Origin: a virus | Taxonomy: Duplodnaviria > Caudoviricetes | DNA: 57,327 nucleotides | IMG/VR virus record: IMGVR_UViG_3300002145_000154 | Location: 1-57,327 of that record | Reading direction: 5' to 3' (one strand) | Made by a program: the position numbers and the translations under genes | Part shown: one piece after another, positions 1-57,327 of the stretch | How positions within the stretch are numbered: position 1 is the first letter of the stretch | Layout of the letters: the number at the start of each line of letters is the position of its first letter | The notes under the pieces: generated by a model | The model's database searches: none | The model's input: only the letters and a program-made list of their open reading frames with translations | What the model was told of the DNA's origin: nothing

Positions 1-40
1 AGGCTCAATGCCGCCACCGCGTTACCTCAGGTCGTTATCT
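1..40 (-). repeat. attC-like element, left half only (runs off the window edge)
   Basis: Minus strand AGATAAC-gacct-gaggtaacgcggt overlaps the TAA of ORF 35..301. It is nearly identical to the element at 2061-2085. Confidence 0.6.
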
Positions 41-301
41 GGAAGAACCATGCTGTTCCATCACAACAGCCATTCGTTCGAGAAGCACAAGTTGCTCTTC
101 TGTCAATTCGTTGCGTTTCATTAACGCCGTATTGGCCAGTTCTGCCAGTTCATTGGCCCGCTTCATAGCCTTCGATCGACCGACCTTCACCCACAGATCG
201 TAGAGAATTATGAACGCCATCAGCCCCAGTGATCCGCCAAGCGTTACTCCCAAACCCCAAACCACTGCTGTCCAAAACATCATGAAACTCCAGATAACCA
301 T
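35..301 (-). CDS. small membrane protein with C-terminal coiled coil
   Basis: Hydrophobic N-terminus (WSFMMFWTAVVWGLGVTLGGSLGLMAFIILY) followed by a charged helix; closely follows the upstream gene. Confidence 0.65.
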   Translation of the reverse strand: MVIWSFMMFWTAVVWGLGVTLGGSLGLMAFIILYDLWVKVGRSKAMKRANELAELANTALMKRNELTEEQLVLLERMAVVMEQHGSSR

Positions 302-304
302 GTA

Positions 305-649
305 TTATTGGGACTCAAACTTCCGCTTCAGTCGCTCGTACTCTTCGGCTTCTTTTGCCTCTTTCCGTTCATTTGCCGCCCGTACTCTCTCGACTCGCAA
401 CCGCTCGCGTTCCGTCACAAAGTTGGCGTCAATCACTCCGGTCGCGAGCAACACTTCATCGCGATAGCACGACGAATCAAAATGATCGTCGTCGTTGATT
501 TCTTCGTCGCCGTCTTCGTAACCTCGATCGATCGACAACTGGCAGTTGCTGCCGTCATCAAAAACCAAGACCATCCGACTTCCGTTTATGCTTTTTGCAA
601 TGCCGCATAGTTTCTTGCCAACAGCGTCTTCAATTTTCGTAAACATCAT
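305..649 (-). CDS. hypothetical phage protein
   Basis: ORF track 305..739. The first 30 codons are the attC-like element, so the start is reassigned to ATG 649 (MMFTKIEDAVGK). Confidence 0.65.
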   Translation of the reverse strand: MMFTKIEDAVGKKLCGIAKSINGSRMVLVFDDGSNCQLSIDRGYEDGDEEINDDDHFDSSCYRDEVLLATGVIDANFVTERERLRVERVRAANERKEAKEAEEYERLKRKFESQ

Positions 650-655
650 AAATCC

Positions 656-744
656 CGATAACAAACCAATGCAAACGAGCGGCCATCGATCGCTTTTGAA
701 GTGGTGAATCAACCGTGGCCGCCGGTTGATTGGTAGCATTGCCG
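656..744 (-). repeat. attC-like site (89 bp)
   Basis: Minus strand CGGCAAT...accaatcaaccggcggcca...tggccgcTcgtttgCattggt...GTTATCG: imperfect inverted repeat with two unpaired extra bases and a GTT-type right end. Confidence 0.65.
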
Positions 745-783
745 GCCTTCACGTTCGGGCTGGCTTACCTTGGGTCGTTATCT
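745..783 (-). repeat. attC-like left half-site
   Basis: AGATAAC-gaccc-aaggtaag overlaps the stop of ORF 778; same motif as at 34-40, 1565-1571 and 2079-2085. Confidence 0.5.
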
Positions 784-1065
784 GGTAAGCCCCATCAGCA
801 CCTTGTCGATGGCAGCTTCGTCCCGTTCGTACATCTTCTCTTCGACGGTCAGCCCATCCTCATGAAAATGAAGACGCAATGCCTTTGCAGTGCGCTGTAC
901 GTGCTTCTGTAACAGTTGTCGGGTACCGCGTCCTACCTCGGCACCCGGGCACTTCAGAATCTCCCTATAAACCAACTCCAGAAGCAGAAGTGACTCATGT
1001 GCAATATCTGCTGCGCAGTTAGCATCAGTTGGGTCTACGTGTTGCAAGGCGTCTTGGGCGTTCAT
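778..1065 (-). CDS. hypothetical phage protein
   Basis: ORF track 778..1170. The first 35 codons coincide with the attC-like site, so the likely start is ATG 1065 (MNAQDAL). Confidence 0.6.
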   Translation of the reverse strand: MNAQDALQHVDPTDANCAADIAHESLLLLELVYREILKCPGAEVGRGTRQLLQKHVQRTAKALRLHFHEDGLTVEEKMYERDEAAIDKVLMGLTR

Positions 1066-1075
1066 CGTGAAATCC

Positions 1076-1165
1076 AGATAACAATGTATTGCACGGGAGT
1101 TGCGGGTCTCGCGTGTTCTGAATGGGGAGCAACTTGCCGCAACCCCGTGAATACGGTCGTTATTC
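1076..1165 (-). repeat. attC-like site (90 bp), best-conserved copy
   Basis: Minus strand GAATAAC-gacc-gtattcacggggttgcgg...ccgcaacTcccgtgCaatac-att-GTTATCT: AAC/GTT ends and paired inner boxes with two extrahelical bases. Confidence 0.75.
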
Positions 1166-1525
1166 GTCAACCACCGTCATCTCGTCGCATGGCCGAACGT
1201 CAACCAAATCGGAACCCCACAGAAACCTTTTCGCGTCGTACTTATCTGACAAAGCACAACCCGTGTAGCCTTTCGGAAACCGATCACCCTTTTCGCTTGT
1301 GACGTACATCAGGACCGGAACCATCCCACGAACGGCAACCTCGTAGATCGCCCACTCGCCGTGGTAATCCTTGTTGCCTGTCACTTCCGTTTTCACCTTG
1401 TCGCCAATGTGAATTGCTCGTCCGTTGCTGTCGTACAGTCCAGTGGCCGATCCATAAGACGGATAACTATTGCATGCACGGGAGCCGCGACCTGCAGCAA
1501 CATTTTTCGTCTTTTTTGTACGCAT
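1160..1525 (-). CDS. YopX-like phage protein
   Basis: TGLYDSNGRAIHIGDKV matches the YopX TGLkDknGkeIyeGDiv motif; likely ATG at 1525. Confidence 0.6.
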   Translation of the reverse strand: MRTKKTKNVAAGRGSRACNSYPSYGSATGLYDSNGRAIHIGDKVKTEVTGNKDYHGEWAIYEVAVRGMVPVLMYVTSEKGDRFPKGYTGCALSDKYDAKRFLWGSDLVDVRPCDEMTVVDE

Positions 1526-1571
1526 GATTTCTACCCTCCACCGGATGCCCAACAACCTTGAATCGTTATTT
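1461..1571 (-). repeat. degenerate or chimeric attC-like site
   Basis: Left end AAATAAC-gattc-aaggtt at the stop of ORF 1566; right end cgcggctcccgtgcatgcaataGTTATCC resembles the right half of the 1076-1165 copy. Confidence 0.5.
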
Positions 1572-1751
1572 GCTCAACGTCATCTCTACCGGTGTCGCGT
1601 GTGGGATTATTGTTAGAGACTGTCCACCATTTTCGAGTTTGGTGAATCGCAATTTGAACTCACAATATGATTCCACCTTCAGTAGGTCAATCAGATTTCG
1701 AACCAAACAATCCACCCTGTCTCGCTCCAAAACGATTTCTTCGCTAATCAT
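1566..1751 (-). CDS. hypothetical protein
   Basis: ATG 1751 preceded by GGAGG; the stop overlaps an attC-like left end. Confidence 0.6.
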   Translation of the reverse strand: MISEEIVLERDRVDCLVRNLIDLLKVESYCEFKLRFTKLENGGQSLTIIPHATPVEMTLSK

Positions 1752-1762
1752 GAGACCTCCGC

Positions 1763-1845
1763 AAATATCCAAGCAATGTACCAGGCAGCCGTCTGGCGTA
1801 AAGACACAGTCAACTCTTCGCCTCCAGTAATTGTAGTCGTTCTTT
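1763..1845 (-). repeat. degenerate attC-like site (83 bp)
   Basis: AAAGAAC-gact-acaattactgg...ccTggtaCattgc-ttg-GATATTT; same two extra bases, right end GTT changed to GAT. Confidence 0.45.
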
Positions 1846-1847
1846 GA

Positions 1848-2060
1848 CTACGCATATTCTGATGGCGAGTCCTTCACATGAAAATTGTCCAGAAATTCAT
1901 CCCTCGATCCTCGCCATCCACAACTTCCCCAGCCTGGCCACTTGGGATCACGTCGTGAAAATGACTCATGTCCGTGGCAGTGGTATTGAATCACACCACC
2001 AGACTTCGACGATCCATAATGATCACCGCCACACTTCGGACATTGGAACTCTTTTTTCAT
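1848..2060 (-). CDS. small zinc-ribbon protein
   Basis: CPKCGG...YHCHG...SCGWRG. Confidence 0.6.
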   Translation of the reverse strand: MKKEFQCPKCGGDHYGSSKSGGVIQYHCHGHESFSRRDPKWPGWGSCGWRGSRDEFLDNFHVKDSPSEYA

Positions 2061-2085
2061 ACCACGTTACCTCAGATCGTTACCT
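2061..2085 (-). repeat. attC-like left half-site
   Basis: Plus strand accacgttacctcagatcgttacc versus accgcgttacctcaggtcgttatc at 16-39 (21/24 identical). Confidence 0.55.
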
Positions 2086-2087
2086 GC

Positions 2088-2396
2088 TCATCTCTCGCAC
2101 GCTGGCCGTGTTCGCCTCATCAACGCCTCTGCCTCATCAACGCCAAACGGTTCGCCATACCCCAGCCTGGCGTCCGCGATCGGACTTCGAGCATCGATCA
2201 CTTTTCGATACACCATACAGTCTACCGTTGCGGCCAAACAATCCGCTGCCTGTACTCGCAAACGTAAACGCATCAGTTCGCGGTGTTCACCACTCGTAAG
2301 TTCACCGTGTTTTCTCGGCGGTGGCGGGCTCACTGGTCGGTTCTCTGGCAAAGACTGCAAATTCTCTGGTATAGGCTGCGGGGCTTTGGCTCCCAT
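2088..2396 (-). CDS. hypothetical phage protein
   Basis: ORF track 2088..2468. The N-terminal 24 codons span the attC-like site, so the likely start is ATG 2396 after GGGAG. Confidence 0.6.
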   Translation of the reverse strand: MGAKAPQPIPENLQSLPENRPVSPPPPRKHGELTSGEHRELMRLRLRVQAADCLAATVDCMVYRKVIDARSPIADARLGYGEPFGVDEAEALMRRTRPACER

Positions 2397-2415
2397 GTCG
2401 CACTCCCACAAAAGC

Positions 2416-2506
2416 AGGTAACAATCGCATGAAGCCGAGGGCTCATTCATGCGTTTTCTGAAATTCAAGTCTTCCTTTTGTGTTGGGTGACCTTAGTGCG
2501 TTCTTT
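2416..2506 (-). repeat. degenerate attC-like site (91 bp)
   Basis: AAAGAAC-gcact-aaggtcacc...ctcggcttcatgcgattGTTACCT; same length class and intergenic position as the other copies. Confidence 0.5.
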
Positions 2507-2508
2507 TG

Positions 2509-2946
2509 CTATTCACCGTTGGAAGTCTCTTTGATATCAGCGGGAGTAATGACTTGAAACCCGTCCTTGAATGTCGCAATTCGATCATCGTCGCCGATCT
2601 GTCCCAGCGTTGTGTTAATGTGTCGCAACAGGCCGTCCATCCAGTCCTTGGTGTTCTGTTCACTGCATGTCGTCACGTAACCTAACAGGCTGTTCACTGC
2701 ACTTACAAGTCGCACGTCTTCCGGTCGCTTCTCTCGACTATTCCATCGCGAAGCTAACTTTTTCCGGTTATGGTCTGGCCCAATCTGGGGCATCACTGGA
2801 CAGTCACAGTTGCTGCACCCAATCAGTGTGGTCGTCAGCGTTCCACCGATCGACTCTTCCGCTTTGGACCCGCAGAACGGGCATGGTAAAAGAACCATGC
2901 GTTCGTACGGAGCCGTCATTGTAGCTGTGTCTTGGGCTTGCGACAT
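2509..2946 (-). CDS. Lar-family restriction alleviation protein with C-terminal extension
   Basis: LLPCPFCGSKA...IGCSNCDC...RWNSR, the typical Lar pattern. Confidence 0.7.
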   Translation of the reverse strand: MSQAQDTATMTAPYERMVLLPCPFCGSKAEESIGGTLTTTLIGCSNCDCPVMPQIGPDHNRKKLASRWNSREKRPEDVRLVSAVNSLLGYVTTCSEQNTKDWMDGLLRHINTTLGQIGDDDRIATFKDGFQVITPADIKETSNGE

Positions 2947-3180
2947 GACGACCTCAGATTACAGAAGTGGATTATTGTTAAGGGAGTGGGTGCCTCTTAA
3001 TCTGTGTTTGTTACCAGCAAATCACAGATTTCAGGTCCATTCGCATGGCACCCAACCCGCAGTAGACTGCAACAATTGATCACTGTATCAACCACGAGAG
3101 AATTCAGATCGTACCTGACACCATGCCAACCGTTTGCATTGCAGTCTGCCCCATAGACCTACCAGGGCTGCCTTTCCAGC

Positions 3181-3456
3181 TTATTTCGGCCAAAGATTAA
3201 GACGCTGGAGAGAGTAAGCTTCCGGTCCCATCAGGTCTGACACAGCTTGCTCCCACAACAAACCATCGATCTTTCCTATCTTGAGACCAGCTATCACTTG
3301 CTCCAGTTCTGCAAAGATCAGTGAGAGTTGCTCTTCTGTAGGATCGATCGTTGCCAACGTCTGAGCCAGAGTTTTCAACGTCTTCCTGACAACTACCTTT
3401 GTAACGATACAACTCGTCGCCTTCTTTTTCTGTGGAGCAGATGGAACACTACTCAT
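3181..3456 (-). CDS. hypothetical protein
   Basis: 91-aa ORF in a coupled minus-strand series. Confidence 0.55.
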   Translation of the reverse strand: MSSVPSAPQKKKATSCIVTKVVVRKTLKTLAQTLATIDPTEEQLSLIFAELEQVIAGLKIGKIDGLLWEQAVSDLMGPEAYSLQRLNLWPK

Positions 3457-3655
3457 CGGTCAGTTCCTCCCAAGCTTCTTGTAAAACAATTATGAGGTGT
3501 CGAAGGTCTTCCATATCTGGTATTGTAATCAGATCAGGAGGATGTCCTTCTTCTTCAAAGTTTTGGAACAGATCCACGCACTTGGTATCTCGACCAACAT
3601 TGACAAAGACATCCAGACCAGCCTTTTCTCGATAATTTTCATTCTTATGAATCAT
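3449..3655 (-). CDS. hypothetical protein
   Basis: GGGAG upstream; 8-nt overlap with the next gene. Confidence 0.55.
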   Translation of the reverse strand: MIHKNENYREKAGLDVFVNVGRDTKCVDLFQNFEEEGHPPDLITIPDMEDLRHLIIVLQEAWEELTDE

Positions 3656-3694
3656 TGCTTACTCCCAGCATCTTGTAGCTTGTCACGTTCATTC

Positions 3695-3892
3695 TCAGTA
3701 TTTCCTGAGTTCTACAAGAGAGGAAGACAGATCCATGCTTGCTCTTTTCAGAGCTGCCGTGTGCTTTCCTCCGACGTACCTGGGATCATTGTCATCTGGA
3801 TCCTCCACAGAAGCTAGATCTTTCACAGCTTCTGCTTTTTTGATGAATCGTCGGGCATTTTCAATCGCTTCCTCAATCTGTGACATCCTCAT
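3695..3892 (-). CDS. hypothetical phage protein
   Basis: Helical 65-aa ORF (AALKRASMDLSSSLVELRK). Confidence 0.55.
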   Translation of the reverse strand: MRMSQIEEAIENARRFIKKAEAVKDLASVEDPDDNDPRYVGGKHTAALKRASMDLSSSLVELRKY

Positions 3893-3907
3893 GATTTCAC
3901 GTCCTTT

Positions 3908-4483
3908 CTAGCAACTACATGAAAAGGAATGAGGACGGACAGGACATAGTAAGCCTGTCACGTTTTCTACATGATCCCAGAACTCTGGTGGAATATCCCC
4001 ATGAGCGTCCAATCCGTTGAAGTGAAGATAATCATCGTCCAGAGTGTAGCCTGTTCGGTAGTATTTCGGGTCCGAGCTTTTTAACTCTCCCGCTGTTGCT
4101 GCTGTGATCAGTGTTTGGTAGTCAGGACAATCAGACCTGTCCACAAAATCCTCTAACCACTCTCTTGATTCTTCCTTTGTGAATCCGAAGCACTTTTGTT
4201 TTTCATCACTGAAGGATGGATGACTCCAGTGGTGTTTCATCCCCCTTACAGACTGAGGGAACAGCACCAGCCAGAATACGTCGCCTTCTTTAATGATGTC
4301 TTCAAGAAAAGGATCAACAATTCCCAAAGGATTGTGAGATGATTCGATCGCCGAACCATTTTCAACAGTGACTTTATCTCCCCTTGCAAGAACCTCTCCA
4401 GCTCTGACCGCAATGATCGCAACGTGAACAGCATCTCGCTCGCCAAGCACTTTTGGTGTTTGACCTAGAGTCGGACTTTCCAT
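3908..4483 (-). CDS. conserved hypothetical phage protein
   Basis: RDAVHVAI...GIVDPFL...FWLVLFP...HHWSHP...FSCSC, a pattern seen in phage hypothetical proteins; AGGAGG RBS. Confidence 0.7.
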   Translation of the reverse strand: MESPTLGQTPKVLGERDAVHVAIIAVRAGEVLARGDKVTVENGSAIESSHNPLGIVDPFLEDIIKEGDVFWLVLFPQSVRGMKHHWSHPSFSDEKQKCFGFTKEESREWLEDFVDRSDCPDYQTLITAATAGELKSSDPKYYRTGYTLDDDYLHFNGLDAHGDIPPEFWDHVENVTGLLCPVRPHSFSCSC

Positions 4484-4493
4484 TTCATCCTCC

Positions 4494-4760
4494 TTATCTC
4501 ACACGAACCAGGTACTGTACCAACACGCTCTGGTACAAAAGACGACCACTACAGACTACAGGCCGAAGTTCAACTCTGAGTATACGGACGTAGACAGGAC
4601 ACACCGACACTGGTCGATAGAAAACCGGAGACTCTCCTGGAAAAGGTTTGATCAGACGACTTGGTTCCTCTCCAGGCATCGGTCCGATCACGTAGTTCTG
4701 AGCCTGGACTTCTGTTGTGAGCAACAGAGTAAAGATCAACAGCAACAAGTGCGATTTCAT
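4494..4760 (-). CDS. small secreted protein
   Basis: Signal peptide MKSHLLLLIFTLLLTTEVQA|Q. Confidence 0.55.
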   Translation of the reverse strand: MKSHLLLLIFTLLLTTEVQAQNYVIGPMPGEEPSRLIKPFPGESPVFYRPVSVCPVYVRILRVELRPVVCSGRLLYQSVLVQYLVRVR

Positions 4761-4805
4761 GTTTGCTTTCTCTGATTAAAGAACACTGAAGACTGCTCTG
4801 AAGAC

Positions 4806-5039
4806 TTAGAGGGTCTCTCCTTCTAACGTGTCTCCAGTCAGTTCTATGCCCAACTTCCATGGCTCCAAGGACTTTTCTGGTTCCATGGTCTCTTGTTGTG
4901 GATTGTTCAAGATTTTGATTACTTCCACAGCACGTTTCAGAGCACGCTTCCATCTCATCTGTTGAGGACGAAGGACTTTTTCAATCGTCTCTAACGATTG
5001 GATTGTTTCAGCAACATCAAGCTCAGTTAGATCAGGCAT
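4806..5039 (-). CDS. hypothetical protein
   Basis: 77-aa ORF in the operon. Confidence 0.55.
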   Translation of the reverse strand: MPDLTELDVAETIQSLETIEKVLRPQQMRWKRALKRAVEVIKILNNPQQETMEPEKSLEPWKLGIELTGDTLEGETL

Positions 5040-5055
5040 TCTTCTTCCCCAGAGA

Positions 5056-5508
5056 TTAGTGACAGAGGTTTCCCCAATTGTTTTCCCACTCTTCTTGTTC
5101 TTCTTGAGAGGTCGGTGGGCGACCCTCCTTGGCTATGAATTCAAACCAAGTGCAAAGTTGGTAGATTGTTTGTTGCGTTTGTGCACGATTTCCTTGTTGA
5201 TGACTCTCTAGTCTCGTGTGAAGTTGTAGGTTATCTTGTCGATCGTCTTGTCGGTTCTCATTGATGTGATCTACAAAACAGTCATCAGGGATTTCTTCTC
5301 TAGACAGAACCAAGTACAGCAAACGATTCTTGTAGACCACAGACCTTCTCGAACCTACAGAGTATCTCCACCTTCCTCTCCACAGTTGAGCTATCTTAGT
5401 GATCCATCGCTTATGGGCGTTATGGAAAATCTGAAGTTCTCCGTCCTCTGAAAAGCGAAGCTCGTCTTTCAAGATTTTGGTTAAGCACCATTGTTCTCCT
5501 GGACTCAC
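5056..5508 (-). CDS. HNH endonuclease
   Basis: VDHINENRQDDRQDNL...H motif; GTGA overlap with the helicase stop. Confidence 0.75.
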   Translation of the reverse strand: MSPGEQWCLTKILKDELRFSEDGELQIFHNAHKRWITKIAQLWRGRWRYSVGSRRSVVYKNRLLYLVLSREEIPDDCFVDHINENRQDDRQDNLQLHTRLESHQQGNRAQTQQTIYQLCTWFEFIAKEGRPPTSQEEQEEWENNWGNLCH

Positions 5509-6830
5509 TCTGCCAACTCCATTATATTCTCGTAGAGCGTCACCATCTTAGAGACGAGTCTCCAATGGGGACGAGCCTGTATCCCTGGGATTTTGCTGGG
5601 ATGGAACAACTCCACAACGTGGATTTGGCGAAGGAATCGCAACAATACATGGAGTTTCGCTGAATCCTTCGCTAATCGTGTGGACAATGCTTTGGCCTGA
5701 CAACCGTCTTCTCCACACTCATAGAGGTAGTCGATGATGTCCATCGTCTGTCCTCGTGCCGTGTCCAGGGCAACTTTCGTACAACGCCGCATCACCTCTT
5801 GGTCGAGAGATTTCCGATTAAGAACAAAGGCTAGACATTTCGCCAACCTGACGTGCTGAGACACAAGACGAGCGGCAAATTCCCTCTCCGCTGTTTCGTC
5901 CTGTTGTGTAGAAGGTCTGGCCCGTAGAAACGCGACAAACTTTCCAAGACGAGTACACTTCCTGAGCGAGGACTCCGTTCCTGTAATGCGGTTCATTTCA
6001 TCGATTGCATTGTGTCTAAGCCAATCGATGTAGCCTCCGGTCATAGCAATGGCTGTTGCCATTGCCGGATCATGTTGTTGAGCTTCGTCTCCGACCGCTT
6101 CGACGATCATGTTTTTGTCAGTGCGTTGAGCCACCTTCCATAGGATCTCATCCTCCAGATCATCATCGATTCCATCCATGATCACACAATCCAGGAACCG
6201 TTGTCCTAACTCAGATGAGTCAAGAGTTCTCATGGATGCTGTACCACAGATGATCCACGTCATACGGATCCCAGTGTAGTCCCGACTTGTTTTGTTACGG
6301 TAATGCGTTCGAGAAGAACCATCGTAAACATCACGAGCTTCTGAGAGAATCTGACCAAGATTTGGTGACTGGAGTAGCGTGTCACCATCTTTTGTAACGA
6401 GCGTCTTTCCTCCCAGCTTTGCAATCAGAGAGTTGTCTTCAGTTCCATCACCAAACCCTGAGTGGAACCCACGAATCGTAGATTTCGCGAGAACGTACTC
6501 CTCGTTGATGGAAACAGCTTCGCAGAGAGTTGATTTTCCACAACTTGCTGGTCCTACAATCTTAACCCACAACTGGTCTCCGACAGACGGAACCGAAGCA
6601 ATGGAAGCAAGCATCACGGACAGAGCACAATCCAGACCATCGGTCCATTTCATGGCTGACTTCCAGGCTGTGACCAGATCCTCGTAATTATCACAAGGAA
6701 TCTTTTCGAGCTCAGGAGCTTCTCCTGCCTGCTTGACTCTTTTTGCCTTCCATTCCTCAGGGACTGGAGCGATCATCTTGAGGAAGAGTTCGGTGCGCAC
6801 CGCGAGATTTTGCAGCTTATCTACAGTCAC
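5505..6830 (-). CDS. AAA+ (MCM/SF3-like) replicative helicase
   Basis: Walker A VGPASCGKST, LVTKDGD Walker B region, LSEARDVYDG, LGQRF arginine finger; C-terminal wHTH-like region; near the primase. Confidence 0.7.
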   Translation of the reverse strand: MTVDKLQNLAVRTELFLKMIAPVPEEWKAKRVKQAGEAPELEKIPCDNYEDLVTAWKSAMKWTDGLDCALSVMLASIASVPSVGDQLWVKIVGPASCGKSTLCEAVSINEEYVLAKSTIRGFHSGFGDGTEDNSLIAKLGGKTLVTKDGDTLLQSPNLGQILSEARDVYDGSSRTHYRNKTSRDYTGIRMTWIICGTASMRTLDSSELGQRFLDCVIMDGIDDDLEDEILWKVAQRTDKNMIVEAVGDEAQQHDPAMATAIAMTGGYIDWLRHNAIDEMNRITGTESSLRKCTRLGKFVAFLRARPSTQQDETAEREFAARLVSQHVRLAKCLAFVLNRKSLDQEVMRRCTKVALDTARGQTMDIIDYLYECGEDGCQAKALSTRLAKDSAKLHVLLRFLRQIHVVELFHPSKIPGIQARPHWRLVSKMVTLYENIMELAE

Positions 6831-6842
6831 AGATTGTATTCC

Positions 6843-7241
6843 TTAGAACGGGATCAGATCACAAGCAATGAGTTTTGTTGATGTCTCTTTGAAGTACACT
6901 TCCAGGTCTGACTGACCATTACTGATGAACTTTTCAAGGGACGTGAATGTACGGTTGTTCCATTTTGGATGGTCCAGTCTACTGACAACTAGAATACGAA
7001 CCCCAGGTAGCAAAGACAGCCGAACATTGTTATGAGCCGTCTCTCCTACGAGAACAATCAGGTCAATCGGTTTAAGACACTCGATCACAGGATTGATCCA
7101 CTCGAAATTTGGTCCACGTTCGAGAGGAGTGCAGTTGACGTATTGTACGTCGTCAAACTCTCTTTTCAGACAGGCTGTCAATCTCTGAATCCATTTGTCA
7201 ACAAATAAACTCTCAGGACTCAGCACCACGATACTTTTCAC
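6843..7241 (-). CDS. hypothetical protein, possible degenerate UDG-like fold
   Basis: YVNC.P...ECLKPIDLIVLVGETA...LDHP resembles the C-terminal half of family 4 UDG. Confidence 0.4.
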   Translation of the reverse strand: MKSIVVLSPESLFVDKWIQRLTACLKREFDDVQYVNCTPLERGPNFEWINPVIECLKPIDLIVLVGETAHNNVRLSLLPGVRILVVSRLDHPKWNNRTFTSLEKFISNGQSDLEVYFKETSTKLIACDLIPF

Positions 7242-8182
7242 GACAATACTCCGTGAAGAAAGTCACGAGCATCAGTGCCTGATGGAAGATCAGGATGGTA
7301 GCCTTCCGGTCCCCACCGGATGTACCGTAGGTTTTCAGGCTTCTTGGGGTTACTCCAAAGCGTAGCCACAACTCGACGGACTCCTTCCAGTCCCGCAGGT
7401 GTGATAGGAGTATTGGTTTTTGGGTGAGTCCGTGGATGATCTGAGTCATAAGCCACGATCACAGTTTTCCCTTCCACCAGCTTGCCCCAAGTAGCAAAGA
7501 AGGTCCCAATCCCGGGGACCGCGATGACGTTGCTGTTGGCATAAGAGATTTCAGAGGACTCGGGGAAATGCTTGCCCATCACCGATAGTCCTTCTTCTAA
7601 AGCAATGCCATCCCACGGACCTTCACAGATGAAGGTGACTTCACGGCTCTGTTTGAACGTTCCGAGTCCAAACAACTGATGACCAAGAGTTGGAGTTGGA
7701 AGAAGTTTCTTTCCGTCTGGAAACTTGATGTAGCGATACACCTGATTGATCACCTGTCCGACACCGTAGCCAGGAACAATCCAATCTCCAGTGAGAAACG
7801 ATTTTTTCAGTCCCCAACTGATTGCAGTTTTTGTTGAGACATACCCTCGTTCTACACAAAACTCCTTGATCTCTTTGACGGGACAAGGACTGTCTTCCCA
7901 CAATTTCCTGATGAACGTTGTAGCATTTCCAGTCTCTAAACAGACAAAGCATTTCCAGAGACCTGTCTGAGCCTGGATAGAGAACTTACCTTCTCGACCA
8001 CACCAAGGACAATCAACGACTTCTTCTCCGTTGAGGTTTTCAACATCGACATCTAGACCATGGAATTTGTAGGGTCTCAGTTCTTGATTCACACCCTGTT
8101 TTTCAGTAGACTGTTCAACAAGCTTCTTCACAGGTTTTGGCATCAGTTTATCCTTTTCTTGAAGTGGCTGCACAATTGGCAC
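7238..8182 (-). CDS. DNA primase (Zn finger + TOPRIM)
   Basis: CPWC...WKCFVC Zn finger; FICEGPWDGIA and VAYDSD TOPRIM motifs; C-terminal DARD. Confidence 0.85.
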   Translation of the reverse strand: MPIVQPLQEKDKLMPKPVKKLVEQSTEKQGVNQELRPYKFHGLDVDVENLNGEEVVDCPWCGREGKFSIQAQTGLWKCFVCLETGNATTFIRKLWEDSPCPVKEIKEFCVERGYVSTKTAISWGLKKSFLTGDWIVPGYGVGQVINQVYRYIKFPDGKKLLPTPTLGHQLFGLGTFKQSREVTFICEGPWDGIALEEGLSVMGKHFPESSEISYANSNVIAVPGIGTFFATWGKLVEGKTVIVAYDSDHPRTHPKTNTPITPAGLEGVRRVVATLWSNPKKPENLRYIRWGPEGYHPDLPSGTDARDFLHGVLS

Positions 8183-9203
8183 AATAACCTACTGAGTTGC
8201 TCCGATGGATCGGTCTTCCGCACTGAGAACACGCTCTTGAATAGCTTGGCGACACGATCTTCATGCCCGGCTCTTCATCAAGGATTTCAGGTTCCTTCCA
8301 TTCACAGTCCTCAGGATACTCTGCCCATCCACACCCATTTTGTGTCGGCCCAGATGGAGCAATTTTGAGTTCTCCTGCAACAGAGACACAAATATCTACA
8401 GACCCAAAATCTTGGAAGAAGTCTTGGACGATCGGAACGGTGGTGTCTGTCTCTGGTTCCAGTTCTGGAGATTTCGGGTGTTGATAATTGTACTCTTCCA
8501 GGAAGTTTGCAGGATCATAGTGTTCGTCGAATGTTTGTTTGAATCGCTTTGACCAATTGAGAAGTATGGTCGATTCTCCGAACCGATTAACGAACTCTCT
8601 GATACTGACTGGTTCGGAGAACGGACGTTCCCACTCCCCTTTCCAACCATTCGCATCTATGATTTCCAAATCAAACTCTTCACACAATTCTTTCGGAGTG
8701 AATAACCGTCGTTCTCCATCACACCGTAGACAATGCCAATGGTCCGACTTATCCTGACAATCAGGACACTCCACACCAAAGACCCCTGGTTGTTCACTGT
8801 CTTTTGTTTGGACAGCCTCACGTTCTGCTTCTCTGTCTCGGTTCTCTTCCGCTGCTCGTTCATCTGAGTAGAGATTTGGGTATCTCGATTTCAGCTTCTG
8901 AAGATTGCCTGACATACAGTCTTCCAGCGTGATCTCGAGAGCGTTGCAGATTTGAGACAACCTCCAGAGAGCATCACCGACTTCTTCTTTGATGTTGACC
9001 TTGTCCAGTGGCTTACCATACTCAATCCACTTTTTCAAAGCAGCGTTCAGTTCTCCTACTTCATCAGACAGTCCCGTGATCCCGTTATTCAGTTCAATAA
9101 ACAACAACTGATCATTTGGGGACCAACTGTGGAATCTCTCCAACACTGTCTGTTGGTCTGCTTCAGTTTTCATTGCCAGAACTTGGTATTCGTTTGGGGT
9201 CAT
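8148..9203 (-). CDS. MazG-like NTP pyrophosphohydrolase with Zn-binding, acidic C-terminal extension
   Basis: GLSDEVGEL..ALKK...KEEVGDALW...NLQKLKSRYP; then CPDC/CLRC and CSQC/CANC pairs. Confidence 0.8.
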   Translation of the reverse strand: MTPNEYQVLAMKTEADQQTVLERFHSWSPNDQLLFIELNNGITGLSDEVGELNAALKKWIEYGKPLDKVNIKEEVGDALWRLSQICNALEITLEDCMSGNLQKLKSRYPNLYSDERAAEENRDREAEREAVQTKDSEQPGVFGVECPDCQDKSDHWHCLRCDGERRLFTPKELCEEFDLEIIDANGWKGEWERPFSEPVSIREFVNRFGESTILLNWSKRFKQTFDEHYDPANFLEEYNYQHPKSPELEPETDTTVPIVQDFFQDFGSVDICVSVAGELKIAPSGPTQNGCGWAEYPEDCEWKEPEILDEEPGMKIVSPSYSRACSQCGRPIHRSNSVGYCANCAATSRKG

Positions 9204-9388
9204 CTCTTACTTTCTGAACAGGAACTACAAACAGGCTCAACGCTGATAGTCAGCTCTTTCACACAACGATTACACACACTGCGACGACAGATCCCACACT
9301 CCCAGACAGGTCCTTCAGTCCACAAAGAAAATAGGAATTCACAACATCCACAACGGAAAACTCCTGGGTCCATATTTCATTCCCTGTT

Positions 9389-10006
9389 TCAGTACAAACG
9401 GACTTCCCACCAAACAGTCTTGCATCCTGAGATTGTACCGTACGGAACTGAATACGTGGAGAACTCAATCACATGACCTGGATAGCGGTCTAGCAGGACC
9501 TGTAACCAATCATAGTCTTCTGGTGGGAGATAGCTCTTCAAGAGGTTTTCCGCAACCACACCGCGTGCCTCACGTCCTCCCATGTGTAGAGCACTTCGCA
9601 TAGTTTCTTTGAGAGTGCTGAAGTAGAGGTACAACCCGTCTGGAGTTTGTTGTACTTCTCCTTGTAGACGAGTCTTTTCAGTTGGAGCCATCTCGCTGAC
9701 ATACCAGTCTTCGGATTTCCAACCGCTACTCAACAGAACACGATAGGTTCTCTGGAGAGCTTCTTCGTCTAAGTCGTAGTGTGTTGGACCTGATACTTTC
9801 CGACAACGCAGATGGTATCGACCTCTTTTTGGTTGTCCTAGGGAAAACTCCTCGACTGAGTTCCAGCTGGGTCCCGCATTACCGAATTCTCCTTTCTGAT
9901 AACGACGGACAAAGTCCCTCTTAGATAGGACTGGCCAGCTCACTGCTTCTTCAGACACTTGTGACACAGTTCTACGATCCCTTTCTTTGTCAACAGTTTT
10001 CCACAT
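9389..10006 (-). CDS. hypothetical protein, possibly ATP-grasp-like
   Basis: Clear 205-aa ORF. The fold guess rests on motif order only (SKRDF...PSWNSVEE...YHLR...YVSEMAP...WWEVR). Confidence 0.5.
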   Translation of the reverse strand: MWKTVDKERDRRTVSQVSEEAVSWPVLSKRDFVRRYQKGEFGNAGPSWNSVEEFSLGQPKRGRYHLRCRKVSGPTHYDLDEEALQRTYRVLLSSGWKSEDWYVSEMAPTEKTRLQGEVQQTPDGLYLYFSTLKETMRSALHMGGREARGVVAENLLKSYLPPEDYDWLQVLLDRYPGHVIEFSTYSVPYGTISGCKTVWWEVRLY

Positions 10007-10070
10007 TGCTTACATGCCCGTGGAACATCTTGCGTGTTCTTCCCTGTCCCGACTGTTTTCGTTGTGATTT

Positions 10071-10325
10071 TCATGAGTCGTCACCTATCTCTTCAAAGCG
10101 TTCAAGAATTACGTTTCGCATAATCATCTTCAGTGCTTGTCCTGCTTCGTTTCGTTCCATGCGGCGAAACTGGTTCTGGATATCCACCACAACGAAAACC
10201 TGCGGTTCACCTTCAATGATAATCTTTTCACCGATATTGAATTGAGCGTCGCAGTACGACGTGTCAATCCAATGTTCGTCATTCGTACCTTCAGGAAAAT
10301 GGAACGTATTCTTTGTTTTAATCAT
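10071..10325 (-). CDS. hypothetical protein
   Basis: 84-aa ORF in the operon. Confidence 0.5.
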   Translation of the reverse strand: MIKTKNTFHFPEGTNDEHWIDTSYCDAQFNIGEKIIIEGEPQVFVVVDIQNQFRRMERNEAGQALKMIMRNVILERFEEIGDDS

Positions 10326-10354
10326 TAGACCAGTCTTCTAGGTTTGTGTTGTTA

Positions 10355-10744
10355 TTACTCTGTCTGCACATCGATGTCGGGAATGATCGTTGTCGGCCTG
10401 AAGAACACACGATAGCGAAACGGGTCCGCCTTAACTGGATCTAGTTGCTCAACGAAATACGACATATTGTCCGACAGTCCAAGATAGTGTTTCTTGTACG
10501 ATTCTGGCCCAACCTTCGCGACGACTTCGAGTCTGTGTTGCGAATTGCTTTTCGTAACCGTCAACCGTCCTTCAATCGTCAGCATGTATTCCCCAGTGAT
10601 CCCGTTATAGAAGATACACCGGCGATTGATCTCGAAGTTGTGTGCCGCCAACGACATGTTTTCCGACACAACATCGGACTCTGCACGGCACCCTACGAAC
10701 ACCAACATCACCACCAACATCACCGTCGTTGTACATTTCTTCAT
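10355..10744 (-). CDS. phage lipoprotein
   Basis: MKK + hydrophobic stretch + lipobox VFVGC; NFEINRRCIFYNGIT...YKKHYLGLSDN..YFVEQ matches a widespread phage lipoprotein family. Confidence 0.75.
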   Translation of the reverse strand: MKKCTTTVMLVVMLVFVGCRAESDVVSENMSLAAHNFEINRRCIFYNGITGEYMLTIEGRLTVTKSNSQHRLEVVAKVGPESYKKHYLGLSDNMSYFVEQLDPVKADPFRYRVFFRPTTIIPDIDVQTE

Positions 10745-10794
10745 TGCTTCTTCCTTTGTCAAAAACACGACTAATCAACACATCACTGAGTTGG

Positions 10795-11136
10795 TCACTG
10801 AACAAGTGCTTGTCTGTCTAAGCACTCACAATCTTCTGAGATTTCAACATCGCTGCTCTTCCTGACATAAAGTAGGCCAGCAAGACCATAGTAACAATAC
10901 TCTTCCGGACTCGCTCCTTCGGGGACTCGTGAAAATTCCCAACTGTAGGCTGTGACTCTAAGAGACTGTCGTCTGAAGTCGTACGTGATTTCAATAGGAA
11001 AGGTTCGTTGTAACACTTGTGGATACAACAAACGAAACACTTGTGTGTTGTGAATGTAGAACACACCTACTCGTCCTTCGTTGAACACGTTGCTGTAAGG
11101 ACCTGACATTTCACCATAAGGATTTTGTAGGGTCAA
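10795..11136 (-). CDS. hypothetical protein
   Basis: 113-aa ORF with GAGGAG RBS. Confidence 0.55.
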   Translation of the reverse strand: MTLQNPYGEMSGPYSNVFNEGRVGVFYIHNTQVFRLLYPQVLQRTFPIEITYDFRRQSLRVTAYSWEFSRVPEGASPEEYCYYGLAGLLYVRKSSDVEISEDCECLDRQALVQ

Positions 11137-11185
11137 CTTGACACTCCTCTCTGGACACTGTTTGTTTGGAAGATTTCAACGACAA

Positions 11186-12322
11186 TCAGTCTTTCTTCAA
11201 GTGGTTTTGTTCCCAGTTGGTCTGTCGTCGTTGCAGCCACTCAATACCTGCTTGTCTCCAATCTGGAGCTTCACATGTAGTGCGTAACAAGTTCAGTGCC
11301 ATCGAGTACTGTCTCCGTTTGTGTAGTTCAAACGCATAACACATTGGAGCAGCTACTCTCTGGAGAAACGGTTCTGACCAATTCCGAGTCCAGTCCTCGT
11401 TCGTGACGAATGCTTGGACCTCTCTATCAAAGACCCCTCTATCACAAACAAAGGGTTGTTGCCAAGGAGCGATTTCGTCATAGTTGGTGTCTGTACAAGC
11501 TTCCAACCACTTTTCAGGATGGAAACCAGAGTTAGTGTCCAGGTACACATGGAGATCAGAAGAGATTTGGTGGTATTGACCAACTTCTATTCCTAGACAA
11601 CACGCGATATACTCCTGTAGGAAACTGAAGTGAACAACGTTGGCTCCGAGCATCCCATAGATCGCGTCATTGGATCGATTGAAGACAGTCATGTCAAGAA
11701 CTTTTGGACTGAGTTGCTCTCCAGGTGTTTTGGTTGGGTGGTAAGGTCCAGCGACTAACCCGTCATCAGGGTCTCTGATCGAAAACACCACAGACAAATT
11801 GCAACAAACATCTTTTGATGTGTCCAGTTGTAACAAGTCGTCTTGAACATTCCACATCTGGAGAACAGCTCTTCGAGAGTTTGGGGTTTCTCGAAGATGT
11901 TCAACGAGAAGACATAGTTGGTCAATCCCATTCAGATCTGAATCCACTCGGTCCTCTACACAGTCATCCACTTGGGCATGTCGCCAACGGTATCCGTAGG
12001 CACCGTTGAGAGTTTCCCAGTCGTCGGAGTAGTTTCCGAACGTAGAAACATATTTCAGCAAAGGCTGAAGATCGTTCCGACCAGCAAGCATCCAGAGTGA
12101 TTCGAACAAATGAAAGAACGGATTGCAGTTACGAACTGAATTGAACAACACACGTTCTCTTGGGTGTGTGTATGTCACAATGACTGGTGTGGAGAACTTT
12201 CTTGTTTTTCCGTTCCTTGTGTTCACCTCAACGATTGTTCCATTGGCTAACAGTTCCGGGTCTCGGAGATCGCTAACCAACTGTTCAAAAGCTGTGTTGA
12301 CATTTCGTGTCGTGTAGTGCAT
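11186..12322 (-). CDS. thymidylate-synthase-fold enzyme, probable dUMP hydroxymethyltransferase
   Basis: NPFFHLFESLWML, GAYGYRWR, SRRAVLQMW, catalytic DVCCN, NRSND, GANVVHF (Asn at the dUMP-specificity position), DLHVY. Confidence 0.85.
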   Translation of the reverse strand: MHYTTRNVNTAFEQLVSDLRDPELLANGTIVEVNTRNGKTRKFSTPVIVTYTHPRERVLFNSVRNCNPFFHLFESLWMLAGRNDLQPLLKYVSTFGNYSDDWETLNGAYGYRWRHAQVDDCVEDRVDSDLNGIDQLCLLVEHLRETPNSRRAVLQMWNVQDDLLQLDTSKDVCCNLSVVFSIRDPDDGLVAGPYHPTKTPGEQLSPKVLDMTVFNRSNDAIYGMLGANVVHFSFLQEYIACCLGIEVGQYHQISSDLHVYLDTNSGFHPEKWLEACTDTNYDEIAPWQQPFVCDRGVFDREVQAFVTNEDWTRNWSEPFLQRVAAPMCYAFELHKRRQYSMALNLLRTTCEAPDWRQAGIEWLQRRQTNWEQNHLKKD

Positions 12323-12323
12323 C

Positions 12324-12887
12324 TCACTCTGCTCCTTGTTTTTCTAGAAGGGTTTCCAACTCAGTGATTAAGTGGGTCATCGGGTCCTGAGATTTCAAGT
12401 GTAGGGAATTCCCACGTGTTGGAAACACGATAGAATGCCCTCCTGCCTCTCGGAACTTTTCTACATTATAGTCTCTGTCGTCGATCAAAACCGAACCAGA
12501 ATGAGCCATCAGGTGTTTGTGTGGTGTCAGAACGAATCGATCGAACTGTTTCCCGAAGAAGTTCTGAAGCCACTTGATTTTGCCCGTCCTGGAATCTATC
12601 TGCCATGACGGAGAAGAAGCGATGTACCATTCTTCTGGAAAAAGCGATTCTACAATATCTACGACTTCATGGGCCCACGGCAAAGGTTCTAGATCAGTCC
12701 AGAACTGTTCACCAGCCTCATTAATCGGTCTCCAGAATTGTCCTGGTGTCAGGCCGAGCGGCGTGTTGATGTCCCAACTCCCCGGAGTACGAACTTTTTC
12801 AAGGTCTTCTACTGAAAAACCGTGAAGAATTAAGGCTCCTTGCGTGAAATCAGTGATTACCTCGTCCATATCCAGGAGAATTCTCAT
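12324..12887 (-). CDS. HAD 5'(3')-deoxyribonucleotidase
   Basis: LLDMDEVITDF, FWTDLEPLP, IASSP, GKIKWL, LIDD. Confidence 0.85.
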   Translation of the reverse strand: MRILLDMDEVITDFTQGALILHGFSVEDLEKVRTPGSWDINTPLGLTPGQFWRPINEAGEQFWTDLEPLPWAHEVVDIVESLFPEEWYIASSPSWQIDSRTGKIKWLQNFFGKQFDRFVLTPHKHLMAHSGSVLIDDRDYNVEKFREAGGHSIVFPTRGNSLHLKSQDPMTHLITELETLLEKQGAE

Positions 12888-12904
12888 GTGTTTTCTCTAC
12901 TTTC

Positions 12905-12997
12905 AAAAATCTTGGAAAATTTTCTAGAATAGTCTACGGGGACTATTTACTTTCTACCGATACAAAGTATATTCCGCTCACGGCAATGCGGTTCACT
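12905..12997 (+). promoter_or_regulatory. phage promoter/operator copy 1
   Basis: A/T tracts, AATAG-N10-CTATT dyad (12928-12947), TTTACT-N16-TATATT, downstream GGTTCAC; shared with the 30.3 and 33.1 kb copies. Confidence 0.7.
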
Positions 12998-13024
12998 GAA
13001 ACTTATCTTTCACGGAGCAAAACA

Positions 13025-13270
13025 ATGAAAGTCACTTTCAACAACAACGAATACGTTCGAAGTCATGCCAAGAAACCCCGAGGAGGAGTCCGAGGCAGTT
13101 GGGCGTTCCAGATCGTCGAGATCAACCAATACCAAGGCGAAGGAGAGATACATTTCAGTCCTTCAATGACCTTGGCCGAAGCAAAGAAGTGGGTGATGAG
13201 TCTTGTCAGGGAGGAAGCAATCCAACTTGTCCCAGCTGCTGATGCTGTTGATGTTGCGATTCTTCCGTAG
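13025..13270 (+). CDS. hypothetical early protein
   Basis: RBS cacggagcaaaacaATG; H.KKPRG..RGSWAF motif; first gene after the promoter. Confidence 0.7.
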   Translation: MKVTFNNNEYVRSHAKKPRGGVRGSWAFQIVEINQYQGEGEIHFSPSMTLAEAKKWVMSLVREEAIQLVPAADAVDVAILP

Positions 13271-13335
13271 TCTCTTGGACCTCTTCAAACCCAGGCTGTT
13301 TCTCCTTCTACCCTATCCTTCCACGGAGCAAACCA

Positions 13336-13809
13336 ATGAGAAATGCAAAGACCGACATTGAAACCCTTATCGCTAAGTATAGCCTGACGGAAGTCATCGC
13401 TTGGGAGCGTGTCCGAGAATTGAGTACTTTCGACGACGAGGGATTTCGTGACGAGTTGCGGGGTTCTTGGACAAACGCGAGTCGCGTTTGGGTGGGTGGT
13501 ATTGGAGCAGGACTCAGCGTTGTGATTTGTGAGTTCTCCGGTTCATGGCCATGGTACAACGTAATCGTCTCAGAAGCTGTTCCAGTTAATACAGCCTGGG
13601 TGAAGATTGAAGACCAAAAACGAGAACCGCTTGGCTACGCAATAACGACAGATTGGAACGGCGAGCGAGCCGGCAGCGGTATCCCTAGGATTCCAGAATC
13701 TCTCCGAGGCTTTATGTACCGGGTCACGACGGGTGGCGATCACAAGATTCTTCCCGAAGATGTCATTTCCTACTTGGTTTCCCGGATTCAATCGAACCCA
13801 AACGGGTGA
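13336..13809 (+). CDS. hypothetical protein
   Basis: RBS cacggagcaaaccaATG, almost identical to that of the previous gene. Confidence 0.65.
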   Translation: MRNAKTDIETLIAKYSLTEVIAWERVRELSTFDDEGFRDELRGSWTNASRVWVGGIGAGLSVVICEFSGSWPWYNVIVSEAVPVNTAWVKIEDQKREPLGYAITTDWNGERAGSGIPRIPESLRGFMYRVTTGGDHKILPEDVISYLVSRIQSNPNG

Positions 13810-13904
13810 TTTTGGGTCGAATTGAAAAATTCCTGAGATTTTGTGTCCTACTGACTAGTCCGGTTTTGTTTTCCAACGTACACTCATACAAGGAGGTACC
13901 AATC

Positions 13905-14096
13905 ATGATTCAAGAGACAATCAAGCGAACGTTCGGTGAACTCATGGTCGGGGATATTGTGATCCTTGAAGACAACACTGAGTTCACCATCCTCTCCGTC
14001 CAAACAAACCGAAGCCGTTGTAAGGCGTTCGGACGAGTAGACGGTGTGACCCGTCTAGTTGAATTCGATGGCTTGGTAACATGCGTTGCCGAGTAG
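13905..14096 (+). CDS. small SH3/KOW-like protein
   Basis: AGGAGG RBS; ELMVGDIV beta-rich 63-aa protein. Confidence 0.6.
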   Translation: MIQETIKRTFGELMVGDIVILEDNTEFTILSVQTNRSRCKAFGRVDGVTRLVEFDGLVTCVAE

Positions 14097-14140
14097 TTTC
14101 CCGGACCATTTCAGGTCCACAATCCCTTGTGTCAGGAGCA

Positions 14141-14596
14141 ATGATGACAACGACGACGACAAAGAAGGCGACGACAAAGAAGGCACCCGTCAAGAAAACC
14201 GCAACAAAGGAAGCTACCCCGACTGCAGCTAAGAAGGAAGTTGCCCCGACTGCAGCTAAGAAGGAAGCAACAAAGAAAGTTCCTGCAAAGGAGCCCAACA
14301 CTCCCCGTAAAGAGAGAGAAGTGGCTGACCAGACAGCTAAAGAAATTCGCTGGACGCAAAAGAAGATTGATCTTTTCGCGGCATTCAAGGCTGCTGGTGC
14401 TGTGTCGGAAGCTACTGCCAAACGAATCGAAGAAATCGCTGAGGCAGGCGGTCTGGCTGTTGCAGCTGCTCGCCATCAAGTCAATCCCAAATTCGATTTG
14501 ACTGTCCAGGAATACATCGGTTCTGCTGTGATCGAGGGAGCACGAGCAACCTGTTACTTCTTGACCAAAAAGGGACAGAGCAAAAAGTTCGACTGA
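14141..14596 (+). CDS. histone H1-like (Lys/Ala/Thr/Pro-rich) DNA-binding protein with possible wHTH
   Basis: TTKKATTKKAPVKK...PTAAKKE repeats; C-terminus ends in YFLTKKG, as in winged helices; AGGAG RBS. Confidence 0.65.
   Translation: MMTTTTTKKATTKKAPVKKTATKEATPTAAKKEVAPTAAKKEATKKVPAKEPNTPRKEREVADQTAKEIRWTQKKIDLFAAFKAAGAVSEATAKRIEEIAEAGGLAVAAARHQVNPKFDLTVQEYIGSAVIEGARATCYFLTKKGQSKKFD
14217..14267 (+). repeat. 27-nt-period coding tandem repeat
   Basis: ccccgactgcagctaagaaggaag at 14217 and 14244. Confidence 0.85.
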
Positions 14597-14623
14597 GCCT
14601 CCTGCTCTGTCCAGAGAAAGTAG

Positions 14624-14658
14624 AACTCGTGGCTCGAAACCGGGTCACGAGTTTTTTC
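14624..14658 (+). terminator. intrinsic terminator between convergent genes
   Basis: aactcgtggctcg-aaac-cgggtcacgagtt followed by a T run. Confidence 0.8.
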
Positions 14659-14662
14659 GTTC

Positions 14663-15034
14663 CTACTTTTCTACGAGCTCGTGGCAAAGAAGGACCACAG
14701 TCACCCAAGGAGCCAGACGGTTGATTTCTGTGGCCTGAACCGGGTCGTCTTCGAAGTGAAGTAGAACCTTGATATCCTCCTCATTTTTCAAACGACTGAA
14801 CACAGTCCCCTTGTGTTGCCCCGAAGTTACACGGCTCCGTCCATTGAACGGTAATGGGTTCAGGTAGAGACGTTCTGGAGAGATGCCTCGACTTCTCAGC
14901 ATATCTTCCGTTTCTTCTCGTTGCTCAAACGACCGCCCCGAAACGATTATGTCGTCCGGTCCAGGGTAGATCCCCTTGTGTCGGGGTCCCATCCATATCA
15001 CTCCGTCGATGTCGTAGGAGTTGACGTAAATCAT
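14663..15034 (-). CDS. minimal HAD phosphatase (candidate inositol-phosphate phosphatase)
   Basis: YDIDGV, VSGRS, HK and HFEDD HAD motifs I-IV; lies downstream of MIPS. Confidence 0.8.
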   Translation of the reverse strand: MIYVNSYDIDGVIWMGPRHKGIYPGPDDIIVSGRSFEQREETEDMLRSRGISPERLYLNPLPFNGRSRVTSGQHKGTVFSRLKNEEDIKVLLHFEDDPVQATEINRLAPWVTVVLLCHELVEK

Positions 15035-15053
15035 CAGATTCTCCGAATGGTTT

Positions 15054-15294
15054 GATGTAAGGACCTGGGTGATCCCAAACGGAACGCTATGCCTGGACTT
15101 AACCCTTATGCCCGCCCGCAGGTAAAACCTCCGTGACGGTCCTTGTAGGGTCCTCAGGTTTGAGTACAGAAACCCCCCAAGGGATGTAAGGAGCCAGGTG
15201 ATCCTGTAAGGAACGCTGTCATCAGGCCGTAAGTTACTCCCTAACCTACGTACAAAACTCCGTAGCGGTCCTCTCAGGTCCTCAGATTGTGAGT
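15054..15294. repeat. two imperfect direct repeats, period 129 nt
   Basis: gatgtaagga..ggtgatcc..ggaacgct...ctccgt..cggtcct..ggtcctcag..tgagt at 15054 and 15183. Confidence 0.8.
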
Positions 15295-16437
15295 CCGTAA
15301 TGAGTCAGTCAGTTCTCGATTCGCTAGAGCCTGACACTCCTTGTAGGCATCTTGAATCATCATCTGCTGGGGAGGTGATTTCTGAGTTGCTGCTGAAGGA
15401 CCTCTGAGAGCACCTACGAGCCCCAACTCCTTCGCGACCTGTAAGTACCTGATCGCATCAATAACAACGCCTGCAGAGTTTGGTGAGTCCTGTACGGAAA
15501 GTTTCGCATCGAACTCGACTTTGGCCCCGCCGAACCCAGTTGCCTCGATACGGAAATGGGCGATTTTGTTGTCACCGAGGTGTGGGATATAGCAGGACGG
15601 TCCCGCATGAATCCCGTCTTCCGGGACCGGAATCCCTCGAATATCATTCTGACTTCGAATCACGTTTTCTTTTGAGATTTTCTTCGAAGAAAGACGTGTC
15701 TGATCGACCATATTAAGAAAGTCAGTGTTTCCTCCGTAATTGGTTTGACAATGGAACTGAACGTGCATGCCTCGGTTGAAGAAAAGTTCTTGTAAAGCCT
15801 GAGACATAACAGAAGCACCGAGTTGAGACCGCATATCATCCCCGATTGCAGGGATGCCGGCTGCTCTAATACGATCTTCCCACACTGGATCAGAAGCAAT
15901 AAACACTGGAATACAATTCACGAACGGAACCCCAGCAATAAGACAACCAGAGATATAGAACTCAGTTGCCTCCTGAGAACCCACAGGAAGATAGTTGAGC
16001 ACAACATCAACCTCATAATCTATGAGGTCGTTAATAAACTTGCTGGAAGACAATTCAGGTCTATTTGAAACCCGAACACTCTGATGAGCTGGGTAGCTTG
16101 CCATGTGAGGAGCCACTCCATCAAGGACTTGCCCCATCTTGACTGGACAAGTACCATCAATCACAAAATTCAAAACATCATCTTCTCTGTAGTCCTGGAA
16201 GAAGCTCTTTGCACAATTCGGTTGTTGGTATATCGCGTCGGCCAAATGTCTCCCAACTTTCCTATCGTCTACATCATAAGCTAGCACAAACTCCAGGTCT
16301 TCTGCTTTGTACCCTCCAATTTCAACAAAACTCAGTCCGTCAGTGCTTTCATTTTCAGTGTAGAGGCCCACTCCTTCTATCAAGGATTTGGCACAGTTAC
16401 CTACCCCAACAACGCAGACACGGATTTTCTTTGACAT
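15274..16437 (-). CDS. ino1: myo-inositol-1-phosphate synthase
   Basis: VGVGNCA Rossmann motif, NYLPVGS, GDDMRSQLGAS, NYGGNTDFLNM, SKKISK, DNK, DSPNSAGVV. Confidence 0.93.
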   Translation of the reverse strand: MSKKIRVCVVGVGNCAKSLIEGVGLYTENESTDGLSFVEIGGYKAEDLEFVLAYDVDDRKVGRHLADAIYQQPNCAKSFFQDYREDDVLNFVIDGTCPVKMGQVLDGVAPHMASYPAHQSVRVSNRPELSSSKFINDLIDYEVDVVLNYLPVGSQEATEFYISGCLIAGVPFVNCIPVFIASDPVWEDRIRAAGIPAIGDDMRSQLGASVMSQALQELFFNRGMHVQFHCQTNYGGNTDFLNMVDQTRLSSKKISKENVIRSQNDIRGIPVPEDGIHAGPSCYIPHLGDNKIAHFRIEATGFGGAKVEFDAKLSVQDSPNSAGVVIDAIRYLQVAKELGLVGALRGPSAATQKSPPQQMMIQDAYKECQALANRELTDSLRTHNLRT

Positions 16438-17282
16438 TCTGCAACCTCCTTCAAGAATCCAGGGGAACTCGTTGTGGTCTTCAGCTTTGTGCTGAAGCGG
16501 CGATTAAAGACTGGCTTTGAGGTCACCTCAAACACAGTACCAGTCTTCTGAGTGTATTGTATACGATCTGTCTGTCTCGAAAGTCTAGGATACTCTTTCT
16601 GGAGTAGATCATAGAACTCTCTCTGTTCCGTAGCCCGATCAAACGACTGAAGACCTCCAGGGAGGGTAGACAGATCAGCTGCCCAACAATACTTCCCGAT
16701 CCGTAAGGTCACGAGTTCTTCCAGTAACAGGTGGGCTGAAGCTACAAATTCTTCATGGTATCCTCTTGTTACTTCTGGAACAAACCAGGACTCTGTACGT
16801 ACGATGTAAGTCGTTTCGAACATTTTATTCACATGAGTCACATCTCTCCAATCTGAATGGAAATACTTGGAGGGGAAACTCAGACCTCCCAGACTGAGTC
16901 CAGCCTCTTCTGTCACAGAGGAAAGGTCTGAAAGAAGTGTGAGACAATCGTCTAACATCTTTCCCTGATCAGACTTGGATGAAACCCGGGAATGATCATA
17001 CCAGTGATGAATGTCGTCGTCCATTTTCCAAACAAACTCAACACCTGAGGACTGGCAATGTTTCTTCATTGCTGACAGAGCATGACCAAGTCCCTGATCG
17101 TTGTGTTTGAGCACTACTAACCGACCCTCTTCCACTCCTGCTTCAAGGTACGAACCAACGTCTTGTGGTTCAACAAACACAGACCAATCCACGTTGGTAT
17201 GTTGTAGTATTTTCGCAGTTTTTTTGATGAAAATTTCTGCCCTTGCTTTAGAAGGAACACAAATTTTGACTAGGCTATTCAT
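16401..17282 (-). CDS. GT-A glycosyltransferase, TET-associated (TAGT)-like
   Basis: ICVPSKARA, VFVEPQD..SY, WKMDDDI, late PGGLQS motif; start reassigned to ATG 17282. Confidence 0.7.
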   Translation of the reverse strand: MNSLVKICVPSKARAEIFIKKTAKILQHTNVDWSVFVEPQDVGSYLEAGVEEGRLVVLKHNDQGLGHALSAMKKHCQSSGVEFVWKMDDDIHHWYDHSRVSSKSDQGKMLDDCLTLLSDLSSVTEEAGLSLGGLSFPSKYFHSDWRDVTHVNKMFETTYIVRTESWFVPEVTRGYHEEFVASAHLLLEELVTLRIGKYCWAADLSTLPGGLQSFDRATEQREFYDLLQKEYPRLSRQTDRIQYTQKTGTVFEVTSKPVFNRRFSTKLKTTTSSPGFLKEVAECQRKSVSALLG

Positions 17283-17967
17283 TGAGGCTCCAACCATAGA
17301 TTCTTGTGTGAAGGTCTTGAAGTTCTTCATCGTTCAAGATGTAATCAGGTAATTCTACGTCTTCATATCTCCTATTAAAGTCCTCGGCTCTATTAACGGC
17401 TTCTGGGAAAGAGGAACCTGACGAAGTCTTCACAGAATCCTCATCCCCTGCCAATTTGAAACTTCTCAGAGCCGATTGAGGGATCCCGGTAACTATTCTG
17501 TCAGACGAGCATAATTGGGTGATAGAAACACCAAACTCCTGAAGAGGAGCGTAGACTACCGAGTTGTCTTCTAGCCACTCTTCGTAGATGATGGAAGTTT
17601 TTCGGTTGTTGATCACTATAGTAGCTCTATCCTTCCATCTTCTAACAAACTTTTCATCTGTGGGAAGGATACCATACCATTTCTTCGCCTTATCATGTCT
17701 TTCAATCATCTTAACTCTAGATGAGTAGACGTTATAGATACTCCGTATGATCTCTAGACCAAGAGAAGCGTTCTTTTCTTCGAACAGTAATAGATTCAAC
17801 CTGTTCGTCTCTGTTCCCCTGAATATTTGAGGTTCAGGTATCTTTAGATTCAAATCATTAAACAGATAACAGTCCCCGGGATATGACCTGGCTATCTGCT
17901 CACAGATCACATGTGCTCCACTCCTTCTAAGGAAAGACAGGGGAATAGTTTTCACCATTTGACACAC
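17275..17967 (-). CDS. sulfotransferase-like (PAPS-binding P-loop fold) protein
   Basis: N-terminal LRRSGAHVI resembles the 5'-PSB loop; IIRS..N..SSR resembles the 3'-PB motif; IIYEEW. Confidence 0.55.
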   Translation of the reverse strand: MCQMVKTIPLSFLRRSGAHVICEQIARSYPGDCYLFNDLNLKIPEPQIFRGTETNRLNLLLFEEKNASLGLEIIRSIYNVYSSRVKMIERHDKAKKWYGILPTDEKFVRRWKDRATIVINNRKTSIIYEEWLEDNSVVYAPLQEFGVSITQLCSSDRIVTGIPQSALRSFKLAGDEDSVKTSSGSSFPEAVNRAEDFNRRYEDVELPDYILNDEELQDLHTRIYGWSLNE

Positions 17968-17970
17968 CTT

Positions 17971-19083
17971 TCATAGATGAGGTATAGATATCCCTTCGTC
18001 TTGGAATAGTTCCTTGACCAGTAATTCGTTCGGGTCAATTCCTAACTGAAGATATGGATTTGGCATATCGTCCTGGAACAGTTCACCCATATGGAACAAC
18101 AACCCAGTTTCACCAAAGACTTTGTTGTGCTGATTTACGTACGTGAGTCCCTTCACAACACTTTCTTGAGTAAGCAGGGCTCTCCTGAACAGGGACCAGT
18201 CTACCTCAGGCCAATGTTCTCGAAAGTAAAGATAACGACTGGTTGCATCACCGCTTGAATGTCCTGGGTATTCTTTCGAATCGTTTGGATTGAACAATCG
18301 TTTGAATTGACACCACACAGACTCCCATTTAAAGACGTCCACTGAGATCCCTGAGTACTCTTCGGCTTTACGCCGATACCTCATGATATCATGTCTCACG
18401 AACTCTAAATCTTCTGGTGTGACCTGGTATCCAGAACCAGTAGCATATTGTTTCCCGAGAAGCTTGTCGTAGTGTCCTTTCAACATACAGTACCCATTCC
18501 AAATCGATTTCATGCTTCCGTCAGAGTTTGGGTTTCTTACAAGAACATTCGGGAAATCGATCTTCAAACCAAGAACATCGTACAGACATTGACAGGCAAT
18601 CCAACTCGTCATCCGACCAAACTTGAAGATTTCACAGACTGAATTGAACAGACTCTCAAAGTTTGTGTGGGGATCTTTGAAGGAAGTGAGTGCTTCAACT
18701 TTCTCTAGGAGAGAAGAATATCCATCGACCCACTTGATCAGAGAACACGTCTGAGCAGCAAAATGACCCTTGTTGTATCGTGCGTCTGTGCCGTACGAAG
18801 TGCGTTTCCAATTCTCAGTGTTCCATCTCTCAACGTCTTGTTCTGTGATCTCTTCGAAGTCTTGAAAGTGCCACCAATAAGCATATGCTTGAGGTGTTCG
18901 GTAGGTCATTCCGAACAAGAATCCAAACCAACATTTTTGTTCTCTGGTCATCTCACTGGTGAGCACACGACAATAGTGAGAATGATCCAAATCGTCAACT
19001 GTCATCCTCCATGTGTAGTATCGTAGGAACAATTCTTCTCTGTTCTTCAGAGACCGCCAATCACGAACTGGTTTGGGCATCAA
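17971..19083 (-). CDS. aGPT-Pplase clade 2 (amino acid:DNA transferase-like)
   Basis: W...LFGMTY, TDARYNKG.F, FGRMTSW, ESVWCQFK, YPG. Confidence 0.75.
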   Translation of the reverse strand: MMPKPVRDWRSLKNREELFLRYYTWRMTVDDLDHSHYCRVLTSEMTREQKCWFGFLFGMTYRTPQAYAYWWHFQDFEEITEQDVERWNTENWKRTSYGTDARYNKGHFAAQTCSLIKWVDGYSSLLEKVEALTSFKDPHTNFESLFNSVCEIFKFGRMTSWIACQCLYDVLGLKIDFPNVLVRNPNSDGSMKSIWNGYCMLKGHYDKLLGKQYATGSGYQVTPEDLEFVRHDIMRYRRKAEEYSGISVDVFKWESVWCQFKRLFNPNDSKEYPGHSSGDATSRYLYFREHWPEVDWSLFRRALLTQESVVKGLTYVNQHNKVFGETGLLFHMGELFQDDMPNPYLQLGIDPNELLVKELFQDEGISIPHL

Positions 19084-19621
19084 ATAGTCCTAGAATTTGG
19101 GCAACTGCTTTCCTATGATCGATGATGACCACTCTCCGGCCGATCTCAGTGATTACCCTGATACTTCTCTCCACATTTTTGAATTTAACGATCACATTTT
19201 TGGGGTCGAGTGGTTTGGTGTTTCCTCTAGCCAATCGACGACTCTCAACTCGCTTAATACACTTTTCCAAAGGAGTGTCCAAGAATGCGAACACCATTTC
19301 GTCCCCAAAGACTTCACTTGCTCTGCCAATGGTACCATAGGAAGAACTGACGAGAGCTCCCTCGAATAACACATGACCTTCCTGAGCATATGCAGCGATC
19401 CGAGGCCAAATCAGGGCATAAGGCTGAATACTGTCACACCCTCCGCATTTGGTCTTGTAGGCTCCTACAATGAAGAGAGGCTTGTCCAACCAAGGAACAC
19501 TTAACTTGTATCCATCAGGCTTCTTTTCTCCAGAAATTTCTTCTTTAGGATATCGTTCCAAGATCGTAGAAACGATCGTAGATTTTCCGCTTCCGTTAGT
19601 TCCTCTAAGAGAAATCAACAT
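19061..19621 (-). CDS. P-loop kinase, probable 5hmdU-DNA kinase
   Basis: LRGTNGSGKST, GAY..KCGGCDSI, LFEG, LDTPLEKC..RV..RR; lies between two aGPT-Pplases. Confidence 0.75.
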   Translation of the reverse strand: MLISLRGTNGSGKSTIVSTILERYPKEEISGEKKPDGYKLSVPWLDKPLFIVGAYKTKCGGCDSIQPYALIWPRIAAYAQEGHVLFEGALVSSSYGTIGRASEVFGDEMVFAFLDTPLEKCIKRVESRRLARGNTKPLDPKNVIVKFKNVERSIRVITEIGRRVVIIDHRKAVAQILGLFDAQTSS

Positions 19622-19622
19622 T

Positions 19623-20465
19623 TCAAACTCCTGCGAATCGTTGTTTCGGCCGACCTTCTCCGTTCAATGTCCGGAGGTACTTATCTGTTTCACAAAGACA
19701 ATTCTGAACATCGATAGCTTCTGGGAGTTGGAGCCAATTCCTTGAAGATCGAACTCGATCAATCAGCTTCGCAAGTTCCTTCTGAAATTCTCCCTTAGAT
19801 ATGGGAGCCCCTAATTTTCTCCCAAGAATTCTGTTCATGCCTCTCTTGGACCCTGGTCCCATCGGAGCCCATTCATCCTTGTCTGGCCACTCGACATCTA
19901 CTGTCCATCTGAGATCAGCAACGACTTGTCCTGCGATGAACGAACTGAATCCCGCATAGGGTAACAGATTCTCCCAAGTGGTTTTCATCGAAGAGCGATC
20001 GATGAGTTTGCTTCGATCAGCATGGATCGGTGTGACAACTTTGTGGACCACTTGTTCGATCTTAGTTCCTCCAAGAGTTCCAGTGATCATGTAAGCAGCT
20101 GCGAAGTTTTTCAATCCATTGACTACTCTCTTGTCCAGGATTTTCTGGACAGCTGCTGGACTCCACTTCTTTGGGAACCCAACGTCAGCAAGAGACTCTG
20201 TGTTGTTCAGTTGTCTCGCCAGTGTTACTGCTGTTGGCATGTTTGCATGGTCGAAGTTTGGCTGGTACCAGTTCTCTAACAACCATTGACTGACCCGATC
20301 ATTTATCCTCAGAACGTTACAGAACTTGAACTTCATAAGGATTTCGTCGTCTGTCCAGGGTTTCGAAACAGCATTCAGTCTCTTCAAATAGATCTCTTGA
20401 CGTTCTGAAACCCAATAGTCGAAAATTTCCAATGGGGTCAGTTTCTTGACTTCGGCGATCTTCAT
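19623..20465 (-). CDS. aGPT-Pplase clade 1 family DNA-modification protein
   Basis: ERQEIY.KR....PWTDDEIL..FKFCNV.R..DRVS.W, AAYMI, FIAGQVVADL, GPGS.RG, QNCLCETDKY.R. Confidence 0.85.
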   Translation of the reverse strand: MKIAEVKKLTPLEIFDYWVSERQEIYLKRLNAVSKPWTDDEILMKFKFCNVLRINDRVSQWLLENWYQPNFDHANMPTAVTLARQLNNTESLADVGFPKKWSPAAVQKILDKRVVNGLKNFAAAYMITGTLGGTKIEQVVHKVVTPIHADRSKLIDRSSMKTTWENLLPYAGFSSFIAGQVVADLRWTVDVEWPDKDEWAPMGPGSKRGMNRILGRKLGAPISKGEFQKELAKLIDRVRSSRNWLQLPEAIDVQNCLCETDKYLRTLNGEGRPKQRFAGV

Positions 20466-22648
20466 ACAGCACCTGTTGTTGTGAGGTATTTCAACTCTTT
20501 CATACTGATGCTGGTTCCCCAGTTATCAGGATGAATATCGATCCCGACTCTCAGAGGAATTCCAACATTTTGGCCCATGTCTTGCATGATCCGTTGTACC
20601 TCCAGAAGAACAGGTTCATAGTCACAGTCCAGTGGGAAATCAATAACAACTTCGTCGTGGACTTGCATGATCAGTTTCCAGTCATCTTCTAATGTCTCAA
20701 AGTATTCAGAGACCTTGACCATGGCTCTCCAGATAATCCACATGGCCGTTGACTGAATATGGTAGTTCAATGGGATTGTCGGCGAAATCGTGCCATATGG
20801 AGTCCTTGAACAGGCAACTGGATAGCCTTTCTCAGGGTCTACTTCCTTGTCTGGAATTGTCTCTACGATTCCATACGTGTTCGCCATTCTGATGTAGTGA
20901 TCGTTTAAGGCAGCGATTTTGGGCATCTTCTTCTTGAGCTCATTATAGGCTCCCGGAACCCGAAAGGTCGTGTCTGCTTTAGCTTCTTGGCAACCATACT
21001 GGATAGCGAAGCCACCGTTCTTGACCCATTGATAGTAGGTTGCTTTGTACTTGTCCTTGAAAGCTCCCTTAGTTTCGCTGAGAGGCCAGAACTTTTCGGG
21101 ATAGACGATACTAGCGTTGAGAAGGTGGTAAGAACCAAAGTAAGGAGCTTCGTCTGGTTTTTCAAACAGCTCAATCATCACTTGTTCTTGTGATTCGTAA
21201 GCTGGAATCCTGAGCTCCACGTTTTCATAATCCATAGAAGCCCAACAACGACCAGGAGTTGGGCCGAAAGCGTATCTCAGATTGAAGCCATCTTGTTTAG
21301 AGATATTTTGCTCGTTCGGGTTAGAAGAGCTTCCTCTGAGCGTGTTCGTACCAGTAGGATTCAAGGAAGGATGTAATCTGAAGAACTGTTCATGCTCTGT
21401 TGGAACCCAGAACTTTTGATAAGAGTCCATGTAGGAACAAGCAGTGTCTCTTTTTCTCTTATCCTTCAGTGCTCTAACGAAGAGAAGCTCTTTGCTCTTA
21501 GGAGGTAAGACCTCTTCATAGGCTGACATCGCTTCTTTGTCTAATGAGGGGTTTCCTGATTTGGTACGACTGACAATTGGAAGTGGAAGGACTGCTTTAG
21601 TCTTTTCTGAATCAAACAGGAAGTGGAGCAAAGAGTTGTTATTCCCAGATTTCGGGAGGACCAGATCGTAGTTCATCCTCTTGGCTATGCGAACACACCG
21701 ATCTCCTGATTTAACAGATTCCTCCTCGTACTGAGCAGTCAGTTCTGACAGATTAGATTGGTTGACAGTGACGCCCCACTCTTCCATCTGTGGAATCACT
21801 GGTAAGAGTCTGAGACGTTCGTTGTAGATGTCCCAGAGTTGTCTCTCTTCGATCTTTTCAGCAAGGTACCTCCACAACATTACTGTGGCAATAGAATCTG
21901 AATTGGCATAGTCGGAGCAGATCGTCTGATATGGATGTCTTGTTGGCAATCTCTCTGTTCGAGCTACTACTCTCGGAAGCCACATGTCCAGCTTCCAGAC
22001 TTTGGATTTGGCCGAAGGCATACATTCTAGATCAGATTTTGCGAGCACCCAATCCTTAAACAGATATTCCTCTTCATCTTCGATTGTTTTGGTACATCGT
22101 CGTCGAAGCTCCAAAACTACGTCTCGAATTTTGTCTTCGTAGGGTTGTAAGTTGGTTCCAAGATACCGGAGAACCATGCTTGTCAGATCATGCGGTTGAA
22201 CTGAATTAAGCATGTGATCAGCAAACAATGTGTCTACAGTTTTCAACCAATCCCATTCTAGTTCCATTCCATTATCTTGGAAAATGGCTTTCAACATAGA
22301 ATAGTCGAACTTCGTATTCTGTAGTACACAAAGTTCTGCCTGATTAATCTCTTCTTGGATCTCACAGAGGTCCGCTGGGTCAACGATTACACGGCGAGTT
22401 TTCGGATCAACGTCCCATTCCCACCAAGACACTGCACCATCTTGATCAGCAACAGTGACGAGGAACGGTCTAGCTCCGTGATGTAGGTCTACCCCAGTTG
22501 TTTCAGTGTCAATCGAGATCCATCTCTTCGCCGATAGACACAGGTTTCGGAGAACCTTTCCTGATCGGTGATTTGGCTTTGAGGGCAGCTTTCTTCTTGG
22601 AGAATGTTTTCTTTGTAGGACTTGGGTTCGGTGTTTTGGCTTCGGCAT
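20462..22648 (-). CDS. polA: family A DNA polymerase (3'-5' exonuclease + polymerase)
   Basis: IDTETTG, QNTKFD, R.SSSNPN.QNI, DYENVELR, K...FAIQYG, IQSTA, QVHDE; start uncertain. Confidence 0.93.
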   Translation of the reverse strand: MPKPKHRTQVLQRKHSPRRKLPSKPNHRSGKVLRNLCLSAKRWISIDTETTGVDLHHGARPFLVTVADQDGAVSWWEWDVDPKTRRVIVDPADLCEIQEEINQAELCVLQNTKFDYSMLKAIFQDNGMELEWDWLKTVDTLFADHMLNSVQPHDLTSMVLRYLGTNLQPYEDKIRDVVLELRRRCTKTIEDEEEYLFKDWVLAKSDLECMPSAKSKVWKLDMWLPRVVARTERLPTRHPYQTICSDYANSDSIATVMLWRYLAEKIEERQLWDIYNERLRLLPVIPQMEEWGVTVNQSNLSELTAQYEEESVKSGDRCVRIAKRMNYDLVLPKSGNNNSLLHFLFDSEKTKAVLPLPIVSRTKSGNPSLDKEAMSAYEEVLPPKSKELLFVRALKDKRKRDTACSYMDSYQKFWVPTEHEQFFRLHPSLNPTGTNTLRGSSSNPNEQNISKQDGFNLRYAFGPTPGRCWASMDYENVELRIPAYESQEQVMIELFEKPDEAPYFGSYHLLNASIVYPEKFWPLSETKGAFKDKYKATYYQWVKNGGFAIQYGCQEAKADTTFRVPGAYNELKKKMPKIAALNDHYIRMANTYGIVETIPDKEVDPEKGYPVACSRTPYGTISPTIPLNYHIQSTAMWIIWRAMVKVSEYFETLEDDWKLIMQVHDEVVIDFPLDCDYEPVLLEVQRIMQDMGQNVGIPLRVGIDIHPDNWGTSISMKELKYLTTTGAV

Positions 22649-22865
22649 GTTTGCTCGGACACTTACTGTTGTGGCAATTGTCGTAAATGAACCCTCTGTG
22701 AACCATTCCGCAATCTGGACAAGTCCAGACTCTCAATTCTTTTGACAATCCCTTTCCATTACAAGGAACACACCGACTTCCAGAGGATGCAACTCCGGTT
22801 CCACTACAGGCAATACAAGAAGAGACAGGTTTCTCTTCCTTTTTCTTACGAACTGGGGCAGGCAT
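22509..22865 (-). CDS. DnaJ-type Zn-finger protein with basic tail
   Basis: CIACSGTG / CVPCNGKG, CPDCG...CHNSKC, Lys-rich C-terminus. Confidence 0.65.
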   Translation of the reverse strand: MPAPVRKKKEEKPVSSCIACSGTGVASSGSRCVPCNGKGLSKELRVWTCPDCGMVHRGFIYDNCHNSKCPSKHAEAKTPNPSPTKKTFSKKKAALKAKSPIRKGSPKPVSIGEEMDLD

Positions 22866-22874
22866 ATTTCATTC

Positions 22875-23927
22875 CTAAATGAATACTGTCAAGTCTTTTG
22901 CAGCACGAGTGATTCCTGTGTAGAGCCATTTTGATTGGTTCCACCTGCCTGCCTGAGCGATAAGAGCAACTCTGTTCCACTCAGACCCTTGTGATGCGTG
23001 AACTGTGATCCCAAAAGCATAATCGACAGCTGCGACTTTGCCTCTCAGGCAACGGAGATTTTCCCAGACGAGAGATTTCGGATCAAGCAATCCTCTGGTC
23101 CAGAGCTTGAGATTTCTGGGACCGGTCTCTCCGGCGAATTTCACCACACAATCAGCTCTGTAATGTTCTACGGATAGAACCTTGAGAACATCCAGCAACT
23201 GTCCATTATACAGTCCAAGAGAAGGATCATTACACTTGATGATCAACCTGTCTCCAGGACAAATAGGTTGGTTGAACCCGAGAACTTCTCTGTGTACCTG
23301 ATTGATTTCAACTCTGGTTCGATTGTACCCACAGAGATAGATATCAGGTTCTATGTCTAGAGAAGCTAGACTAGAGAACGGAACAACTCTGCAACCGGGA
23401 GTCTCTGAGAGACGAAGCGGAATGCCTCTTCTTACTTGAGTTGCCAACCGAATGATTGGTGAGTCTTCAGCTTGTCTATGAATCTCTTCGAGAAGAATGT
23501 CTGGATTCTCCAAGAGATTTACTGAGCTGTCGTTCACCGGCTCTAATTGTCCTGGATCACCAACCGAGAGGATCGGGATTTCATAAGAGAGCAAATCTCT
23601 GTAGAGCAGTCTCCCAACCATTGAGCCTTCGTCAATAATGAAACAATCACACTCTGGATCATCTTTCAAGTAGAACTCACCGCTCTCAGAGTCCCATTGA
23701 TAGATAGATGAATGGATGGTCTGAGCAGTCACTCCCTTTTCTCTGAGAACAGCTGCTGCTTTTCCGGTGAAGGTGACGACACGAGAGTTTTTGGTCTGTC
23801 TCACAACGTCCTTGATTACTGTTGTCTTGCCTGTACCTGCATAGCCAGCAACCGTTGCCGAGTCTCCCTTGTTTAGTGCTGTCACGGAGAAGTCAATGGC
23901 TTCTCGTTGCTCCGTTGTGTATTCCAT
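22875..23927 (-). CDS. SF1B (Dda/RecD-like) DNA helicase
   Basis: GYAGTGKT, FTGKAA, TIHS, IIDEGSM, GDPGQL, HRQA, TVHASQGSEW, YTGITRA. Confidence 0.9.
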   Translation of the reverse strand: MEYTTEQREAIDFSVTALNKGDSATVAGYAGTGKTTVIKDVVRQTKNSRVVTFTGKAAAVLREKGVTAQTIHSSIYQWDSESGEFYLKDDPECDCFIIDEGSMVGRLLYRDLLSYEIPILSVGDPGQLEPVNDSSVNLLENPDILLEEIHRQAEDSPIIRLATQVRRGIPLRLSETPGCRVVPFSSLASLDIEPDIYLCGYNRTRVEINQVHREVLGFNQPICPGDRLIIKCNDPSLGLYNGQLLDVLKVLSVEHYRADCVVKFAGETGPRNLKLWTRGLLDPKSLVWENLRCLRGKVAAVDYAFGITVHASQGSEWNRVALIAQAGRWNQSKWLYTGITRAAKDLTVFI

Positions 23928-23929
23928 GA

Positions 23930-24180
23930 TTTCCTGACCAAAGGTCTGTTCTCGAACTGTGTTAGCTGTTTCGCGAATGAAGCGAACACTTATTTCATGG
24001 CTGCTACCGATCCATCAAAAGAACCAGACACTGGATTCCCCTAACAAGACCTCCTCCCCTGAAATCTTGTTTTCCAGTGTCTGGTCTAGTGACCACAGCG
24101 ATCATCCTTGTAGCCTCGTCATGAGACCCGCTTCCCTGCCTGTTAGTCACACTCCTGTCACCATCTTGGTGTCTCTATCT
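23930..24180 (-). ncRNA. candidate structured non-coding RNA or long-stem terminator
   Basis: 13-bp perfect inverted repeat (24023-24035 / 24073-24085) enclosing a 7-bp inverted repeat; further stems; T run follows on the minus strand. Confidence 0.4.
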
Positions 24181-25251
24181 TTACTCAGGTTCGATTTCAG
24201 ACCAAGGAACTGAAACGTAGACCTTCCCTCCGACCTTTGCCTTGAGACTGACCTTCTGGCTCTTGGCAAGCACTTTCGTCACTGAGCACTCCACAGCTTT
24301 CTTGGATTTCGGTGGCATGTAGAGATAGACTTCCCCAACTTCTGGTGACCACTCCTCTTCCTCTGTTGCTTCCTCTTCTGTTACTCCTCTGAGAGCTGAT
24401 GCAACCTCGGTCCAGGTCTCGACAGTATCGGTGTCGAACTCAGCCTCTTCAGCCAGTTCTGTCAGACGAACTTGGGCATCTTCGTCACCATCATCAGCAG
24501 CAGCACCTAGAGCTTGGAGATCTTCTTCTTCTCCTTCTTCCTCTGTTACTTCTTCTTCTTCTCCTTCTTCCTCTGTTGCTTCTTCCTCTGTTACTTCTTC
24601 CTCTTCTTCCTCGGGTTCAGGTTTTGGTTTTGGTGAGGTCTTCTTTTTTCCTTTCGGAACTTCCTCTACGACATCATCCTCTTCCACGTCGTCTGAGTCT
24701 TCAGGGTCATGATCAACAGCTCCATTCCATTCGTGGTTGATTGATCCCTGCCGAGTTGCCCCTGCGGCGTCCGTGTACTCTCCCCCACCCCAGGTTCGGA
24801 AACGGAATGTCGGAGCTTCACCGACCAAAACTTCACAAACTTCCTCCAGCTCTGATCCATCGATCTCTGAGGTGTCAAGACCCAACAGCCGGAGCTGGTT
24901 GAGGACCCAAGCATAGTGATCATCGAACGTCGCACGTTTTCGCTCTGGTGTGTCACAGAGAGGTTCTGGACCGATTTGAGTGTTGAGTCCTTCGATCTGA
25001 ATTCCGTCGTGTTTCTTTGGCTCAAGGACGGTTCCTTGCGCCATAAAGAAAACTTCGCCTTGCATTTTTCCAGTCTTGTAGGTGCCGAACTGAATAGATT
25101 TCAGTCGGGCAATACCCAGCTCAATTCCCGAAGGAAGACCTGCTCCTGCGGAGACGGCTGTTACGTCATCCTTATGAGCCTCGTGAGCCTTTGCTAAACG
25201 GCTGCCGAGTTTTGCCGCCAACACACCACCACTTGACTTTTGCTTCGCCAT
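24181..25251 (-). CDS. probable ssDNA-binding protein with long acidic linker and C-terminal SH3-like domain
   Basis: Beta-rich N-terminal domain, Glu-rich repeats, WSPEVGEVY..KVSLK tail; adjacent to the Sak4-like ATPase and nuclease. Confidence 0.55.
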   Translation of the reverse strand: MAKQKSSGGVLAAKLGSRLAKAHEAHKDDVTAVSAGAGLPSGIELGIARLKSIQFGTYKTGKMQGEVFFMAQGTVLEPKKHDGIQIEGLNTQIGPEPLCDTPERKRATFDDHYAWVLNQLRLLGLDTSEIDGSELEEVCEVLVGEAPTFRFRTWGGGEYTDAAGATRQGSINHEWNGAVDHDPEDSDDVEEDDVVEEVPKGKKKTSPKPKPEPEEEEEEVTEEEATEEEGEEEEVTEEEGEEEDLQALGAAADDGDEDAQVRLTELAEEAEFDTDTVETWTEVASALRGVTEEEATEEEEWSPEVGEVYLYMPPKSKKAVECSVTKVLAKSQKVSLKAKVGGKVYVSVPWSEIEPE

Positions 25252-25295
25252 GTTCTAATCCACCTTGTCAGAAGAAAGAAAGAAAGACAGAGATT

Positions 25296-26156
25296 TCAAC
25301 CAGAGTGGTTGATGATCTCCATGAGTTTATCATAGTCCGGATCAACGATCAGTTCTGGCAGTTCTGTTCCTTTTGGCATCCGGAACTTTGTTGTGTAGAT
25401 ATCGTCTGGTCCTGTCCTTAGACAGAACTCGACTGAACCAGAACGCGACGTCTTGATCTTCGTTTTGCCAGCAATCTTCACCTCCTTTTCTACCATTTCA
25501 GCTCGTTTGAATGTTTGACATATGTAGTCACAGGCTGGATTCAACCATCCGGCCAACGACGGAGTCAGAGCAGCTCCTACATACGGAAGAAGAAGATCAG
25601 CAGTATCTCCGTCTGGAACACTTTCACGCTCTTGAGCAACGATCACAACGTTACATGATAGATTCAAGAGCATCCTGAACAACTCTTTGCACTGCGCAGT
25701 GCACTGCCCATACTGCTGTTGTGAGGCCAAACCCCAAGACTTCTGGACAGGGATCTCATCGACTCCAAGGATCTCCCCCAGGACCTTGTCCTGAAGACCA
25801 GTACTGTGGTCGAGCACTACTGTAGCAAATCGACCTGTCTCAGCTTGTTGCTCACAGAGGTCTTTGATCTCCAGAGAGTTGTCGATGTTGATCGTCTTGA
25901 TCTTTTTGCGGAGAGCCGGTGTGTTGACAGACCGAAGCTCTCCAGGATTTCGCCCTCCTGAAGCAATGATAGCGAGAATCGGACCCGGAAACGAGGACCA
26001 GAAAGTTGTCTTTCCAGAGGCACTTCTCCCATACAAGAGCATTTTCAATCCTTCGTCCTCGAAGGATATGTCACTGATTCGATCCCAAGCAGAGCCTGAG
26101 GATGCTTTCTTTTTGGTTGCTTTCTTCTTGGGGGACTGGCGGGTCACGACTGGCAA
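25296..26156 (-). CDS. Sak4-like (AAA_24) recombination ATPase
   Basis: LLYGRSASGKTT, TVVLDH, VVIVAQE, KFR...P..IVDPDY. Confidence 0.8.
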   Translation of the reverse strand: MPVVTRQSPKKKATKKKASSGSAWDRISDISFEDEGLKMLLYGRSASGKTTFWSSFPGPILAIIASGGRNPGELRSVNTPALRKKIKTINIDNSLEIKDLCEQQAETGRFATVVLDHSTGLQDKVLGEILGVDEIPVQKSWGLASQQQYGQCTAQCKELFRMLLNLSCNVVIVAQERESVPDGDTADLLLPYVGAALTPSLAGWLNPACDYICQTFKRAEMVEKEVKIAGKTKIKTSRSGSVEFCLRTGPDDIYTTKFRMPKGTELPELIVDPDYDKLMEIINHSG

Positions 26157-26350
26157 TCTGTCACCTCCTTTTCTTCCATCATTCTGTGTTTGTTGAGTCC
26201 TGGATCAGAAATGGCTCGGAGCATTCCGATAGCGATACAAGCCCTTAACAAGCAAGAGTAGCATGAGCTGGGAATATCTTGGCCTTCGAGTTCTACGATA
26301 AGACTATCAAGAGAACCATCTACCTCTGTGAGAACATCCTGTAGTTCCAC
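26144..26350 (-). CDS. hypothetical protein
   Basis: Fills the gap between coupled genes. Confidence 0.45.
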   Translation of the reverse strand: MELQDVLTEVDGSLDSLIVELEGQDIPSSCYSCLLRACIAIGMLRAISDPGLNKHRMMEEKEVTDCQS

Positions 26351-26351
26351 G

Positions 26352-27515
26352 TTACAGCTCCTGGAACAGTGAATCGACTCTTTGGAGTCCTACTTCAGAC
26401 CCCGAAGACAAGTAGTTGTCTACATCAGCAAACCCTCCCTCTGCTAGGATGTTGTAGAATCCATAAGGAGTTCTCCAATGTAACCAGTTGTAAGCACCTC
26501 CATCTGCTCCGCCGAATGGGTCGAACTTTTCACCTGTTGGTTCTCCTGTTTCAGCGTCAGTGAATCCCTTGACCCAATCGTACCACTCACAAAGTTGTTC
26601 TAAGATCGGAGTAAGAAACTCTTTCTGATATTTGGCGAGGTCTTCAGGCGTGACTTCTGCTGAGAACCGAGTGAAGTATTCCTCCTGACATCCAGATAGG
26701 ATTTCACCAAGTCTGGCAAAGTATCCCTCTTCTGACTCTCCTTGTGGATTTTTGGCCGTTGGTTTGTGAGGACGAATGGAACCCTTCCCTCCACTTAGAG
26801 GCCGCCTTATCACATTATAGCGGACACCAGCAAGCGAATATTTCGCGAGCGTTGGGTGTTCCATCCTGGAGAGAGCCGTGAGATACATCATCGACTGAAG
26901 ATCAAACGTCAGTTGGCGACTGAGAACTTGGCCGTCCACCGAACTTTTGGTCTTGTTTTCTTGGAGATACACAGATTTCTTGCGTCCACGTTTGATCACA
27001 TCCACTGAATCGAACTTTCCACGCAAGAGCACGACACGACCGGAGGGTAGCTCGTATGGGACACGGAACACTTCTTCCTGAAATATTGGTTCCCGATTGA
27101 GCACGTCCTTCTGTTTCTTCCAATAGTCCACATACAACGGGAATTGAATGAGACAAACCTTCCACCACTTCCTGATCTCAGTTTGTTGTAATGGATACTC
27201 TCGACAGAGGTTCTGGCAGTACTTCTTGAGAGGGATTTCGTATGTCTCGTTCCTGGCTAAGTGCTCTTCACAAAGATGCCACATTTGTCCGTACTCAATC
27301 TTCACATCGAATTTCTTAGCAGGACGAAGACCCTCTATCGCTAAGAGTCGGAAGCGTTCTCGGCAAACGAGGAATCGGCTGAGAAGTGATTGAGTGATCC
27401 CATCAACTTCTGGTCCTTTCCAGACTGGTCCTCTTTTCCGGGACTCATTGAAGGACTTGATTTTGTTCTTCAGAGTAGAGAGAGCAGCTGGCTTCTTCTT
27501 CTTAGGACTTGGCAT
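26352..27515 (-). CDS. PD-(D/E)XK (RecB/Cas4-like) exonuclease
   Basis: TQSLL..F..CRERF, G..WH..EE, LRGKFD, QENKT, Q...Y. Confidence 0.8.
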   Translation of the reverse strand: MPSPKKKKPAALSTLKNKIKSFNESRKRGPVWKGPEVDGITQSLLSRFLVCRERFRLLAIEGLRPAKKFDVKIEYGQMWHLCEEHLARNETYEIPLKKYCQNLCREYPLQQTEIRKWWKVCLIQFPLYVDYWKKQKDVLNREPIFQEEVFRVPYELPSGRVVLLRGKFDSVDVIKRGRKKSVYLQENKTKSSVDGQVLSRQLTFDLQSMMYLTALSRMEHPTLAKYSLAGVRYNVIRRPLSGGKGSIRPHKPTAKNPQGESEEGYFARLGEILSGCQEEYFTRFSAEVTPEDLAKYQKEFLTPILEQLCEWYDWVKGFTDAETGEPTGEKFDPFGGADGGAYNWLHWRTPYGFYNILAEGGFADVDNYLSSGSEVGLQRVDSLFQEL

Positions 27516-28062
27516 GGATTTCCTCGAATAGGTCTACGAGTTGGACTTCCGTTTTCTGGATGGCCAAACCTTGTTGGGATTGATCAGCTCTCAAGATAAC
27601 AGCTGGATGGATGATCACCACTGGGTCTGTCTCAAGCTCCAACAGCTTCGGAATCCACTTGCCGGGCAACTTCCCGACACAAACGATTTGGGATGGTTGA
27701 CAAAGAACTAAGAGTTCTCTGAGACGTGGGCTACAAGCCTCGATTGCACTTTTTGGTGGTTCGTGAGTCTTCTGGTTGGAATCATCCAATGGGATACATC
27801 CAACCAGATTTGTGAAGGCAATCCTTGGAGGCTCCTCGATATCTGCAAGTCTTATTGCTCTCTCGATTATTTGGTCTAAGAGTTTGCCAGCTGGTCCAAT
27901 AAATGGTTTCCCTAGATCATTTTCAGAAGTTCCAGGAGCCTCTCCAACGAAGAGAACATCGCAAGGGATTTTACCTCTTAGGAGAACAACATTTCGTCGT
28001 TGCTCACAAAGACTGCATTCCTGACAACCAACCCACCGCTCCTTATACTCCTTCCAAGCCAT
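27502..28062 (-). CDS. family 4 uracil-DNA glycosylase
   Basis: CQECSLC, VGEAPG..E...G.PF.GPAG, TNLVGCIP, AC, HPA. Confidence 0.9.
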   Translation of the reverse strand: MAWKEYKERWVGCQECSLCEQRRNVVLLRGKIPCDVLFVGEAPGTSENDLGKPFIGPAGKLLDQIIERAIRLADIEEPPRIAFTNLVGCIPLDDSNQKTHEPPKSAIEACSPRLRELLVLCQPSQIVCVGKLPGKWIPKLLELETDPVVIIHPAVILRADQSQQGLAIQKTEVQLVDLFEEIHAKS

Positions 28063-28312
28063 CGCTATCTTTCTTTTCTAGGAGGGAAAGACAATCTTCC
28101 AGACTAAGAGTCGACAACACCCAATACGTCTTCTTTTCAATGTTCCGGACTTCATACACCTCAATCGGAAAAGGAGAAGACCTAGGAACCTCTTTCCAAG
28201 AGATTTTGACTGGATCAGGAGCTACTGCTTCTAGGACTTGACAACGACGATAAGGTTCCAAAGTTCCATGAAGACAGCCTCCTAAGCAAAGCAAGCCAGT
28301 GTCTGAGGTCAT
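28043..28312 (-). CDS. hypothetical protein
   Basis: LGGCLHG motif; coupled in the operon. Confidence 0.5.
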   Translation of the reverse strand: MTSDTGLLCLGGCLHGTLEPYRRCQVLEAVAPDPVKISWKEVPRSSPFPIEVYEVRNIEKKTYWVLSTLSLEDCLSLLEKKDSDGLEGV

Positions 28313-28328
28313 TGTTTCTACACTCTTT

Positions 28329-28778
28329 TCAGTTTGTTTCTAAGTGCTTCCTGTACAGCACACTCCTCTGTTTACCATTCCTGCATTGTTTGATTACTGA
28401 GTGAGGGATACCGCGATGTTCTAGTATTTTGATCTGAACAGGTTTTGGCTGGTTCTTAAATTTCGTTGTGACCTGTCTGATACCCACTGGATGGTATGGT
28501 CCTTGCTCTTGTTCCAGATACTCTGCCATTGCTCTGAGAACTTCTGGTAAGTCCTGAGAGAGCGTCGCACACCGTGTGAAGAAGAAATTTTCGACCTTTC
28601 CAAGGAGGGCATTTCCCTCTCTGGAAACGACTCCCCTGATTCTCCCTGAGCGGTGATCGTGGTCTACAACAGGCTCGTATCCCTCTGCCTTCAGTATAGG
28701 GCAAATTTTGGGTGCGTTTTCTTTGCGATAGTTTGGTAGATCCTTCCCTGGGACATAGCCGATCCGTTGTTTAGACAT
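28329..28778 (-). CDS. endonuclease VII-like resolvase
   Basis: CPIL...VVDHDHRSGRIRGV...GNALLGKVEN...YL...HP. Confidence 0.8.
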   Translation of the reverse strand: MSKQRIGYVPGKDLPNYRKENAPKICPILKAEGYEPVVDHDHRSGRIRGVVSREGNALLGKVENFFFTRCATLSQDLPEVLRAMAEYLEQEQGPYHPVGIRQVTTKFKNQPKPVQIKILEHRGIPHSVIKQCRNGKQRSVLYRKHLETN

Positions 28779-28802
28779 TGTCAGAATCCTCAGTCCAAGA
28801 AA

Positions 28803-29048
28803 CTATAGAACACTTTCGATTAGATCACGAAACTCCAGGTATTTGCGAATACTATCTCCGGAGATCGCTTCAACCGTAGCACTTCCATTCGGGAGCGTCT
28901 CTCGCAGTAAAACACACCCACAATCGAATCTCGCAGACACAATGCGTCCATCCTCTAAGAGTTGGTGCTTCGCTTCCCCGAATGTTTTTTCAATCTCTTT
29001 GTATCGATGGGGACTTTCTTCAGCGAAAGAAGGTATTCTATCAGTCAT
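28803..29048 (-). CDS. hypothetical protein
   Basis: 81 aa; 8-nt overlap with the upstream gene. Confidence 0.55.
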   Translation of the reverse strand: MTDRIPSFAEESPHRYKEIEKTFGEAKHQLLEDGRIVSARFDCGCVLLRETLPNGSATVEAISGDSIRKYLEFRDLIESVL

Positions 29049-29415
29049 TGTCGAATTCCAGATAGACAGGTTGAGTACGTAGACGATCAGCAGAGCGTTG
29101 TCGAGACCTTCTCAGCCTGTTGAGCACTGGCTTCAGGTCGTCCGAAGTCAAACAATGCAACAATGCAGTTTTCAGCGGGCGTGGAAGATGTTGCCAGAAG
29201 TCTTTGACGAATTCGATCGCAGACTCTTGTGTTGGATACGTTGCTATTCGACGACCTGAGGCAAAGTGCGTGATTTCGTACAACTCAGTCTGTGAGGAAG
29301 TCTCAAGGTCAATTCTGTTGTGGACACAGAAGACCTCATTTACGACAACACACGGCACACGAGCAAAACCGTCGGTGTTTTTTAACACGACATATGATAC
29401 AGGTTTTGGCATCAA
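29041..29415 (-). CDS. hypothetical protein
   Basis: YEITHFASGRRI motif; ATGA coupling. Confidence 0.6.
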   Translation of the reverse strand: MMPKPVSYVVLKNTDGFARVPCVVVNEVFCVHNRIDLETSSQTELYEITHFASGRRIATYPTQESAIEFVKDFWQHLPRPLKTALLHCLTSDDLKPVLNRLRRSRQRSADRLRTQPVYLEFDND

Positions 29416-29726
29416 ATTGTCTTCCCAAGTTCTTCGCAGATGATTTCAAGCTGTCGGCGGGTGGTATTGGATAGCACACAGATCTCTTCTCCAGACTCAC
29501 TTCTAAGAAAAACTCGTTTAGAGTTCCGTCCCCACACAACTGTCAGCCCATTGTACTCTAGACAGAACAAGTCGTCTTCTTGTCCGTTGATGACCTGGTT
29601 ACTGAATCCCTTGGACTTGATCCAATCTACTGTCACTAGAGCATGTCCACCTCCACTTGCGTCAGGTTCTTTTCTTGCTGGGTTTAGCACGAGGTCTACC
29701 TCTTCGCTTTTTGGGAGGGAAGTCAT
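29412..29726 (-). CDS. hypothetical protein
   Basis: 104 aa; TRRQLEIICEELG C-terminus. Confidence 0.55.
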   Translation of the reverse strand: MTSLPKSEEVDLVLNPARKEPDASGGGHALVTVDWIKSKGFSNQVINGQEDDLFCLEYNGLTVVWGRNSKRVFLRSESGEEICVLSNTTRRQLEIICEELGKTI

Positions 29727-30039
29727 GGACAGTAACTTTCAACCGATTCCCTTCGTAGGAAATACTCACCGCCTTCCCCAGTTTAACCACTTCATTCCGT
29801 ATCTGCTGAGCCATCCCATGCATCTGACAATCGAAGTCAACTCCATGTTCTAGCACAAACGATTCGTTAGAAAACCACTCTTCCCACGGATATTTCCGTG
29901 CATAAGTAGTTGGGTCACGTTCTTTTCTAGGAACTGGTTCAGTTACAACAGTTCTTTTGAATTCGAACTTCGTTGTTCTCAATGGCTTTCTATGCATCTT
30001 TTCTATGATCTCCTTTCCATGTATTCTTCTGACCGTCAA
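29662..30039 (-). CDS. small DNA-binding protein with C-terminal AT-hook
   Basis: RKYPWEEWF domain; PPKKRRGRPRAKP; start uncertain. Confidence 0.6.
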   Translation of the reverse strand: MTVRRIHGKEIIEKMHRKPLRTTKFEFKRTVVTEPVPRKERDPTTYARKYPWEEWFSNESFVLEHGVDFDCQMHGMAQQIRNEVVKLGKAVSISYEGNRLKVTVHDFPPKKRRGRPRAKPSKKRT

Positions 30040-30246
30040 TACATCCCCCCTTCCCCCCCTTCATTAGAAGTTTCACCTGATCAGGTCAGGAATTACATGG
30101 GTCAGGAAAGAATGCATTTATCCAGACGAAGCAGAGAGCTAATGTCCTGCGGCCAGGCTGGAGACGGCCTCCCCCACGCTTTCGCGTTCCCGCATTATAG
30201 CTCCGGGGGAAGCCCGAATTTTCTCGTCGCCATTGTCACTAGGCTC

Positions 30247-30345
30247 GAAAAAGAATTTTGGGAATTTTTCGGAATAGTTCCCCCCAGACTATTTACGGAC
30301 TTCGCCAGTTATACTAAAGTGCGTTCTCGAAGTCAGGGTTCACTA
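30247..30345 (+). promoter_or_regulatory. phage promoter/operator copy 2
   Basis: A/T tracts, AATAG-N11-CTATT (30273-30293), TTTACG-N17-TAAAGT, downstream GGTTCAC. Confidence 0.65.
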
Positions 30346-30356
30346 AGGAATTTCAG

Positions 30357-30749
30357 ATGGTAACGCTCAAAGCAGACCCACGAACCTGCACTCGGTGTGC
30401 AGGTGCTGGCAGCAAGCCTAACTGGGTGCCAGAAGATGGACGGTGCTACTTGTGCCGTGGTACTGGTTTTCTGCCCACGATAGCTCAGGTCGTTCGAGAA
30501 AAGATCAAGGGATTTCGGGACCACCTGACAGAGATGGAACAGCACGCTGCTGATCTGAAAATTGTCATAGAAAAGACTCGGTCCCGATTTTGCCGGGACA
30601 AGTGGACTAAGGAGTTGGAAGATTTGCGGACAACTTATCGAGTTGTCCGTGGTCGCCTCGGTCGATTGGAGACAGGGACTGTAGAAAGAGTCACGATTTC
30701 CACACTCCAGGGCACCAAGATTTACCTCTCTTCTGGAGAGACGTTGTGA
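30357..30749 (+). CDS. DnaJ-type Zn-finger coiled-coil protein
   Basis: CTRCAGAG...CYLCRGTG then helical region; first gene after the promoter. Confidence 0.7.
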   Translation: MVTLKADPRTCTRCAGAGSKPNWVPEDGRCYLCRGTGFLPTIAQVVREKIKGFRDHLTEMEQHAADLKIVIEKTRSRFCRDKWTKELEDLRTTYRVVRGRLGRLETGTVERVTISTLQGTKIYLSSGETL

Positions 30750-30805
30750 CGTTCCGTGCTGTCATCCCCGACAGCTTTCTTTTCTTTGTGTAGGAGCAAG
30801 CTCTA

Positions 30806-31021
30806 ATGGTCCAAGTCGTACGAACACCAGCCTTCGCCAGAAATCTGTTCACAGCAAACCAGCTCTGTGGTTGGGCGGATTTTGCTTCGGGTGTCGACTT
30901 TTCAAGGCAAAAGAAGAAGCCTCTCAAGAAAGGCAAACAACGCAAACGGCAGAACACTTTCCAAGGACAGAAGCACACTGTCGCCCTCTGTACTCTTGGA
31001 GCTGACGCTGAGCTCGTGTAG
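30806..31021 (+). CDS. small basic hypothetical protein
   Basis: AGGAG upstream of ATG; Lys-rich. Confidence 0.35.
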   Translation: MVQVVRTPAFARNLFTANQLCGWADFASGVDFSRQKKKPLKKGKQRKRQNTFQGQKHTVALCTLGADAELV

Positions 31022-31104
31022 TCACTGACTTCAGACGATCTTCTTCCTGGTCCCCGTTCTCTGTGATCGGGGACTCTTTTCACAATCTTCGGAGCACGAT
31101 ACAA

Positions 31105-32343
31105 ATGACAGACGAACGCGAACCCCTCTACCCAACGTACAAAGTCCGGCTCTGTACTGAAGACAATGCGATCACAGAAGAAGGAGCCAAAGAACTTCTT
31201 GGCTGGACTACTGAGTCTGGTGATGAGAAATTCGGTGCCGAGTATTCGTTCATCGACTTGGAAGGCAACAAAGTGCGTTGCTTGAACAACTCGGCGAACC
31301 GTCCGATTTACAAAGGTAACACGGACACGCTTCAGCAGGAACACTTGAGAGCTCGATGGAGGTTTAACGGAGAGCCAATCATCATCGGTGAGTATGGTTC
31401 CATTCTCAACGGACAACACTCGCTGATCAGTTTCGTGTTTGCCTGTCAGGCATACCGTAAATCTCCGGAGATTTGGGAAGAGTACTGGCAGGAAGCTCCT
31501 GTCATGGAGAAACTCCTGGTTCTCGGTGTGAGCGAGGACGACGAAGTTGTTAACACCCTGGACACCTGCCGGCCACGATCGCTCACGGATGTCCTGTATC
31601 GCTCTGAGTACTTCAGGGACCTACAGCCGAAGTATCGGCGAGAAGCAGCTCGGTGTACAGACCATACAATTCGTATGTTGTGGGCACGGACAGGAGCCAG
31701 CACCAACGCCTTTTCTCTACGGAGGACTCACTCAGAGTCCCTGGATTTCGTTGCTCGCCACCCACGAGTGCTTGAGTGTGTAGGGAAAGTCATAGAACTG
31801 GCTGACCAGGGTGAGTCTGGTGTGTTGTGTGAGTACATGTCCCTTGGGTACCTCTCCTCATTGTTGTACTTGATGGGTTCTTCCAACTCGTCTCGAACAA
31901 CCTACACTGAAGAACGTGCCGAGATCGTCCTTAACTGGGATAACTGGGATACTGCTTGTGAATTCTTACACCATCTTGCGGAGGGCTCTCCGGAGTTCCT
32001 TCCCGTAAGAAAGGCTCTCGCTAATGCTCTTCGCAAGCGAGACATCAAACCAGTCCGTTGGGCGGTCCTCATCAAAGCCTGGCATCTCTTCCTTTCTGGG
32101 GAGAAGCTCACTGAGAACAGTCTGGTACTGGATTGGGTCAACAACTCTTCTGATCTCCCAGAGTTAGCGGAGTGTCCTACTACGGGAGGAATTGACATTG
32201 GTGATGCCACTCACCATGAAGAAGAGGAAACTCTGGCCCCAGTACCCGAACCAAAACCAGAACCAGCTCCAACGAAGAAAGCTCCGACGAAGAAAGCTCC
32301 GACGAAGAAGAAGTCAGTTAAGAAAGCAGCTTCTACCACTTGA
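31105..32343 (+). CDS. ParB/DGQHR-like domain protein with APTKK-repeat tail
   Basis: NRP...WRFNGEPII...G.ILNGQHSL...LDT.RPRSLTD; GGAG RBS before ATG 31105. Confidence 0.65.
   Translation: MTDEREPLYPTYKVRLCTEDNAITEEGAKELLGWTTESGDEKFGAEYSFIDLEGNKVRCLNNSANRPIYKGNTDTLQQEHLRARWRFNGEPIIIGEYGSILNGQHSLISFVFACQAYRKSPEIWEEYWQEAPVMEKLLVLGVSEDDEVVNTLDTCRPRSLTDVLYRSEYFRDLQPKYRREAARCTDHTIRMLWARTGASTNAFSLRRTHSESLDFVARHPRVLECVGKVIELADQGESGVLCEYMSLGYLSSLLYLMGSSNSSRTTYTEERAEIVLNWDNWDTACEFLHHLAEGSPEFLPVRKALANALRKRDIKPVRWAVLIKAWHLFLSGEKLTENSLVLDWVNNSSDLPELAECPTTGGIDIGDATHHEEEETLAPVPEPKPEPAPTKKAPTKKAPTKKKSVKKAASTT
32266..32310 (+). repeat. 15-nt coding tandem repeat x3 (APTKK)
   Basis: gctcc(a/g)acgaagaa(a/g) three times. 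Confidence 0.85.
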
Positions 32344-32360
32344 ACAAAGGAAAGCCAAGG

Positions 32361-32558
32361 ATGGAACTCCCTCTAGGACAAGAAGAGTGTGTCCATTGCT
32401 ATGCTATTGTGGCTGGTGTGGATTCTTACAAAGTGAATGATCACGGTCCAGTTTGTGAGAGCTGTGCTGTGATTGCCAAAGACGGATTTGGGGACGGTCG
32501 AACAGTGAAAGTAGCGAGATTTCACCTTCCGTTCCCGGCTCCTCCTAAGAAAGGCTAG
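32361..32558 (+). CDS. small Zn-finger protein
   Basis: CVHC...VCESC. Confidence 0.55.
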   Translation: MELPLGQEECVHCYAIVAGVDSYKVNDHGPVCESCAVIAKDGFGDGRTVKVARFHLPFPAPPKKG

Positions 32559-32561
32559 ACA

Positions 32562-33023
32562 TTGCAAACTTTCCTGCCACTTCCTTCGTCCAGTGAGTCA
32601 GCCAAAGTGTTGGACGTGAAACGGCTGGGGAAGCAACGTGTAGAATGCTTAGAGCTTCTCGTTATCCTCAATGGGACACAGCCGGATTGGATGTCGGACA
32701 GTTGGTACGTCCGCTGTCAGCACCACCGACACCATCCGGCTGTGTCTATGTGGGACGGTTATGTAGAAGCTCTCGTTGAGTACGGAGTTGAGATTTGTGA
32801 TGAGTGGATTCGACGAGGATACAAGGACAACTGTCGGGAACGGATAATCCAACAAAGTCAGGGAACGGAAATTGTCTACCCTTCTTGGTTCGGTGATCCA
32901 GAGTTCCACGCGAGTCATCGTTCTAACCTCTTACGGAAAGCTCCGGTTTGGTATTCGATCTATGAGTGGACCGAGTCGTCCAAGGCACCATACATTTGGC
33001 CTGTTCCCTCTCTCAGCGATTAG
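32562..33023 (+). CDS. MSMEG_6728-like pyrimidine-dimer DNA glycosylase family protein
   Basis: MQTFLP...LD.KRLGKQRVE...HPA..MW.GY...HASHRSNLLRK...Y.WP; TTG start. Confidence 0.85.
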   Translation: MQTFLPLPSSSESAKVLDVKRLGKQRVECLELLVILNGTQPDWMSDSWYVRCQHHRHHPAVSMWDGYVEALVEYGVEICDEWIRRGYKDNCRERIIQQSQGTEIVYPSWFGDPEFHASHRSNLLRKAPVWYSIYEWTESSKAPYIWPVPSLSD

Positions 33024-33054
33024 TCGTTTTGTTACTATACGTTTGAAGCCTGGA

Positions 33055-33160
33055 TTTTTCTTTGAAAAAATTGAAATTTTCTTCCGAATAGCTTCCCCCG
33101 ACTATTTACTTCTCGGAATAGTCCCCCTATACTGCGTCCATCGCGGTGAGGGGTTCACCG
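33055..33160 (+). promoter_or_regulatory. phage promoter/operator copy 3
   Basis: A/T tracts, AATAG-N10-CTATT (33087-33106), TTTACT-N17-TATACT (33128-33133), downstream GGTTCAC. Confidence 0.75.
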
Positions 33161-33188
33161 GGTGAAACTGTTAACGGAGAGAACTACA

Positions 33189-33497
33189 ATGAAGATTTCA
33201 AACGAACTTATCGCTAAAGTCCGCTCACTGGTTTTCAATGAACTCGGAATCACAATGCCAGCCGTTTTTGAAGTCTCAACCAACTGGGTTGAGGTTGCTG
33301 TCAAGCATCCGATTCCGACGTCTCACCTGGGTCCATTCGCCCCAGCCATCGAATCAATGACCGTCACAGTGAGTGTTGGGTTCTCAGAAGAGAACGAAGA
33401 AAGATCGGAACGTGCTAATGTACGTTACGAGTATGACTACAATCACCCTTGTGGCGGACACAACGGATACACTCACCGTGTCAGCTTCGGTCTTTGA
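33189..33497 (+). CDS. hypothetical early protein
   Basis: ACGGAG RBS; Y.H..GG.NG motif. Confidence 0.65.
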   Translation: MKISNELIAKVRSLVFNELGITMPAVFEVSTNWVEVAVKHPIPTSHLGPFAPAIESMTVTVSVGFSEENEERSERANVRYEYDYNHPCGGHNGYTHRVSFGL

Positions 33498-33507
33498 TAT
33501 TTCTCGG

Positions 33508-33530
33508 CCTCCCGGATTGTGTCCGGGAGG
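33508..33530 (+). other. intergenic GC-rich hairpin
   Basis: cctcccgga-ttgtg-tccgggagg; weak T tail. Confidence 0.55.
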
Positions 33531-33568
33531 TCACTTTCTCAAAGCACTCACGAATTCCGGAGAATCCA

Positions 33569-34006
33569 ATGGACTACCAACTCACACGCGACGACATTAA
33601 GTTTCTCAAGAAGGCAGAGGTCCACGGTCGTAGACTCGGAAAGGACTGCTCGCGACTGGAAGCTGTACACGACAACCTCCGAAGCGAGATTCCCTGTCAG
33701 GACCGACTCACACGATACAATCGGTCGGAGAGCACCGTGTCGGAACATTCCAAAGCGTTCGCATTCAATGTTGGAAGTTCTCGAATGGGAGGTTCTCGAA
33801 GTCAGTGGCAAACCATATGCTCGCTTCTCCGTGTTGGAGATGTTCTACGACTTGTGTGGGTGTCTGACAACAATAATCAGTACGTGGAAGAGGCGAATCT
33901 CCACCACGACGAACTCCATCTCGTCATCGTAAGAGGATCGAAGGAAATGGAGTTCCATATCCACGACAGCACTTGTGCTAACAATTCAGCCCGAATGTTC
34001 AATTAG
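33569..34006 (+). CDS. hypothetical phage protein
   Basis: GGAG RBS before ATG 33569; LRVGD...DNN...LHHDEL.L...NSARM. Confidence 0.65.
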   Translation: MDYQLTRDDIKFLKKAEVHGRRLGKDCSRLEAVHDNLRSEIPCQDRLTRYNRSESTVSEHSKAFAFNVGSSRMGGSRSQWQTICSLLRVGDVLRLVWVSDNNNQYVEEANLHHDELHLVIVRGSKEMEFHIHDSTCANNSARMFN

Positions 34007-34028
34007 CCGATACCGTTTGAAATTCCTC

Positions 34029-34051
34029 CCCAACGATCACGTGTCGTTGGG
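34029..34051 (+). other. intergenic hairpin upstream of the helicase
   Basis: cccaacga-tcacgtg-tcgttggg. Confidence 0.5.
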
Positions 34052-34078
34052 TGTCTTCAGCACAGAAAAGAGTACACC

Positions 34079-35695
34079 ATGCCTTCGCTAGCAGAACAAC
34101 TCAAGACAGCCAAGTCCCGGTCAGAGACACCTTCTAAGCTGCCCCACCTGATCATCGTCGCTCGGGCTGGCACCGGGAAAACCACTACACTGGTGGAGGG
34201 TCTTCACGCTGTGAACGGCAAGAAGTCAAAGCTCATACCGTCACCGCAGCAGGCAGCCGTCTGGGACGAGCTCAAGAAGTCTCGTGGGGCAAAGACGATT
34301 TGTTTCGCGGCGTTCAATTCATCCATCAAGAAGGAGTTAGAGTCCCGAGTCCCTGAAGGATGCGAGGCTGCAACTATGCACTCCTTGGGGTTCCGCTCGC
34401 TTAGGAAAGCGTTCCCCAAAGCAGCCAAGAAAGATTGGAAGTGTGAGGACATCCTCGCCGAACTCTCCGGGAAGACCTCTTGGAATCTCAAGAAGGAGCG
34501 TCCGGAGCTTGTCAGTACAATCTCCCAACTTGCCGGACTGTGTCGAAGCTCGCTTTTGTCTGGGACGGAGGAAGAACTCCTCGATCTGATCGAGGCTCAT
34601 TCGATCGAAACGAACGATTCGCTGCGGGAGATTCTTCATTACACACCTCAAGTTGTAGAGATGTGTAAGGACATCGCTCGTTGGGGTTTCGACTTCACTG
34701 ACATGATTTGGGCACCACTTGCCTTGAAGCTATCCATCTACAAGTACGACTTGCTTCTTGTGGACGAGGCGCAAGATCTGAATCGGTGCCAACAAGAACT
34801 TGCCTTCCACATGGGGAAGCGACTGATTTTTTGCGGAGATGATCGACAAGCCATCTACGGATTCGCCGGAGCGGATTGTAGTTCTTTGTCTAGCTTAGCG
34901 AAGATTCTAGGAGAAACAGCAAATGGAGTGACTGTCCTCCCGTTGACAGTCACACGACGATGTGGACAAGCAATCGTCAAAGAAGCAAAAGAGCTTGTTC
35001 CAGATTTTGAGGCACACCCTGACAATACTCCAGGGAAGATTTCATACATGTCGTATGGGTCTGGAGACGACGACTACCGGAAGTTCGTTGGTCCTGGAGA
35101 CATGGTTCTTTGTCGATGCAACGCTCCTTTGGTGAGAGAGTGCTTCCGGTTCCTTCGGGACGGAATCAAAGCTAACATCCAGGGACGAGACGTAGGTGTT
35201 GGTCTTTTCAACGTCCTGAAGAAAATCTACAGACCAAGGGGGAAAGGTCTGATGAAGAGAGAGGATTGGATTGCTCTCTTCGAAGGGATTTCAGCGAACG
35301 ATCTACTCACCCAGCTGTCCCAATGGGTCGAGTCTGAGACCCTGAAGGAACAGGCGAAGTCGCATCCGTCGGAAAGAAAAATTGAGACTCTCTCTGACAA
35401 ATACAATTGTCTCGTGTGCTTCACTGAAGGAGCACAAACAGTCGGTGATGTTGTTCGGAAGATGGATGAGATTTTCACTGACACGGAAACGACTGGAGTC
35501 CTGCTGAGCTCTTGCCACAAAGCAAAGGGTCTAGAGGCTGACAATGTGTTTCTTCTGAGGATCAAGGAGGCTCCTGTGCCTCACCCGATGGCAAAGACCC
35601 AGGAATCATACAACCAAGAGCTGAACCTGCTCTACATCGCGATCACGAGAGCCAAGCATGTTTTCACGTACGTGACCTCTCCTGTTGACGATTGA
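34079..35695 (+). CDS. SF1A (UvrD/Rep-like) DNA helicase
   Basis: ARAGTGKTT, AFN, TMHSLG, VDEAQD, GDDRQAIYGFAGA, HKAKGLE, NLLYIAITRAK. Confidence 0.9.
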   Translation: MPSLAEQLKTAKSRSETPSKLPHLIIVARAGTGKTTTLVEGLHAVNGKKSKLIPSPQQAAVWDELKKSRGAKTICFAAFNSSIKKELESRVPEGCEAATMHSLGFRSLRKAFPKAAKKDWKCEDILAELSGKTSWNLKKERPELVSTISQLAGLCRSSLLSGTEEELLDLIEAHSIETNDSLREILHYTPQVVEMCKDIARWGFDFTDMIWAPLALKLSIYKYDLLLVDEAQDLNRCQQELAFHMGKRLIFCGDDRQAIYGFAGADCSSLSSLAKILGETANGVTVLPLTVTRRCGQAIVKEAKELVPDFEAHPDNTPGKISYMSYGSGDDDYRKFVGPGDMVLCRCNAPLVRECFRFLRDGIKANIQGRDVGVGLFNVLKKIYRPRGKGLMKREDWIALFEGISANDLLTQLSQWVESETLKEQAKSHPSERKIETLSDKYNCLVCFTEGAQTVGDVVRKMDEIFTDTETTGVLLSSCHKAKGLEADNVFLLRIKEAPVPHPMAKTQESYNQELNLLYIAITRAKHVFTYVTSPVDD

Positions 35696-35793
35696 ATCTG
35701 GCCGTGAGGGCGAGGTCCTGGACATGACTCAAAACTGTCCACTCTACTTCTTCGACACTTCAGAGAGCATGTAACGGACCACAGGAGATCAGC

Positions 35794-35976
35794 GTGGCGA
35801 CCACAACAACAATACAAGACGATAATTTCAGGGATGCCGTAATCAGCCGGTCACTGCTTGAGGATGCTATCGCGTGGATAGCGGAAAATATGGAGCCAGA
35901 AGACGTTTTCAGTGAGAAAGCACTTGAGGCGTGGGCGACTCGTCACGGAATGACGCTTGACAATCCAGACGAGTAA
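35794..35976 (+). CDS. hypothetical protein
   Basis: AGGAG RBS; WI..NMEPEDVF...LEAWA..HG. Confidence 0.6.
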   Translation: MATTTTIQDDNFRDAVISRSLLEDAIAWIAENMEPEDVFSEKALEAWATRHGMTLDNPDE

Positions 35977-36015
35977 ATTCACAGGTAGACTATTCCAACG
36001 ATTTTCAGGTGATCT

Positions 36016-36585
36016 ATGGACCCAAGTACTCTTCAAACAACAATGGCAGTCGCTTTAGGACTCATTGCAGGAGCCTCAGGACTCCTCTCAGCTCCCGTAA
36101 CTTCTCGGCCGGAGAATACCTCGCGTCGGAGATTGCGGAAGCTCCTAGCGAAGGCTGAGAAGCTGAGGATGCGAGGTCTCTTGGTGTTCCAGGTCTCCAA
36201 AAAGGATTTCGACCTGATAGTCTCTAACGTAGAACAAGACATCGCTGGTCCGGTCTTATTTGGTGGTTGTGTGGTTTGTCCTCCTAATTGGTTTGCTCTC
36301 CGGAAAATTCCAAAGAAGAGACAGGGACAGATTTGGCAACCGAAGGATCAGCCAGCTCTACATGTCAGTCTGATGACTGACAGGCATCTGGAGAACAGCA
36401 TCAATCTTCTCCTAAGGTACGGACACACAGCGTACTCTAATCGGACTCTCCGATGGTTGTTAGAAGAACGAAATGAAAGAGCAACTCTCCGTAACAAACC
36501 CGAAGACGAGGAGGATTTCGTTCATGGATATTACAACGACGACGATGACGATTACGAAGATGAAGACGACTTCCGAGACTTCTAG
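36016..36585 (+). CDS. hypothetical protein with N-terminal TM helix and acidic tail
   Basis: Hydrophobic N-terminus; MTDRHLENSI motif; Asp-rich end. Confidence 0.6.
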   Translation: MDPSTLQTTMAVALGLIAGASGLLSAPVTSRPENTSRRRLRKLLAKAEKLRMRGLLVFQVSKKDFDLIVSNVEQDIAGPVLFGGCVVCPPNWFALRKIPKKRQGQIWQPKDQPALHVSLMTDRHLENSINLLLRYGHTAYSNRTLRWLLEERNERATLRNKPEDEEDFVHGYYNDDDDDYEDEDDFRDF

Positions 36586-36954
36586 GGGATTTTGCTGCCA
36601 CTGTGGTGCGTCTGTCACTCTCGGTGCTGTCATGCACGGTCGATCCGATAGGTTCTACGTCCTCGGACATCGGTGCAAGAACAAGCCAAGAGCCTACAGA
36701 ATTCAGGTTGATCGTTACTGTCGCGGAGTACAACCAATGATAGGCATGCTTGTGCAGCCCAAGCAATCATCTGGAAGTAGGTAGAGACGATTTAAGCGTC
36801 CCGATAAGTCCCGTCGAGATCGCTATAATCAGGTCAGGGGCTGGAAGAGAAACTTATTGTGTTCTCATGGACCTGAAGAGGAGGCTCTGACCTTGGACTA
36901 TGACCCTGTCCGTTCAACTCTAGACTATGGTCTGGAAATTTATGAGGAAGAAGT

Positions 36955-37164
36955 ATGACTCCACGAGAAATGGCTGATATCATTGGTTGTTCCGTCCAAC
37001 AAGTGAGGACACTGATCAGAAAAGGATCAATCAACGCAAAGACAAAGGAAATTCCTGGAGGATTTTGTTATGACATCAGTCCGAAGGAAGTCGAAAAATT
37101 CAGAGTACAACCTCAAACTGGAGGATGGCCTCGGGGAGTCCCTCGGGGAAAGACGAAGAAGTAG
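36955..37164 (+). CDS. excisionase/MerR-like HTH DNA-binding protein
   Basis: MTPREMADIIGCSVQQVRTLIRKGSINA...YDI...EVEKF; GWPRG tail. Confidence 0.8.
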   Translation: MTPREMADIIGCSVQQVRTLIRKGSINAKTKEIPGGFCYDISPKEVEKFRVQPQTGGWPRGVPRGKTKK

Positions 37165-37251
37165 ATAACATTTCACCTGTAAGAGATTTCAGGTACAGGA
37201 CTGTCTGAAGTTTCTGCTTAACAATTCCGAGTCCTAACAGGAGAGTGCGTT

Positions 37252-37566
37252 ATGTCCCATGAGAAGAGCTTAGATGTAACATCGACAACAGACACGAAAG
37301 AGAAGGTTTCTGATGTGGTTGTCGTTGGAAACCCGGACATGTTTTCCTTGTTGTGTAAGGCGAGCTCCAAAGAACAGGGATGGATGAAGTCGGCAAAAGC
37401 GTACGTCATTCCTGGTGGTGTGTTTGTTCAAGTGACAACACAACAACGAAATCCCGATGGAAGCTATGCAGTGGCGGAGGCTCTCGCTTTTGCTCCAGGT
37501 AACTTCTTATTACGACCTGAAGATAACGGTGATAAATCTATCGTTCCATCGGATTCTGTCTTCTAA
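37252..37566 (+). CDS. conserved hypothetical phage protein
   Basis: AGGAG RBS; LLCKASS..QGWMKS.KA...VQVTTQQ...AEAL.F.PG. Confidence 0.7.
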   Translation: MSHEKSLDVTSTTDTKEKVSDVVVVGNPDMFSLLCKASSKEQGWMKSAKAYVIPGGVFVQVTTQQRNPDGSYAVAEALAFAPGNFLLRPEDNGDKSIVPSDSVF

Positions 37567-37916
37567 GAACAGATCACTGCTCTCTTTCTTATCTTTCTGG
37601 TAGACGATCAACCAGACGTCCTGAAGGATTGGACTCACACACACACCTGACCTCACGGGACAGACCGACACCCCCGACCATTTCAGGTACCAAAGTGAAG
37701 GCTGCTCCTGTCCAGATTTCAGTCCCTCAAACAGGGAACGTGACCTGGGAAGTTCTTTCAGGTTCACAGATGTGGAAGAATGATGGAACCTTTGATTTCA
37801 AGACAGGGACTCACATACAAGTCGAGCAGAACCAATATCAAGGAGTTTGAAGAATTTGTCAAGATCATTGCTGGTGTTGATCAAGTTCTTTGTAACTAAG
37901 CAACAATAATAACAAA

Positions 37917-37976
37917 CCCCAACGGTCGCTCACTCCCAGGCCGGAGCATGGACCCAAGAGGAGCAGACCGTTGGGG
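37917..37976 (-). terminator. long-loop hairpin terminating the late operon
   Basis: 11-bp perfect inverted repeat ccccaacggtc / gaccgttgggg; T-rich run follows on the minus strand; lies between convergent units. Confidence 0.6.
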
Positions 37977-37982
37977 CTGTAG

Positions 37983-38729
37983 TCAGTTCAACTTTTCATG
38001 TTGGAATTTGGTAGACACTTCTCTAGTCCTTCTCCGATTTCGAAAGTAACTCTGTAGACGTTGCTGGCGTTCTTTGGCTTCGTCCGGAACAGAACCATCC
38101 GTCAGAGCAGAGCTTCGTCCACACCAGTTCACACCGGCTGGTCCGAGGTGTAGTACCTCAAACGGTGGCCTGATTTTTCGCTCGGCCGGCCAGAGAGCCT
38201 GGAAGAAAGAATCAGCTCCTCCTGCGTGTCGCCAGTTAATATCGTGCCACGGTGGTGGGGGAAGTATTTCGTCGCTTCCGTGGAGGAGCTGGGAGTACCC
38301 TGCAAACTCTGTTTCGTTTCGATGTAAGGGATACTCCGCCCAGTGGCCCTCGGACGGTATAGGATCACTCAGGTCCTCCAGCATTCTCCGTCTGGGAGTA
38401 TAAATGTTTCCCTTCTGAGGTTGGAACCCATCGAGAGATTTCGGCCAGAGTACGTCCGCGTCCATAAGACAGAGCCAACCATCTCTTCCTATATGGTCTA
38501 GACATGCTTCCAGGGCACGCCACTTGTTGAAATCAGCACCGTTTTCGTAGAAGAGATCAGTCTGCCAGACTTCCGCCCCATGTGCGACAGCCACTCCCGG
38601 AGTTCGGTTATCAGCGAAAGAGGTGATAACATGAACTTCCGAGAAGTGATGGCGGTTGTAGGGAAGTGTGATTGCTAGAAGGTCTGCATAGTCAACGCAC
38701 ACTAGCACGGCTCGTACTTGTTCCATCAA
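37983..38729 (-). CDS. GT-A glycosyltransferase
   Basis: VCVDYAD.L..TL, FNK, LMDADV DxD motif, GYSQL, AGGADSFF, VLHLG..G.NW.GR. Confidence 0.8.
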   Translation of the reverse strand: MMEQVRAVLVCVDYADLLAITLPYNRHHFSEVHVITSFADNRTPGVAVAHGAEVWQTDLFYENGADFNKWRALEACLDHIGRDGWLCLMDADVLWPKSLDGFQPQKGNIYTPRRRMLEDLSDPIPSEGHWAEYPLHRNETEFAGYSQLLHGSDEILPPPPWHDINWRHAGGADSFFQALWPAERKIRPPFEVLHLGPAGVNWCGRSSALTDGSVPDEAKERQQRLQSYFRNRRRTREVSTKFQHEKLN

Positions 38730-39307
38730 TTGTCCTTTCGCATATAGTAGGACCAGGGAGCTCCATCAATTTCAGTCACCAAGTAGACGTAGGGAATACC
38801 AAGAGACTCCGCAACAGTTGTTACCGCTGGTTGGACAGTACGTCCCCAGCCTCCCTGTTTCTCTCCAAGACACACGATATCGTGTCCAGCCAGTATTCCT
38901 CCGGCACGTAATTTTGGCCACCAAGCTCGGAGGTCTTGTGCTGTAGCTTCTTCTTGGTGACAGGCGTCAACATAAACAAAGTCGACAGTCCCATCGGAGA
39001 ATCGATCGGCAGCAGCAACACTGTCTTTTCGGTAGATTTCTGTTCGTGATCTGAAAGGATGGAGGATTTGCTGAGCTGCTTTGTAGTCAGCCGTCCGATC
39101 ACTGTGAGACGTTGGATCAGCCACGTCATATCCTGAAGCCCACGTATCCACACAAACCAACTTTTCACCCTTCCAGTTGGCTATCAGGTTGGCAGCAAAG
39201 ACCCCTCGATGAGTACCCAACTCCACGGCAGTTCCTAAGAGTCCCAGAGAATTCAAGAAGCCTGCAAACTGGTTTCGTCCTGCGAAAGGAGCAGCTTGAT
39301 AGATCAC
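38726..39307 (-). CDS. class I SAM methyltransferase (Methyltransf_24-like)
   Basis: AVELGTHRG, CVDTW, DFVYVDACH, WWPKLRAGGILAGHD. Confidence 0.88.
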   Translation of the reverse strand: MIYQAAPFAGRNQFAGFLNSLGLLGTAVELGTHRGVFAANLIANWKGEKLVCVDTWASGYDVADPTSHSDRTADYKAAQQILHPFRSRTEIYRKDSVAAADRFSDGTVDFVYVDACHQEEATAQDLRAWWPKLRAGGILAGHDIVCLGEKQGGWGRTVQPAVTTVAESLGIPYVYLVTEIDGAPWSYYMRKDN

Positions 39308-40248
39308 TTTTTGGCTCCTTGCAGGTATTCCGTGAACTTGAGATTTCGTGAGTCGAGCTGGTTGATGTCGGTCACTAACTCTACCAGCCGTTCTCTTGAT
39401 TTTGGATGGTAAATGTTCGCGTGAGTCTCACTGACTTGCTCAGGTCCAGTCCCTTGTTGAGCCAGTTGACCGTACCCACGGAGAGGCACACCACAATTCA
39501 AACAATGCTGGTCTACCTGGTTTTCGAAAGCATCCATTCCGAGTTTCCACCACTCCAGATTTTCCGCAACCGGGATCCCAGTGATCGGCCAGTCTGGATC
39601 GTCCTGATGGAGAATCGCTTGGGCACCTGCGACTTCACAGAAGTACCCATAGAGAGTTCCTCGGATTTCACACATCATCGCAGACCAGTACTTGTTGATA
39701 TCACAGTTGGCTATCAGGTTCCAACACTCACCCTCATCAACAATATCCTTCATTGCTACATGTGTTGGACTATGCCGAGAGTCGTCTTCAGATTTCAGAC
39801 CAAACGGTCGCGACTCTGGCCAATCCCTTTTGAACTCATCGAAAGCTTCTTGTTTGAGATGAACATTCAGGTTGGAATATCCTGGATCAAACGTAGAACG
39901 CATCTCTCGACCATGCCCTCTGGGATGATTACACCAGATACCAGCCCGACGTCGAGGAACATGAATCCGAACCAGGTTACAAAGAGTTGGAAACTCTGGA
40001 TGAAGAGCAGGATTGCCACCGAATACTCCAACAATGCCAAAGTAGCTTCTCAGAGACATCAGTGCGAGTTCAAAGTTTTCTACACTGATGAATGAACGAA
40101 GACCACGAAGATTGCTTCCCTGAGTACAGTGATAACAAGCCAGATCGCAGGTCCGTGTCACATGGATTTGTAATACACCTCCTCTTGGCTTGCCTGTCCG
40201 ACGCTGGCTAGGGAGTATCATCTGTGATAATGCTTGCTGTCTGTCCAT
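39304..40248 (-). CDS. radical SAM enzyme
   Basis: CDLACYHC, FGGNPALHPEF, additional C-terminal cysteines (FCEVA, CLNCG). Confidence 0.85.
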   Translation of the reverse strand: MDRQQALSQMILPSQRRTGKPRGGVLQIHVTRTCDLACYHCTQGSNLRGLRSFISVENFELALMSLRSYFGIVGVFGGNPALHPEFPTLCNLVRIHVPRRRAGIWCNHPRGHGREMRSTFDPGYSNLNVHLKQEAFDEFKRDWPESRPFGLKSEDDSRHSPTHVAMKDIVDEGECWNLIANCDINKYWSAMMCEIRGTLYGYFCEVAGAQAILHQDDPDWPITGIPVAENLEWWKLGMDAFENQVDQHCLNCGVPLRGYGQLAQQGTGPEQVSETHANIYHPKSRERLVELVTDINQLDSRNLKFTEYLQGAKK

Positions 40249-41313
40249 CTATTTGCTCCTAATTGTTGTTGCGTAATTCTCTCTCAGTACTTCGATCTCA
40301 GATGCGAGACGTGATGTCTCCCGACGAAAGTCAAAACGTTCACATGCTTGACGTGCAAAGAACTCTTGAGAATCAGTGTCATACTCTGTGAGAGCTTGTT
40401 CAATGGCATGATGGATTTCACGCATTGAGGCTCTCGGAGAGACTCGTATCAAGTTCTCACTGATTTCAGGAACCACTTCATCTTCAGGCAGATCTGTAAT
40501 CACTCGACAACCACAAGCAGTAGACTCGACAATCTTACGAAGCAAGTACCCATACTTGCTGGCAGTACAGATTGAGACTTTATACTGCGAGAGTGCCTGA
40601 AGGAATTCTTCAGTACACGATCCGTTTCGGTGATACCCTGGGTGTTGAAGATAATCAATCCCTAGTGCTCGAAAGTGTCTAAGATTTCGTATGATTTGTT
40701 GACGCAAGGGATAAGCCGAAGAGACTGCTCCACTGATCAGAACATTCTTAGTTCTGTCAGCTTTGTAAGCAGGAACCAAGAAAGGGTCCAAAGTGTGATA
40801 GGTTCTGATGTAGTGTTCTTTTCTGACGTACGGAGCCAGATGTTGAACAATGGTTGGATGGTAATAACCGATCCACGCATGACATCCGATTTCCTCTGCT
40901 GACTCACGGTGATATTCAGGAGCCTGATGACTATCTTTGAGAATTGTGAGTTTGAAAACATCCTCACGAGATTTCAGTTCTCCCACGTTCTGAAACTTAG
41001 CAGCAGGATCACGGAAGTCTCTGGAGTGTGTGACGTCCCATTCTCGTTTATCCTGAAGAACTATGGTTCCTGGGTTCATAACAAGAAATCGTCGCACATC
41101 TACTGTGTCTAGAGGAAGGTGGTGTCCTCCTAACAGATATCCCGCTTGCTCTAGTCCCGCGAAGATTTGCCAACCTTCGTCAGTCATGTGACGTTTCATT
41201 GACTCAACAGCCAAACCTATTCTGAGCGTGCCTTCTCCAGGAGTGTATGCCGGAGATTTAAGAGGTACCATCGCTGGTTGCGGCAGCTTTTTGAGCACGT
41301 CAGTTATGAACAT
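40249..41313 (-). CDS. GT-B glycosyltransferase (CgeB/GT4-like C-terminal domain)
   Basis: SGA....YPLR, HPGY, LSQYKVSI...SKYGYLLRKIVESTACGC.VITD. Confidence 0.75.
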   Translation of the reverse strand: MFITDVLKKLPQPAMVPLKSPAYTPGEGTLRIGLAVESMKRHMTDEGWQIFAGLEQAGYLLGGHHLPLDTVDVRRFLVMNPGTIVLQDKREWDVTHSRDFRDPAAKFQNVGELKSREDVFKLTILKDSHQAPEYHRESAEEIGCHAWIGYYHPTIVQHLAPYVRKEHYIRTYHTLDPFLVPAYKADRTKNVLISGAVSSAYPLRQQIIRNLRHFRALGIDYLQHPGYHRNGSCTEEFLQALSQYKVSICTASKYGYLLRKIVESTACGCRVITDLPEDEVVPEISENLIRVSPRASMREIHHAIEQALTEYDTDSQEFFARQACERFDFRRETSRLASEIEVLRENYATTIRSK

Positions 41314-42032
41314 TTCAAAGTCTCTCGCATTGTTTCTGAATCCAACTCCTCTCTGAAAGAAAGAGAGATAGGATGTTTCTTACGACCGATGGTGCTCTCT
41401 GTTCCTGTATGTTGGATCAGGCTCGGATTGTGGACATACTCCCGATAACCGAGATCATTCATTGCTGTCACAACAATCCCGTCAATGTTTTTCGTTGGAT
41501 GTCGTACGGTCGCAGGCTTGTTGGTAAGTAGAGGATGACCCAATAGTGACGGAACAACTTTTCGAGGGAACACCAATCCCAACGCTCCACGTCCTGTTTG
41601 CTGCGTCGTTGTGCCTCCGAGCTGTCTTGTTTGTTTCCAACAGTAGTGTTGGTTTTCTGTAAACATAGTTTGATTGGATGGAGCCGTGTAGAGATTCATG
41701 TATCCATCATCGGGACAGTGAGACATTTCCAGGTAGTCTCGGAGATTTGCAACACACTGAACATCATCCTGAAAGATAGCATACCACTGTGCATCAGGAT
41801 TTCGTACCCAAAGTCCCCAAAGAGCTGACATCCAATTGCCGAAGGCTCCTAGTGGTGGTTGATGACGAGTGACTTGGTATTCATCTTCCCATCCATCAGT
41901 GTCTTCGGTCAAGTCCAAGAACAATTCGGGATGAGTGAATCCTGCTTGATAAAGACTTGCAAGGGTTCTGACTAATGTGGTGTTCCTGATCCGCTCTGTA
42001 CAGCTTGTCACTCCATATGCCCAAGTTTTCAT
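41304..42032 (-). CDS. GT-A glycosyltransferase
   Basis: GVT...ER, IFQDDV, GALGLVF, NIDG, HNPSLIQHTG..S. Confidence 0.75.
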   Translation of the reverse strand: MKTWAYGVTSCTERIRNTTLVRTLASLYQAGFTHPELFLDLTEDTDGWEDEYQVTRHQPPLGAFGNWMSALWGLWVRNPDAQWYAIFQDDVQCVANLRDYLEMSHCPDDGYMNLYTAPSNQTMFTENQHYCWKQTRQLGGTTTQQTGRGALGLVFPRKVVPSLLGHPLLTNKPATVRHPTKNIDGIVVTAMNDLGYREYVHNPSLIQHTGTESTIGRKKHPISLSFREELDSETMRETLKCS

Positions 42033-42694
42033 GTGCTCCTCCTGGAAAACTGGTAGACGTGTTGAGCCAATTCAAAGTCTTCTTCCGTATCGATATCAAT
42101 CCCTCTCTTTTCAGTCTCATACCATAGGGGTTTCGCTCCTATGTGGTAAGGACAATGAGCCAGAGATTCTTCGGTGAGAATGGAGAACGTGAAAGGCATT
42201 GTGTACATTGTCGAGAGAGTTTGACTGGTTTTGTGGTAGTTACCAAACTGCCAACCGACAGGATTATGTTGTGGGTCTAACAGGTATTGCTTAGTTTTGT
42301 AAACGACACACAGACTGTCATACGCTTTCCCTCTTCTCTCCCAAGTATTTAGAGCCAGGTCATATTCATCAAACAACGGATCGCAAACTTGTGCCCAGGC
42401 GATCTCATTTTCATAAGAGATCTCCTTGATGATTTCACTGATCCAGTGAGTAAGAGACACAGAGTTGTCACAGAGTTTCGGGTCTCTCTCCAGTCCTCGG
42501 ACAGAATAACGTCCTCTCAGTTGTCGGAGAGCTTCAGCACAATCACAGCTGACGTAGATGTCTCCTGGTAAGAAGCCTGCCAACAACAACTTTTCAATGG
42601 TTAAATCAACAAGACATTTCCCTTGATAGAACTCTCTCCAGTTCTTGTATCGAACTCGTGTGCTTTCGAGTTTCGCTGGGATAACTACTTTCAT
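42029..42694 (-). CDS. CMP-nonulosonate/KDO synthetase-like cytidylyltransferase
   Basis: VVIPAKLESTRVRYKN, IYVSCD, DPL, DIDTEEDFELA. Confidence 0.85.
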   Translation of the reverse strand: MKVVIPAKLESTRVRYKNWREFYQGKCLVDLTIEKLLLAGFLPGDIYVSCDCAEALRQLRGRYSVRGLERDPKLCDNSVSLTHWISEIIKEISYENEIAWAQVCDPLFDEYDLALNTWERRGKAYDSLCVVYKTKQYLLDPQHNPVGWQFGNYHKTSQTLSTMYTMPFTFSILTEESLAHCPYHIGAKPLWYETEKRGIDIDTEEDFELAQHVYQFSRRST

Positions 42695-43278
42695 GAGAGG
42701 ACCTCAATTTGAACACCGTAAACTCTCTGAAGAACTGGAATGATGGTTTCGTTGGCTCGCTTGAATTCGTTAAGCAGGTCATCGTGAGTGTTCATAGCTC
42801 CTATCATTCCTGGAGCGTAATTAGATCTTCCTCCGCCATCCATTCCCAGTACATAGAGCGTTTTCAGACAGCGATACTTACACAACCAGTGGATTGCTCC
42901 TGATGTTGTGTGGTGATGAACTATTCCTCCTGAAAGGATTCTGTGGTGAATGTTTTCAAGCACATAGGAACAAGCATGGTCCTCGTAAGTGAGCCATTTG
43001 TACTGTCCGTCTAGCAACCATCTATTGTCCGGGTGCTGTTTTGCAAACTCAGGACTCACGAACGTGTCGATCTTTACCGCCAACGATTCAGGGATTCTGG
43101 ATTCGCTCGGGATTCCTACACGAGTCAGATGTGTGAAGAAACAGTAATCTATTCGAGGAGTTTTCTTCAACAGAAGACTAGAATCGTTCACGGTCGCAAT
43201 GATTTCTGGTCTCAATTTTTCACAGACCTCGTCAGCTCTTGCCGCTGATGGTCCTTTAAGAATCAAGATCGCTTTCAT
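42691..43278 (-). CDS. sialyltransferase-like (CstII/Maf-type fold) protein
   Basis: ILILKGPS, IATVND, TTSGAIHWL, LYVLGMDG; adjacent to the CMP-sugar synthetase. Confidence 0.55.
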   Translation of the reverse strand: MKAILILKGPSAARADEVCEKLRPEIIATVNDSSLLLKKTPRIDYCFFTHLTRVGIPSESRIPESLAVKIDTFVSPEFAKQHPDNRWLLDGQYKWLTYEDHACSYVLENIHHRILSGGIVHHHTTSGAIHWLCKYRCLKTLYVLGMDGGGRSNYAPGMIGAMNTHDDLLNEFKRANETIIPVLQRVYGVQIEVLS

Positions 43279-43841
43279 TTTCGCACCCAGATTCTAGTGT
43301 CTTCTAAGACTTGGAACTCTCCTGGTAATGACATGTTCACTGCGTCAACAACACCAATCTGGCTAGCACAATAATCGTGTCCCCAGAGAAGACCGTCGTC
43401 ACCTACAACAGAACCCCACTCCTGGATGTCTGATGACACCTCAGCGTATTCATGACAAGCATCGATATAGACTGAATCAGCTTGCAACACTTCGATCGCT
43501 GCATGAGACGATTTCATCTGGAGATGTAGAATCTCTAAATCTGGTCGGTGGTTCTTGATACTGTCGAGTGTTGTGTTGAAAACTTGTTTCCACCAATGGA
43601 TACTGGGCATGTGGAGAGATACAGTGTCCCACTCAATGAACGGTTCAATCGTGATCAGCCTTCCCCCTACCGGCATCGCTCCTGCAGCAACAAAGAGGCT
43701 TTTCCCGCAAAAACTTCCAACCTCAACGTGGGTCCTTGGTTTCTTCTGTGTGATTACGTCGTAGATTGCACCAAGCTCGACTGGCCAACACCACCCAGGT
43801 ATCAGATAGCTACTTTCAACAGTCTTCTTACGATCAAGCAT
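43275..43841 (-). CDS. class I SAM methyltransferase (Methyltransf_24-like)
   Basis: IPGW, VEVGSFCGKS, VYIDACHEY..V..DI..W, LWGHDY, GVVDAV. Confidence 0.88.
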   Translation of the reverse strand: MLDRKKTVESSYLIPGWCWPVELGAIYDVITQKKPRTHVEVGSFCGKSLFVAAGAMPVGGRLITIEPFIEWDTVSLHMPSIHWWKQVFNTTLDSIKNHRPDLEILHLQMKSSHAAIEVLQADSVYIDACHEYAEVSSDIQEWGSVVGDDGLLWGHDYCASQIGVVDAVNMSLPGEFQVLEDTRIWVRK

Positions 43842-45267
43842 GACATTCCCCCGAAGACGGACAGATGACGATACCTTTGCTCAACTCATTTATCCGTTTT
43901 GCTTGTTGAGGATCAGATTCTATAAAACAAGGCGGCTGTACACGGTGTTTCATTTTCATGAACTGCTTGAATTGACCAGCTTTGAACGCAGCCACATCAT
44001 GTTTTCGTCGTTCGTGTGTTGTAGGATAAGGGGCCATCACCAATTTATCGACCACCATACCATGACGAGCTAGCCACTTAAGAGTCTCTTCTCTGTACTT
44101 TTCGATCCGAGCTGTCACGATCATCTTTATGTGAGTGCGGCGGATAGCATACAGAGGCGTTGCATTGCGAATGAAATTAAGATACTTGTCTCCATCATCA
44201 TCCTCATGAGGGTGACAGTCTCTACACAGGATTCCGTCAAAGTCTGTAGCAATCCCTTCACTCATAATGGAGTTGAACAGATTCCACTCCAAGAAGTGTG
44301 GCCATGGAAGATCATGTACCCAAATGTCAGGTTTGACCCTTGCAGCAGGATTACAGTACACGCAGGCTGATATCGCAGAAGGATATGTTTGTCGTACCAC
44401 TGGCATAACATATCTAAACGAATTACCAGACATACAAGTGTCATCTATGACTACAGGCGGTCCTTGCCCACCGGTGTTTCCAGTAAGACGCCAACCATTT
44501 CCAGCCTCGATCAGGTCGTAAGTGTTTTGGCGAAAAATGCTAAGTGGCAAGTGCAAATACATGGCCACCTGAGTTGCTACAGAAATGCCGGAACGTGCAA
44601 CACCTATGATTCTTGATGTGTCTGGAGGAATCTTTGAGACTAGAGACAGTATGTCATCTGCTAGTTGTCTCCGTGAAATGAACTTAGGTCCACTAGCACC
44701 AGGTTTATAGTTGAAAGGACTGTGTCTCTTCGCCCATTGAACGGTCCTTAGGTTTGGAGTAGATGCTGCATTTCTGGCATCCATACGTTCCTTTTCCAAA
44801 TTCTCTAACATCTGCTCATACTTCTCCCTCCCGATCGGACAAGTTTGACAGGACGTCATTCTCTTTATCTTACGAGAGAAGGTGCATTCATGATCCTTGA
44901 CAGACTCATTACTACACGCGTACACTGTAGCTTCTTTTGACGTAGACCCGCAGACATCACATTTCTGTGTTCTGATTGCTTCGCCTCGAAATTCACACGG
45001 CACATCTTCGATAGTCAAAGCACTAAACGCATACAGATTTTTGCGACCACGCACTGTCCGTACTTGTCGTTTCTCCCTATTCTGAGATCGTGAGGGAGCT
45101 TCTACTAACTCTCCCCAAGTTTTCAGCCAAGAATCACGAACCTTATCAGAAACGTCTTGACCACTACAAATCTGGACCTGACGAGCGGATTTTACAGTTC
45201 CGTGTCTTCGACAAACTACGGTCTGCCCTAAAGGACATTCACATTTGAAAGATTCCTCTACTGTCAT
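43834..45267 (-). CDS. Cys-rich domain + type I phosphoribosyltransferase + HAD phosphatase fusion
   Basis: Cys-rich N-terminal ~150 aa; IIGVARSG and VVIDDTCMSGNS PRPP loop; TDFDGILC, IVTAR, FK, FIESD HAD motifs. Confidence 0.8.
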   Translation of the reverse strand: MTVEESFKCECPLGQTVVCRRHGTVKSARQVQICSGQDVSDKVRDSWLKTWGELVEAPSRSQNREKRQVRTVRGRKNLYAFSALTIEDVPCEFRGEAIRTQKCDVCGSTSKEATVYACSNESVKDHECTFSRKIKRMTSCQTCPIGREKYEQMLENLEKERMDARNAASTPNLRTVQWAKRHSPFNYKPGASGPKFISRRQLADDILSLVSKIPPDTSRIIGVARSGISVATQVAMYLHLPLSIFRQNTYDLIEAGNGWRLTGNTGGQGPPVVIDDTCMSGNSFRYVMPVVRQTYPSAISACVYCNPAARVKPDIWVHDLPWPHFLEWNLFNSIMSEGIATDFDGILCRDCHPHEDDDGDKYLNFIRNATPLYAIRRTHIKMIVTARIEKYREETLKWLARHGMVVDKLVMAPYPTTHERRKHDVAAFKAGQFKQFMKMKHRVQPPCFIESDPQQAKRINELSKGIVICPSSGECHA

Positions 45268-46634
45268 TATTGAGTTATCCTAATTATCAGTTGCTCTTGA
45301 CAACAAAGACCATAACAAGGTGAGACATCGCCTCCTGATGGTTCCATCACGTATTCTAAAAACAGTGGACTACAAGAAGCTGTGTCAGGGTCTGGAAATG
45401 CATAACCTGTCCAAGTTGTTCCACAAGGATTTGCCTGGACACTCCATTGCAAGATGTACCGAGTTGGGTCAGCAATTAGACTGTCATCTGGAGCATCGTC
45501 ACAAGACAAAAGAGGATAGTAGAGCCGAGCAGAGATCACATATGGATAGTTGTGATCGTGTGGGATATTGCTAGGATGCGTGTGTTCAAAATCGCATTCA
45601 CTGTCTATCGTGAATTCCCAGTGCCAAGCCTGAGACGGACATCTGGGATATTCCTCGGGTTCTGGGTCTAGTGGATTGCCCGTGGGTTCAGAGTCACCAT
45701 TGGACCTTGTGATTCCATCAAGGGATTCACAATTGTTGGCTATGATAGACATGATAACGCTTTCCAGTATGCATTCGCTTTTGAGCTCGGAACAAGCCAG
45801 AGGACATTCTTCGCTGTCTAGCGGCAGACAGAGGCAGTCATCTACGATTTTGAGCGTTTCTAATCCGAGGACATCCGGATCATCCTTGATGGTTTCCTGA
45901 ACATTTACAGAGCAAAATTTACCAGGACTTGTTAGAGGAACGTTGTATTCCACAGTGTCATACGAATTACTGATCACAGATACGGTTAGACCACAGATGG
46001 GAGGCTCGCCCAGAGTGATTTGGACTTCTCTAGTCTCTACCGAACCGTCTAGCTTTGAAAAGGAGAATGTGACTGGATCATATCCAGAACATCCATCCCA
46101 AGCAGTGATTTCCTTGAATCGAGACGGAGCACAATCTGATTCAGTGATGTAAGTGATACATAGTTCATTTGGTAAGCAAGAACATCCGTCTAAGCAACTA
46201 CCACACTCAAAGTAGATGTTTGGATTTGCTTGTCCTGCTTTTGGAAAAACTGAGAACGATGAAGCTAACACGTATTCATCAGGTTCTACGGTCACAGAAA
46301 AGTCTGTTGTTTTTATGTTCTCAGAAGCCACCTCTACGAGATCATCTAGATAGGCATATTTCACTCGAACTACGAAATAGCACTCTCCAGCAATTTCCTC
46401 CAGAGTTATGGTTGCGCCTTCTATTCCACCACACCAATTAACACTATCAGGGTCTAATAGTGACCAAGATAGATTTTGGTAGACGTAAGTCGCTGTTGTG
46501 AATGGACAACAAGAATCGTTGGTAAGGATGGTCAAACACAAATTGGTGGGCACACAACCCGAACAAGGGGCACAACCCGATAATTTCGTATGACATTCTC
46601 CACAGGAGCACTGTGCTTTCGGTCGAGTCAACAT
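45267..46634 (-). CDS. cysteine-rich acidic tail-associated protein
   Basis: About 34 Cys in 455 aa, internal C..P..LC.T repeats; follows the tail genes; start reassigned to 46634. Confidence 0.55.
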   Translation of the reverse strand: MLTRPKAQCSCGECHTKLSGCAPCSGCVPTNLCLTILTNDSCCPFTTATYVYQNLSWSLLDPDSVNWCGGIEGATITLEEIAGECYFVVRVKYAYLDDLVEVASENIKTTDFSVTVEPDEYVLASSFSVFPKAGQANPNIYFECGSCLDGCSCLPNELCITYITESDCAPSRFKEITAWDGCSGYDPVTFSFSKLDGSVETREVQITLGEPPICGLTVSVISNSYDTVEYNVPLTSPGKFCSVNVQETIKDDPDVLGLETLKIVDDCLCLPLDSEECPLACSELKSECILESVIMSIIANNCESLDGITRSNGDSEPTGNPLDPEPEEYPRCPSQAWHWEFTIDSECDFEHTHPSNIPHDHNYPYVISARLYYPLLSCDDAPDDSLIADPTRYILQWSVQANPCGTTWTGYAFPDPDTASCSPLFLEYVMEPSGGDVSPCYGLCCQEQLIIRITQ

Positions 46635-46645
46635 CTCTATGCGTC

Positions 46646-47329
46646 CTAACATCCTATAGAGCAGCAAAGGGCAGCAACCCGCCAATGAGAAGTTTCGATA
46701 TCGTAATCAGAACAAGGATTGTCTCCTTCAAATCTATGAGCGATACCGTTAAGTCCTATCAGTAGGTCCTCACGTACATTGAAGAAACAACCTAGACCGT
46801 CCAACACACTGATTGTGTCCCCAACCTCAACTGACGACTCGCCAACACCCAACGCGGTCACTTCTGCTTCGACACAACCAGCTTCGCAATCTGCACTCAG
46901 AATAGTGAACTGGATTGTTCCGCCACCACCACCACCTCCACCAGACATTGCGAGCCACTTACCAAATTTGTCTCGCGTAACACCCATTGGCTTCTTCTCA
47001 AGTTCTGAGAGAGTGACGTTGTGAACCTTGACCGAACGTCCGATTTCCTGAAGGATCGGCTCATTAAAAGCATCAGTTCCAACGCGATAAATGTCGCACA
47101 CACCAATACCTGGAATGTCTCCATCGCCACTCTCGGTCAATGCAGGGATACCGTTCTCGTCCTGAGGAACTGCAATGTATGTCTCAGGAGCTTGATGATC
47201 TTCAACTTCTCGTGCTCCATAAGTAGAATTGGAACGGTTTTTCAATCTAGTCGGATCGCTTTTAACGATCGCAACAACCTCTCGCAAGATTGCGACATCT
47301 TCTGCTGATAAGACATATCCTTCCGCCAT
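46646..47329 (-). CDS. probable tail tip protein with poly-Gly hinge
   Basis: Position after the distal tail genes; SGGGGGGGG linker. Confidence 0.5.
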   Translation of the reverse strand: MAEGYVLSAEDVAILREVVAIVKSDPTRLKNRSNSTYGAREVEDHQAPETYIAVPQDENGIPALTESGDGDIPGIGVCDIYRVGTDAFNEPILQEIGRSVKVHNVTLSELEKKPMGVTRDKFGKWLAMSGGGGGGGGTIQFTILSADCEAGCVEAEVTALGVGESSVEVGDTISVLDGLGCFFNVREDLLIGLNGIAHRFEGDNPCSDYDIETSHWRVAALCCSIGC

Positions 47330-47331
47330 GA

Positions 47332-47754
47332 TTACCTCGGAAGCAGTTGGAGCACGGCTGAGATCAGTTTCCCTGCTGAGCGAAACGTGATTTTGGAAGG
47401 TTCTTGAGCAAGCTCAAGGTATTGTGTTTGTTTCGGACGTACTCGAAGTACAAGACCATCGATTTCAAGCAAAAGAATGCTCTGATCGTAATTATCCCGA
47501 ACGTCTTCACCGTCTGTTAACAAGGGACACTTGACATCTGTTGTATTCGTTACAAGGAGTACAGGATTTCGTCCTGTGAACCATCCTAGATCGATGGTTG
47601 ACGGAGTAGGAGACACCTCTCGATAGATTCGTTCGAACGCTTGCTCGTCTTCTGCACACCAGAAAGCAAACGATGATCCATACGAATCTGCGGAAAGCTC
47701 TCCGTAGGAGTAGTATGTCTGGCTGACATGTGTGACACGACTCTGTCGACTCAT
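47332..47754 (-). CDS. probable minor tail protein
   Basis: Beta-rich; ATGA-coupled in the tail operon. Confidence 0.5.
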   Translation of the reverse strand: MSRQSRVTHVSQTYYSYGELSADSYGSSFAFWCAEDEQAFERIYREVSPTPSTIDLGWFTGRNPVLLVTNTTDVKCPLLTDGEDVRDNYDQSILLLEIDGLVLRVRPKQTQYLELAQEPSKITFRSAGKLISAVLQLLPR

Positions 47755-48779
47755 AGGGACACCGCCAAATCCGTTGGAAGTCCTAGAAGTGTGAAATCTG
47801 TTTCGATGTACTTTTCGACTGTGATGTAGAGAGGATCGATCAGTTGTGTTCCAGCAGACAACGGGAGTGGTTCTCCGTTTTCATCCAGTAGACAACGAGT
47901 ATTTTCACCGTTCCTATCTTTGTATCGACTGAAGTGTTGAGGATTAGACGGATCAGGAGCCTCTCCATCTATGCAGATGAGTTTCCAATCAGAGCCTGCT
48001 GGTTGAGAATTTGCTGTCCCTGCACCACGACATGCATTAGCCAGATCTGCTGCATCTTTTGCCCACTCACCGTGAAGTGCTTTGGTTCCCTCGTTAAGCA
48101 ACTCACGATCAAATGTGTCATAGTTAATGTCAAACTCAAACTTCCTCTTGAAATAGAAATTGCAGACACCGTACAGTACTCGCTCCCAAGCGATAGAACT
48201 GATTTTGATCGTTCTCGGAGGAAGTCCCCAAAGAGTTGTATCGTTCACCGTGTTTGCCATTTCAGCAAGCAAAGGCAGTTCCAGATCAGCAACATTTTGC
48301 TCGATAGAAACTGTTGGTCGAGAGACATCAAACTCGACATTTGGGCCCCGGAACAATTCAAACGCTGTGTTGACGATTAGATCGCCGAACCGATCTCTTT
48401 GTGCTTCTTCTGTTTGACGAATAAAAGAACCAGAGACTCTTTGTGGTTCCAGGAGTGGGTCTTCTATTGTTTCATCCTGACACCGCTTCAATGGTTTGGT
48501 TGAGAACGTCTGCTCTACAACCCACCAGCGATTAGGGTCTCCCTCTTTTTCCTGATGAATAGAGACTCTGGCTGATGGGCGGCAAAATGCCCAAACATCG
48601 AGGTCACCGTCAAAGTTCCATTGATCTCCGATCTGAGGAAGTCCTGCTGCTTGAATAACATTTGCAGGACCATCGGTGATTTCACTTTTGACAAGATGCT
48701 TGATCGTGTATGTACGATGACCTTCATCATCCCGTTGAAGACTCCAAGTTCGTTGTCCAGAGAGTACTGTTATTGTCAT
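47751..48779 (-). CDS. probable distal tail/hub protein
   Basis: Immediately downstream of the tape measure gene; beta-rich. Confidence 0.6.
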   Translation of the reverse strand: MTITVLSGQRTWSLQRDDEGHRTYTIKHLVKSEITDGPANVIQAAGLPQIGDQWNFDGDLDVWAFCRPSARVSIHQEKEGDPNRWWVVEQTFSTKPLKRCQDETIEDPLLEPQRVSGSFIRQTEEAQRDRFGDLIVNTAFELFRGPNVEFDVSRPTVSIEQNVADLELPLLAEMANTVNDTTLWGLPPRTIKISSIAWERVLYGVCNFYFKRKFEFDINYDTFDRELLNEGTKALHGEWAKDAADLANACRGAGTANSQPAGSDWKLICIDGEAPDPSNPQHFSRYKDRNGENTRCLLDENGEPLPLSAGTQLIDPLYITVEKYIETDFTLLGLPTDLAVSL

Positions 48780-51700
48780 GATGTTGCCTCTAATCCTGCC
48801 AAGAGAAATCCGTTACCAGCCGACTTCTTTTGTAGTTCCAGCATCTGCTCACTGATTTCAACAAGACGCTGGAGTGATGTCTGAACATCTTGATCTTCTT
48901 CGAGATTTTGTCCCAGAACAGGAACAGCCTGAGAACGTTGTCCTGGGACGAGGAAGTTGTCCGCCTGATTTGTCAGATTGTTGGGCTTCAGGTCTACAGC
49001 AGGTAGGTTCTGGACCAGATCTTCTGTGAGACCTGCTCCTGGTAGTCCTAGAAGACCTGAGGCATCGGCGACTAAGCCATGTGTCGGATCTTCCAGAGGA
49101 TTTTTCCTGATTTGGCCTTCCATGTATTCTTGGATACTAGCGAGAGCTTGGGAGCTACCTTTGATCGCAGCGTCTACACCCTGGACGTTAAAGTCGATGT
49201 TCACCGACTTGTCTTCGATTTCGTCCATTTCTTTCTTAGCATCGATCAGAGCTTTGTTGTAAGTCCCTGTGTCAATCGCTCCTGCATTAAAGAGTTCTGC
49301 AAGATGTTCTTGTGTCTTGGCAAATTTCTGTTGCGGAGAGAGATACTTTTCAACCAAAGACTTGCCTTCGGCTAAGAGTTGCTTGTGTTTCGTTGCAGCT
49401 TCGATCTGTTTTTGCGTTGCCTTAACTCCCTTCAACACTTCCTCTGTTGCTCCAGCTGTTTGGAGCTTGTAGATTTCTATCTCGGCTGAGGTCATGTTGA
49501 CTGTGGCAAGTTGGGTGTCTAAAGACTCTGTAAGTCCTTTGACCTGGGACTCTAGTTGAGCAGCTTTTGTCATCTTTTCGATGTTGGTATTAAGAGCATC
49601 GACAATCCTCATCTGCTTTTCAAAGTCAGCTGCAACTTCTTCATTGCCTTGTCGAAGAGCCTCTTGCATTTGGAGTTGTAACTGGAACGATTGAGTCTCC
49701 GCTGGATTCATCCCAAAGAACGTGACCTTGTTCTCCAGAGCTTGAATCATGTCATTTCCAGGTTTCAAGTGAGCAGTAGAAGCTGCTCTCGCTTCTTCAG
49801 TTTCCTTAGCAACAACCTTTGGGACGGCCTCTCTCACCATCTTTAGTTGTTCTTCGATCTGAGCTTTTCGATCTTCTAGTTCTTTCAGAACAGCTTTTTC
49901 AGCTGTTATTGTTTGAGCGTTGATCACCGCATCTAACAGACCAAACTCGTCTTCAATGTATTTCTTCTGACCTTCAATTGAGGAACCAATCCCTGCTAGG
50001 TTCTTTTCAAGATCCAGTTCCATTTTTCGTAGAGCAGACTCTTGTCGAGCTTCTCCGCTGAGTTCAAACACTGCCGAGAGATCAGATTCGAATCGAGTCT
50101 GGTTTGCTCCTGCAACTTTTTCGTTAATTTTCGCTGTTTCAGCGAGAGCTTCGTTGAAATCGTGAACATCCTGCAATTTACTCTGTAACCATTCGAGTCC
50201 TGAATAGGTGAAAACAATGTTTGCAGCAGCAACCGACAAGTCTTTGAGGTACTGAATAAATTCTTGAAGAGCCGGTGTTGCTTCGATAAAAGCACCCCAC
50301 CATTCAGTCATTTTCTCTTTAGAGTAGTTGAAGGCACTGCCAACAGATCCAGTTAACATTTCTGCTAGGTGTCCGAGAGGTACTATCAGATTGTTATGGA
50401 GTAGGTCTCCGAGGGATGCCAGCTTTGCTCCTAGAGTTTCTCCACGAGAACCGAGAGTAGCAAACAAACCAATGATGACGGCCAGAGTAGTTGTTACTGG
50501 GTTAAACAGACCAAGAAACCTACTTCCCCAAGTGATCAAGAATTGGAAAGGTTTCAAAACAAGTCGAGCAGCTTTAGTGACTAAGGTGAACTTCCCTCCT
50601 AGGAGTGTTAGATTCTGACTGAGAGCTGAAGTCTTAGTGACCACCTTAGAAGAAGTGAATGCAACATCGATCACATCATCTGCATATTTCGAGGCAGCAT
50701 TTGTGGCTCCTCCTGTCATACCCAAGAGTCTTGGACCTTGAGCTGCCTGATTAGCCATACCCAAAAGATTTCCTCCTGCACTGACTCCTGAGGATGTTTT
50801 GGCAGCAAGAGCAATCATTCCATATGAAGCAGTAATCCGGGAAGCAGCAACGGCAGTTGTTGTTGCATATGCATGCATTGCTGCTGAAGATGCAGCAGCA
50901 GATGTCTGGACAGTGGCAGCAGTTGCTGTGGCAGTAGAACCAACACGGATCAGGGCTGTAGAGGTTGTTGCTGTGGTAGTGTTCCACGCTTTCCAGGTTG
51001 TCGTGACCCACGTGTAGACTTTGATCATCTGAGAACCTGAAGCAATCAGAGTGCCCATCATCACAATCATTGGACCGATAACTGATGCTCCAGCAGCAAT
51101 CACTACAACTACGTTCTTGAATGGTTCAGGAACTTTGTCCCAGATGTCAATGATCCCCATTCCGAAAGATCGGATATGACTAAAGACAGGAGCAATCCTG
51201 TCTCCAATATCAATCATCAGGATTTTCATTTGAGCCATTGCTTGATTCATCTTGTGCCCAGCAGTGTCAGCAACAGCTGCAAAAGCATCATCGAGAATAC
51301 CAGCCGAGTTGGCCACGTCATCGAACACTTGTTGTGCATCAGCAGCAGCTGATCCTGTGAACTGGAGAGCAGCTGTAAGACCTTCTGAATCCGTGAATAG
51401 TTCGTTCAGTTTGATCCCAGCTTCGTCTGCTCGCTCTCGAATCAGGACGAGAGTTTTGGCCAAACCTTGTTTTTGGGCCAAACCTTGTAACTGATCAATT
51501 GTCAGTCCCATTTTGGCGAAATTCTTGATCGATTCTTTAGAACCACCGATCAGAACTCTAAGGATACCTTTCAAACCTGTGGCAGCAAGAGAGGCATTTC
51601 CTGTGGTTTTGGTCAGGAAGGCTAGGCCGGCTGCCACCTGTTCAAATCCAATTTTCATGGATGCGGTAAGAGGTAAGATTTGGCCAAGTTGAGGAGCAAA

Positions 51701-52282
51701 CTGAGACGCTTCTGCCTTACCAGCACGAACAGCAGCAGTGAGTAGTTCAGTTGCTCTTGTCGCTGACAAATTAGAATGTCCATAGGCATTCATTGCAGAA
51801 GTGACAGCATCTGCTACAGATGTTGTACTCCCAAGACCTGAAGCAGCAGCTTTGGCAGAAACAGCGAGAGCTTCTGAAGCGTTGGCTCCTCTCAGTCCGG
51901 CCGAAGTGATAAAGAACATAGCTTCAGCAAGTTCTGTAGGAGCTTTTCCTGTCTCCATTGCTACTGTCATGATTTCTTTACGAAATCCATTGACTGTTTC
52001 CTTAGAGAGTCCCACAAGGCCAACGATTTGACTCATTGCTGTCTGGAACTTTCCTGCTTCCAGCCGTGCGACAGCAGAGATTCCGGCCAGAGGCAATGTT
52101 AAGTACATTGAGACCTTCTGACCGAAACCCTTCATTTTGCCTGCTACATCGTCGAGAGCTCTGGGCACATCTTTCTGGAAATTGCTGATTGTCTTAGACG
52201 CCTCTGCCATGACTTTTTCATAAGAAGAACCATCACCAATGAGGCGAACAACCAAGCGTTGTATTTCCGTTTCTGTAGCCAC
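48776..52282 (-). CDS. tail tape measure protein
   Basis: 1168 aa, Ala-rich helical; LVVRLIGD N-terminus, LTLPLAG, TGKAPTELAEAMFFITSAG core; follows the chaperone pair. Confidence 0.92.
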   Translation of the reverse strand: MATETEIQRLVVRLIGDGSSYEKVMAEASKTISNFQKDVPRALDDVAGKMKGFGQKVSMYLTLPLAGISAVARLEAGKFQTAMSQIVGLVGLSKETVNGFRKEIMTVAMETGKAPTELAEAMFFITSAGLRGANASEALAVSAKAAASGLGSTTSVADAVTSAMNAYGHSNLSATRATELLTAAVRAGKAEASQFAPQLGQILPLTASMKIGFEQVAAGLAFLTKTTGNASLAATGLKGILRVLIGGSKESIKNFAKMGLTIDQLQGLAQKQGLAKTLVLIRERADEAGIKLNELFTDSEGLTAALQFTGSAAADAQQVFDDVANSAGILDDAFAAVADTAGHKMNQAMAQMKILMIDIGDRIAPVFSHIRSFGMGIIDIWDKVPEPFKNVVVVIAAGASVIGPMIVMMGTLIASGSQMIKVYTWVTTTWKAWNTTTATTSTALIRVGSTATATAATVQTSAAASSAAMHAYATTTAVAASRITASYGMIALAAKTSSGVSAGGNLLGMANQAAQGPRLLGMTGGATNAASKYADDVIDVAFTSSKVVTKTSALSQNLTLLGGKFTLVTKAARLVLKPFQFLITWGSRFLGLFNPVTTTLAVIIGLFATLGSRGETLGAKLASLGDLLHNNLIVPLGHLAEMLTGSVGSAFNYSKEKMTEWWGAFIEATPALQEFIQYLKDLSVAAANIVFTYSGLEWLQSKLQDVHDFNEALAETAKINEKVAGANQTRFESDLSAVFELSGEARQESALRKMELDLEKNLAGIGSSIEGQKKYIEDEFGLLDAVINAQTITAEKAVLKELEDRKAQIEEQLKMVREAVPKVVAKETEEARAASTAHLKPGNDMIQALENKVTFFGMNPAETQSFQLQLQMQEALRQGNEEVAADFEKQMRIVDALNTNIEKMTKAAQLESQVKGLTESLDTQLATVNMTSAEIEIYKLQTAGATEEVLKGVKATQKQIEAATKHKQLLAEGKSLVEKYLSPQQKFAKTQEHLAELFNAGAIDTGTYNKALIDAKKEMDEIEDKSVNIDFNVQGVDAAIKGSSQALASIQEYMEGQIRKNPLEDPTHGLVADASGLLGLPGAGLTEDLVQNLPAVDLKPNNLTNQADNFLVPGQRSQAVPVLGQNLEEDQDVQTSLQRLVEISEQMLELQKKSAGNGFLLAGLEATS

Positions 52283-52285
52283 GAC

Positions 52286-52636
52286 TTATCCCTTCTTCTT
52301 TGGTGGAGTGACCCAACCAATCCAACGAGCTTTAATGGCTTCTATCATGGAAGCCTTGTCCGTCTCTGGAACTTTCGTTGGACGCTTCCTTGTCTCAAAC
52401 GGAATTTTCATTTCAGAAAGTTTGAGACGTTTTCCAAAGATCGACTTGATTTCTAGGGCAATCTGCATCAGATAGTGATCTGATCTGGAAGGCTCATTCA
52501 TCTGCTCATCAAGCCAAAGCATCCATGCCTGGAGCTCTCTGGTAGTATGTTCTTGCATACATTTCTGGAGAGGCATGTTGAGATGAGAAGCTAGACGAAA
52601 CCAATCCCAGTAGACTGCCTTCAGTCGTCGTTTCCC
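52286..52636 (-). CDS. tail assembly chaperone, frameshifted (GT) segment
   Basis: The -1 frame from GGGAAAC reads RRLKAVYWDWFRLASHLNMPLQK..., continuous with ORF 52286..52576. Confidence 0.8.
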   Translation of the reverse strand, partial: GKRRLKAVYWDWFRLASHLNMPLQKCMQEHTTRELQAWMLWLDEQMNEPSRSDHYLMQIALEIKSIFGKRLKLSEMKIPFETRKRPTKVPETDKASMIEAIKARWIGWVTPPKKKG

Positions 52637-53058
52637 AGATCCTGTTCCGCTTCGAGTTCGGCCAGACGACGCTGGAGAGCTTCAATTTGTTTCTCAATCT
52701 TTTCAGGCGTGTCATCACTCAGGCTCGGAGTGATCTGCTTTGCCTTTGTGACAATAGCATCCACCACACGATCAGGCCACTGTCTGATGATTTCAACTGG
52801 GACAAGACGTTTCGTCTCATCGTCATACAGACACTGACTGATCAGCAAGAGATCGATATGAGCGATGTCACCACTTGCACCTGAAGGCTTCCCAGCCTCG
52901 AATTTGGTGGCCTGGATGGCTGCTGCTTTGTATTTGGCCGTCCCTTCTCCGGAGGGTTCTCGGAGAGTGTAAGATCGGACAGTACCCGAAGCGTCTTTCA
53001 CCTTCACTGGATACTCAACACGTTCAAGGGAACTGAAATCAAGGTCGTTCTGTGTCAT
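52621..53058 (-). CDS. tail assembly chaperone (G)
   Basis: Between tail tube and tape measure genes; ends LGNDD over the slippery site. Confidence 0.8.
   Translation of the reverse strand: MTQNDLDFSSLERVEYPVKVKDASGTVRSYTLREPSGEGTAKYKAAAIQATKFEAGKPSGASGDIAHIDLLLISQCLYDDETKRLVPVEIIRQWPDRVVDAIVTKAKQITPSLSDDTPEKIEKQIEALQRRLAELEAEQDLGNDD
52630..52636 (-). other. -1 programmed ribosomal frameshift site G GGA AAC
   Basis: X XXY YYZ heptamer in the correct frame, two codons before the stop; joins the two chaperone ORFs. Confidence 0.85.
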
Positions 53059-53233
53059 TTTGGTATGCTCCTACCGGGTTGAAAACAAGCGTACTCGTGT
53101 GAGACACGCTGAGACGCGATTTAAGGACTCGTGGTCCTGGTTCAGGGTATTTACCGAAGGACAGGACAGCTCGTCCGTGAGCGTCCTGCCAGGTCCTTGA
53201 GGGATGAGGGACGTCCCTGTCCCTCGACGACCG

Positions 53234-53710
53234 TTATGTTCCTGGCACGTTGACCAGAACTGGAGCTTCTTCTTCTCCAGTTGTCGGGTCTTGGTTTGTC
53301 GGAACGATAGAGACCGAAGCTGTCGGCTGGGCACCTTCCGCGAGTTCTCCCGGCTCGAAAGATTTCAAGAAACCATAGAAGGAGAGAGTACTCCCATCAG
53401 GGAAAGTGATAGTGACCGTTGTTTCCACATTGATGAGATCTAGAGCTCGGGTGTAGAAGACAGGATCGTATGCCATTGTGGTAGTCATTGGAGTCAGTGT
53501 GAACAGACTCCGAGGAGACATTGTGCGATACGTTGTGTTGTGCATCGTTGTGGTGTCTACACCATCACCACCATCGATGCCCGGTGGTGTGACCGACTTT
53601 TCCCAGAGTTCGATATCTGGGTCGGCTTCGAACGTGATCAGTGTCTGATGCCCATCATCCAGCTTGATGCCTGCTGGGGTCTGACGAGCGGTTGCGGAGG
53701 GAGCAGTCAT
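53234..53710 (-). CDS. major tail tube protein
   Basis: SVTPPGIDGGD.VDTT.M, VTITFPDGSTLSFYGFLKSF.P; AGGAG RBS. Confidence 0.8.
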   Translation of the reverse strand: MTAPSATARQTPAGIKLDDGHQTLITFEADPDIELWEKSVTPPGIDGGDGVDTTTMHNTTYRTMSPRSLFTLTPMTTTMAYDPVFYTRALDLINVETTVTITFPDGSTLSFYGFLKSFEPGELAEGAQPTASVSIVPTNQDPTTGEEEAPVLVNVPGT

Positions 53711-53724
53711 GATTGACTCCTTGG

Positions 53725-54168
53725 TTAGATTTGCCTGAGGTTGATCAGACAGTTAAAAGAAAACAACAACCGCCGATTGCCGGGCTCGTGCCCAAGATTG
53801 GCGACGTCTTCCGAACGTGAGATGCTGTGGATCAAGTAATCCACTCCACTGTGTGTAACAATCTCCTGATAGACTTCTTTATCAAGAAGTTGTTGGATGC
53901 CTTTTGCTTTGGTATATCCTGCTTCAGTGTCTGTGTGACGAATAACAACCCTACAGCCATGTTTCTCTTGAACTTCTCCGTCGTTCATAGTGCGACCCTC
54001 GACTTTTCCGGTCGAGTTGAACACTACAATTAGATTGTCAGGATTTTCTGGTTTCTTGTCAGCATAGACCGGCCAGGTTAGATCGTCATCTGGATCAGTT
54101 CCCTGTCCGAAAGCTATGAGTAGTTCTCTGAGAACTTGAGCAGGAGAGTGAGTTAGGGTTCCACTCAT
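53725..54168 (-). CDS. tail terminator/completion protein
   Basis: Synteny; PENPDNLIVV, G..KA..I...LD, FSFN. Confidence 0.7.
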   Translation of the reverse strand: MSGTLTHSPAQVLRELLIAFGQGTDPDDDLTWPVYADKKPENPDNLIVVFNSTGKVEGRTMNDGEVQEKHGCRVVIRHTDTEAGYTKAKGIQQLLDKEVYQEIVTHSGVDYLIHSISRSEDVANLGHEPGNRRLLFSFNCLINLRQI

Positions 54169-54635
54169 TTCTTCCTCCCTTTCTTCGTTTTCTTACTCTG
54201 TTTCGCCTTTGTTCGAGATTTCAAGGTGCGGGCTCTTATTGTCTCTGCGTTGCTATAGGCTTTTGCAGCGGCAGCCTCAACATTTGCTGTCAGGTCAGTG
54301 AACGCACTAGCCTTCAAAGCTCCAGTATCTACTGGTGTTCTGTTTTGAGACTCTCTCTGAATTCGTAAGCCACCAAGGAGAAGAGCTTGTTCTAGTGTTG
54401 CACCGTTTCTATAAGCAGTAACGATGTTGTCTCTCATAGAAGCTTCCACTGCTTTGACAGCTTTCAAGAGATATTCAACTTCCCCTACCACGTGGTTCGC
54501 CGGGATTTCATGGACATACAGAGCATAATTTTGCGTGTGCCCAACTGTCACACTGGCTTGTGAAGCTATCCTTCCTTTCTTAACAAGCTCATCGAACTTG
54601 CCCTTGAGTTGTGAAGCTCCTGTGAGAATTGGCAT
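54165..54635 (-). CDS. HK97 gp10-like neck/tail-completion protein
   Basis: NYALYVHE, TPVDTGALKAS; basic tail. Confidence 0.7.
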   Translation of the reverse strand: MPILTGASQLKGKFDELVKKGRIASQASVTVGHTQNYALYVHEIPANHVVGEVEYLLKAVKAVEASMRDNIVTAYRNGATLEQALLLGGLRIQRESQNRTPVDTGALKASAFTDLTANVEAAAAKAYSNAETIRARTLKSRTKAKQSKKTKKGRKK

Positions 54636-55001
54636 TTAGACCACCGTTGGTAATTGGTCTGAGAACTTAGAAAGAGAAGCGTCGTACCTTGTGTTTCTGT
54701 TTTTGATGTCTGGTGTCTTGTTGAGAGCAACAACGACCAGAAGATCAGTCGGTTCGGCAGGAAGATCGGCAAGAGCACCTTCCCATACAATACTTCCTAT
54801 CGGAACTGCTTGATTCAGAACTAATGTTCCGTTGACTGAGATGGTTTTTCCGTCCTGTTCGAACGAATCGTTCAGTCCTGTCACAAGTCTTGCTGAAAGT
54901 TCCTCTCCTGCTGACACTGTGTCAAAACCATTGCGATCAGTCCCGTTAGCACGGAACAGAACAATCTTTTGAAGTAGACCGATTGTTTCAATCGGAGGCA
55001 T
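54636..55001 (-). CDS. head closure protein
   Basis: Synteny; DRNG...PDIK pattern; 121 aa. Confidence 0.6.
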   Translation of the reverse strand: MPPIETIGLLQKIVLFRANGTDRNGFDTVSAGEELSARLVTGLNDSFEQDGKTISVNGTLVLNQAVPIGSIVWEGALADLPAEPTDLLVVVALNKTPDIKNRNTRYDASLSKFSDQLPTVV

Positions 55002-55426
55002 CAGTTCCTCTCCTGGTATGTCGATTTGTTAGGGGCAGTTTTCCCAAGCCAGTGCATTTCAACGACACCGGCACTGTCGTCCATACCCGCTAGAATGCCT
55101 GTTGGGTCTAATCGTTTTGCTGCTTGACCATATTGTGTCGAGTCAAGTCCCATGCCTGACTGACCCTGAAAGGAACCTGAGGCTCCTGCCGTCGATTTGC
55201 TGGTGAGCAGTTGGTCGGCATGAGCGTAGTAGTGAGCTGAAAGCCATCGCTCTATGATTTCAAGGAGTGTTGCATTGATTGTTAGACTTCGACTGGATGC
55301 CTTTGTTACTAATGCATCGACCATGGCTGATGCTGTGTCGATGAATGGCGTCAGAGAAGGACTTGCTGCTGTGTCGTAGTTTGTCAGGAGGATTCCCTTG
55401 ACGTTGTCTGATGTGGTTCTAGCCAT
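55001..55426 (-). CDS. head-tail adaptor protein
   Basis: PFIDTA...IERWLSAHY...LDSTQYGQ.A..LDPTG.L; start reassigned to ATG 55426. Confidence 0.7.
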   Translation of the reverse strand: MARTTSDNVKGILLTNYDTAASPSLTPFIDTASAMVDALVTKASSRSLTINATLLEIIERWLSAHYYAHADQLLTSKSTAGASGSFQGQSGMGLDSTQYGQAAKRLDPTGILAGMDDSAGVVEMHWLGKTAPNKSTYQERN

Positions 55427-55815
55427 TAGTTGTTTCTGTCCACTTCCAAGACACGTGCCTGTCCCAATTGAGACAAAAAGATGGTAGACCCTACATTGGA
55501 TACAATCTTCAGCCAATGGTAGGGAGACATTGCAATTTCAACTGGAATCGGGTAGATACCTGCTGTGGTGCCAATGGTCAAAGTACAGGTTTCAAACGAA
55601 GTGAAGTCTGTGTCAGAAGAAGTTCTTCTTTTGTAGGGAACGTACGTTGCGTCTCTTGTCGTAGCACCATAGAAAGTCAGAACTAAGGAACTCTCAGGAT
55701 TTTCTTCTACGAGAATCGAAAGTTCTGCTCCGGTCTTTTTGATTGCTGGTGTGTTCTCTAAAGACGTTTCCACGTCATAGTTGTCATAGAACTGCCCATA
55801 AGAGATTTCACCCAT
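55426..55815 (-). CDS. hypothetical virion-region protein
   Basis: Beta-rich 129 aa; coupled stop/start. Confidence 0.55.
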   Translation of the reverse strand: MGEISYGQFYDNYDVETSLENTPAIKKTGAELSILVEENPESSLVLTFYGATTRDATYVPYKRRTSSDTDFTSFETCTLTIGTTAGIYPIPVEIAMSPYHWLKIVSNVGSTIFLSQLGQARVLEVDRNN

Positions 55816-55993
55816 TTCGATCTTCCCGACGATTGGTGGTGAGAAGCAGAAGGTGTCTACTTCTTAACCAAGGAGTTCTTCTACTTGTTGTCTCTTCTAC
55901 TGAAGAGGAACCAGCTCTGATCAGGATTTGCGATCCTCGTGTTGTGATCAGAGTGTTGTTTGTGTGAGCAAGTCTCAAGGTGATTTGTGTCAT
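55808..55993 (-). CDS. hypothetical protein
   Basis: Fills the gap with an 8-nt overlap. Confidence 0.4.
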   Translation of the reverse strand: MTQITLRLAHTNNTLITTRGSQILIRAGSSSVEETTSRRTPWLRSRHLLLLTTNRREDRNG

Positions 55994-55995
55994 GT

Positions 55996-56943
55996 TTACA
56001 AGCTCGGAAGAACAGTTTCATCTTGGTAGATTTTGCCTGAACCTATTCTTTCTAGAATCACATTGTCCCAAGAATCCCTGATTGTGGGACCAACCACATG
56101 TGGCACAAAACCACTATTGATGTATCCTGAGACAGTGAACGGGGAGGAAGTTGTGAGTAAGTATTCCCCGTTGAGTACTTCATTGATCGAAGCCTCTGTC
56201 TCGTCTGCCAGAATATTGTCTCTGAAATATGCTTCTACAACAACATCTGAACCATTGACGACTTCAATTTCAGAACATCGAGTTTTCTTGCATCGTATGA
56301 ACCTGTTGTTGACCACATCAATTTGGAACGATTGACTGAGGGGTTTCAATCCCAAAGTCATCGTGTGGCCAGTCTCAATAAGATTGTTAAGCACCGTGCT
56401 AGGATTCACGTTGGCTCGTAGTCGATTCCCTGAAATCTGAGGAACTCGCCTGTCACATGCGAGCAGCATCGAGTTTCTTAGAATGAATCCGTCACAATCT
56501 ACCATCAGAGCCATTTCGTGATTTCGACCTGCATGAAAGCAAGCACCAATCACTGAGTTTTCAATCGCACAGTCGGAGCAGTCTCCAGTGATAGCCACCG
56601 TTTCGTCAGCACCGCCATAGATAGAACAGTGGGAGATGCAAAACTTGCTGACATTAACTGCCTTGACCGCATCCAGGGATGCGAGGTCTGAAACTGTTCT
56701 GCCATCAACAGGACATCGGATAGATAGGTTGGTTAAGAGAATGCGAGAACTGTCAGAGAAGATCACAGGACCGATAACCTGAACAAGTCCTTCTCCGAAA
56801 ATCCTCTTGTTATGGATACTTGAAAATGCTGTACCTCTAGGAAGCACATATTTCCCTGTTTGGATAATCACTTCCGTGACCATTGGACTTTCAATGGCTG
56901 TGATCAGTTCAATGACTGTGTTGACTGTCGTTGTAAGTCCCAC
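55996..56943 (-). CDS. pectate-lyase-like beta-helix protein
   Basis: NLSIR...DAV....FCISHCS...GADE (cf. WIDHCS..DE), RR.P, Asn ladders. Confidence 0.7.
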   Translation of the reverse strand: MGLTTTVNTVIELITAIESPMVTEVIIQTGKYVLPRGTAFSSIHNKRIFGEGLVQVIGPVIFSDSSRILLTNLSIRCPVDGRTVSDLASLDAVKAVNVSKFCISHCSIYGGADETVAITGDCSDCAIENSVIGACFHAGRNHEMALMVDCDGFILRNSMLLACDRRVPQISGNRLRANVNPSTVLNNLIETGHTMTLGLKPLSQSFQIDVVNNRFIRCKKTRCSEIEVVNGSDVVVEAYFRDNILADETEASINEVLNGEYLLTTSSPFTVSGYINSGFVPHVVGPTIRDSWDNVILERIGSGKIYQDETVLPSL

Positions 56944-56953
56944 TTGTTGTCCC

Positions 56954-57327
56954 CTAGAGAAAAGTCATGATTTTAGATTTAGGAGCCAATGGATCAGCAA
57001 CGACTTCAAGATAGGGATCTGACGCCGTGCCTGATGTCTCTGCCATTTTCATCGTGAGTGAAGACTTCCACCCGGATGACCACGATGGTTCGGCGTCGTC
57101 CAGATCAAAGTCCAGGATGACTCCGAATTTTGAGATCCCCTCGACGTCTACTGCTGCCAGCCCTGAGGCATTTAACGCCCACGTCAGAGTACCAGTCCAG
57201 GATGAATCAGGAATATCAGTATCACAAAAACGAGTTGTCCCGAAATTTGAGTAGTCGCTAGTCGCCAATGCCGTATTTGATGCTGGACTGAATGCACACA
57301 ACGCCAGTGATCCATCACTACCGACGG
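56954..57327 (-). CDS. partial virion-region protein (5' end outside the window)
   Basis: Frame stays open to the window edge; Ser/Thr/Asp-rich, DPYLEV end. Confidence 0.55.
   Translation of the reverse strand, partial: VGSDGSLALCAFSPASNTALATSDYSNFGTTRFCDTDIPDSSWTGTLTWALNASGLAAVDVEGISKFGVILDFDLDDAEPSWSSGWKSSLTMKMAETSGTASDPYLEVVADPLAPKSKIMTFL

Follow-up and report, generated by a model that had tools for sequence, protein, structure and literature searches.

The window analysed here is the whole of a viral contig of 57,327 bp (57 kb; about 80% complete), whose proteins include a tape measure protein, a DNA polymerase, a helicase, an exonuclease and a thymidylate synthase. Every gene in 1-2946 lies on the minus strand, and the genes tile the whole region in an array that continues past the left contig end. 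The genes and the elements at their junctions are listed below, R1 being a covariance model described in the next section.

1-42, minus: 5' half (R' box, spacer and L' arm) of a second-subfamily attC site that the contig end truncates
35-283, minus: g1, 82 aa; no family match
284-306, minus: 3' box remnant alone, TTGTTATCTGG type, between the g2 stop and the g1 start
305-649, minus: g2, 114 aa; weak match to phrog_11750 (E 0.006)
651-748, minus: attC site 2 (R1 39.2 bits, E 1e-9; nhmmer E 1.5e-9; fold z -2.3 to -3.2)
749-785, minus: orphan 5' arm (CCAGATAACGACC...AAGGTAAG; families D1, D2)
778-1065, minus: g3, 95 aa
1071-1169, minus: attC site 1, intact (R1 91.6 bits on the minus strand, partly by construction because R1 was seeded from this site, vs 32.8 bits on the plus strand)
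1160-1525, minus: g4, 121 aa; first ~21 codons inside an attC remnant
1460-1572, minus: broken attC, 5' arm 1546-1572 and 3' arm 1460-1493 (families D1, D3)
1566-1751, minus: g5, 61 aa
1758-1849, minus: possible strongly decayed attC (R1 10.4 bits, E 1.3; z ~0)
1848-2060, minus: g6, 70 aa; zinc-ribbon (weak Zn-ribbon matches, E 0.01)
2061-2087, minus: attC 5' arm remnant (AGGTAACGATCTGAGGTAACGTGG; families D1, D2)
2088-2396, minus: g7, 102 aa; 75.6% identical homologue in metagenome locus L064
2416-2511, minus: decayed attC; apical hairpin alone folds
2509-2946, minus: g8, 145 aa, Lar-like restriction alleviation; first gene of the array

The Lar assignment of g8 holds (PF14354, E 9.6e-8, that is about 1e-7 and above the cut-off; phrog_599 also matches). 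The name YopX, used in the first-pass annotation and here checked for g4, is not confirmed, as g4 has no Pfam match at E<=0.1 and no PHROG match at E<=0.01. When 12 window proteins were compared with all loci by tblastn, g7 alone matched, and its homologue in L064 adjoins a full attC. A search for relatives with the Lar and g2 proteins found none; the 441-aa protein led to one distant contig (L046, 50% amino acid identity), in which the motif is not enriched.

The first-pass annotation had described a related element at most of these junctions. The element is real, but intact copies are fewer than claimed: the covariance model recognises two of the approximately nine junction elements (1071-1169 and 651-748) as intact, the remainder being decayed or half sites, with one more site (1-42) truncated by the contig end. 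Site 1, proposed as 1076-1165, folds end to end (DNA z -3.0 and -3.4; RNA z -4.7) and has both the AAC and GTT triplets. Its bottom strand is the minus strand, with bulged C (plus-strand G1091) and T (plus-strand A1098); its 5' box contains the g4 stop, and g3 starts 9 nt past its 3' box. Site 2, proposed as 656-744, is recovered by R1 at 651-748 (39.2 bits, E 1e-9); it shares a common structure with site 1 at low sequence identity, the hairpin being preserved through compensatory changes with both bulges as in site 1. Its 5' triplet is AAT, not AAC.

The other proposed copies fare less well. For the 111-bp chimera, nhmmer still recovers the 3' arm (1460-1545, E 1e-4; a match that includes the start and the first 21 codons of the gene at 1160-1525), but the centre has been replaced by the ribosome-binding site and start of g4 and there is no end-to-end fold. 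Similarly, the 3' 60% of the copy at 2416-2506 is found by iterated nhmmer (2416-2475, E 2e-4), but end-to-end folding is not (z ~-1), and 1763-1845 is not significant (R1 10.4 bits, E 1.3; fold z ~0). The three "left halves" are real, conserved boxes of 26-30 nt (D1, D2) belonging to a second attC subfamily, whose 5' arm they form. The one at 1-42 is a complete site truncated by the contig end: read from 42 to 1, the minus strand matches the 5' halves of complete sites in L085, L150, L145 and L249, which continue for another ~55-60 nt to ...TTGTT. The g1 TAA stop lies within 1-42 and that of g3 within the orphan arm 749-785, where the plus-strand GTT at 777-779 is the predicted crossover box; the second box of 2061-2087 is the ribosome-binding site of g6, and 286-306 is 90% identical to 1070-1090 (family D12). 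More generally, g1, g3, g4 and g5 each end on a TAA supplied by a 5' ATAAC box, the TGA of g7 directly precedes a GGTAAC box, and the starts at 1065, 649 and 283 follow a 3' box by 9-12 nt (that at 2396 by ~25 nt).

The window has four exact GTTATCTGG boxes, all within 1-1100, and 22 matches with at most one mismatch (9.96 expected; none of 100 shuffles reaches 22), while the longer box GRTAACWAWNNNWTGCANNNGAG occurs three times (657, 1077, 1462; none expected from 100 shuffles). As had been noted, the rest of the window has no further copy; the best remaining R1 matches there have E >=0.6.

Structure of the attC family

R1 was built from 129 distinct copies, starting from the window's own copy at 1071-1169. 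We treated as unrelated, and kept out of the alignment, the 43-nt pattern matches in L056, L090, L121 and L127 and the long-gap matches in two actinobacterial genomes (L176, L180). The site is an imperfect palindrome of ~90 nt. Inward from the 5' AAC box there follow a short unpaired spacer, a variable 5-bp stem, a 6-bp stem and a 7-bp stem, with an extrahelical C between the first two stems and an extrahelical T between the last two; a variable loop and a 3' GTT box complete the palindrome. The two extra bases, C and T, reported for the minus-strand 3' arm are indeed present (plus-strand G1091 and A1098 in site 1); across the family the bulged C (column 83) and T (column 76) occur on the 3' arm in 129/129 copies, although the core was fixed in advance by the search pattern. 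The pairing itself is well supported over the 129 copies: paired cells make up 87.7% (80.2% in shuffles; 0/500 as high), double-sided changes number 334 (141 in shuffles), with 17-43 per pair in the 5-bp stem, and the covariation score is 0.233 (0.110 shuffled, 0/500 as high; 0.051-0.109 when slid). The three AAC/GTT triplet pairs are kept in 119, 124 and 127 of 129 copies, and 113 of 129 have a G.U wobble at columns 12/92 that exists on the coding strand alone. Rfam, searched over 1-3600, gave no attC match (three unrelated families, E 0.87-2.9, below gathering scores).

Some details depart from the sites of class 1 integrons, in which the spacers between R and L boxes are ~6 and 5 nt; here they are shorter, at 4 and 3 nt. 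The R boxes (AGATAAC/GTTATCT) fit RYYYAAC/GTTRRRY only in part, and the proximal extrahelical base is C where the canonical site has G. In other features the family resembles attC-aadA7 and VCR as described in Nivina et al. 2016 (PMC5027507): the bottom strand folds and is cleaved at 5'-AAC-3', extrahelical bases lie opposite the triplet, the spacer is unpaired and the terminal structure varies. That paper numbers the extrahelical bases of attC-aadA7 as 16 and 23; counting from the outermost base of the 7-nt GTT box, an origin that we assumed, we place the bulges here at 16 and 23 as well. The same source defines the bottom strand by bulges opposite the AAC triplet, which makes the coding (minus) strand the recombinogenic bottom strand in this case.

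Planctomycete integrons, viral contigs and gene polarity

The hairpin core of 1071-1169 was found in 119 metagenome and 27 genome stretches, against a rough chance expectation of ~0.1. The first-pass annotation had predicted planctomycete attC matches, and 23 of the 27 genome stretches belong to Planctomycetota. R1 matches form same-strand arrays with a spacing of 400-1500 bp in Pirellulaceae genomes; four planctomycete genomes (G001-G004) have 22, 15, 52 and 12 of them separating single ORFs, and one complete chromosome has more than 30 within 33 kb. An integron integrase (IntI, TIGR02249; cut-off 265 bits) adjoins the arrays in canonical geometry (G003: 429 bits, G002: 387 bits), and coordinates give the same geometry in G043, G106, G077, G059, G041, G066 and G112. 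Among the sampled Pirellulaceae genomes, 82/101 have R1 matches and 46/101 an IntI above cut-off. Covariation, bulge geometry and arrays beside integron integrases thus bear out the attC architecture proposed from the window alone. Sedentary chromosomal integrons with a taxon-specific attC family are described for Planctomycetota in Ghaly et al. 2021 (PMC8352920) and Cury et al. 2016 (PMC4889954).

The core also occurs in 14 further IMG/VR contigs, in arrays of up to seven sites, some of which retain 6-7 intact sites; phage hallmark genes lie beside such arrays (L104: portal, G015: major head protein and IntI). The arrangement seen in the window recurs in fourteen more viral contigs and in many metagenome contigs. 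Of two other motifs searched in IMG/VR, the short-junction motif gave two matches, both AT-rich and due to chance, and a looser left-arm motif gave 39 single matches, about the rough chance estimate, of which L008 and L034 later proved real.

The window sites share AAC/GTT boxes, bulges and array spacing with the Planctomycetota integrons (family membership by R1 match); the genes do not share their orientation. In a canonical cassette the top strand carries the gene and the cassette's attC follows it, whereas the window genes lie on the same strand as the R1 (bottom-strand) matches, with each attC upstream of its gene. The window rows are "ambiguous" in the orientation count because mechanically called ORFs start inside the sites, and the polarity of the window was taken from gene coordinates and the Lar match. 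Viral contigs have 10 bottom-strand against 3 canonical arrangements; bacterial genomes have 4 against 72 (76 decidable; Fisher p = 5e-8). The window sites cluster with the subfamilies found in bottom-strand arrays. The cargo differs as well: bacterial cassettes carry DUF6714, TPR, ankyrin and Imm33-like proteins, whereas bottom-strand cassettes carry DNA methyltransferases and Lar. On our reading, the phage-type cargo consists of counter-defence genes (here Lar; in relatives orphan DNA methyltransferases and a Mom-like gene). No cassette was shared between viral and bacterial-genome loci among the 55 similar cassette pairs found.

Gene-content breakpoints had been expected at G|TT (bottom strand AA|C), and three comparisons fit. 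A block common to L085 and L150 (100% identity, one N) runs from the AACG of one attC to the AACG of the next with unlike flanks; the shared unit is a gene plus its site, not the hairpin alone. The homology between g7 of the window and L064 stops at the AACG box, CAGGTAACG, after which L064 continues into a full attC. In contigs of four runs, the match to the window starts at the GTT box (776 or 780), and the sequence preceding it is different. Identity blocks that coincide exactly with cassettes indicate that the units move, and the neighbours of shared cassettes differ in 13/61 evaluable comparisons. The contigs of these four runs do not cover 1200-6000, a hole that by itself proves nothing.

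A cassette array in a tailed phage

The statement that no integrase is in view is correct for the whole 57,327-bp contig, which has no TIGR02249 match and no tyrosine recombinase match at all; the window therefore shows no complete integron, which would have intI, attI and a promoter beside the array. The visible array is therefore a CALIN, with two significant sites 322 bp apart and no intI in the contig. We suggest, with a probability of roughly 0.7, that the junction elements are attC sites of the Pirellulaceae/Planctomycetota chromosomal-integron family, present as a CALIN in a tailed phage. The integron-site interpretation is supported (attC, planctomycete matches, no integrase), with the corrections that the window has two intact sites and one cut by the contig end, the rest being decayed, that YopX is not confirmed and that the genes are on the bottom strand.

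We infer the action of IntI on this phage. An integron integrase, supplied by the host or encoded by the phage itself, perhaps in the ~20% of its genome that the contig lacks (an IntI is encoded on G015, a related viral contig), would bind the folded bottom strand and cut between the A and C of AAC. The unit of attC and downstream small gene could then be excised, inserted or swapped between phages. Most sites in the present phage would since have decayed, leaving the genes fixed in place; the window array may no longer recombine, because only two of the approximately nine elements are intact and one of these has AAT at the cleavage triplet.

The decay can also be read another way, which we regard as unlikely: attC-flanked genes were once acquired, the sites are no longer recombined, and their conservation now serves expression, with a hairpin in the mRNA joining the upstream stop (5' box) to the downstream ribosome-binding site and start (3' box) for translational coupling, processing or stabilisation. 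Most junctions are halves or decayed copies, remnant 1460-1572 has turned into coding sequence, site 2 is without the AAC triplet, the stops of g1, g3, g4, g5 and g7 and the four starts sit at the boxes as described above, site 1 folds as RNA (z -4.7), and the wobble at columns 12/92 (113/129) exists on the coding strand alone. However, the same wobble and bulges are kept in bacterial arrays whose genes are on the other strand, and they are therefore properties of the DNA site and not of an mRNA. Further, identical AACG-bounded blocks in different contigs speak for recent mobility in this class, and other viral contigs have kept 6-7 intact sites.

It is less probable still, and in our view improbable, that the left ~1.15 kb comes from another genome and was joined in assembly at the repeated attC 1071-1169. 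Contigs from four runs of one study match 1-805, 776-888, 859-973 and 944-1105 at 99-100%, their sequences part within the attC (loose ends at 1105 and 1150), and one contig of 2097 nt extends 1292 nt past the left end of the window. Logan contigs, however, routinely break at repeats; attC remnants reach 2511, gene strand and polarity are the same either side of 1170, and a misjoin would still require an attC in the phage part, such that phage-type attC cassettes stand either way. Mobile hairpins of MITE or REP type, or a structured RNA merely resembling attC, would account for terminal inverted repeats (CCAGATAAC/GTTATCTGG) and a loop conserved within subfamilies (Rfam has no match either way), but we rejected them as very improbable since the arrays are strictly same-strand, split single ORFs and adjoin integron integrases, the bulge geometry fits attC, and what is shared is gene plus site and not the hairpin alone.

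Repeated intergenic stem-loops that flank small accessory genes and mark shuffling boundaries are also a feature of the hyperplastic regions of T4-type phages, in which PeSL promoter/stem-loop cassettes undergo homologous recombination between repeats; we know of no link between these cassettes and an integrase or a host site family. Returning to the attC reading, phage CALINs (attC clusters lacking an integrase) have already been published in one survey (Qi et al. 2023, PMC9892861), in which IntI1 recombined five of six tested phage attCs. The window resembles them in having at least two attC between small phage genes with no nearby intI, and their cargo includes five DNA methyltransferases, which phage-type cassettes here also carry. 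The phages of the survey infect Tetrasphaera, Polaribacter, Pseudoalteromonas, Vibrio and others, and none is associated with planctomycetes; for two of them the survey describes a cassette orientation of the bacterial type, whereas here genes are on the attC bottom strand. Unlike those CALINs, the sites here form a sequence-conserved family of one host clade. It is the reversed polarity that is new, and the present case further adds attC subfamilies of its own, anti-restriction cargo and cassette-exact boundaries.

Since sequence links the phage attC sites to the attC family of a single host clade, the match serves as a host prediction for an uncultivated marine phage, which probably infects Pirellulaceae or a related planctomycete. 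Two recent preprints (bioRxiv 10.1101/2024.07.02.601686 and 10.1101/2024.07.02.601719) report that integron cassettes hold many anti-phage defence systems; the reversed gene direction suggests that these phages maintain a separate stock of exchangeable anti-restriction cassettes. More tentatively, and with somewhat less than even confidence, we propose that Planctomycetota phages hold their own mirror-image cassette lineage, sharing one recombination system with the host in their arms race but with separate cassette pools, in which the attC stands upstream of a small bottom-strand counter-defence gene and the arrays are co-directional with the phage operon, running into a phage-borne intI in G015 and possibly L092. 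If so, the recombinogenic strand would be the non-template strand and, should the genes run with the replication fork, also the lagging-strand template, a placement under which folding and cassette turnover would be greatest in the course of infection. Bottom-strand genes captured by a host integron would be antisense to the cassette promoter (Pc) and so silent. Should the polarity rule hold, it would bear on cassette birth, on the control of recombination by strand exposure and on whether phages shuffle counter-defence genes via host integrases.

Sites at the left end of the phage contig

The window spans an entire IMG/VR virus record; it is linear (57,327 bp, about 80% complete according to CheckV), and its genes for a tape measure protein, DNA polymerase, helicase, exonuclease and thymidylate synthase identify it as a tailed phage. 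Eight small genes tile the minus strand of positions 1-2946. The first gene of the array encodes a restriction alleviation protein of the Lar family (PF14354, E 1e-7); the name YopX, which the first-pass annotation gave to the gene at 1160-1525, finds no support in Pfam or PHROG. The covariance model R1, seeded by the copy at 1071-1169, and iterated nhmmer searches locate the following.

Sites and half-sites in the window
1071-1169, minus strand: attC site (R1, 91.6 bits)
651-748, minus strand: attC site (R1, 39.2 bits, E 1e-9), with AAT as its 5' triplet
1460-1545: half-site match (iterated nhmmer, E ~1e-4)
2416-2475: half-site match (iterated nhmmer, E ~1e-4)

Over the 57 kb R1 scored nothing else apart from a candidate at 1758-1849 that falls short of significance (E 1.3). 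Each junction begins, in coding-strand orientation, with a CCAGATAACGA-type box that contains the TAA stop of the upstream gene, and many close with TTGTTATCTGGA, the next start codon lying within about 10 nt; these boxes are enriched at, and restricted to, the left end of the window. It had been proposed that the best copies pair internally except for the same two bases. Two junctions do form a long imperfect hairpin over their full length, the two bulges being the same in both, but the other three long junctions have no such fold. The proposed left halves at the short junctions are 5' arms belonging to a second attC subfamily (AACGnCTGAGGTAACGSGG...). Positions 1-42 align with the opening half of complete sites from other loci and are therefore a third site, truncated where the contig ends.

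The short junctions (16-41, 759-784 and 2061-2086) carry tandem boxes on the plus strand, CGTTACCT and CGTTAYCT, 13 nt apart, the second of which supplies a GAGGT ribosome-binding site on the coding strand. The broken attC at 1460-1572 encodes the start codon and first ~21 codons of the gene at 1160-1525, and looks like a recombination site turned coding sequence. Upstream of the Lar gene, TAATCTGAGGTCGTCATG (2947-2975) contains the CTGAGGT motif again, as in the attC 5' arm; no attC site is detectable in that interval, which may be the decayed edge of the array. Short contigs from four runs of one study, all labelled marine metagenome, match positions 1-1150 at 99-100% identity and include two alleles of 859-973. 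One of them extends 1292 nt past the left end of the window and apparently contains another copy of the hairpin (joint 1127->1).

A planctomycete attC family in integron context

A pattern built from the stems of the copy at 1076-1165 occurs in 119 metagenome stretches and in 27 from GTDB genomes; of these 27, 23 carry the label Planctomycetota (Pirellulaceae, Planctomycetaceae, Rhodopirellula, Rubripirellula, Mariniblastus, Aporhodopirellula rubra and one complete Pirellulaceae chromosome). A taxon-specific attC model for Planctomycetes has already been published (PMC8352920). From 144 hits, 131 of them distinct, we aligned 129 distinct copies with 20-nt flanks, leaving out two actinobacterial long-gap hits and, earlier, 43-nt hits and hits lacking full flanks. 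Conservation extends as far as AACG at one end and TTGTT at the opposite end, a 5-bp stem shows covariation, and two bulges interrupt the conserved stems. Nivina et al. state that extrahelical bases opposite the AAC triplet mark the attC bottom strand (PMC5027507); by this rule the orientation of the alignment, and thus the minus strand of the window, is the bottom strand. Numbered from the outer edge of the GTT box, the bulges are bases 16 and 23; if our assumed count origin holds, these are the extrahelical positions that the paper gives for attC-aadA7 (PMC5027507).

In four planctomycete genomes R1 detects arrays whose sites share one strand and are spaced 400-1500 bp apart. In two of these genomes, G003 and G002, an integron integrase (IntI; TIGR02249, cut-off 265 bits) adjoins the array, scoring 429 and 387 bits respectively; both integrases lie on the same strand as the attC bottom strands and point away from the array, which is the canonical layout, and coordinates place at least seven further genomes in the same arrangement. 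Among 101 sampled Pirellulaceae genomes, 82 have R1 matches and 46 an IntI above the cut-off. The complete Pirellulaceae chromosome (G001:C1:4812000-4845000, loci L236-L237) packs more than 30 attC sites into ~33 kb; its one intI-like match is broken and lies elsewhere (133.6 bits, one TAG, at 2.57 Mb). No working integrase lies near this large array.

The 57-kb window contig yielded no tyrosine recombinase. Fourteen other viral contigs hold this site family, and one of them, G015, encodes an IntI (384.6 bits) flanked by a Mom-like gene on one side and head genes on the other, all on a single strand; the three rated 100% complete have none. G015 is a 21-kb IMG/VR contig rated 19% complete. Its minus strand carries an attC of the window's family, then the Mom-like DNA modification gene, then IntI (L253:8681-10380, equal to G015:C1:19681-21380) and, beyond these on the same strand, a major head protein and a minor tail protein; with its array continuing past the end of the contig, it is a candidate for an integron carried by a phage. 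In a 7.1-kb metagenome contig (L092:940-5954), seven attC sites with genes on the bottom strand run into a same-strand IntI (TIGR02249, 283 bits against the cut-off of 265), and these sites are identical to those of two loci, L110 and L159, that adjoin helicase and primase. A 5-kb contig (L166) in a Microbacteriaceae-labelled MAG has six sites of the window's subfamily beside a phage-type helicase (phrog_16) and is probably a mis-binned phage fragment.

Polarity of genes relative to the sites

The unexpected part of the finding is reversed polarity. Strand calls are based on mechanical ORFs, with Pfam support for a minority of the cassettes only.

Gene strand relative to R1, by source
Bacterial genome loci: opposite R1 (canonical) 72; on R1 strand 4; ambiguous 37
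Viral contig loci: opposite R1 (canonical) 3; on R1 strand 10; ambiguous 14
Metagenome contig loci: opposite R1 (canonical) 66; on R1 strand 44; ambiguous 85

Viral and bacterial-genome counts differ (Fisher p = 5e-8), most of the ambiguous viral cases have a fully open R1 strand, and the window, with its genes on the R1 strand, is of the viral type. Metagenome and genome loci separate cleanly: 23 contain R1-strand cassettes only, 55 canonical cassettes only and 9 a mixture. In a poorly resolved tree of the sites, most R1-strand arrays, and the window with them, group in subfamilies separate from those of bacteria; the 'opposite' label requires 19 changes on it, compared with 36.6 in shuffles, and 0 of 500 shuffles gave so low a count. 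The two classes also differ in cargo: matches on the R1 strand (69 ORFs) are to Dam (3), Lar (2) and, in one ORF each, other N6/N4 methyltransferases, GIY-YIG and DUF551; those in canonical cargo (91 ORFs) are to DUF6714, TPR, ankyrin, Imm33-like and similar families.

Movement of units and a proposed mechanism

In two loci, L085 and L150, a common block differs by no more than a single N; it starts at the AACG of one site, includes this site and the gene after it, and stops at the next site's AACG, between unlike flanks. The homologue of the window gene at 2088-2396 in another locus (L064) is 75.6% identical, and similarity stops at the AACG box. In contigs of the four runs from one study the match to the window starts at 776 or 780, the GTT box, with unlike sequence before it. 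Neighbours differ in 13 of 61 evaluable comparisons across 55 similar cassette pairs.

Clusters of attC sites without an integrase (CALINs) have already been described in phages (PMC9892861). Full-text searches of the literature listed no paper on planctomycete phages with attC arrays and none on reversed cassette polarity in phages, which does not prove that there are none.

The analysis shows the family to which the sites belong, their integron context and geometry, the boundaries of the units and their polarity; the mechanism is a proposal. An integron integrase would fold and cut the bottom strand of the phage DNA during infection and swap units of attC plus gene, and the reversed polarity would expose the bottom strand on the non-template strand. 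Since most of its sites have decayed, the array in the window may be largely frozen.

What the first reader, a model, noticed from the sequence alone, without database searches (positions are those of the whole stretch)
14663..20465. Candidate inositol-based thymidine hypermodification operon
Seen: directly downstream of the DNA polymerase is a co-oriented run (mostly overlapping or abutting) of aGPT-Pplase1, P-loop kinase, aGPT-Pplase2, sulfotransferase-like protein, TAGT-like glycosyltransferase, myo-inositol-1-phosphate synthase and a HAD phosphatase. A dUMP-hydroxymethylase-like gene lies at 11186-12322. Established: in phages ViI, M6 and phiW-14, 5hmdU in DNA is pyrophosphorylated by a kinase and aGPT-Pplases displace the pyrophosphate with a small nucleophile (serine via O; glycine or glutamate via N); neighbouring genes supply or tailor that substituent. 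Inference: here the neighbours make inositol-1-phosphate and dephosphorylate it. An inositol hydroxyl may be the nucleophile, giving an O-inositolyl thymidine that is then glycosylated and/or sulfated. I know of no described cyclitol-modified DNA base.
Basis: partly seen in the sequence, partly recalled or inferred. Interest (0 to 1): 0.93.

Follow-up and report, generated by a model that had tools for sequence, protein, structure and literature searches.

The report
Inositol genes inside thymine-hypermodification operon
An uncultured phage keeps a two-gene kit for making inositol, plus a sugar-adding and a sulfate-adding type of enzyme, inside the operon that chemically decorates thymine in its DNA, which points to an inositol-bearing DNA base that nobody has yet shown chemically.

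Summary
Downstream of a family-A DNA polymerase lies a minus-strand run: HMUDK_hel (old name aGPT-Pplase1), P-loop 5-hmdU DNA kinase, ADDT (aGPT-Pplase2), a sulfotransferase-fold protein, a TAGT-family glycosyltransferase, a myo-inositol-phosphate synthase (MIPS) and a minimal HAD phosphatase. A dUMP-hydroxymethylase-type gene lies nearby.

- Among 84 MIPS loci, 83 place MIPS beside DNA-base-modification genes: ADDT in 13, HMUDK_hel-family F3 and/or its partner F2 in 68, QueC in 2.
- Compact cassettes exist, such as TET/JBP-ADDT-MIPS-HAD-P-loop kinase.
- ADDTs at least 46% identical to the window's have MIPS adjacent in 4 of 4 loci. ADDTs at 24-26% identity have it in 0 of 3.
- Cultured Caulobacter phage Cr30 carries the same ADDT-TAGT-MIPS-HAD set.

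Best reading (about 0.6): MIPS plus HAD supply inositol, or a glycosyl-inositol, which ADDT installs on 5-phosphomethyl-dU. Glycosylation and sulfation may follow in this phage. The chemistry is unproven.

Five literature searches found nothing in print. This scan has noted the same theme on other DNA (86 notes, at least 67 genomes). The sulfotransferase-like plus TAGT tailoring pair was seen only in this window among the 84 loci.

The parts
20462..22648 (-). Family-A DNA polymerase with 3'-5' exonuclease domain. It heads the co-oriented run.
   Evidence: PF00476 at 4.4e-32 and PF01612 at 1.7e-05. phrog_17 at 2.7e-60.
19623..20465 (-). HMUDK_hel, the helical partner of the 5-hmdU DNA kinase (old name aGPT-Pplase clade 1).
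   Evidence: PF18723 at 2.4e-41, 142 bits. 58% identical to the orthologue in relative L005.
19061..19621 (-). P-loop 5-hmdU DNA kinase.
   Evidence: PF18748 at 9.9e-10, 38.7 bits against a cut-off of 27. 66% identical to L005.
17971..19083 (-). ADDT (aGPT-Pplase clade 2), a group transferase acting on 5-phosphomethyl-dU in DNA. It belongs to the MIPS-linked subclade.
   Evidence: PF18724 at 3.9e-25. Cys258 and Glu254 align with the catalytic Cys247 and the metal ligand Glu243 of PaMx11 PUGT (PMC11472151). 46-51% identical to the Cr30, L036, L095 and L096 ADDTs, all of which have MIPS adjacent.
17275..17967 (-). p230, a sulfotransferase-fold P-loop-like protein and candidate tailoring enzyme. 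The likely start is Met4 (17958), judged from the homologue alignment.
   Evidence: No Pfam, PHROG or NCBIfam hit. AF2 model with an 18-sequence alignment has pLDDT 81.9. Foldseek PDB ranks 1-9 are SULT7A1 chains (E 1.7e-4 to 3.5e-3, TM 0.45-0.49), followed by Teg12, olefin-synthase ST, TPST2 and Stf0. ESM Atlas ranks 7 and 11 are sulfotransferase clusters at 0.96.
16401..17330 (-). TAGT-family (TET-associated) glycosyltransferase with a DDD motif.
   Evidence: PF20691 at 1.7e-08, 35.1 bits against a cut-off of 27.5. phrog_842 at 2.1e-08. Collinear with weak similarity to Cr30 AGS81007, which hits the same PHROG.
15274..16437 (-). Myo-inositol-3-phosphate synthase (bacterial Ino1 type).
   Evidence: PF01658 at 6.8e-25. 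phrog_33138 at 2.7e-152. M. tuberculosis Ino1 1gr0 at 9e-77 over residues 2-360. TIGR03450 scores 296 bits, below its equivalog cut-off of 638.
14663..15034 (-). Minimal HAD-superfamily phosphatase (p123). It is the conserved partner of the phage MIPS.
   Evidence: phrog_415 at 5.4e-6. The motifs DIDGV, TGRS, K75 and EDD are invariant in 6 of 6 homologues. The family is present in 73 of 84 MIPS loci.
11186..12322 (-). Thymidylate-synthase homologue of the dUMP hydroxymethylase type (source of 5-hmdU).
   Evidence: PF00303 at 2e-22 and phrog_5131 at 1.7e-89. 38% identical, E 1e-72, to PaMx11 gp51.
12324..12887 (-). NT5C-type 5' deoxynucleotidase abutting the TS homologue. It probably belongs to nucleotide-pool remodelling.
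   Evidence: PF06941 at 1.8e-11. phrog_2643 at 1.5e-12.

Best explanation
The run is a thymidine-hypermodification operon of the 5-hmdU kinase/ADDT type. In it the usual amino-acid tailoring genes are replaced by a cyclitol supply-and-tailoring module.

Proposed steps:
1. The TS homologue makes 5-hmdUMP, which the phage polymerase incorporates (inferred from family).
2. HMUDK_hel plus the P-loop kinase phosphorylate 5-hmdU in DNA to 5-PmdU (mechanism shown for homologues in M6, ViI and PaMx11).
3. MIPS converts glucose-6-phosphate to inositol-3-phosphate, and the small HAD enzyme removes the phosphate (inferred).
4. The ADDT uses its conserved Cys to form the exocyclic methylene intermediate. 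It then adds a hydroxyl of inositol, or of a glycosyl-inositol, giving an ether-linked cyclitol on C5-methyl. This parallels the way ViI gp247 adds the serine hydroxyl (inferred).
5. In this phage, the TAGT glycosyltransferase and the sulfotransferase-fold protein then decorate the adduct, or its precursor (weakest step).
For: Families are confirmed.

The operon is tightly packed, with five overlapping or abutting junctions in the run before the MIPS-HAD gap.

None of the eight genes hits the PLP, radical-SAM, FAD-lyase or acetyltransferase families used in known pathways.

The MIPS+HAD pair is conserved in Moby, Cr30, RP13, L005 and L009.

IMG/VR holds at least 441 relatives of the phage MIPS, of which the best 80 were kept. 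I examined 84 loci: those 80, the window and 3 cultured phages.
- HAD is present in 73.
- The partner set is ADDT in 13, F2/F3 in 68, QueC in 2 and none in 1 (a contig that ends at MIPS).
- F3 is itself HMUDK_hel family in 13 of 13 members tested.

Minimal cassettes exist: L088 is TET/JBP-HNH-ADDT-MIPS-HAD-Ploopntkinase3, and L052 is TET/JBP-ADDT-MIPS-HAD-x-kinase.

Genes between ADDT and MIPS vary in the manner of tailoring genes: FkbM O-methyltransferase, TAGT-like, GT4, and cytidylyltransferase+cupin.

Reverse test: ADDTs at least 46% identical to the window's have MIPS adjacent in 4 of 4 loci. ADDTs at 24-26% identity have it in 0 of 3 loci within 10 kb.

Among the 193 phage records with an ADDT match, 60 rows were listed. 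Among those, only Cr30 exceeds 25.5% identity (45.9%), and it carries MIPS.

In a 20-row ADDT tree the 13 MIPS-linked rows need one label change (support 76/74), and 0 of 500 shuffles were as low.

The catalytic Cys and Glu are conserved. The positions that hold glycine in PUGT (Trp146, Lys150) are Met and Leu/Ile in 11 of the 13 MIPS-linked ADDTs (PMC11472151 section 14).

An O-nucleophile has precedent in ViI gp247 (PMC8989533 section 16).

RP13, which carries MIPS+HAD among ADDT-like, HMUDK_hel and HMUD2 genes, has heavily modified DNA of unknown nature (passages of PMC13697223 and PMC12686479).
Against: There is no chemical datum for any MIPS-bearing phage.

Moby-type Stenotrophomonas phages have MIPS+HAD beside FolE/QueC/DpdA/QueE. 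No ADDT, HMUDK_hel, HMUD1, HMUD2 or TS hit was found in that genome. So the module does not need ADDT.

The HAD family was not found in 11 of 84 loci, at least 7 of which have downstream sequence.

The window ADDT is only 22-24% identical to that of its closest backbone relative L005.

The MIPS scores below the NCBIfam equivalog cut-off. A MIPS homologue that makes a five-membered cyclitol exists (6k96, second PDB hit).

The ADDT clade support is moderate. Only 7 non-MIPS ADDTs, chosen by me, were in the tree; M6, ViI and PhiW-14 themselves were not. Three rows have long branches.

The 80 loci are those closest to the query MIPS and are not a random sample.

The p230 fold match has TM below 0.5.

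No gene for nucleotide activation or PAPS synthesis was seen among the 37 window ORFs scanned.
Confidence: 0.6

Rival explanations
1. Same pathway, different order, as in early mycothiol synthesis (Ino1, MshA, MshA2; recalled from knowledge). Inositol-3-phosphate itself is glycosylated by the GT or is transferred by ADDT. The HAD enzyme then removes the phosphate afterwards, possibly on DNA.
For: The HAD protein's only library hit is the phosphatase part of a polynucleotide kinase PHROG, an enzyme type that acts on DNA ends. GT4 enzymes, the family of MshA and PimA as the papers' tables name them, sit between ADDT and MIPS in L024, L027, L095 and L096. TAGT-like GTs do so in the window, Cr30 and L036.
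Against: Minimal cassettes (L088, L052, L035) have no GT at all, so glycosylation cannot be obligatory. Nothing tested here distinguishes the order of steps.
Confidence: 0.2
2. The ADDT installs an amino acid or polyamine as in known phages. MIPS+HAD are an unrelated auxiliary metabolic pair (for example a drain on glucose-6-phosphate or an inositol supply for another purpose) that merely travels in the early, nucleotide-metabolism region.
For: All characterised ADDTs use amino acids or putrescine (PMC8989533, Table 1). MIPS+HAD also occurs without ADDT, in Moby and in the F2/F3 loci.
Against: MIPS lies between ADDT and the kinase in compact cassettes on unrelated backbones: a PolA phage, T4-like Cr30 and SP15-like RP13. 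Linkage tracks the ADDT subclade, 4 of 4 against 0 of 3. In 83 of 84 loci the neighbours are base-modification genes. No PLP, rSAM or FAD tailoring genes are present.
Confidence: 0.12
3. The MIPS homologue makes a different cyclitol phosphate or uses another sugar phosphate, as the Ari2-type five-membered cyclitol phosphate synthase does. The appended group would then be a cyclitol but not myo-inositol.
For: The second-best PDB hit is a five-membered-cyclitol-phosphate synthase (6k96, 4.8e-45). The TIGR03450 score is below the equivalog cut-off.
Against: The match to M. tuberculosis Ino1 is much stronger (262 against 157 bits) and nearly full length, with the long conserved blocks retained.
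Confidence: 0.08
4. The TAGT enzyme glucosylates 5-hmdU directly (base-J-like), independently of the ADDT/inositol branch. The phage DNA would then carry two different thymine modifications.
For: The TAGT family is defined by association with TET/JBP oxygenases that create hydroxymethyl acceptors (Pfam name). Phage GTs of such clusters glycosylate hydroxymethylpyrimidines (abstract and passage of bioRxiv 10.1101/2023.12.21.572611).
Against: The GT sits between ADDT and MIPS in the window, Cr30 and L036, in the slot where other loci have an O-methyltransferase or GT4. This fits tailoring of the same adduct. It is not exclusive with the best explanation.
Confidence: 0.15

Closest known systems
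Salmonella phage ViI 5-NeOmdU pathway (5-hmdU DNA kinases gp67/gp243, serine:DNA transferase gp247, PLP decarboxylase gp226; PMC8989533)
   Same: A dUMP-hydroxymethylase-type gene, a 5-hmdU DNA kinase and an ADDT that adds a hydroxyl (O) nucleophile to the C5-methyl of thymine after replication.
   Different: The window ADDT is about 25% identical to ViI-like ADDTs. There is no PLP decarboxylase. MIPS, HAD, TAGT and a sulfotransferase-fold gene stand in its place.
Pseudomonas phage PaMx11/M6 glycine:DNA transferase pathways (PUGT gp46 structure, PMC11472151; PMC8989533)
   Same: Same gene kit (ADDT, P-loop kinase, HMUDK_hel-type gene, TS homologue). The catalytic Cys247 and Glu243 equivalents are conserved.
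   Different: The glycine-contact positions Trp146 and Lys150 are Met and Ile in the window. The FAD lyase, acetyltransferase, rSAM and PLP genes are absent.
Caulobacter phage Cr30 cassette (AGS81014 TET/JBP ... AGS81008 ADDT, AGS81007 TAGT-like, AGS81006 MIPS, AGS81003 HAD; uncharacterised)
   Same: ADDT 46%, MIPS 48% and HAD about 43% identical. The GT belongs to the same PHROG. The gene order ADDT-GT-MIPS-HAD is the same.
   Different: Cr30 is T4-like and has a canonical ThyA (373 bits) and a TET/JBP oxygenase instead of a hydroxymethylase. It has no sulfotransferase-like gene, and its kinase is of another P-loop family.
SP-15 / YerA41 / Carin-5 linker-phosphate-sugar thymidine hypermodifications, and the uncharacterised modification of relative RP13 (PMC12686479, PMC13697223, passages)
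   Same: Bulky carbohydrate-type decoration of thymine. RP13 carries MIPS+HAD among ADDT-like, HMUDK_hel and HMUD2 genes.
   Different: The tblastn search of the 50,697 phage records returned no SP-15, YerA41 or Carin-5 record among its 20 MIPS matches; I did not check that these genomes are in the collection. Their linker is an alkyl diol, not known to be a cyclitol.
Arabinosyl-5-hydroxycytosine pathway of DLP3/RB69 (PMC13326640, Table 1 passages)
   Same: The phage encodes its own supply line for the substituent (sugar-phosphate-forming enzyme plus small HAD-type phosphatase) next to the DNA-modifying transferases.
   Different: There the sugar is re-activated as a nucleotide sugar and added by GT-B enzymes to cytosine. 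Here no nucleotidyltransferase is present, and ADDT is the likely attaching enzyme.
Early mycothiol biosynthesis: Ino1, MshA (GT4), MshA2 phosphatase (recalled from knowledge)
   Same: The same triad of inositol-phosphate synthase, glycosyltransferase and phosphatase, making a glycosyl-inositol.
   Different: It is a cellular small-molecule pathway with no DNA acceptor. The window GT is TAGT family, not GT4.

Membership tests
Thymidine hypermodification system (5-HMUDK + ADDT type) | A source of 5-hmdU (dUMP hydroxymethylase or TET/JBP oxygenase). | tested here: met
   The TS homologue at 11186-12322 hits PF00303 at 2e-22 and is 38% identical to PaMx11 gp51. Hydroxymethylase activity rather than methylase activity is not testable by sequence here.
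Thymidine hypermodification system (5-HMUDK + ADDT type) | A 5-hmdU DNA kinase (P-loop) with its helical partner. | tested here: met
   PF18748 at 38.7 bits (cut-off 27) and PF18723 at 142 bits (cut-off 25).
Thymidine hypermodification system (5-HMUDK + ADDT type) | An ADDT with the catalytic cysteine and the metal-binding glutamate. | tested here: met
   PF18724 at 89.4 bits. Cys258 and Glu254 align with PUGT Cys247 and Glu243. Cys is invariant in 20 of 20 aligned ADDTs and Glu is present in 19 of 20.
Thymidine hypermodification system (5-HMUDK + ADDT type) | Amino-acid tailoring enzymes (PLP decarboxylase, radical-SAM isomerase, FAD lyase, acetyltransferase). | tested here: not met
   None of the eight genes at 14663-22648 hits such a family in Pfam, PHROGs or NCBIfam.
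Thymidine hypermodification system (5-HMUDK + ADDT type) | A modified thymidine in virion DNA. | not testable with these tools
   The phage is uncultured, and no sequencing run was listed for the stretch.
Myo-inositol-3-phosphate synthase (Ino1) | The catalytic domain and a full-length match to a characterised enzyme. | tested here: met
   PF01658 at 87.8 bits (cut-off 27). M. tuberculosis Ino1 1gr0 at 9e-77 over residues 2-360, including the N-terminal GVGNCA dinucleotide-binding stretch.
Myo-inositol-3-phosphate synthase (Ino1) | The equivalog-level score (TIGR03450). | tested here: not met
   296 bits against a cut-off of 638. This is a divergent phage clade, so product identity is inferred.
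HAD-superfamily phosphatase | The four HAD motifs (DxDx[TV], S/T, K, [ED]D). | tested here: met
   DIDGV, TGRS, K75 and EDD are invariant in 6 of 6 homologues.
HAD-superfamily phosphatase | A match to a curated HAD model or a solved HAD structure. | tested here: inconclusive
   There is no Pfam or NCBIfam hit. phrog_415 hits only at 5.4e-6. PDB sequence searches gave nothing or only spurious repeat matches. No structure was predicted.
PAPS-dependent sulfotransferase | The sulfotransferase fold. | tested here: inconclusive
   The model has pLDDT 81.9. Foldseek PDB hits 1-9 are SULT7A1 chains and further hits are sulfotransferases, but TM is 0.45-0.49 and rmsd is 7-9 A. In BFVD, ranks 3, 4, 11 and 12 are sulfotransferases at weak E-values. 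The second-look aligner was not available.
PAPS-dependent sulfotransferase | PAPS-binding motifs (5'-PSB loop, 3'-PB motif; recalled). | tested here: inconclusive
   Family-conserved RRSG-x-H after strand 1 and an R-S-x-Y-N-x-x-A-S-R block fit the recalled patterns. There is no Pfam sulfotransferase hit in 0 of 18 members at E up to 1.
TAGT (TET-associated glycosyltransferase) | The Pfam model above its cut-off, and an acidic DxD-type motif. | tested here: met
   PF20691 at 35.1 bits (cut-off 27.5), covering profile positions 2-120 of 205. The DDD motif at residues 104-106 aligns with DDD in Cr30 AGS81007. Donor and acceptor are untested.

The most novel reading that the evidence does not exclude
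The phage's thymines carry an ether-linked inositol that is further glycosylated and sulfated. That would be the first cyclitol-bearing and the first sulfated DNA base. More broadly, MIPS+HAD would be a portable substituent-supply module that phages plug into at least three different base-modification chassis: ADDT on thymine, the HMUDK_hel-family F3/F2 pair, and QueC/DpdA 7-deazaguanine.
Probability: 0.3. Interest if true: 0.92.

Novelty: new variant of a known kind. Interest (0 to 1): 0.8.

Why it matters
Known thymidine hypermodifications are built from amino acids or polyamines. A cyclitol adduct would add a new chemical class to natural DNA. It would also extend the substrate range of ADDT enzymes to polyols, which is useful for enzymatic DNA labelling. 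It could explain why phages such as RP13 resist sequencing and restriction.

The idea is directly testable because two cultured phages, Cr30 on Caulobacter crescentus CB15 and RP13, carry the same module.

The module is widespread, with at least 441 viral contigs, so it would be a major rather than a marginal form of phage DNA modification.

Tried and rejected
Searches and models that led nowhere:
- Megablast of 14000-22700 against 50,697 phage records found no match.
- Single-protein scans of IMG/VR with the ADDT and with p230 found no relative.
- The AF2 model of p230 with a 3-sequence alignment was unusable, with pLDDT 34. It was redone with 18 sequences.
- The profile of the p230 family against PDB sequences gave only P-loop motif matches to RagC/D at E 1.2.
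- p123 and its profile against PDB sequences gave nothing, or spurious sums over pentatricopeptide repeats.
- The window ADDT and the 9-sequence ADDT profile against PDB sequences gave no true hit, and PaMx11 PUGT was not reached. PaMx11 gp46 was therefore fetched and aligned directly.
- hhalign of F3 against ADDT gave probability 7%, and F2 against the p230 family gave 0.8%. No homology is claimed.
- hhalign of the p123 profile against the L092 HAD-like/QueC protein matched only motif I. The 'fusion' is therefore only a weak lead.
- F3 protein against Moby, Cr30, RP13 and L005 found no match. The window kinase against five records found no match. Both answers state that an empty result shows nothing.
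- No sequencing run was listed for 14663-20465. No RNA holder was listed.

Literature searches that found no paper linking inositol to a phage DNA base. The 'inositol' mentions in PMC13326640 and bioRxiv 10.1101/2023.12.21.572611 are names of structural neighbours only. The two papers holding Cr30, Caulobacter and inositol were seen as listings only and are on other topics.

Supplements of papers are closed. The contig sets behind Figure 2 of PMC8989533 and the tables of the glycosyltransferase and T-dioxygenase papers may hold MIPS-bearing clusters that I could not see.

Considered and rejected: the idea that MIPS adjacency merely reflects a shared 'early gene' region. It is rejected as the main reading because linkage tracks one ADDT subclade and persists on unrelated backbones.

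Full report
What is there. The window is an IMG/VR virus record of 57,327 bases, estimated 80% complete. On the minus strand a family-A DNA polymerase (20462-22648) is followed by seven co-oriented genes. Their junctions are a 4-nt overlap, a 1-nt gap, a 23-nt overlap, a 3-nt gap, a 56-nt overlap and a 37-nt overlap. A 239-nt gap then precedes the last gene, and it holds no ORF of 23 aa or more.

Library scans name five of the seven genes above curated cut-offs:
- HMUDK_hel (PF18723, 2.4e-41)
- the P-loop 5-hmdU DNA kinase (PF18748, 38.7 bits against a cut-off of 27)
- ADDT (PF18724, 3.9e-25)
- TAGT glycosyltransferase (PF20691, 35.1 bits against 27.5)
- the inositol-phosphate synthase domain (PF01658, 6.8e-25; phrog_33138, 2.7e-152)

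The synthase matches M. tuberculosis Ino1 (1gr0) at 9e-77 over nearly its whole length. It stays below the NCBIfam equivalog cut-off, at 296 against 638 bits.

The thymidylate-synthase homologue at 11186-12322 is 38% identical (E 1e-72) to gp51 of PaMx11, a phage with a characterised thymidine hypermodification.

The two weakly labelled genes. The 123-aa protein has no Pfam hit. It matches a polynucleotide-kinase PHROG at 5.4e-6. It keeps the four HAD motifs invariant in all six homologues aligned.

The 230-aa protein has no hit in Pfam, PHROGs or NCBIfam. Its family is small: 16 proteins at E up to 0.001 among 1.84 billion representatives. A model built on 18 sequences reached pLDDT 81.9. Its best PDB neighbours are PAPS sulfotransferases:
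- SULT7A1 chains at ranks 1-9, with E 1.7e-4 to 3.5e-3
- then Teg12, the olefin-synthase sulfotransferase domain, TPST2 and Stf0

The TM-scores are only 0.45-0.49. BFVD and the ESM Atlas give the same lead weakly. 'Sulfotransferase-fold' is fair. 'Sulfotransferase' is not shown.

Is the inositol gene part of the pathway? In 50,697 phage records the MIPS has 20 matches: 16 Stenotrophomonas (Menderavirus) records, Cr30 (2 records), RP13 and one weak fragment. The MIPS and the 123-aa HAD travel together in Moby, Cr30, RP13 and the metagenomic loci L005 and L009.

Cr30, a T4-like phage, has this gene order:
- a TET/JBP oxygenase (8.4e-21)
- a few genes on, an ADDT 46% identical to the window's
- a GT of the same PHROG as the window's TAGT
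- MIPS
- two small genes
- the HAD
- a P-loop protein

Among the 60 listed rows of the 193 phage records with an ADDT match, Cr30 is the only one above 25.5% identity.

RP13 has an ADDT-PHROG protein, HMUDK_hel (1.7e-48), a dNMP kinase, MIPS, the HAD and an HMUD2 kinase within 13 kb. Passages of two papers say its DNA is heavily modified, could not be amplified by commercial polymerases, and that the modification is uncharacterised (PMC13697223, PMC12686479).

The wider census. A profile of seven phage MIPS sequences found at least 441 relatives in IMG/VR, of which the best 80 were kept. I clustered the ORFs of those 80 loci plus the window, Moby, Cr30 and RP13, giving 84 loci.
- The HAD family is present in 73 of 84.
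- The neighbouring set is ADDT in 13, the pair I call F2/F3 in 68, QueC in 2, and nothing in 1 (a contig that ends at MIPS).
- F3 is itself HMUDK_hel family: 13 of 13 members match, best E 1.4e-14 (lead).
- Of the 13 ADDT loci, 7 also have TET/JBP and 8 have a P-loop kinase of family PF18751.

Some cassettes are minimal. L088 reads TET/JBP, HNH, ADDT, MIPS, HAD, kinase. L052 reads TET/JBP, ADDT, MIPS, HAD, one unknown gene, kinase. In these, ADDT is the only enzyme placed to attach whatever MIPS and HAD make.

The slot between ADDT and MIPS varies as a tailoring slot would:
- FkbM-type O-methyltransferase (L005; 42 loci overall)
- TAGT-like GT (window, Cr30, L036)
- GT4 (L024, L027, L095, L096)
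- a cytidylyltransferase-cupin protein (L024)
- the sulfotransferase-fold protein, in the window only

Reverse test and tree. Searching IMG/VR with the three closest ADDTs gave 7 loci. The four with ADDT at least 46% identical (L036, L095, L096 and Cr30's own record) all have MIPS next to it. The three at 24-26% have a kinase, HMUDK_hel or TS but no MIPS within 10 kb.

The tree has 20 ADDTs. Thirteen are MIPS-linked. Seven are not: PaMx11, three Ackermannviridae and L098-L100, chosen by me. The MIPS label needs a single change (support 76/74), and 0 of 500 shuffles were as low. Twelve of the 13 form one group (86/91, not starred). L037, PaMx11 and RP13 sit on long branches, and the root is the midpoint only. 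M6, ViI and PhiW-14 themselves were not included.

Mechanism. From PMC8989533 (sections 16 and 21 read):
- The kinase makes 5-phosphomethyl-dU.
- The monophosphate is competent for the next step.
- Clade-2 enzymes then add glycine (N), serine (O) or putrescine.

From PMC11472151 (passages):
- PUGT uses Cys247 to attack C6, expels phosphate and lets the nucleophile add to the exocyclic methylene.
- Glu243 binds the metal.
- Glycine is held by Asp24, Trp146 and Lys150.

In my alignments Cys247 is invariant in 20 of 20 ADDTs and Glu243 is kept in 19 of 20, both including the window (Cys258, Glu254). Positions 146 and 150 are Met and Leu/Ile in 11 of the 13 MIPS-linked proteins, Leu and Asn in the ViI-like proteins, and Trp and Lys in PaMx11. 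This fits a changed substrate pocket. However, the alignment is at 12-21% identity, and one non-MIPS ADDT also has Ile at 150.

The proposed steps are given under the best explanation. Steps 1 and 2 rest on homology to tested enzymes. The inositol transfer, the order of dephosphorylation, glycosylation and sulfation are all inference.

Evidence against, and limits.
- No chemistry exists for any of these phages.
- Moby-type phages carry MIPS+HAD between FolE and QueC/DpdA/QueE. They gave no hit for ADDT, HMUDK_hel, HMUD1, HMUD2 or TS. Those searches state that silence is not absence.
- The HAD family is missing from 11 loci, at least 7 of which have sequence downstream of MIPS.
- The window's nearest backbone relative L005 shares PolA at 45%, HMUDK_hel at 58%, the kinase at 66% and MIPS at 70%. 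Its ADDT is only 22-24% identical and belongs to another branch of the MIPS-linked group.
- A MIPS homologue that makes a five-membered cyclitol is the second PDB hit.
- The 80 loci are the nearest relatives of the query and are not a random sample.

Comparison with the known. The operon is a member of the 5-HMUDK/ADDT kind of thymidine hypermodification system by every sequence criterion I could test. The exception is the amino-acid tailoring genes, which are absent. It differs in what it most likely appends.

Five full-text searches found no paper that links inositol or MIPS with a phage DNA base. Supplements were closed.

This scan has reported the same theme before on other DNA: 86 notes in at least 67 genomes. 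My results agree with those notes. What this window adds is the pairing of a TAGT glycosyltransferase with a sulfotransferase-fold protein in the tailoring slot.

Verdict. It is a new variant of a known kind, of high interest, and directly testable in Cr30.

Noticed in passing
window 12986-14596 (+ strand): Four small plus-strand ORFs (94, 157, 96 and 171 aa) sit between the two minus-strand blocks. The three scanned (157, 96, 171 aa) have no Pfam hit, and the two scanned in PHROGs (157, 171 aa) have no hit there. The 171-aa and 96-aa ORFs have homologues (49% and 41%) at the same place and in the same opposed orientation in relative L005.
   Followed up: partly
L001 (Stenotrophomonas phage Moby) 8201-13615: In Moby, MIPS and the HAD homologue lie between GTP cyclohydrolase I and QueC/DpdA-type transglycosylase/QueE. 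That is inside a 7-deazaguanine DNA-modification cluster. No ADDT or HMUDK family hit was found in the genome. An inositol link to a deazaguanine base is conceivable but untested.
   Followed up: partly
L092:3600-4769: Directly after MIPS lies a 389-aa protein with a C-terminal QueC domain (3.6e-15). Its N-terminus carries a DFDGT motif and a weak LNS2/HAD-like match (3.1e-4). hhalign to the p123 family matched only motif I, so a HAD-QueC fusion is only a lead.
   Followed up: partly
L006-L009, L019-L093 (68 of 84 loci), e.g. L039:906-5456: The majority architecture is F2-MIPS-HAD-FkbM methyltransferase-F3, or MIPS-HAD-F3-F2-C5 methyltransferase-like with a short TS homologue and dCMP deaminase upstream. 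F3 is HMUDK_hel family. F2 has a GDSHS (SGNH-like) motif and no Pfam hit. F2 and F3 correspond to the two halves of phrog_17781.
   Followed up: partly
Aeromonas phages 44RR2.8t, 31, 25, Aes012 and relatives (hits H81-H129): F3 has relatives in 19 phage records and F2 in 43, almost all of them Aeromonas T4-like phages. In phage 31 one annotated gene lies under both the F2 and the F3 match. No Aeromonas record is among the 20 records with a MIPS match, so F2/F3 also work without the inositol module.
   Followed up: no
L002 (Cr30) 4904-5431 and 14858-15658: Near the Cr30 cassette lie a dATP/dGTP diphosphohydrolase N-terminal domain protein (PF18909, 5.1e-34) and a CBASS inhibitor Acb3 homologue (1.8e-68). 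AGS81014, annotated as an SNF2 repair protein, carries a Tet_JBP oxygenase domain.
   Followed up: no
L024:6762-9377: Between ADDT and MIPS this locus has a cytidylyltransferase-like plus cupin protein, an unscanned 210-aa ORF and a GT4 glycosyltransferase. This hints at a nucleotide-activated intermediate in some variants.
   Followed up: no
P0013 (member of the p230 family, 444 aa): One relative of the sulfotransferase-fold protein is fused to a C-terminal extension that holds a GDSHS motif. One member of the 18-sequence alignment (not identified in the output) gave a weak GDSL-lipase Pfam match (E 0.051), probably this one. F2 shows the same GDSHS motif.
   Followed up: no
window 26352-28062, 8148-9203, 10355-10768: Other nucleotide and repair genes of the phage: a uracil-DNA glycosylase (PF03167, 2.3e-20) overlapping a PD-(D/E)XK nuclease, a 351-aa MazG-domain protein, and a Phage_VG64 family protein (1.2e-46). 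A UDG in a phage presumed to replace T with a 5-hmdU derivative matches what the SP15-like polymerase papers discuss.
   Followed up: no
L017, L018 (G002, G001 TS-like matches): The search reported in-frame stops (2 TGA; 1 TGA and 1 TAA) inside the TS-family match of the F2/F3-type phages. The called ORFs are short (218-226 aa). I did not check whether the match simply runs past the ORF ends.
   Followed up: no
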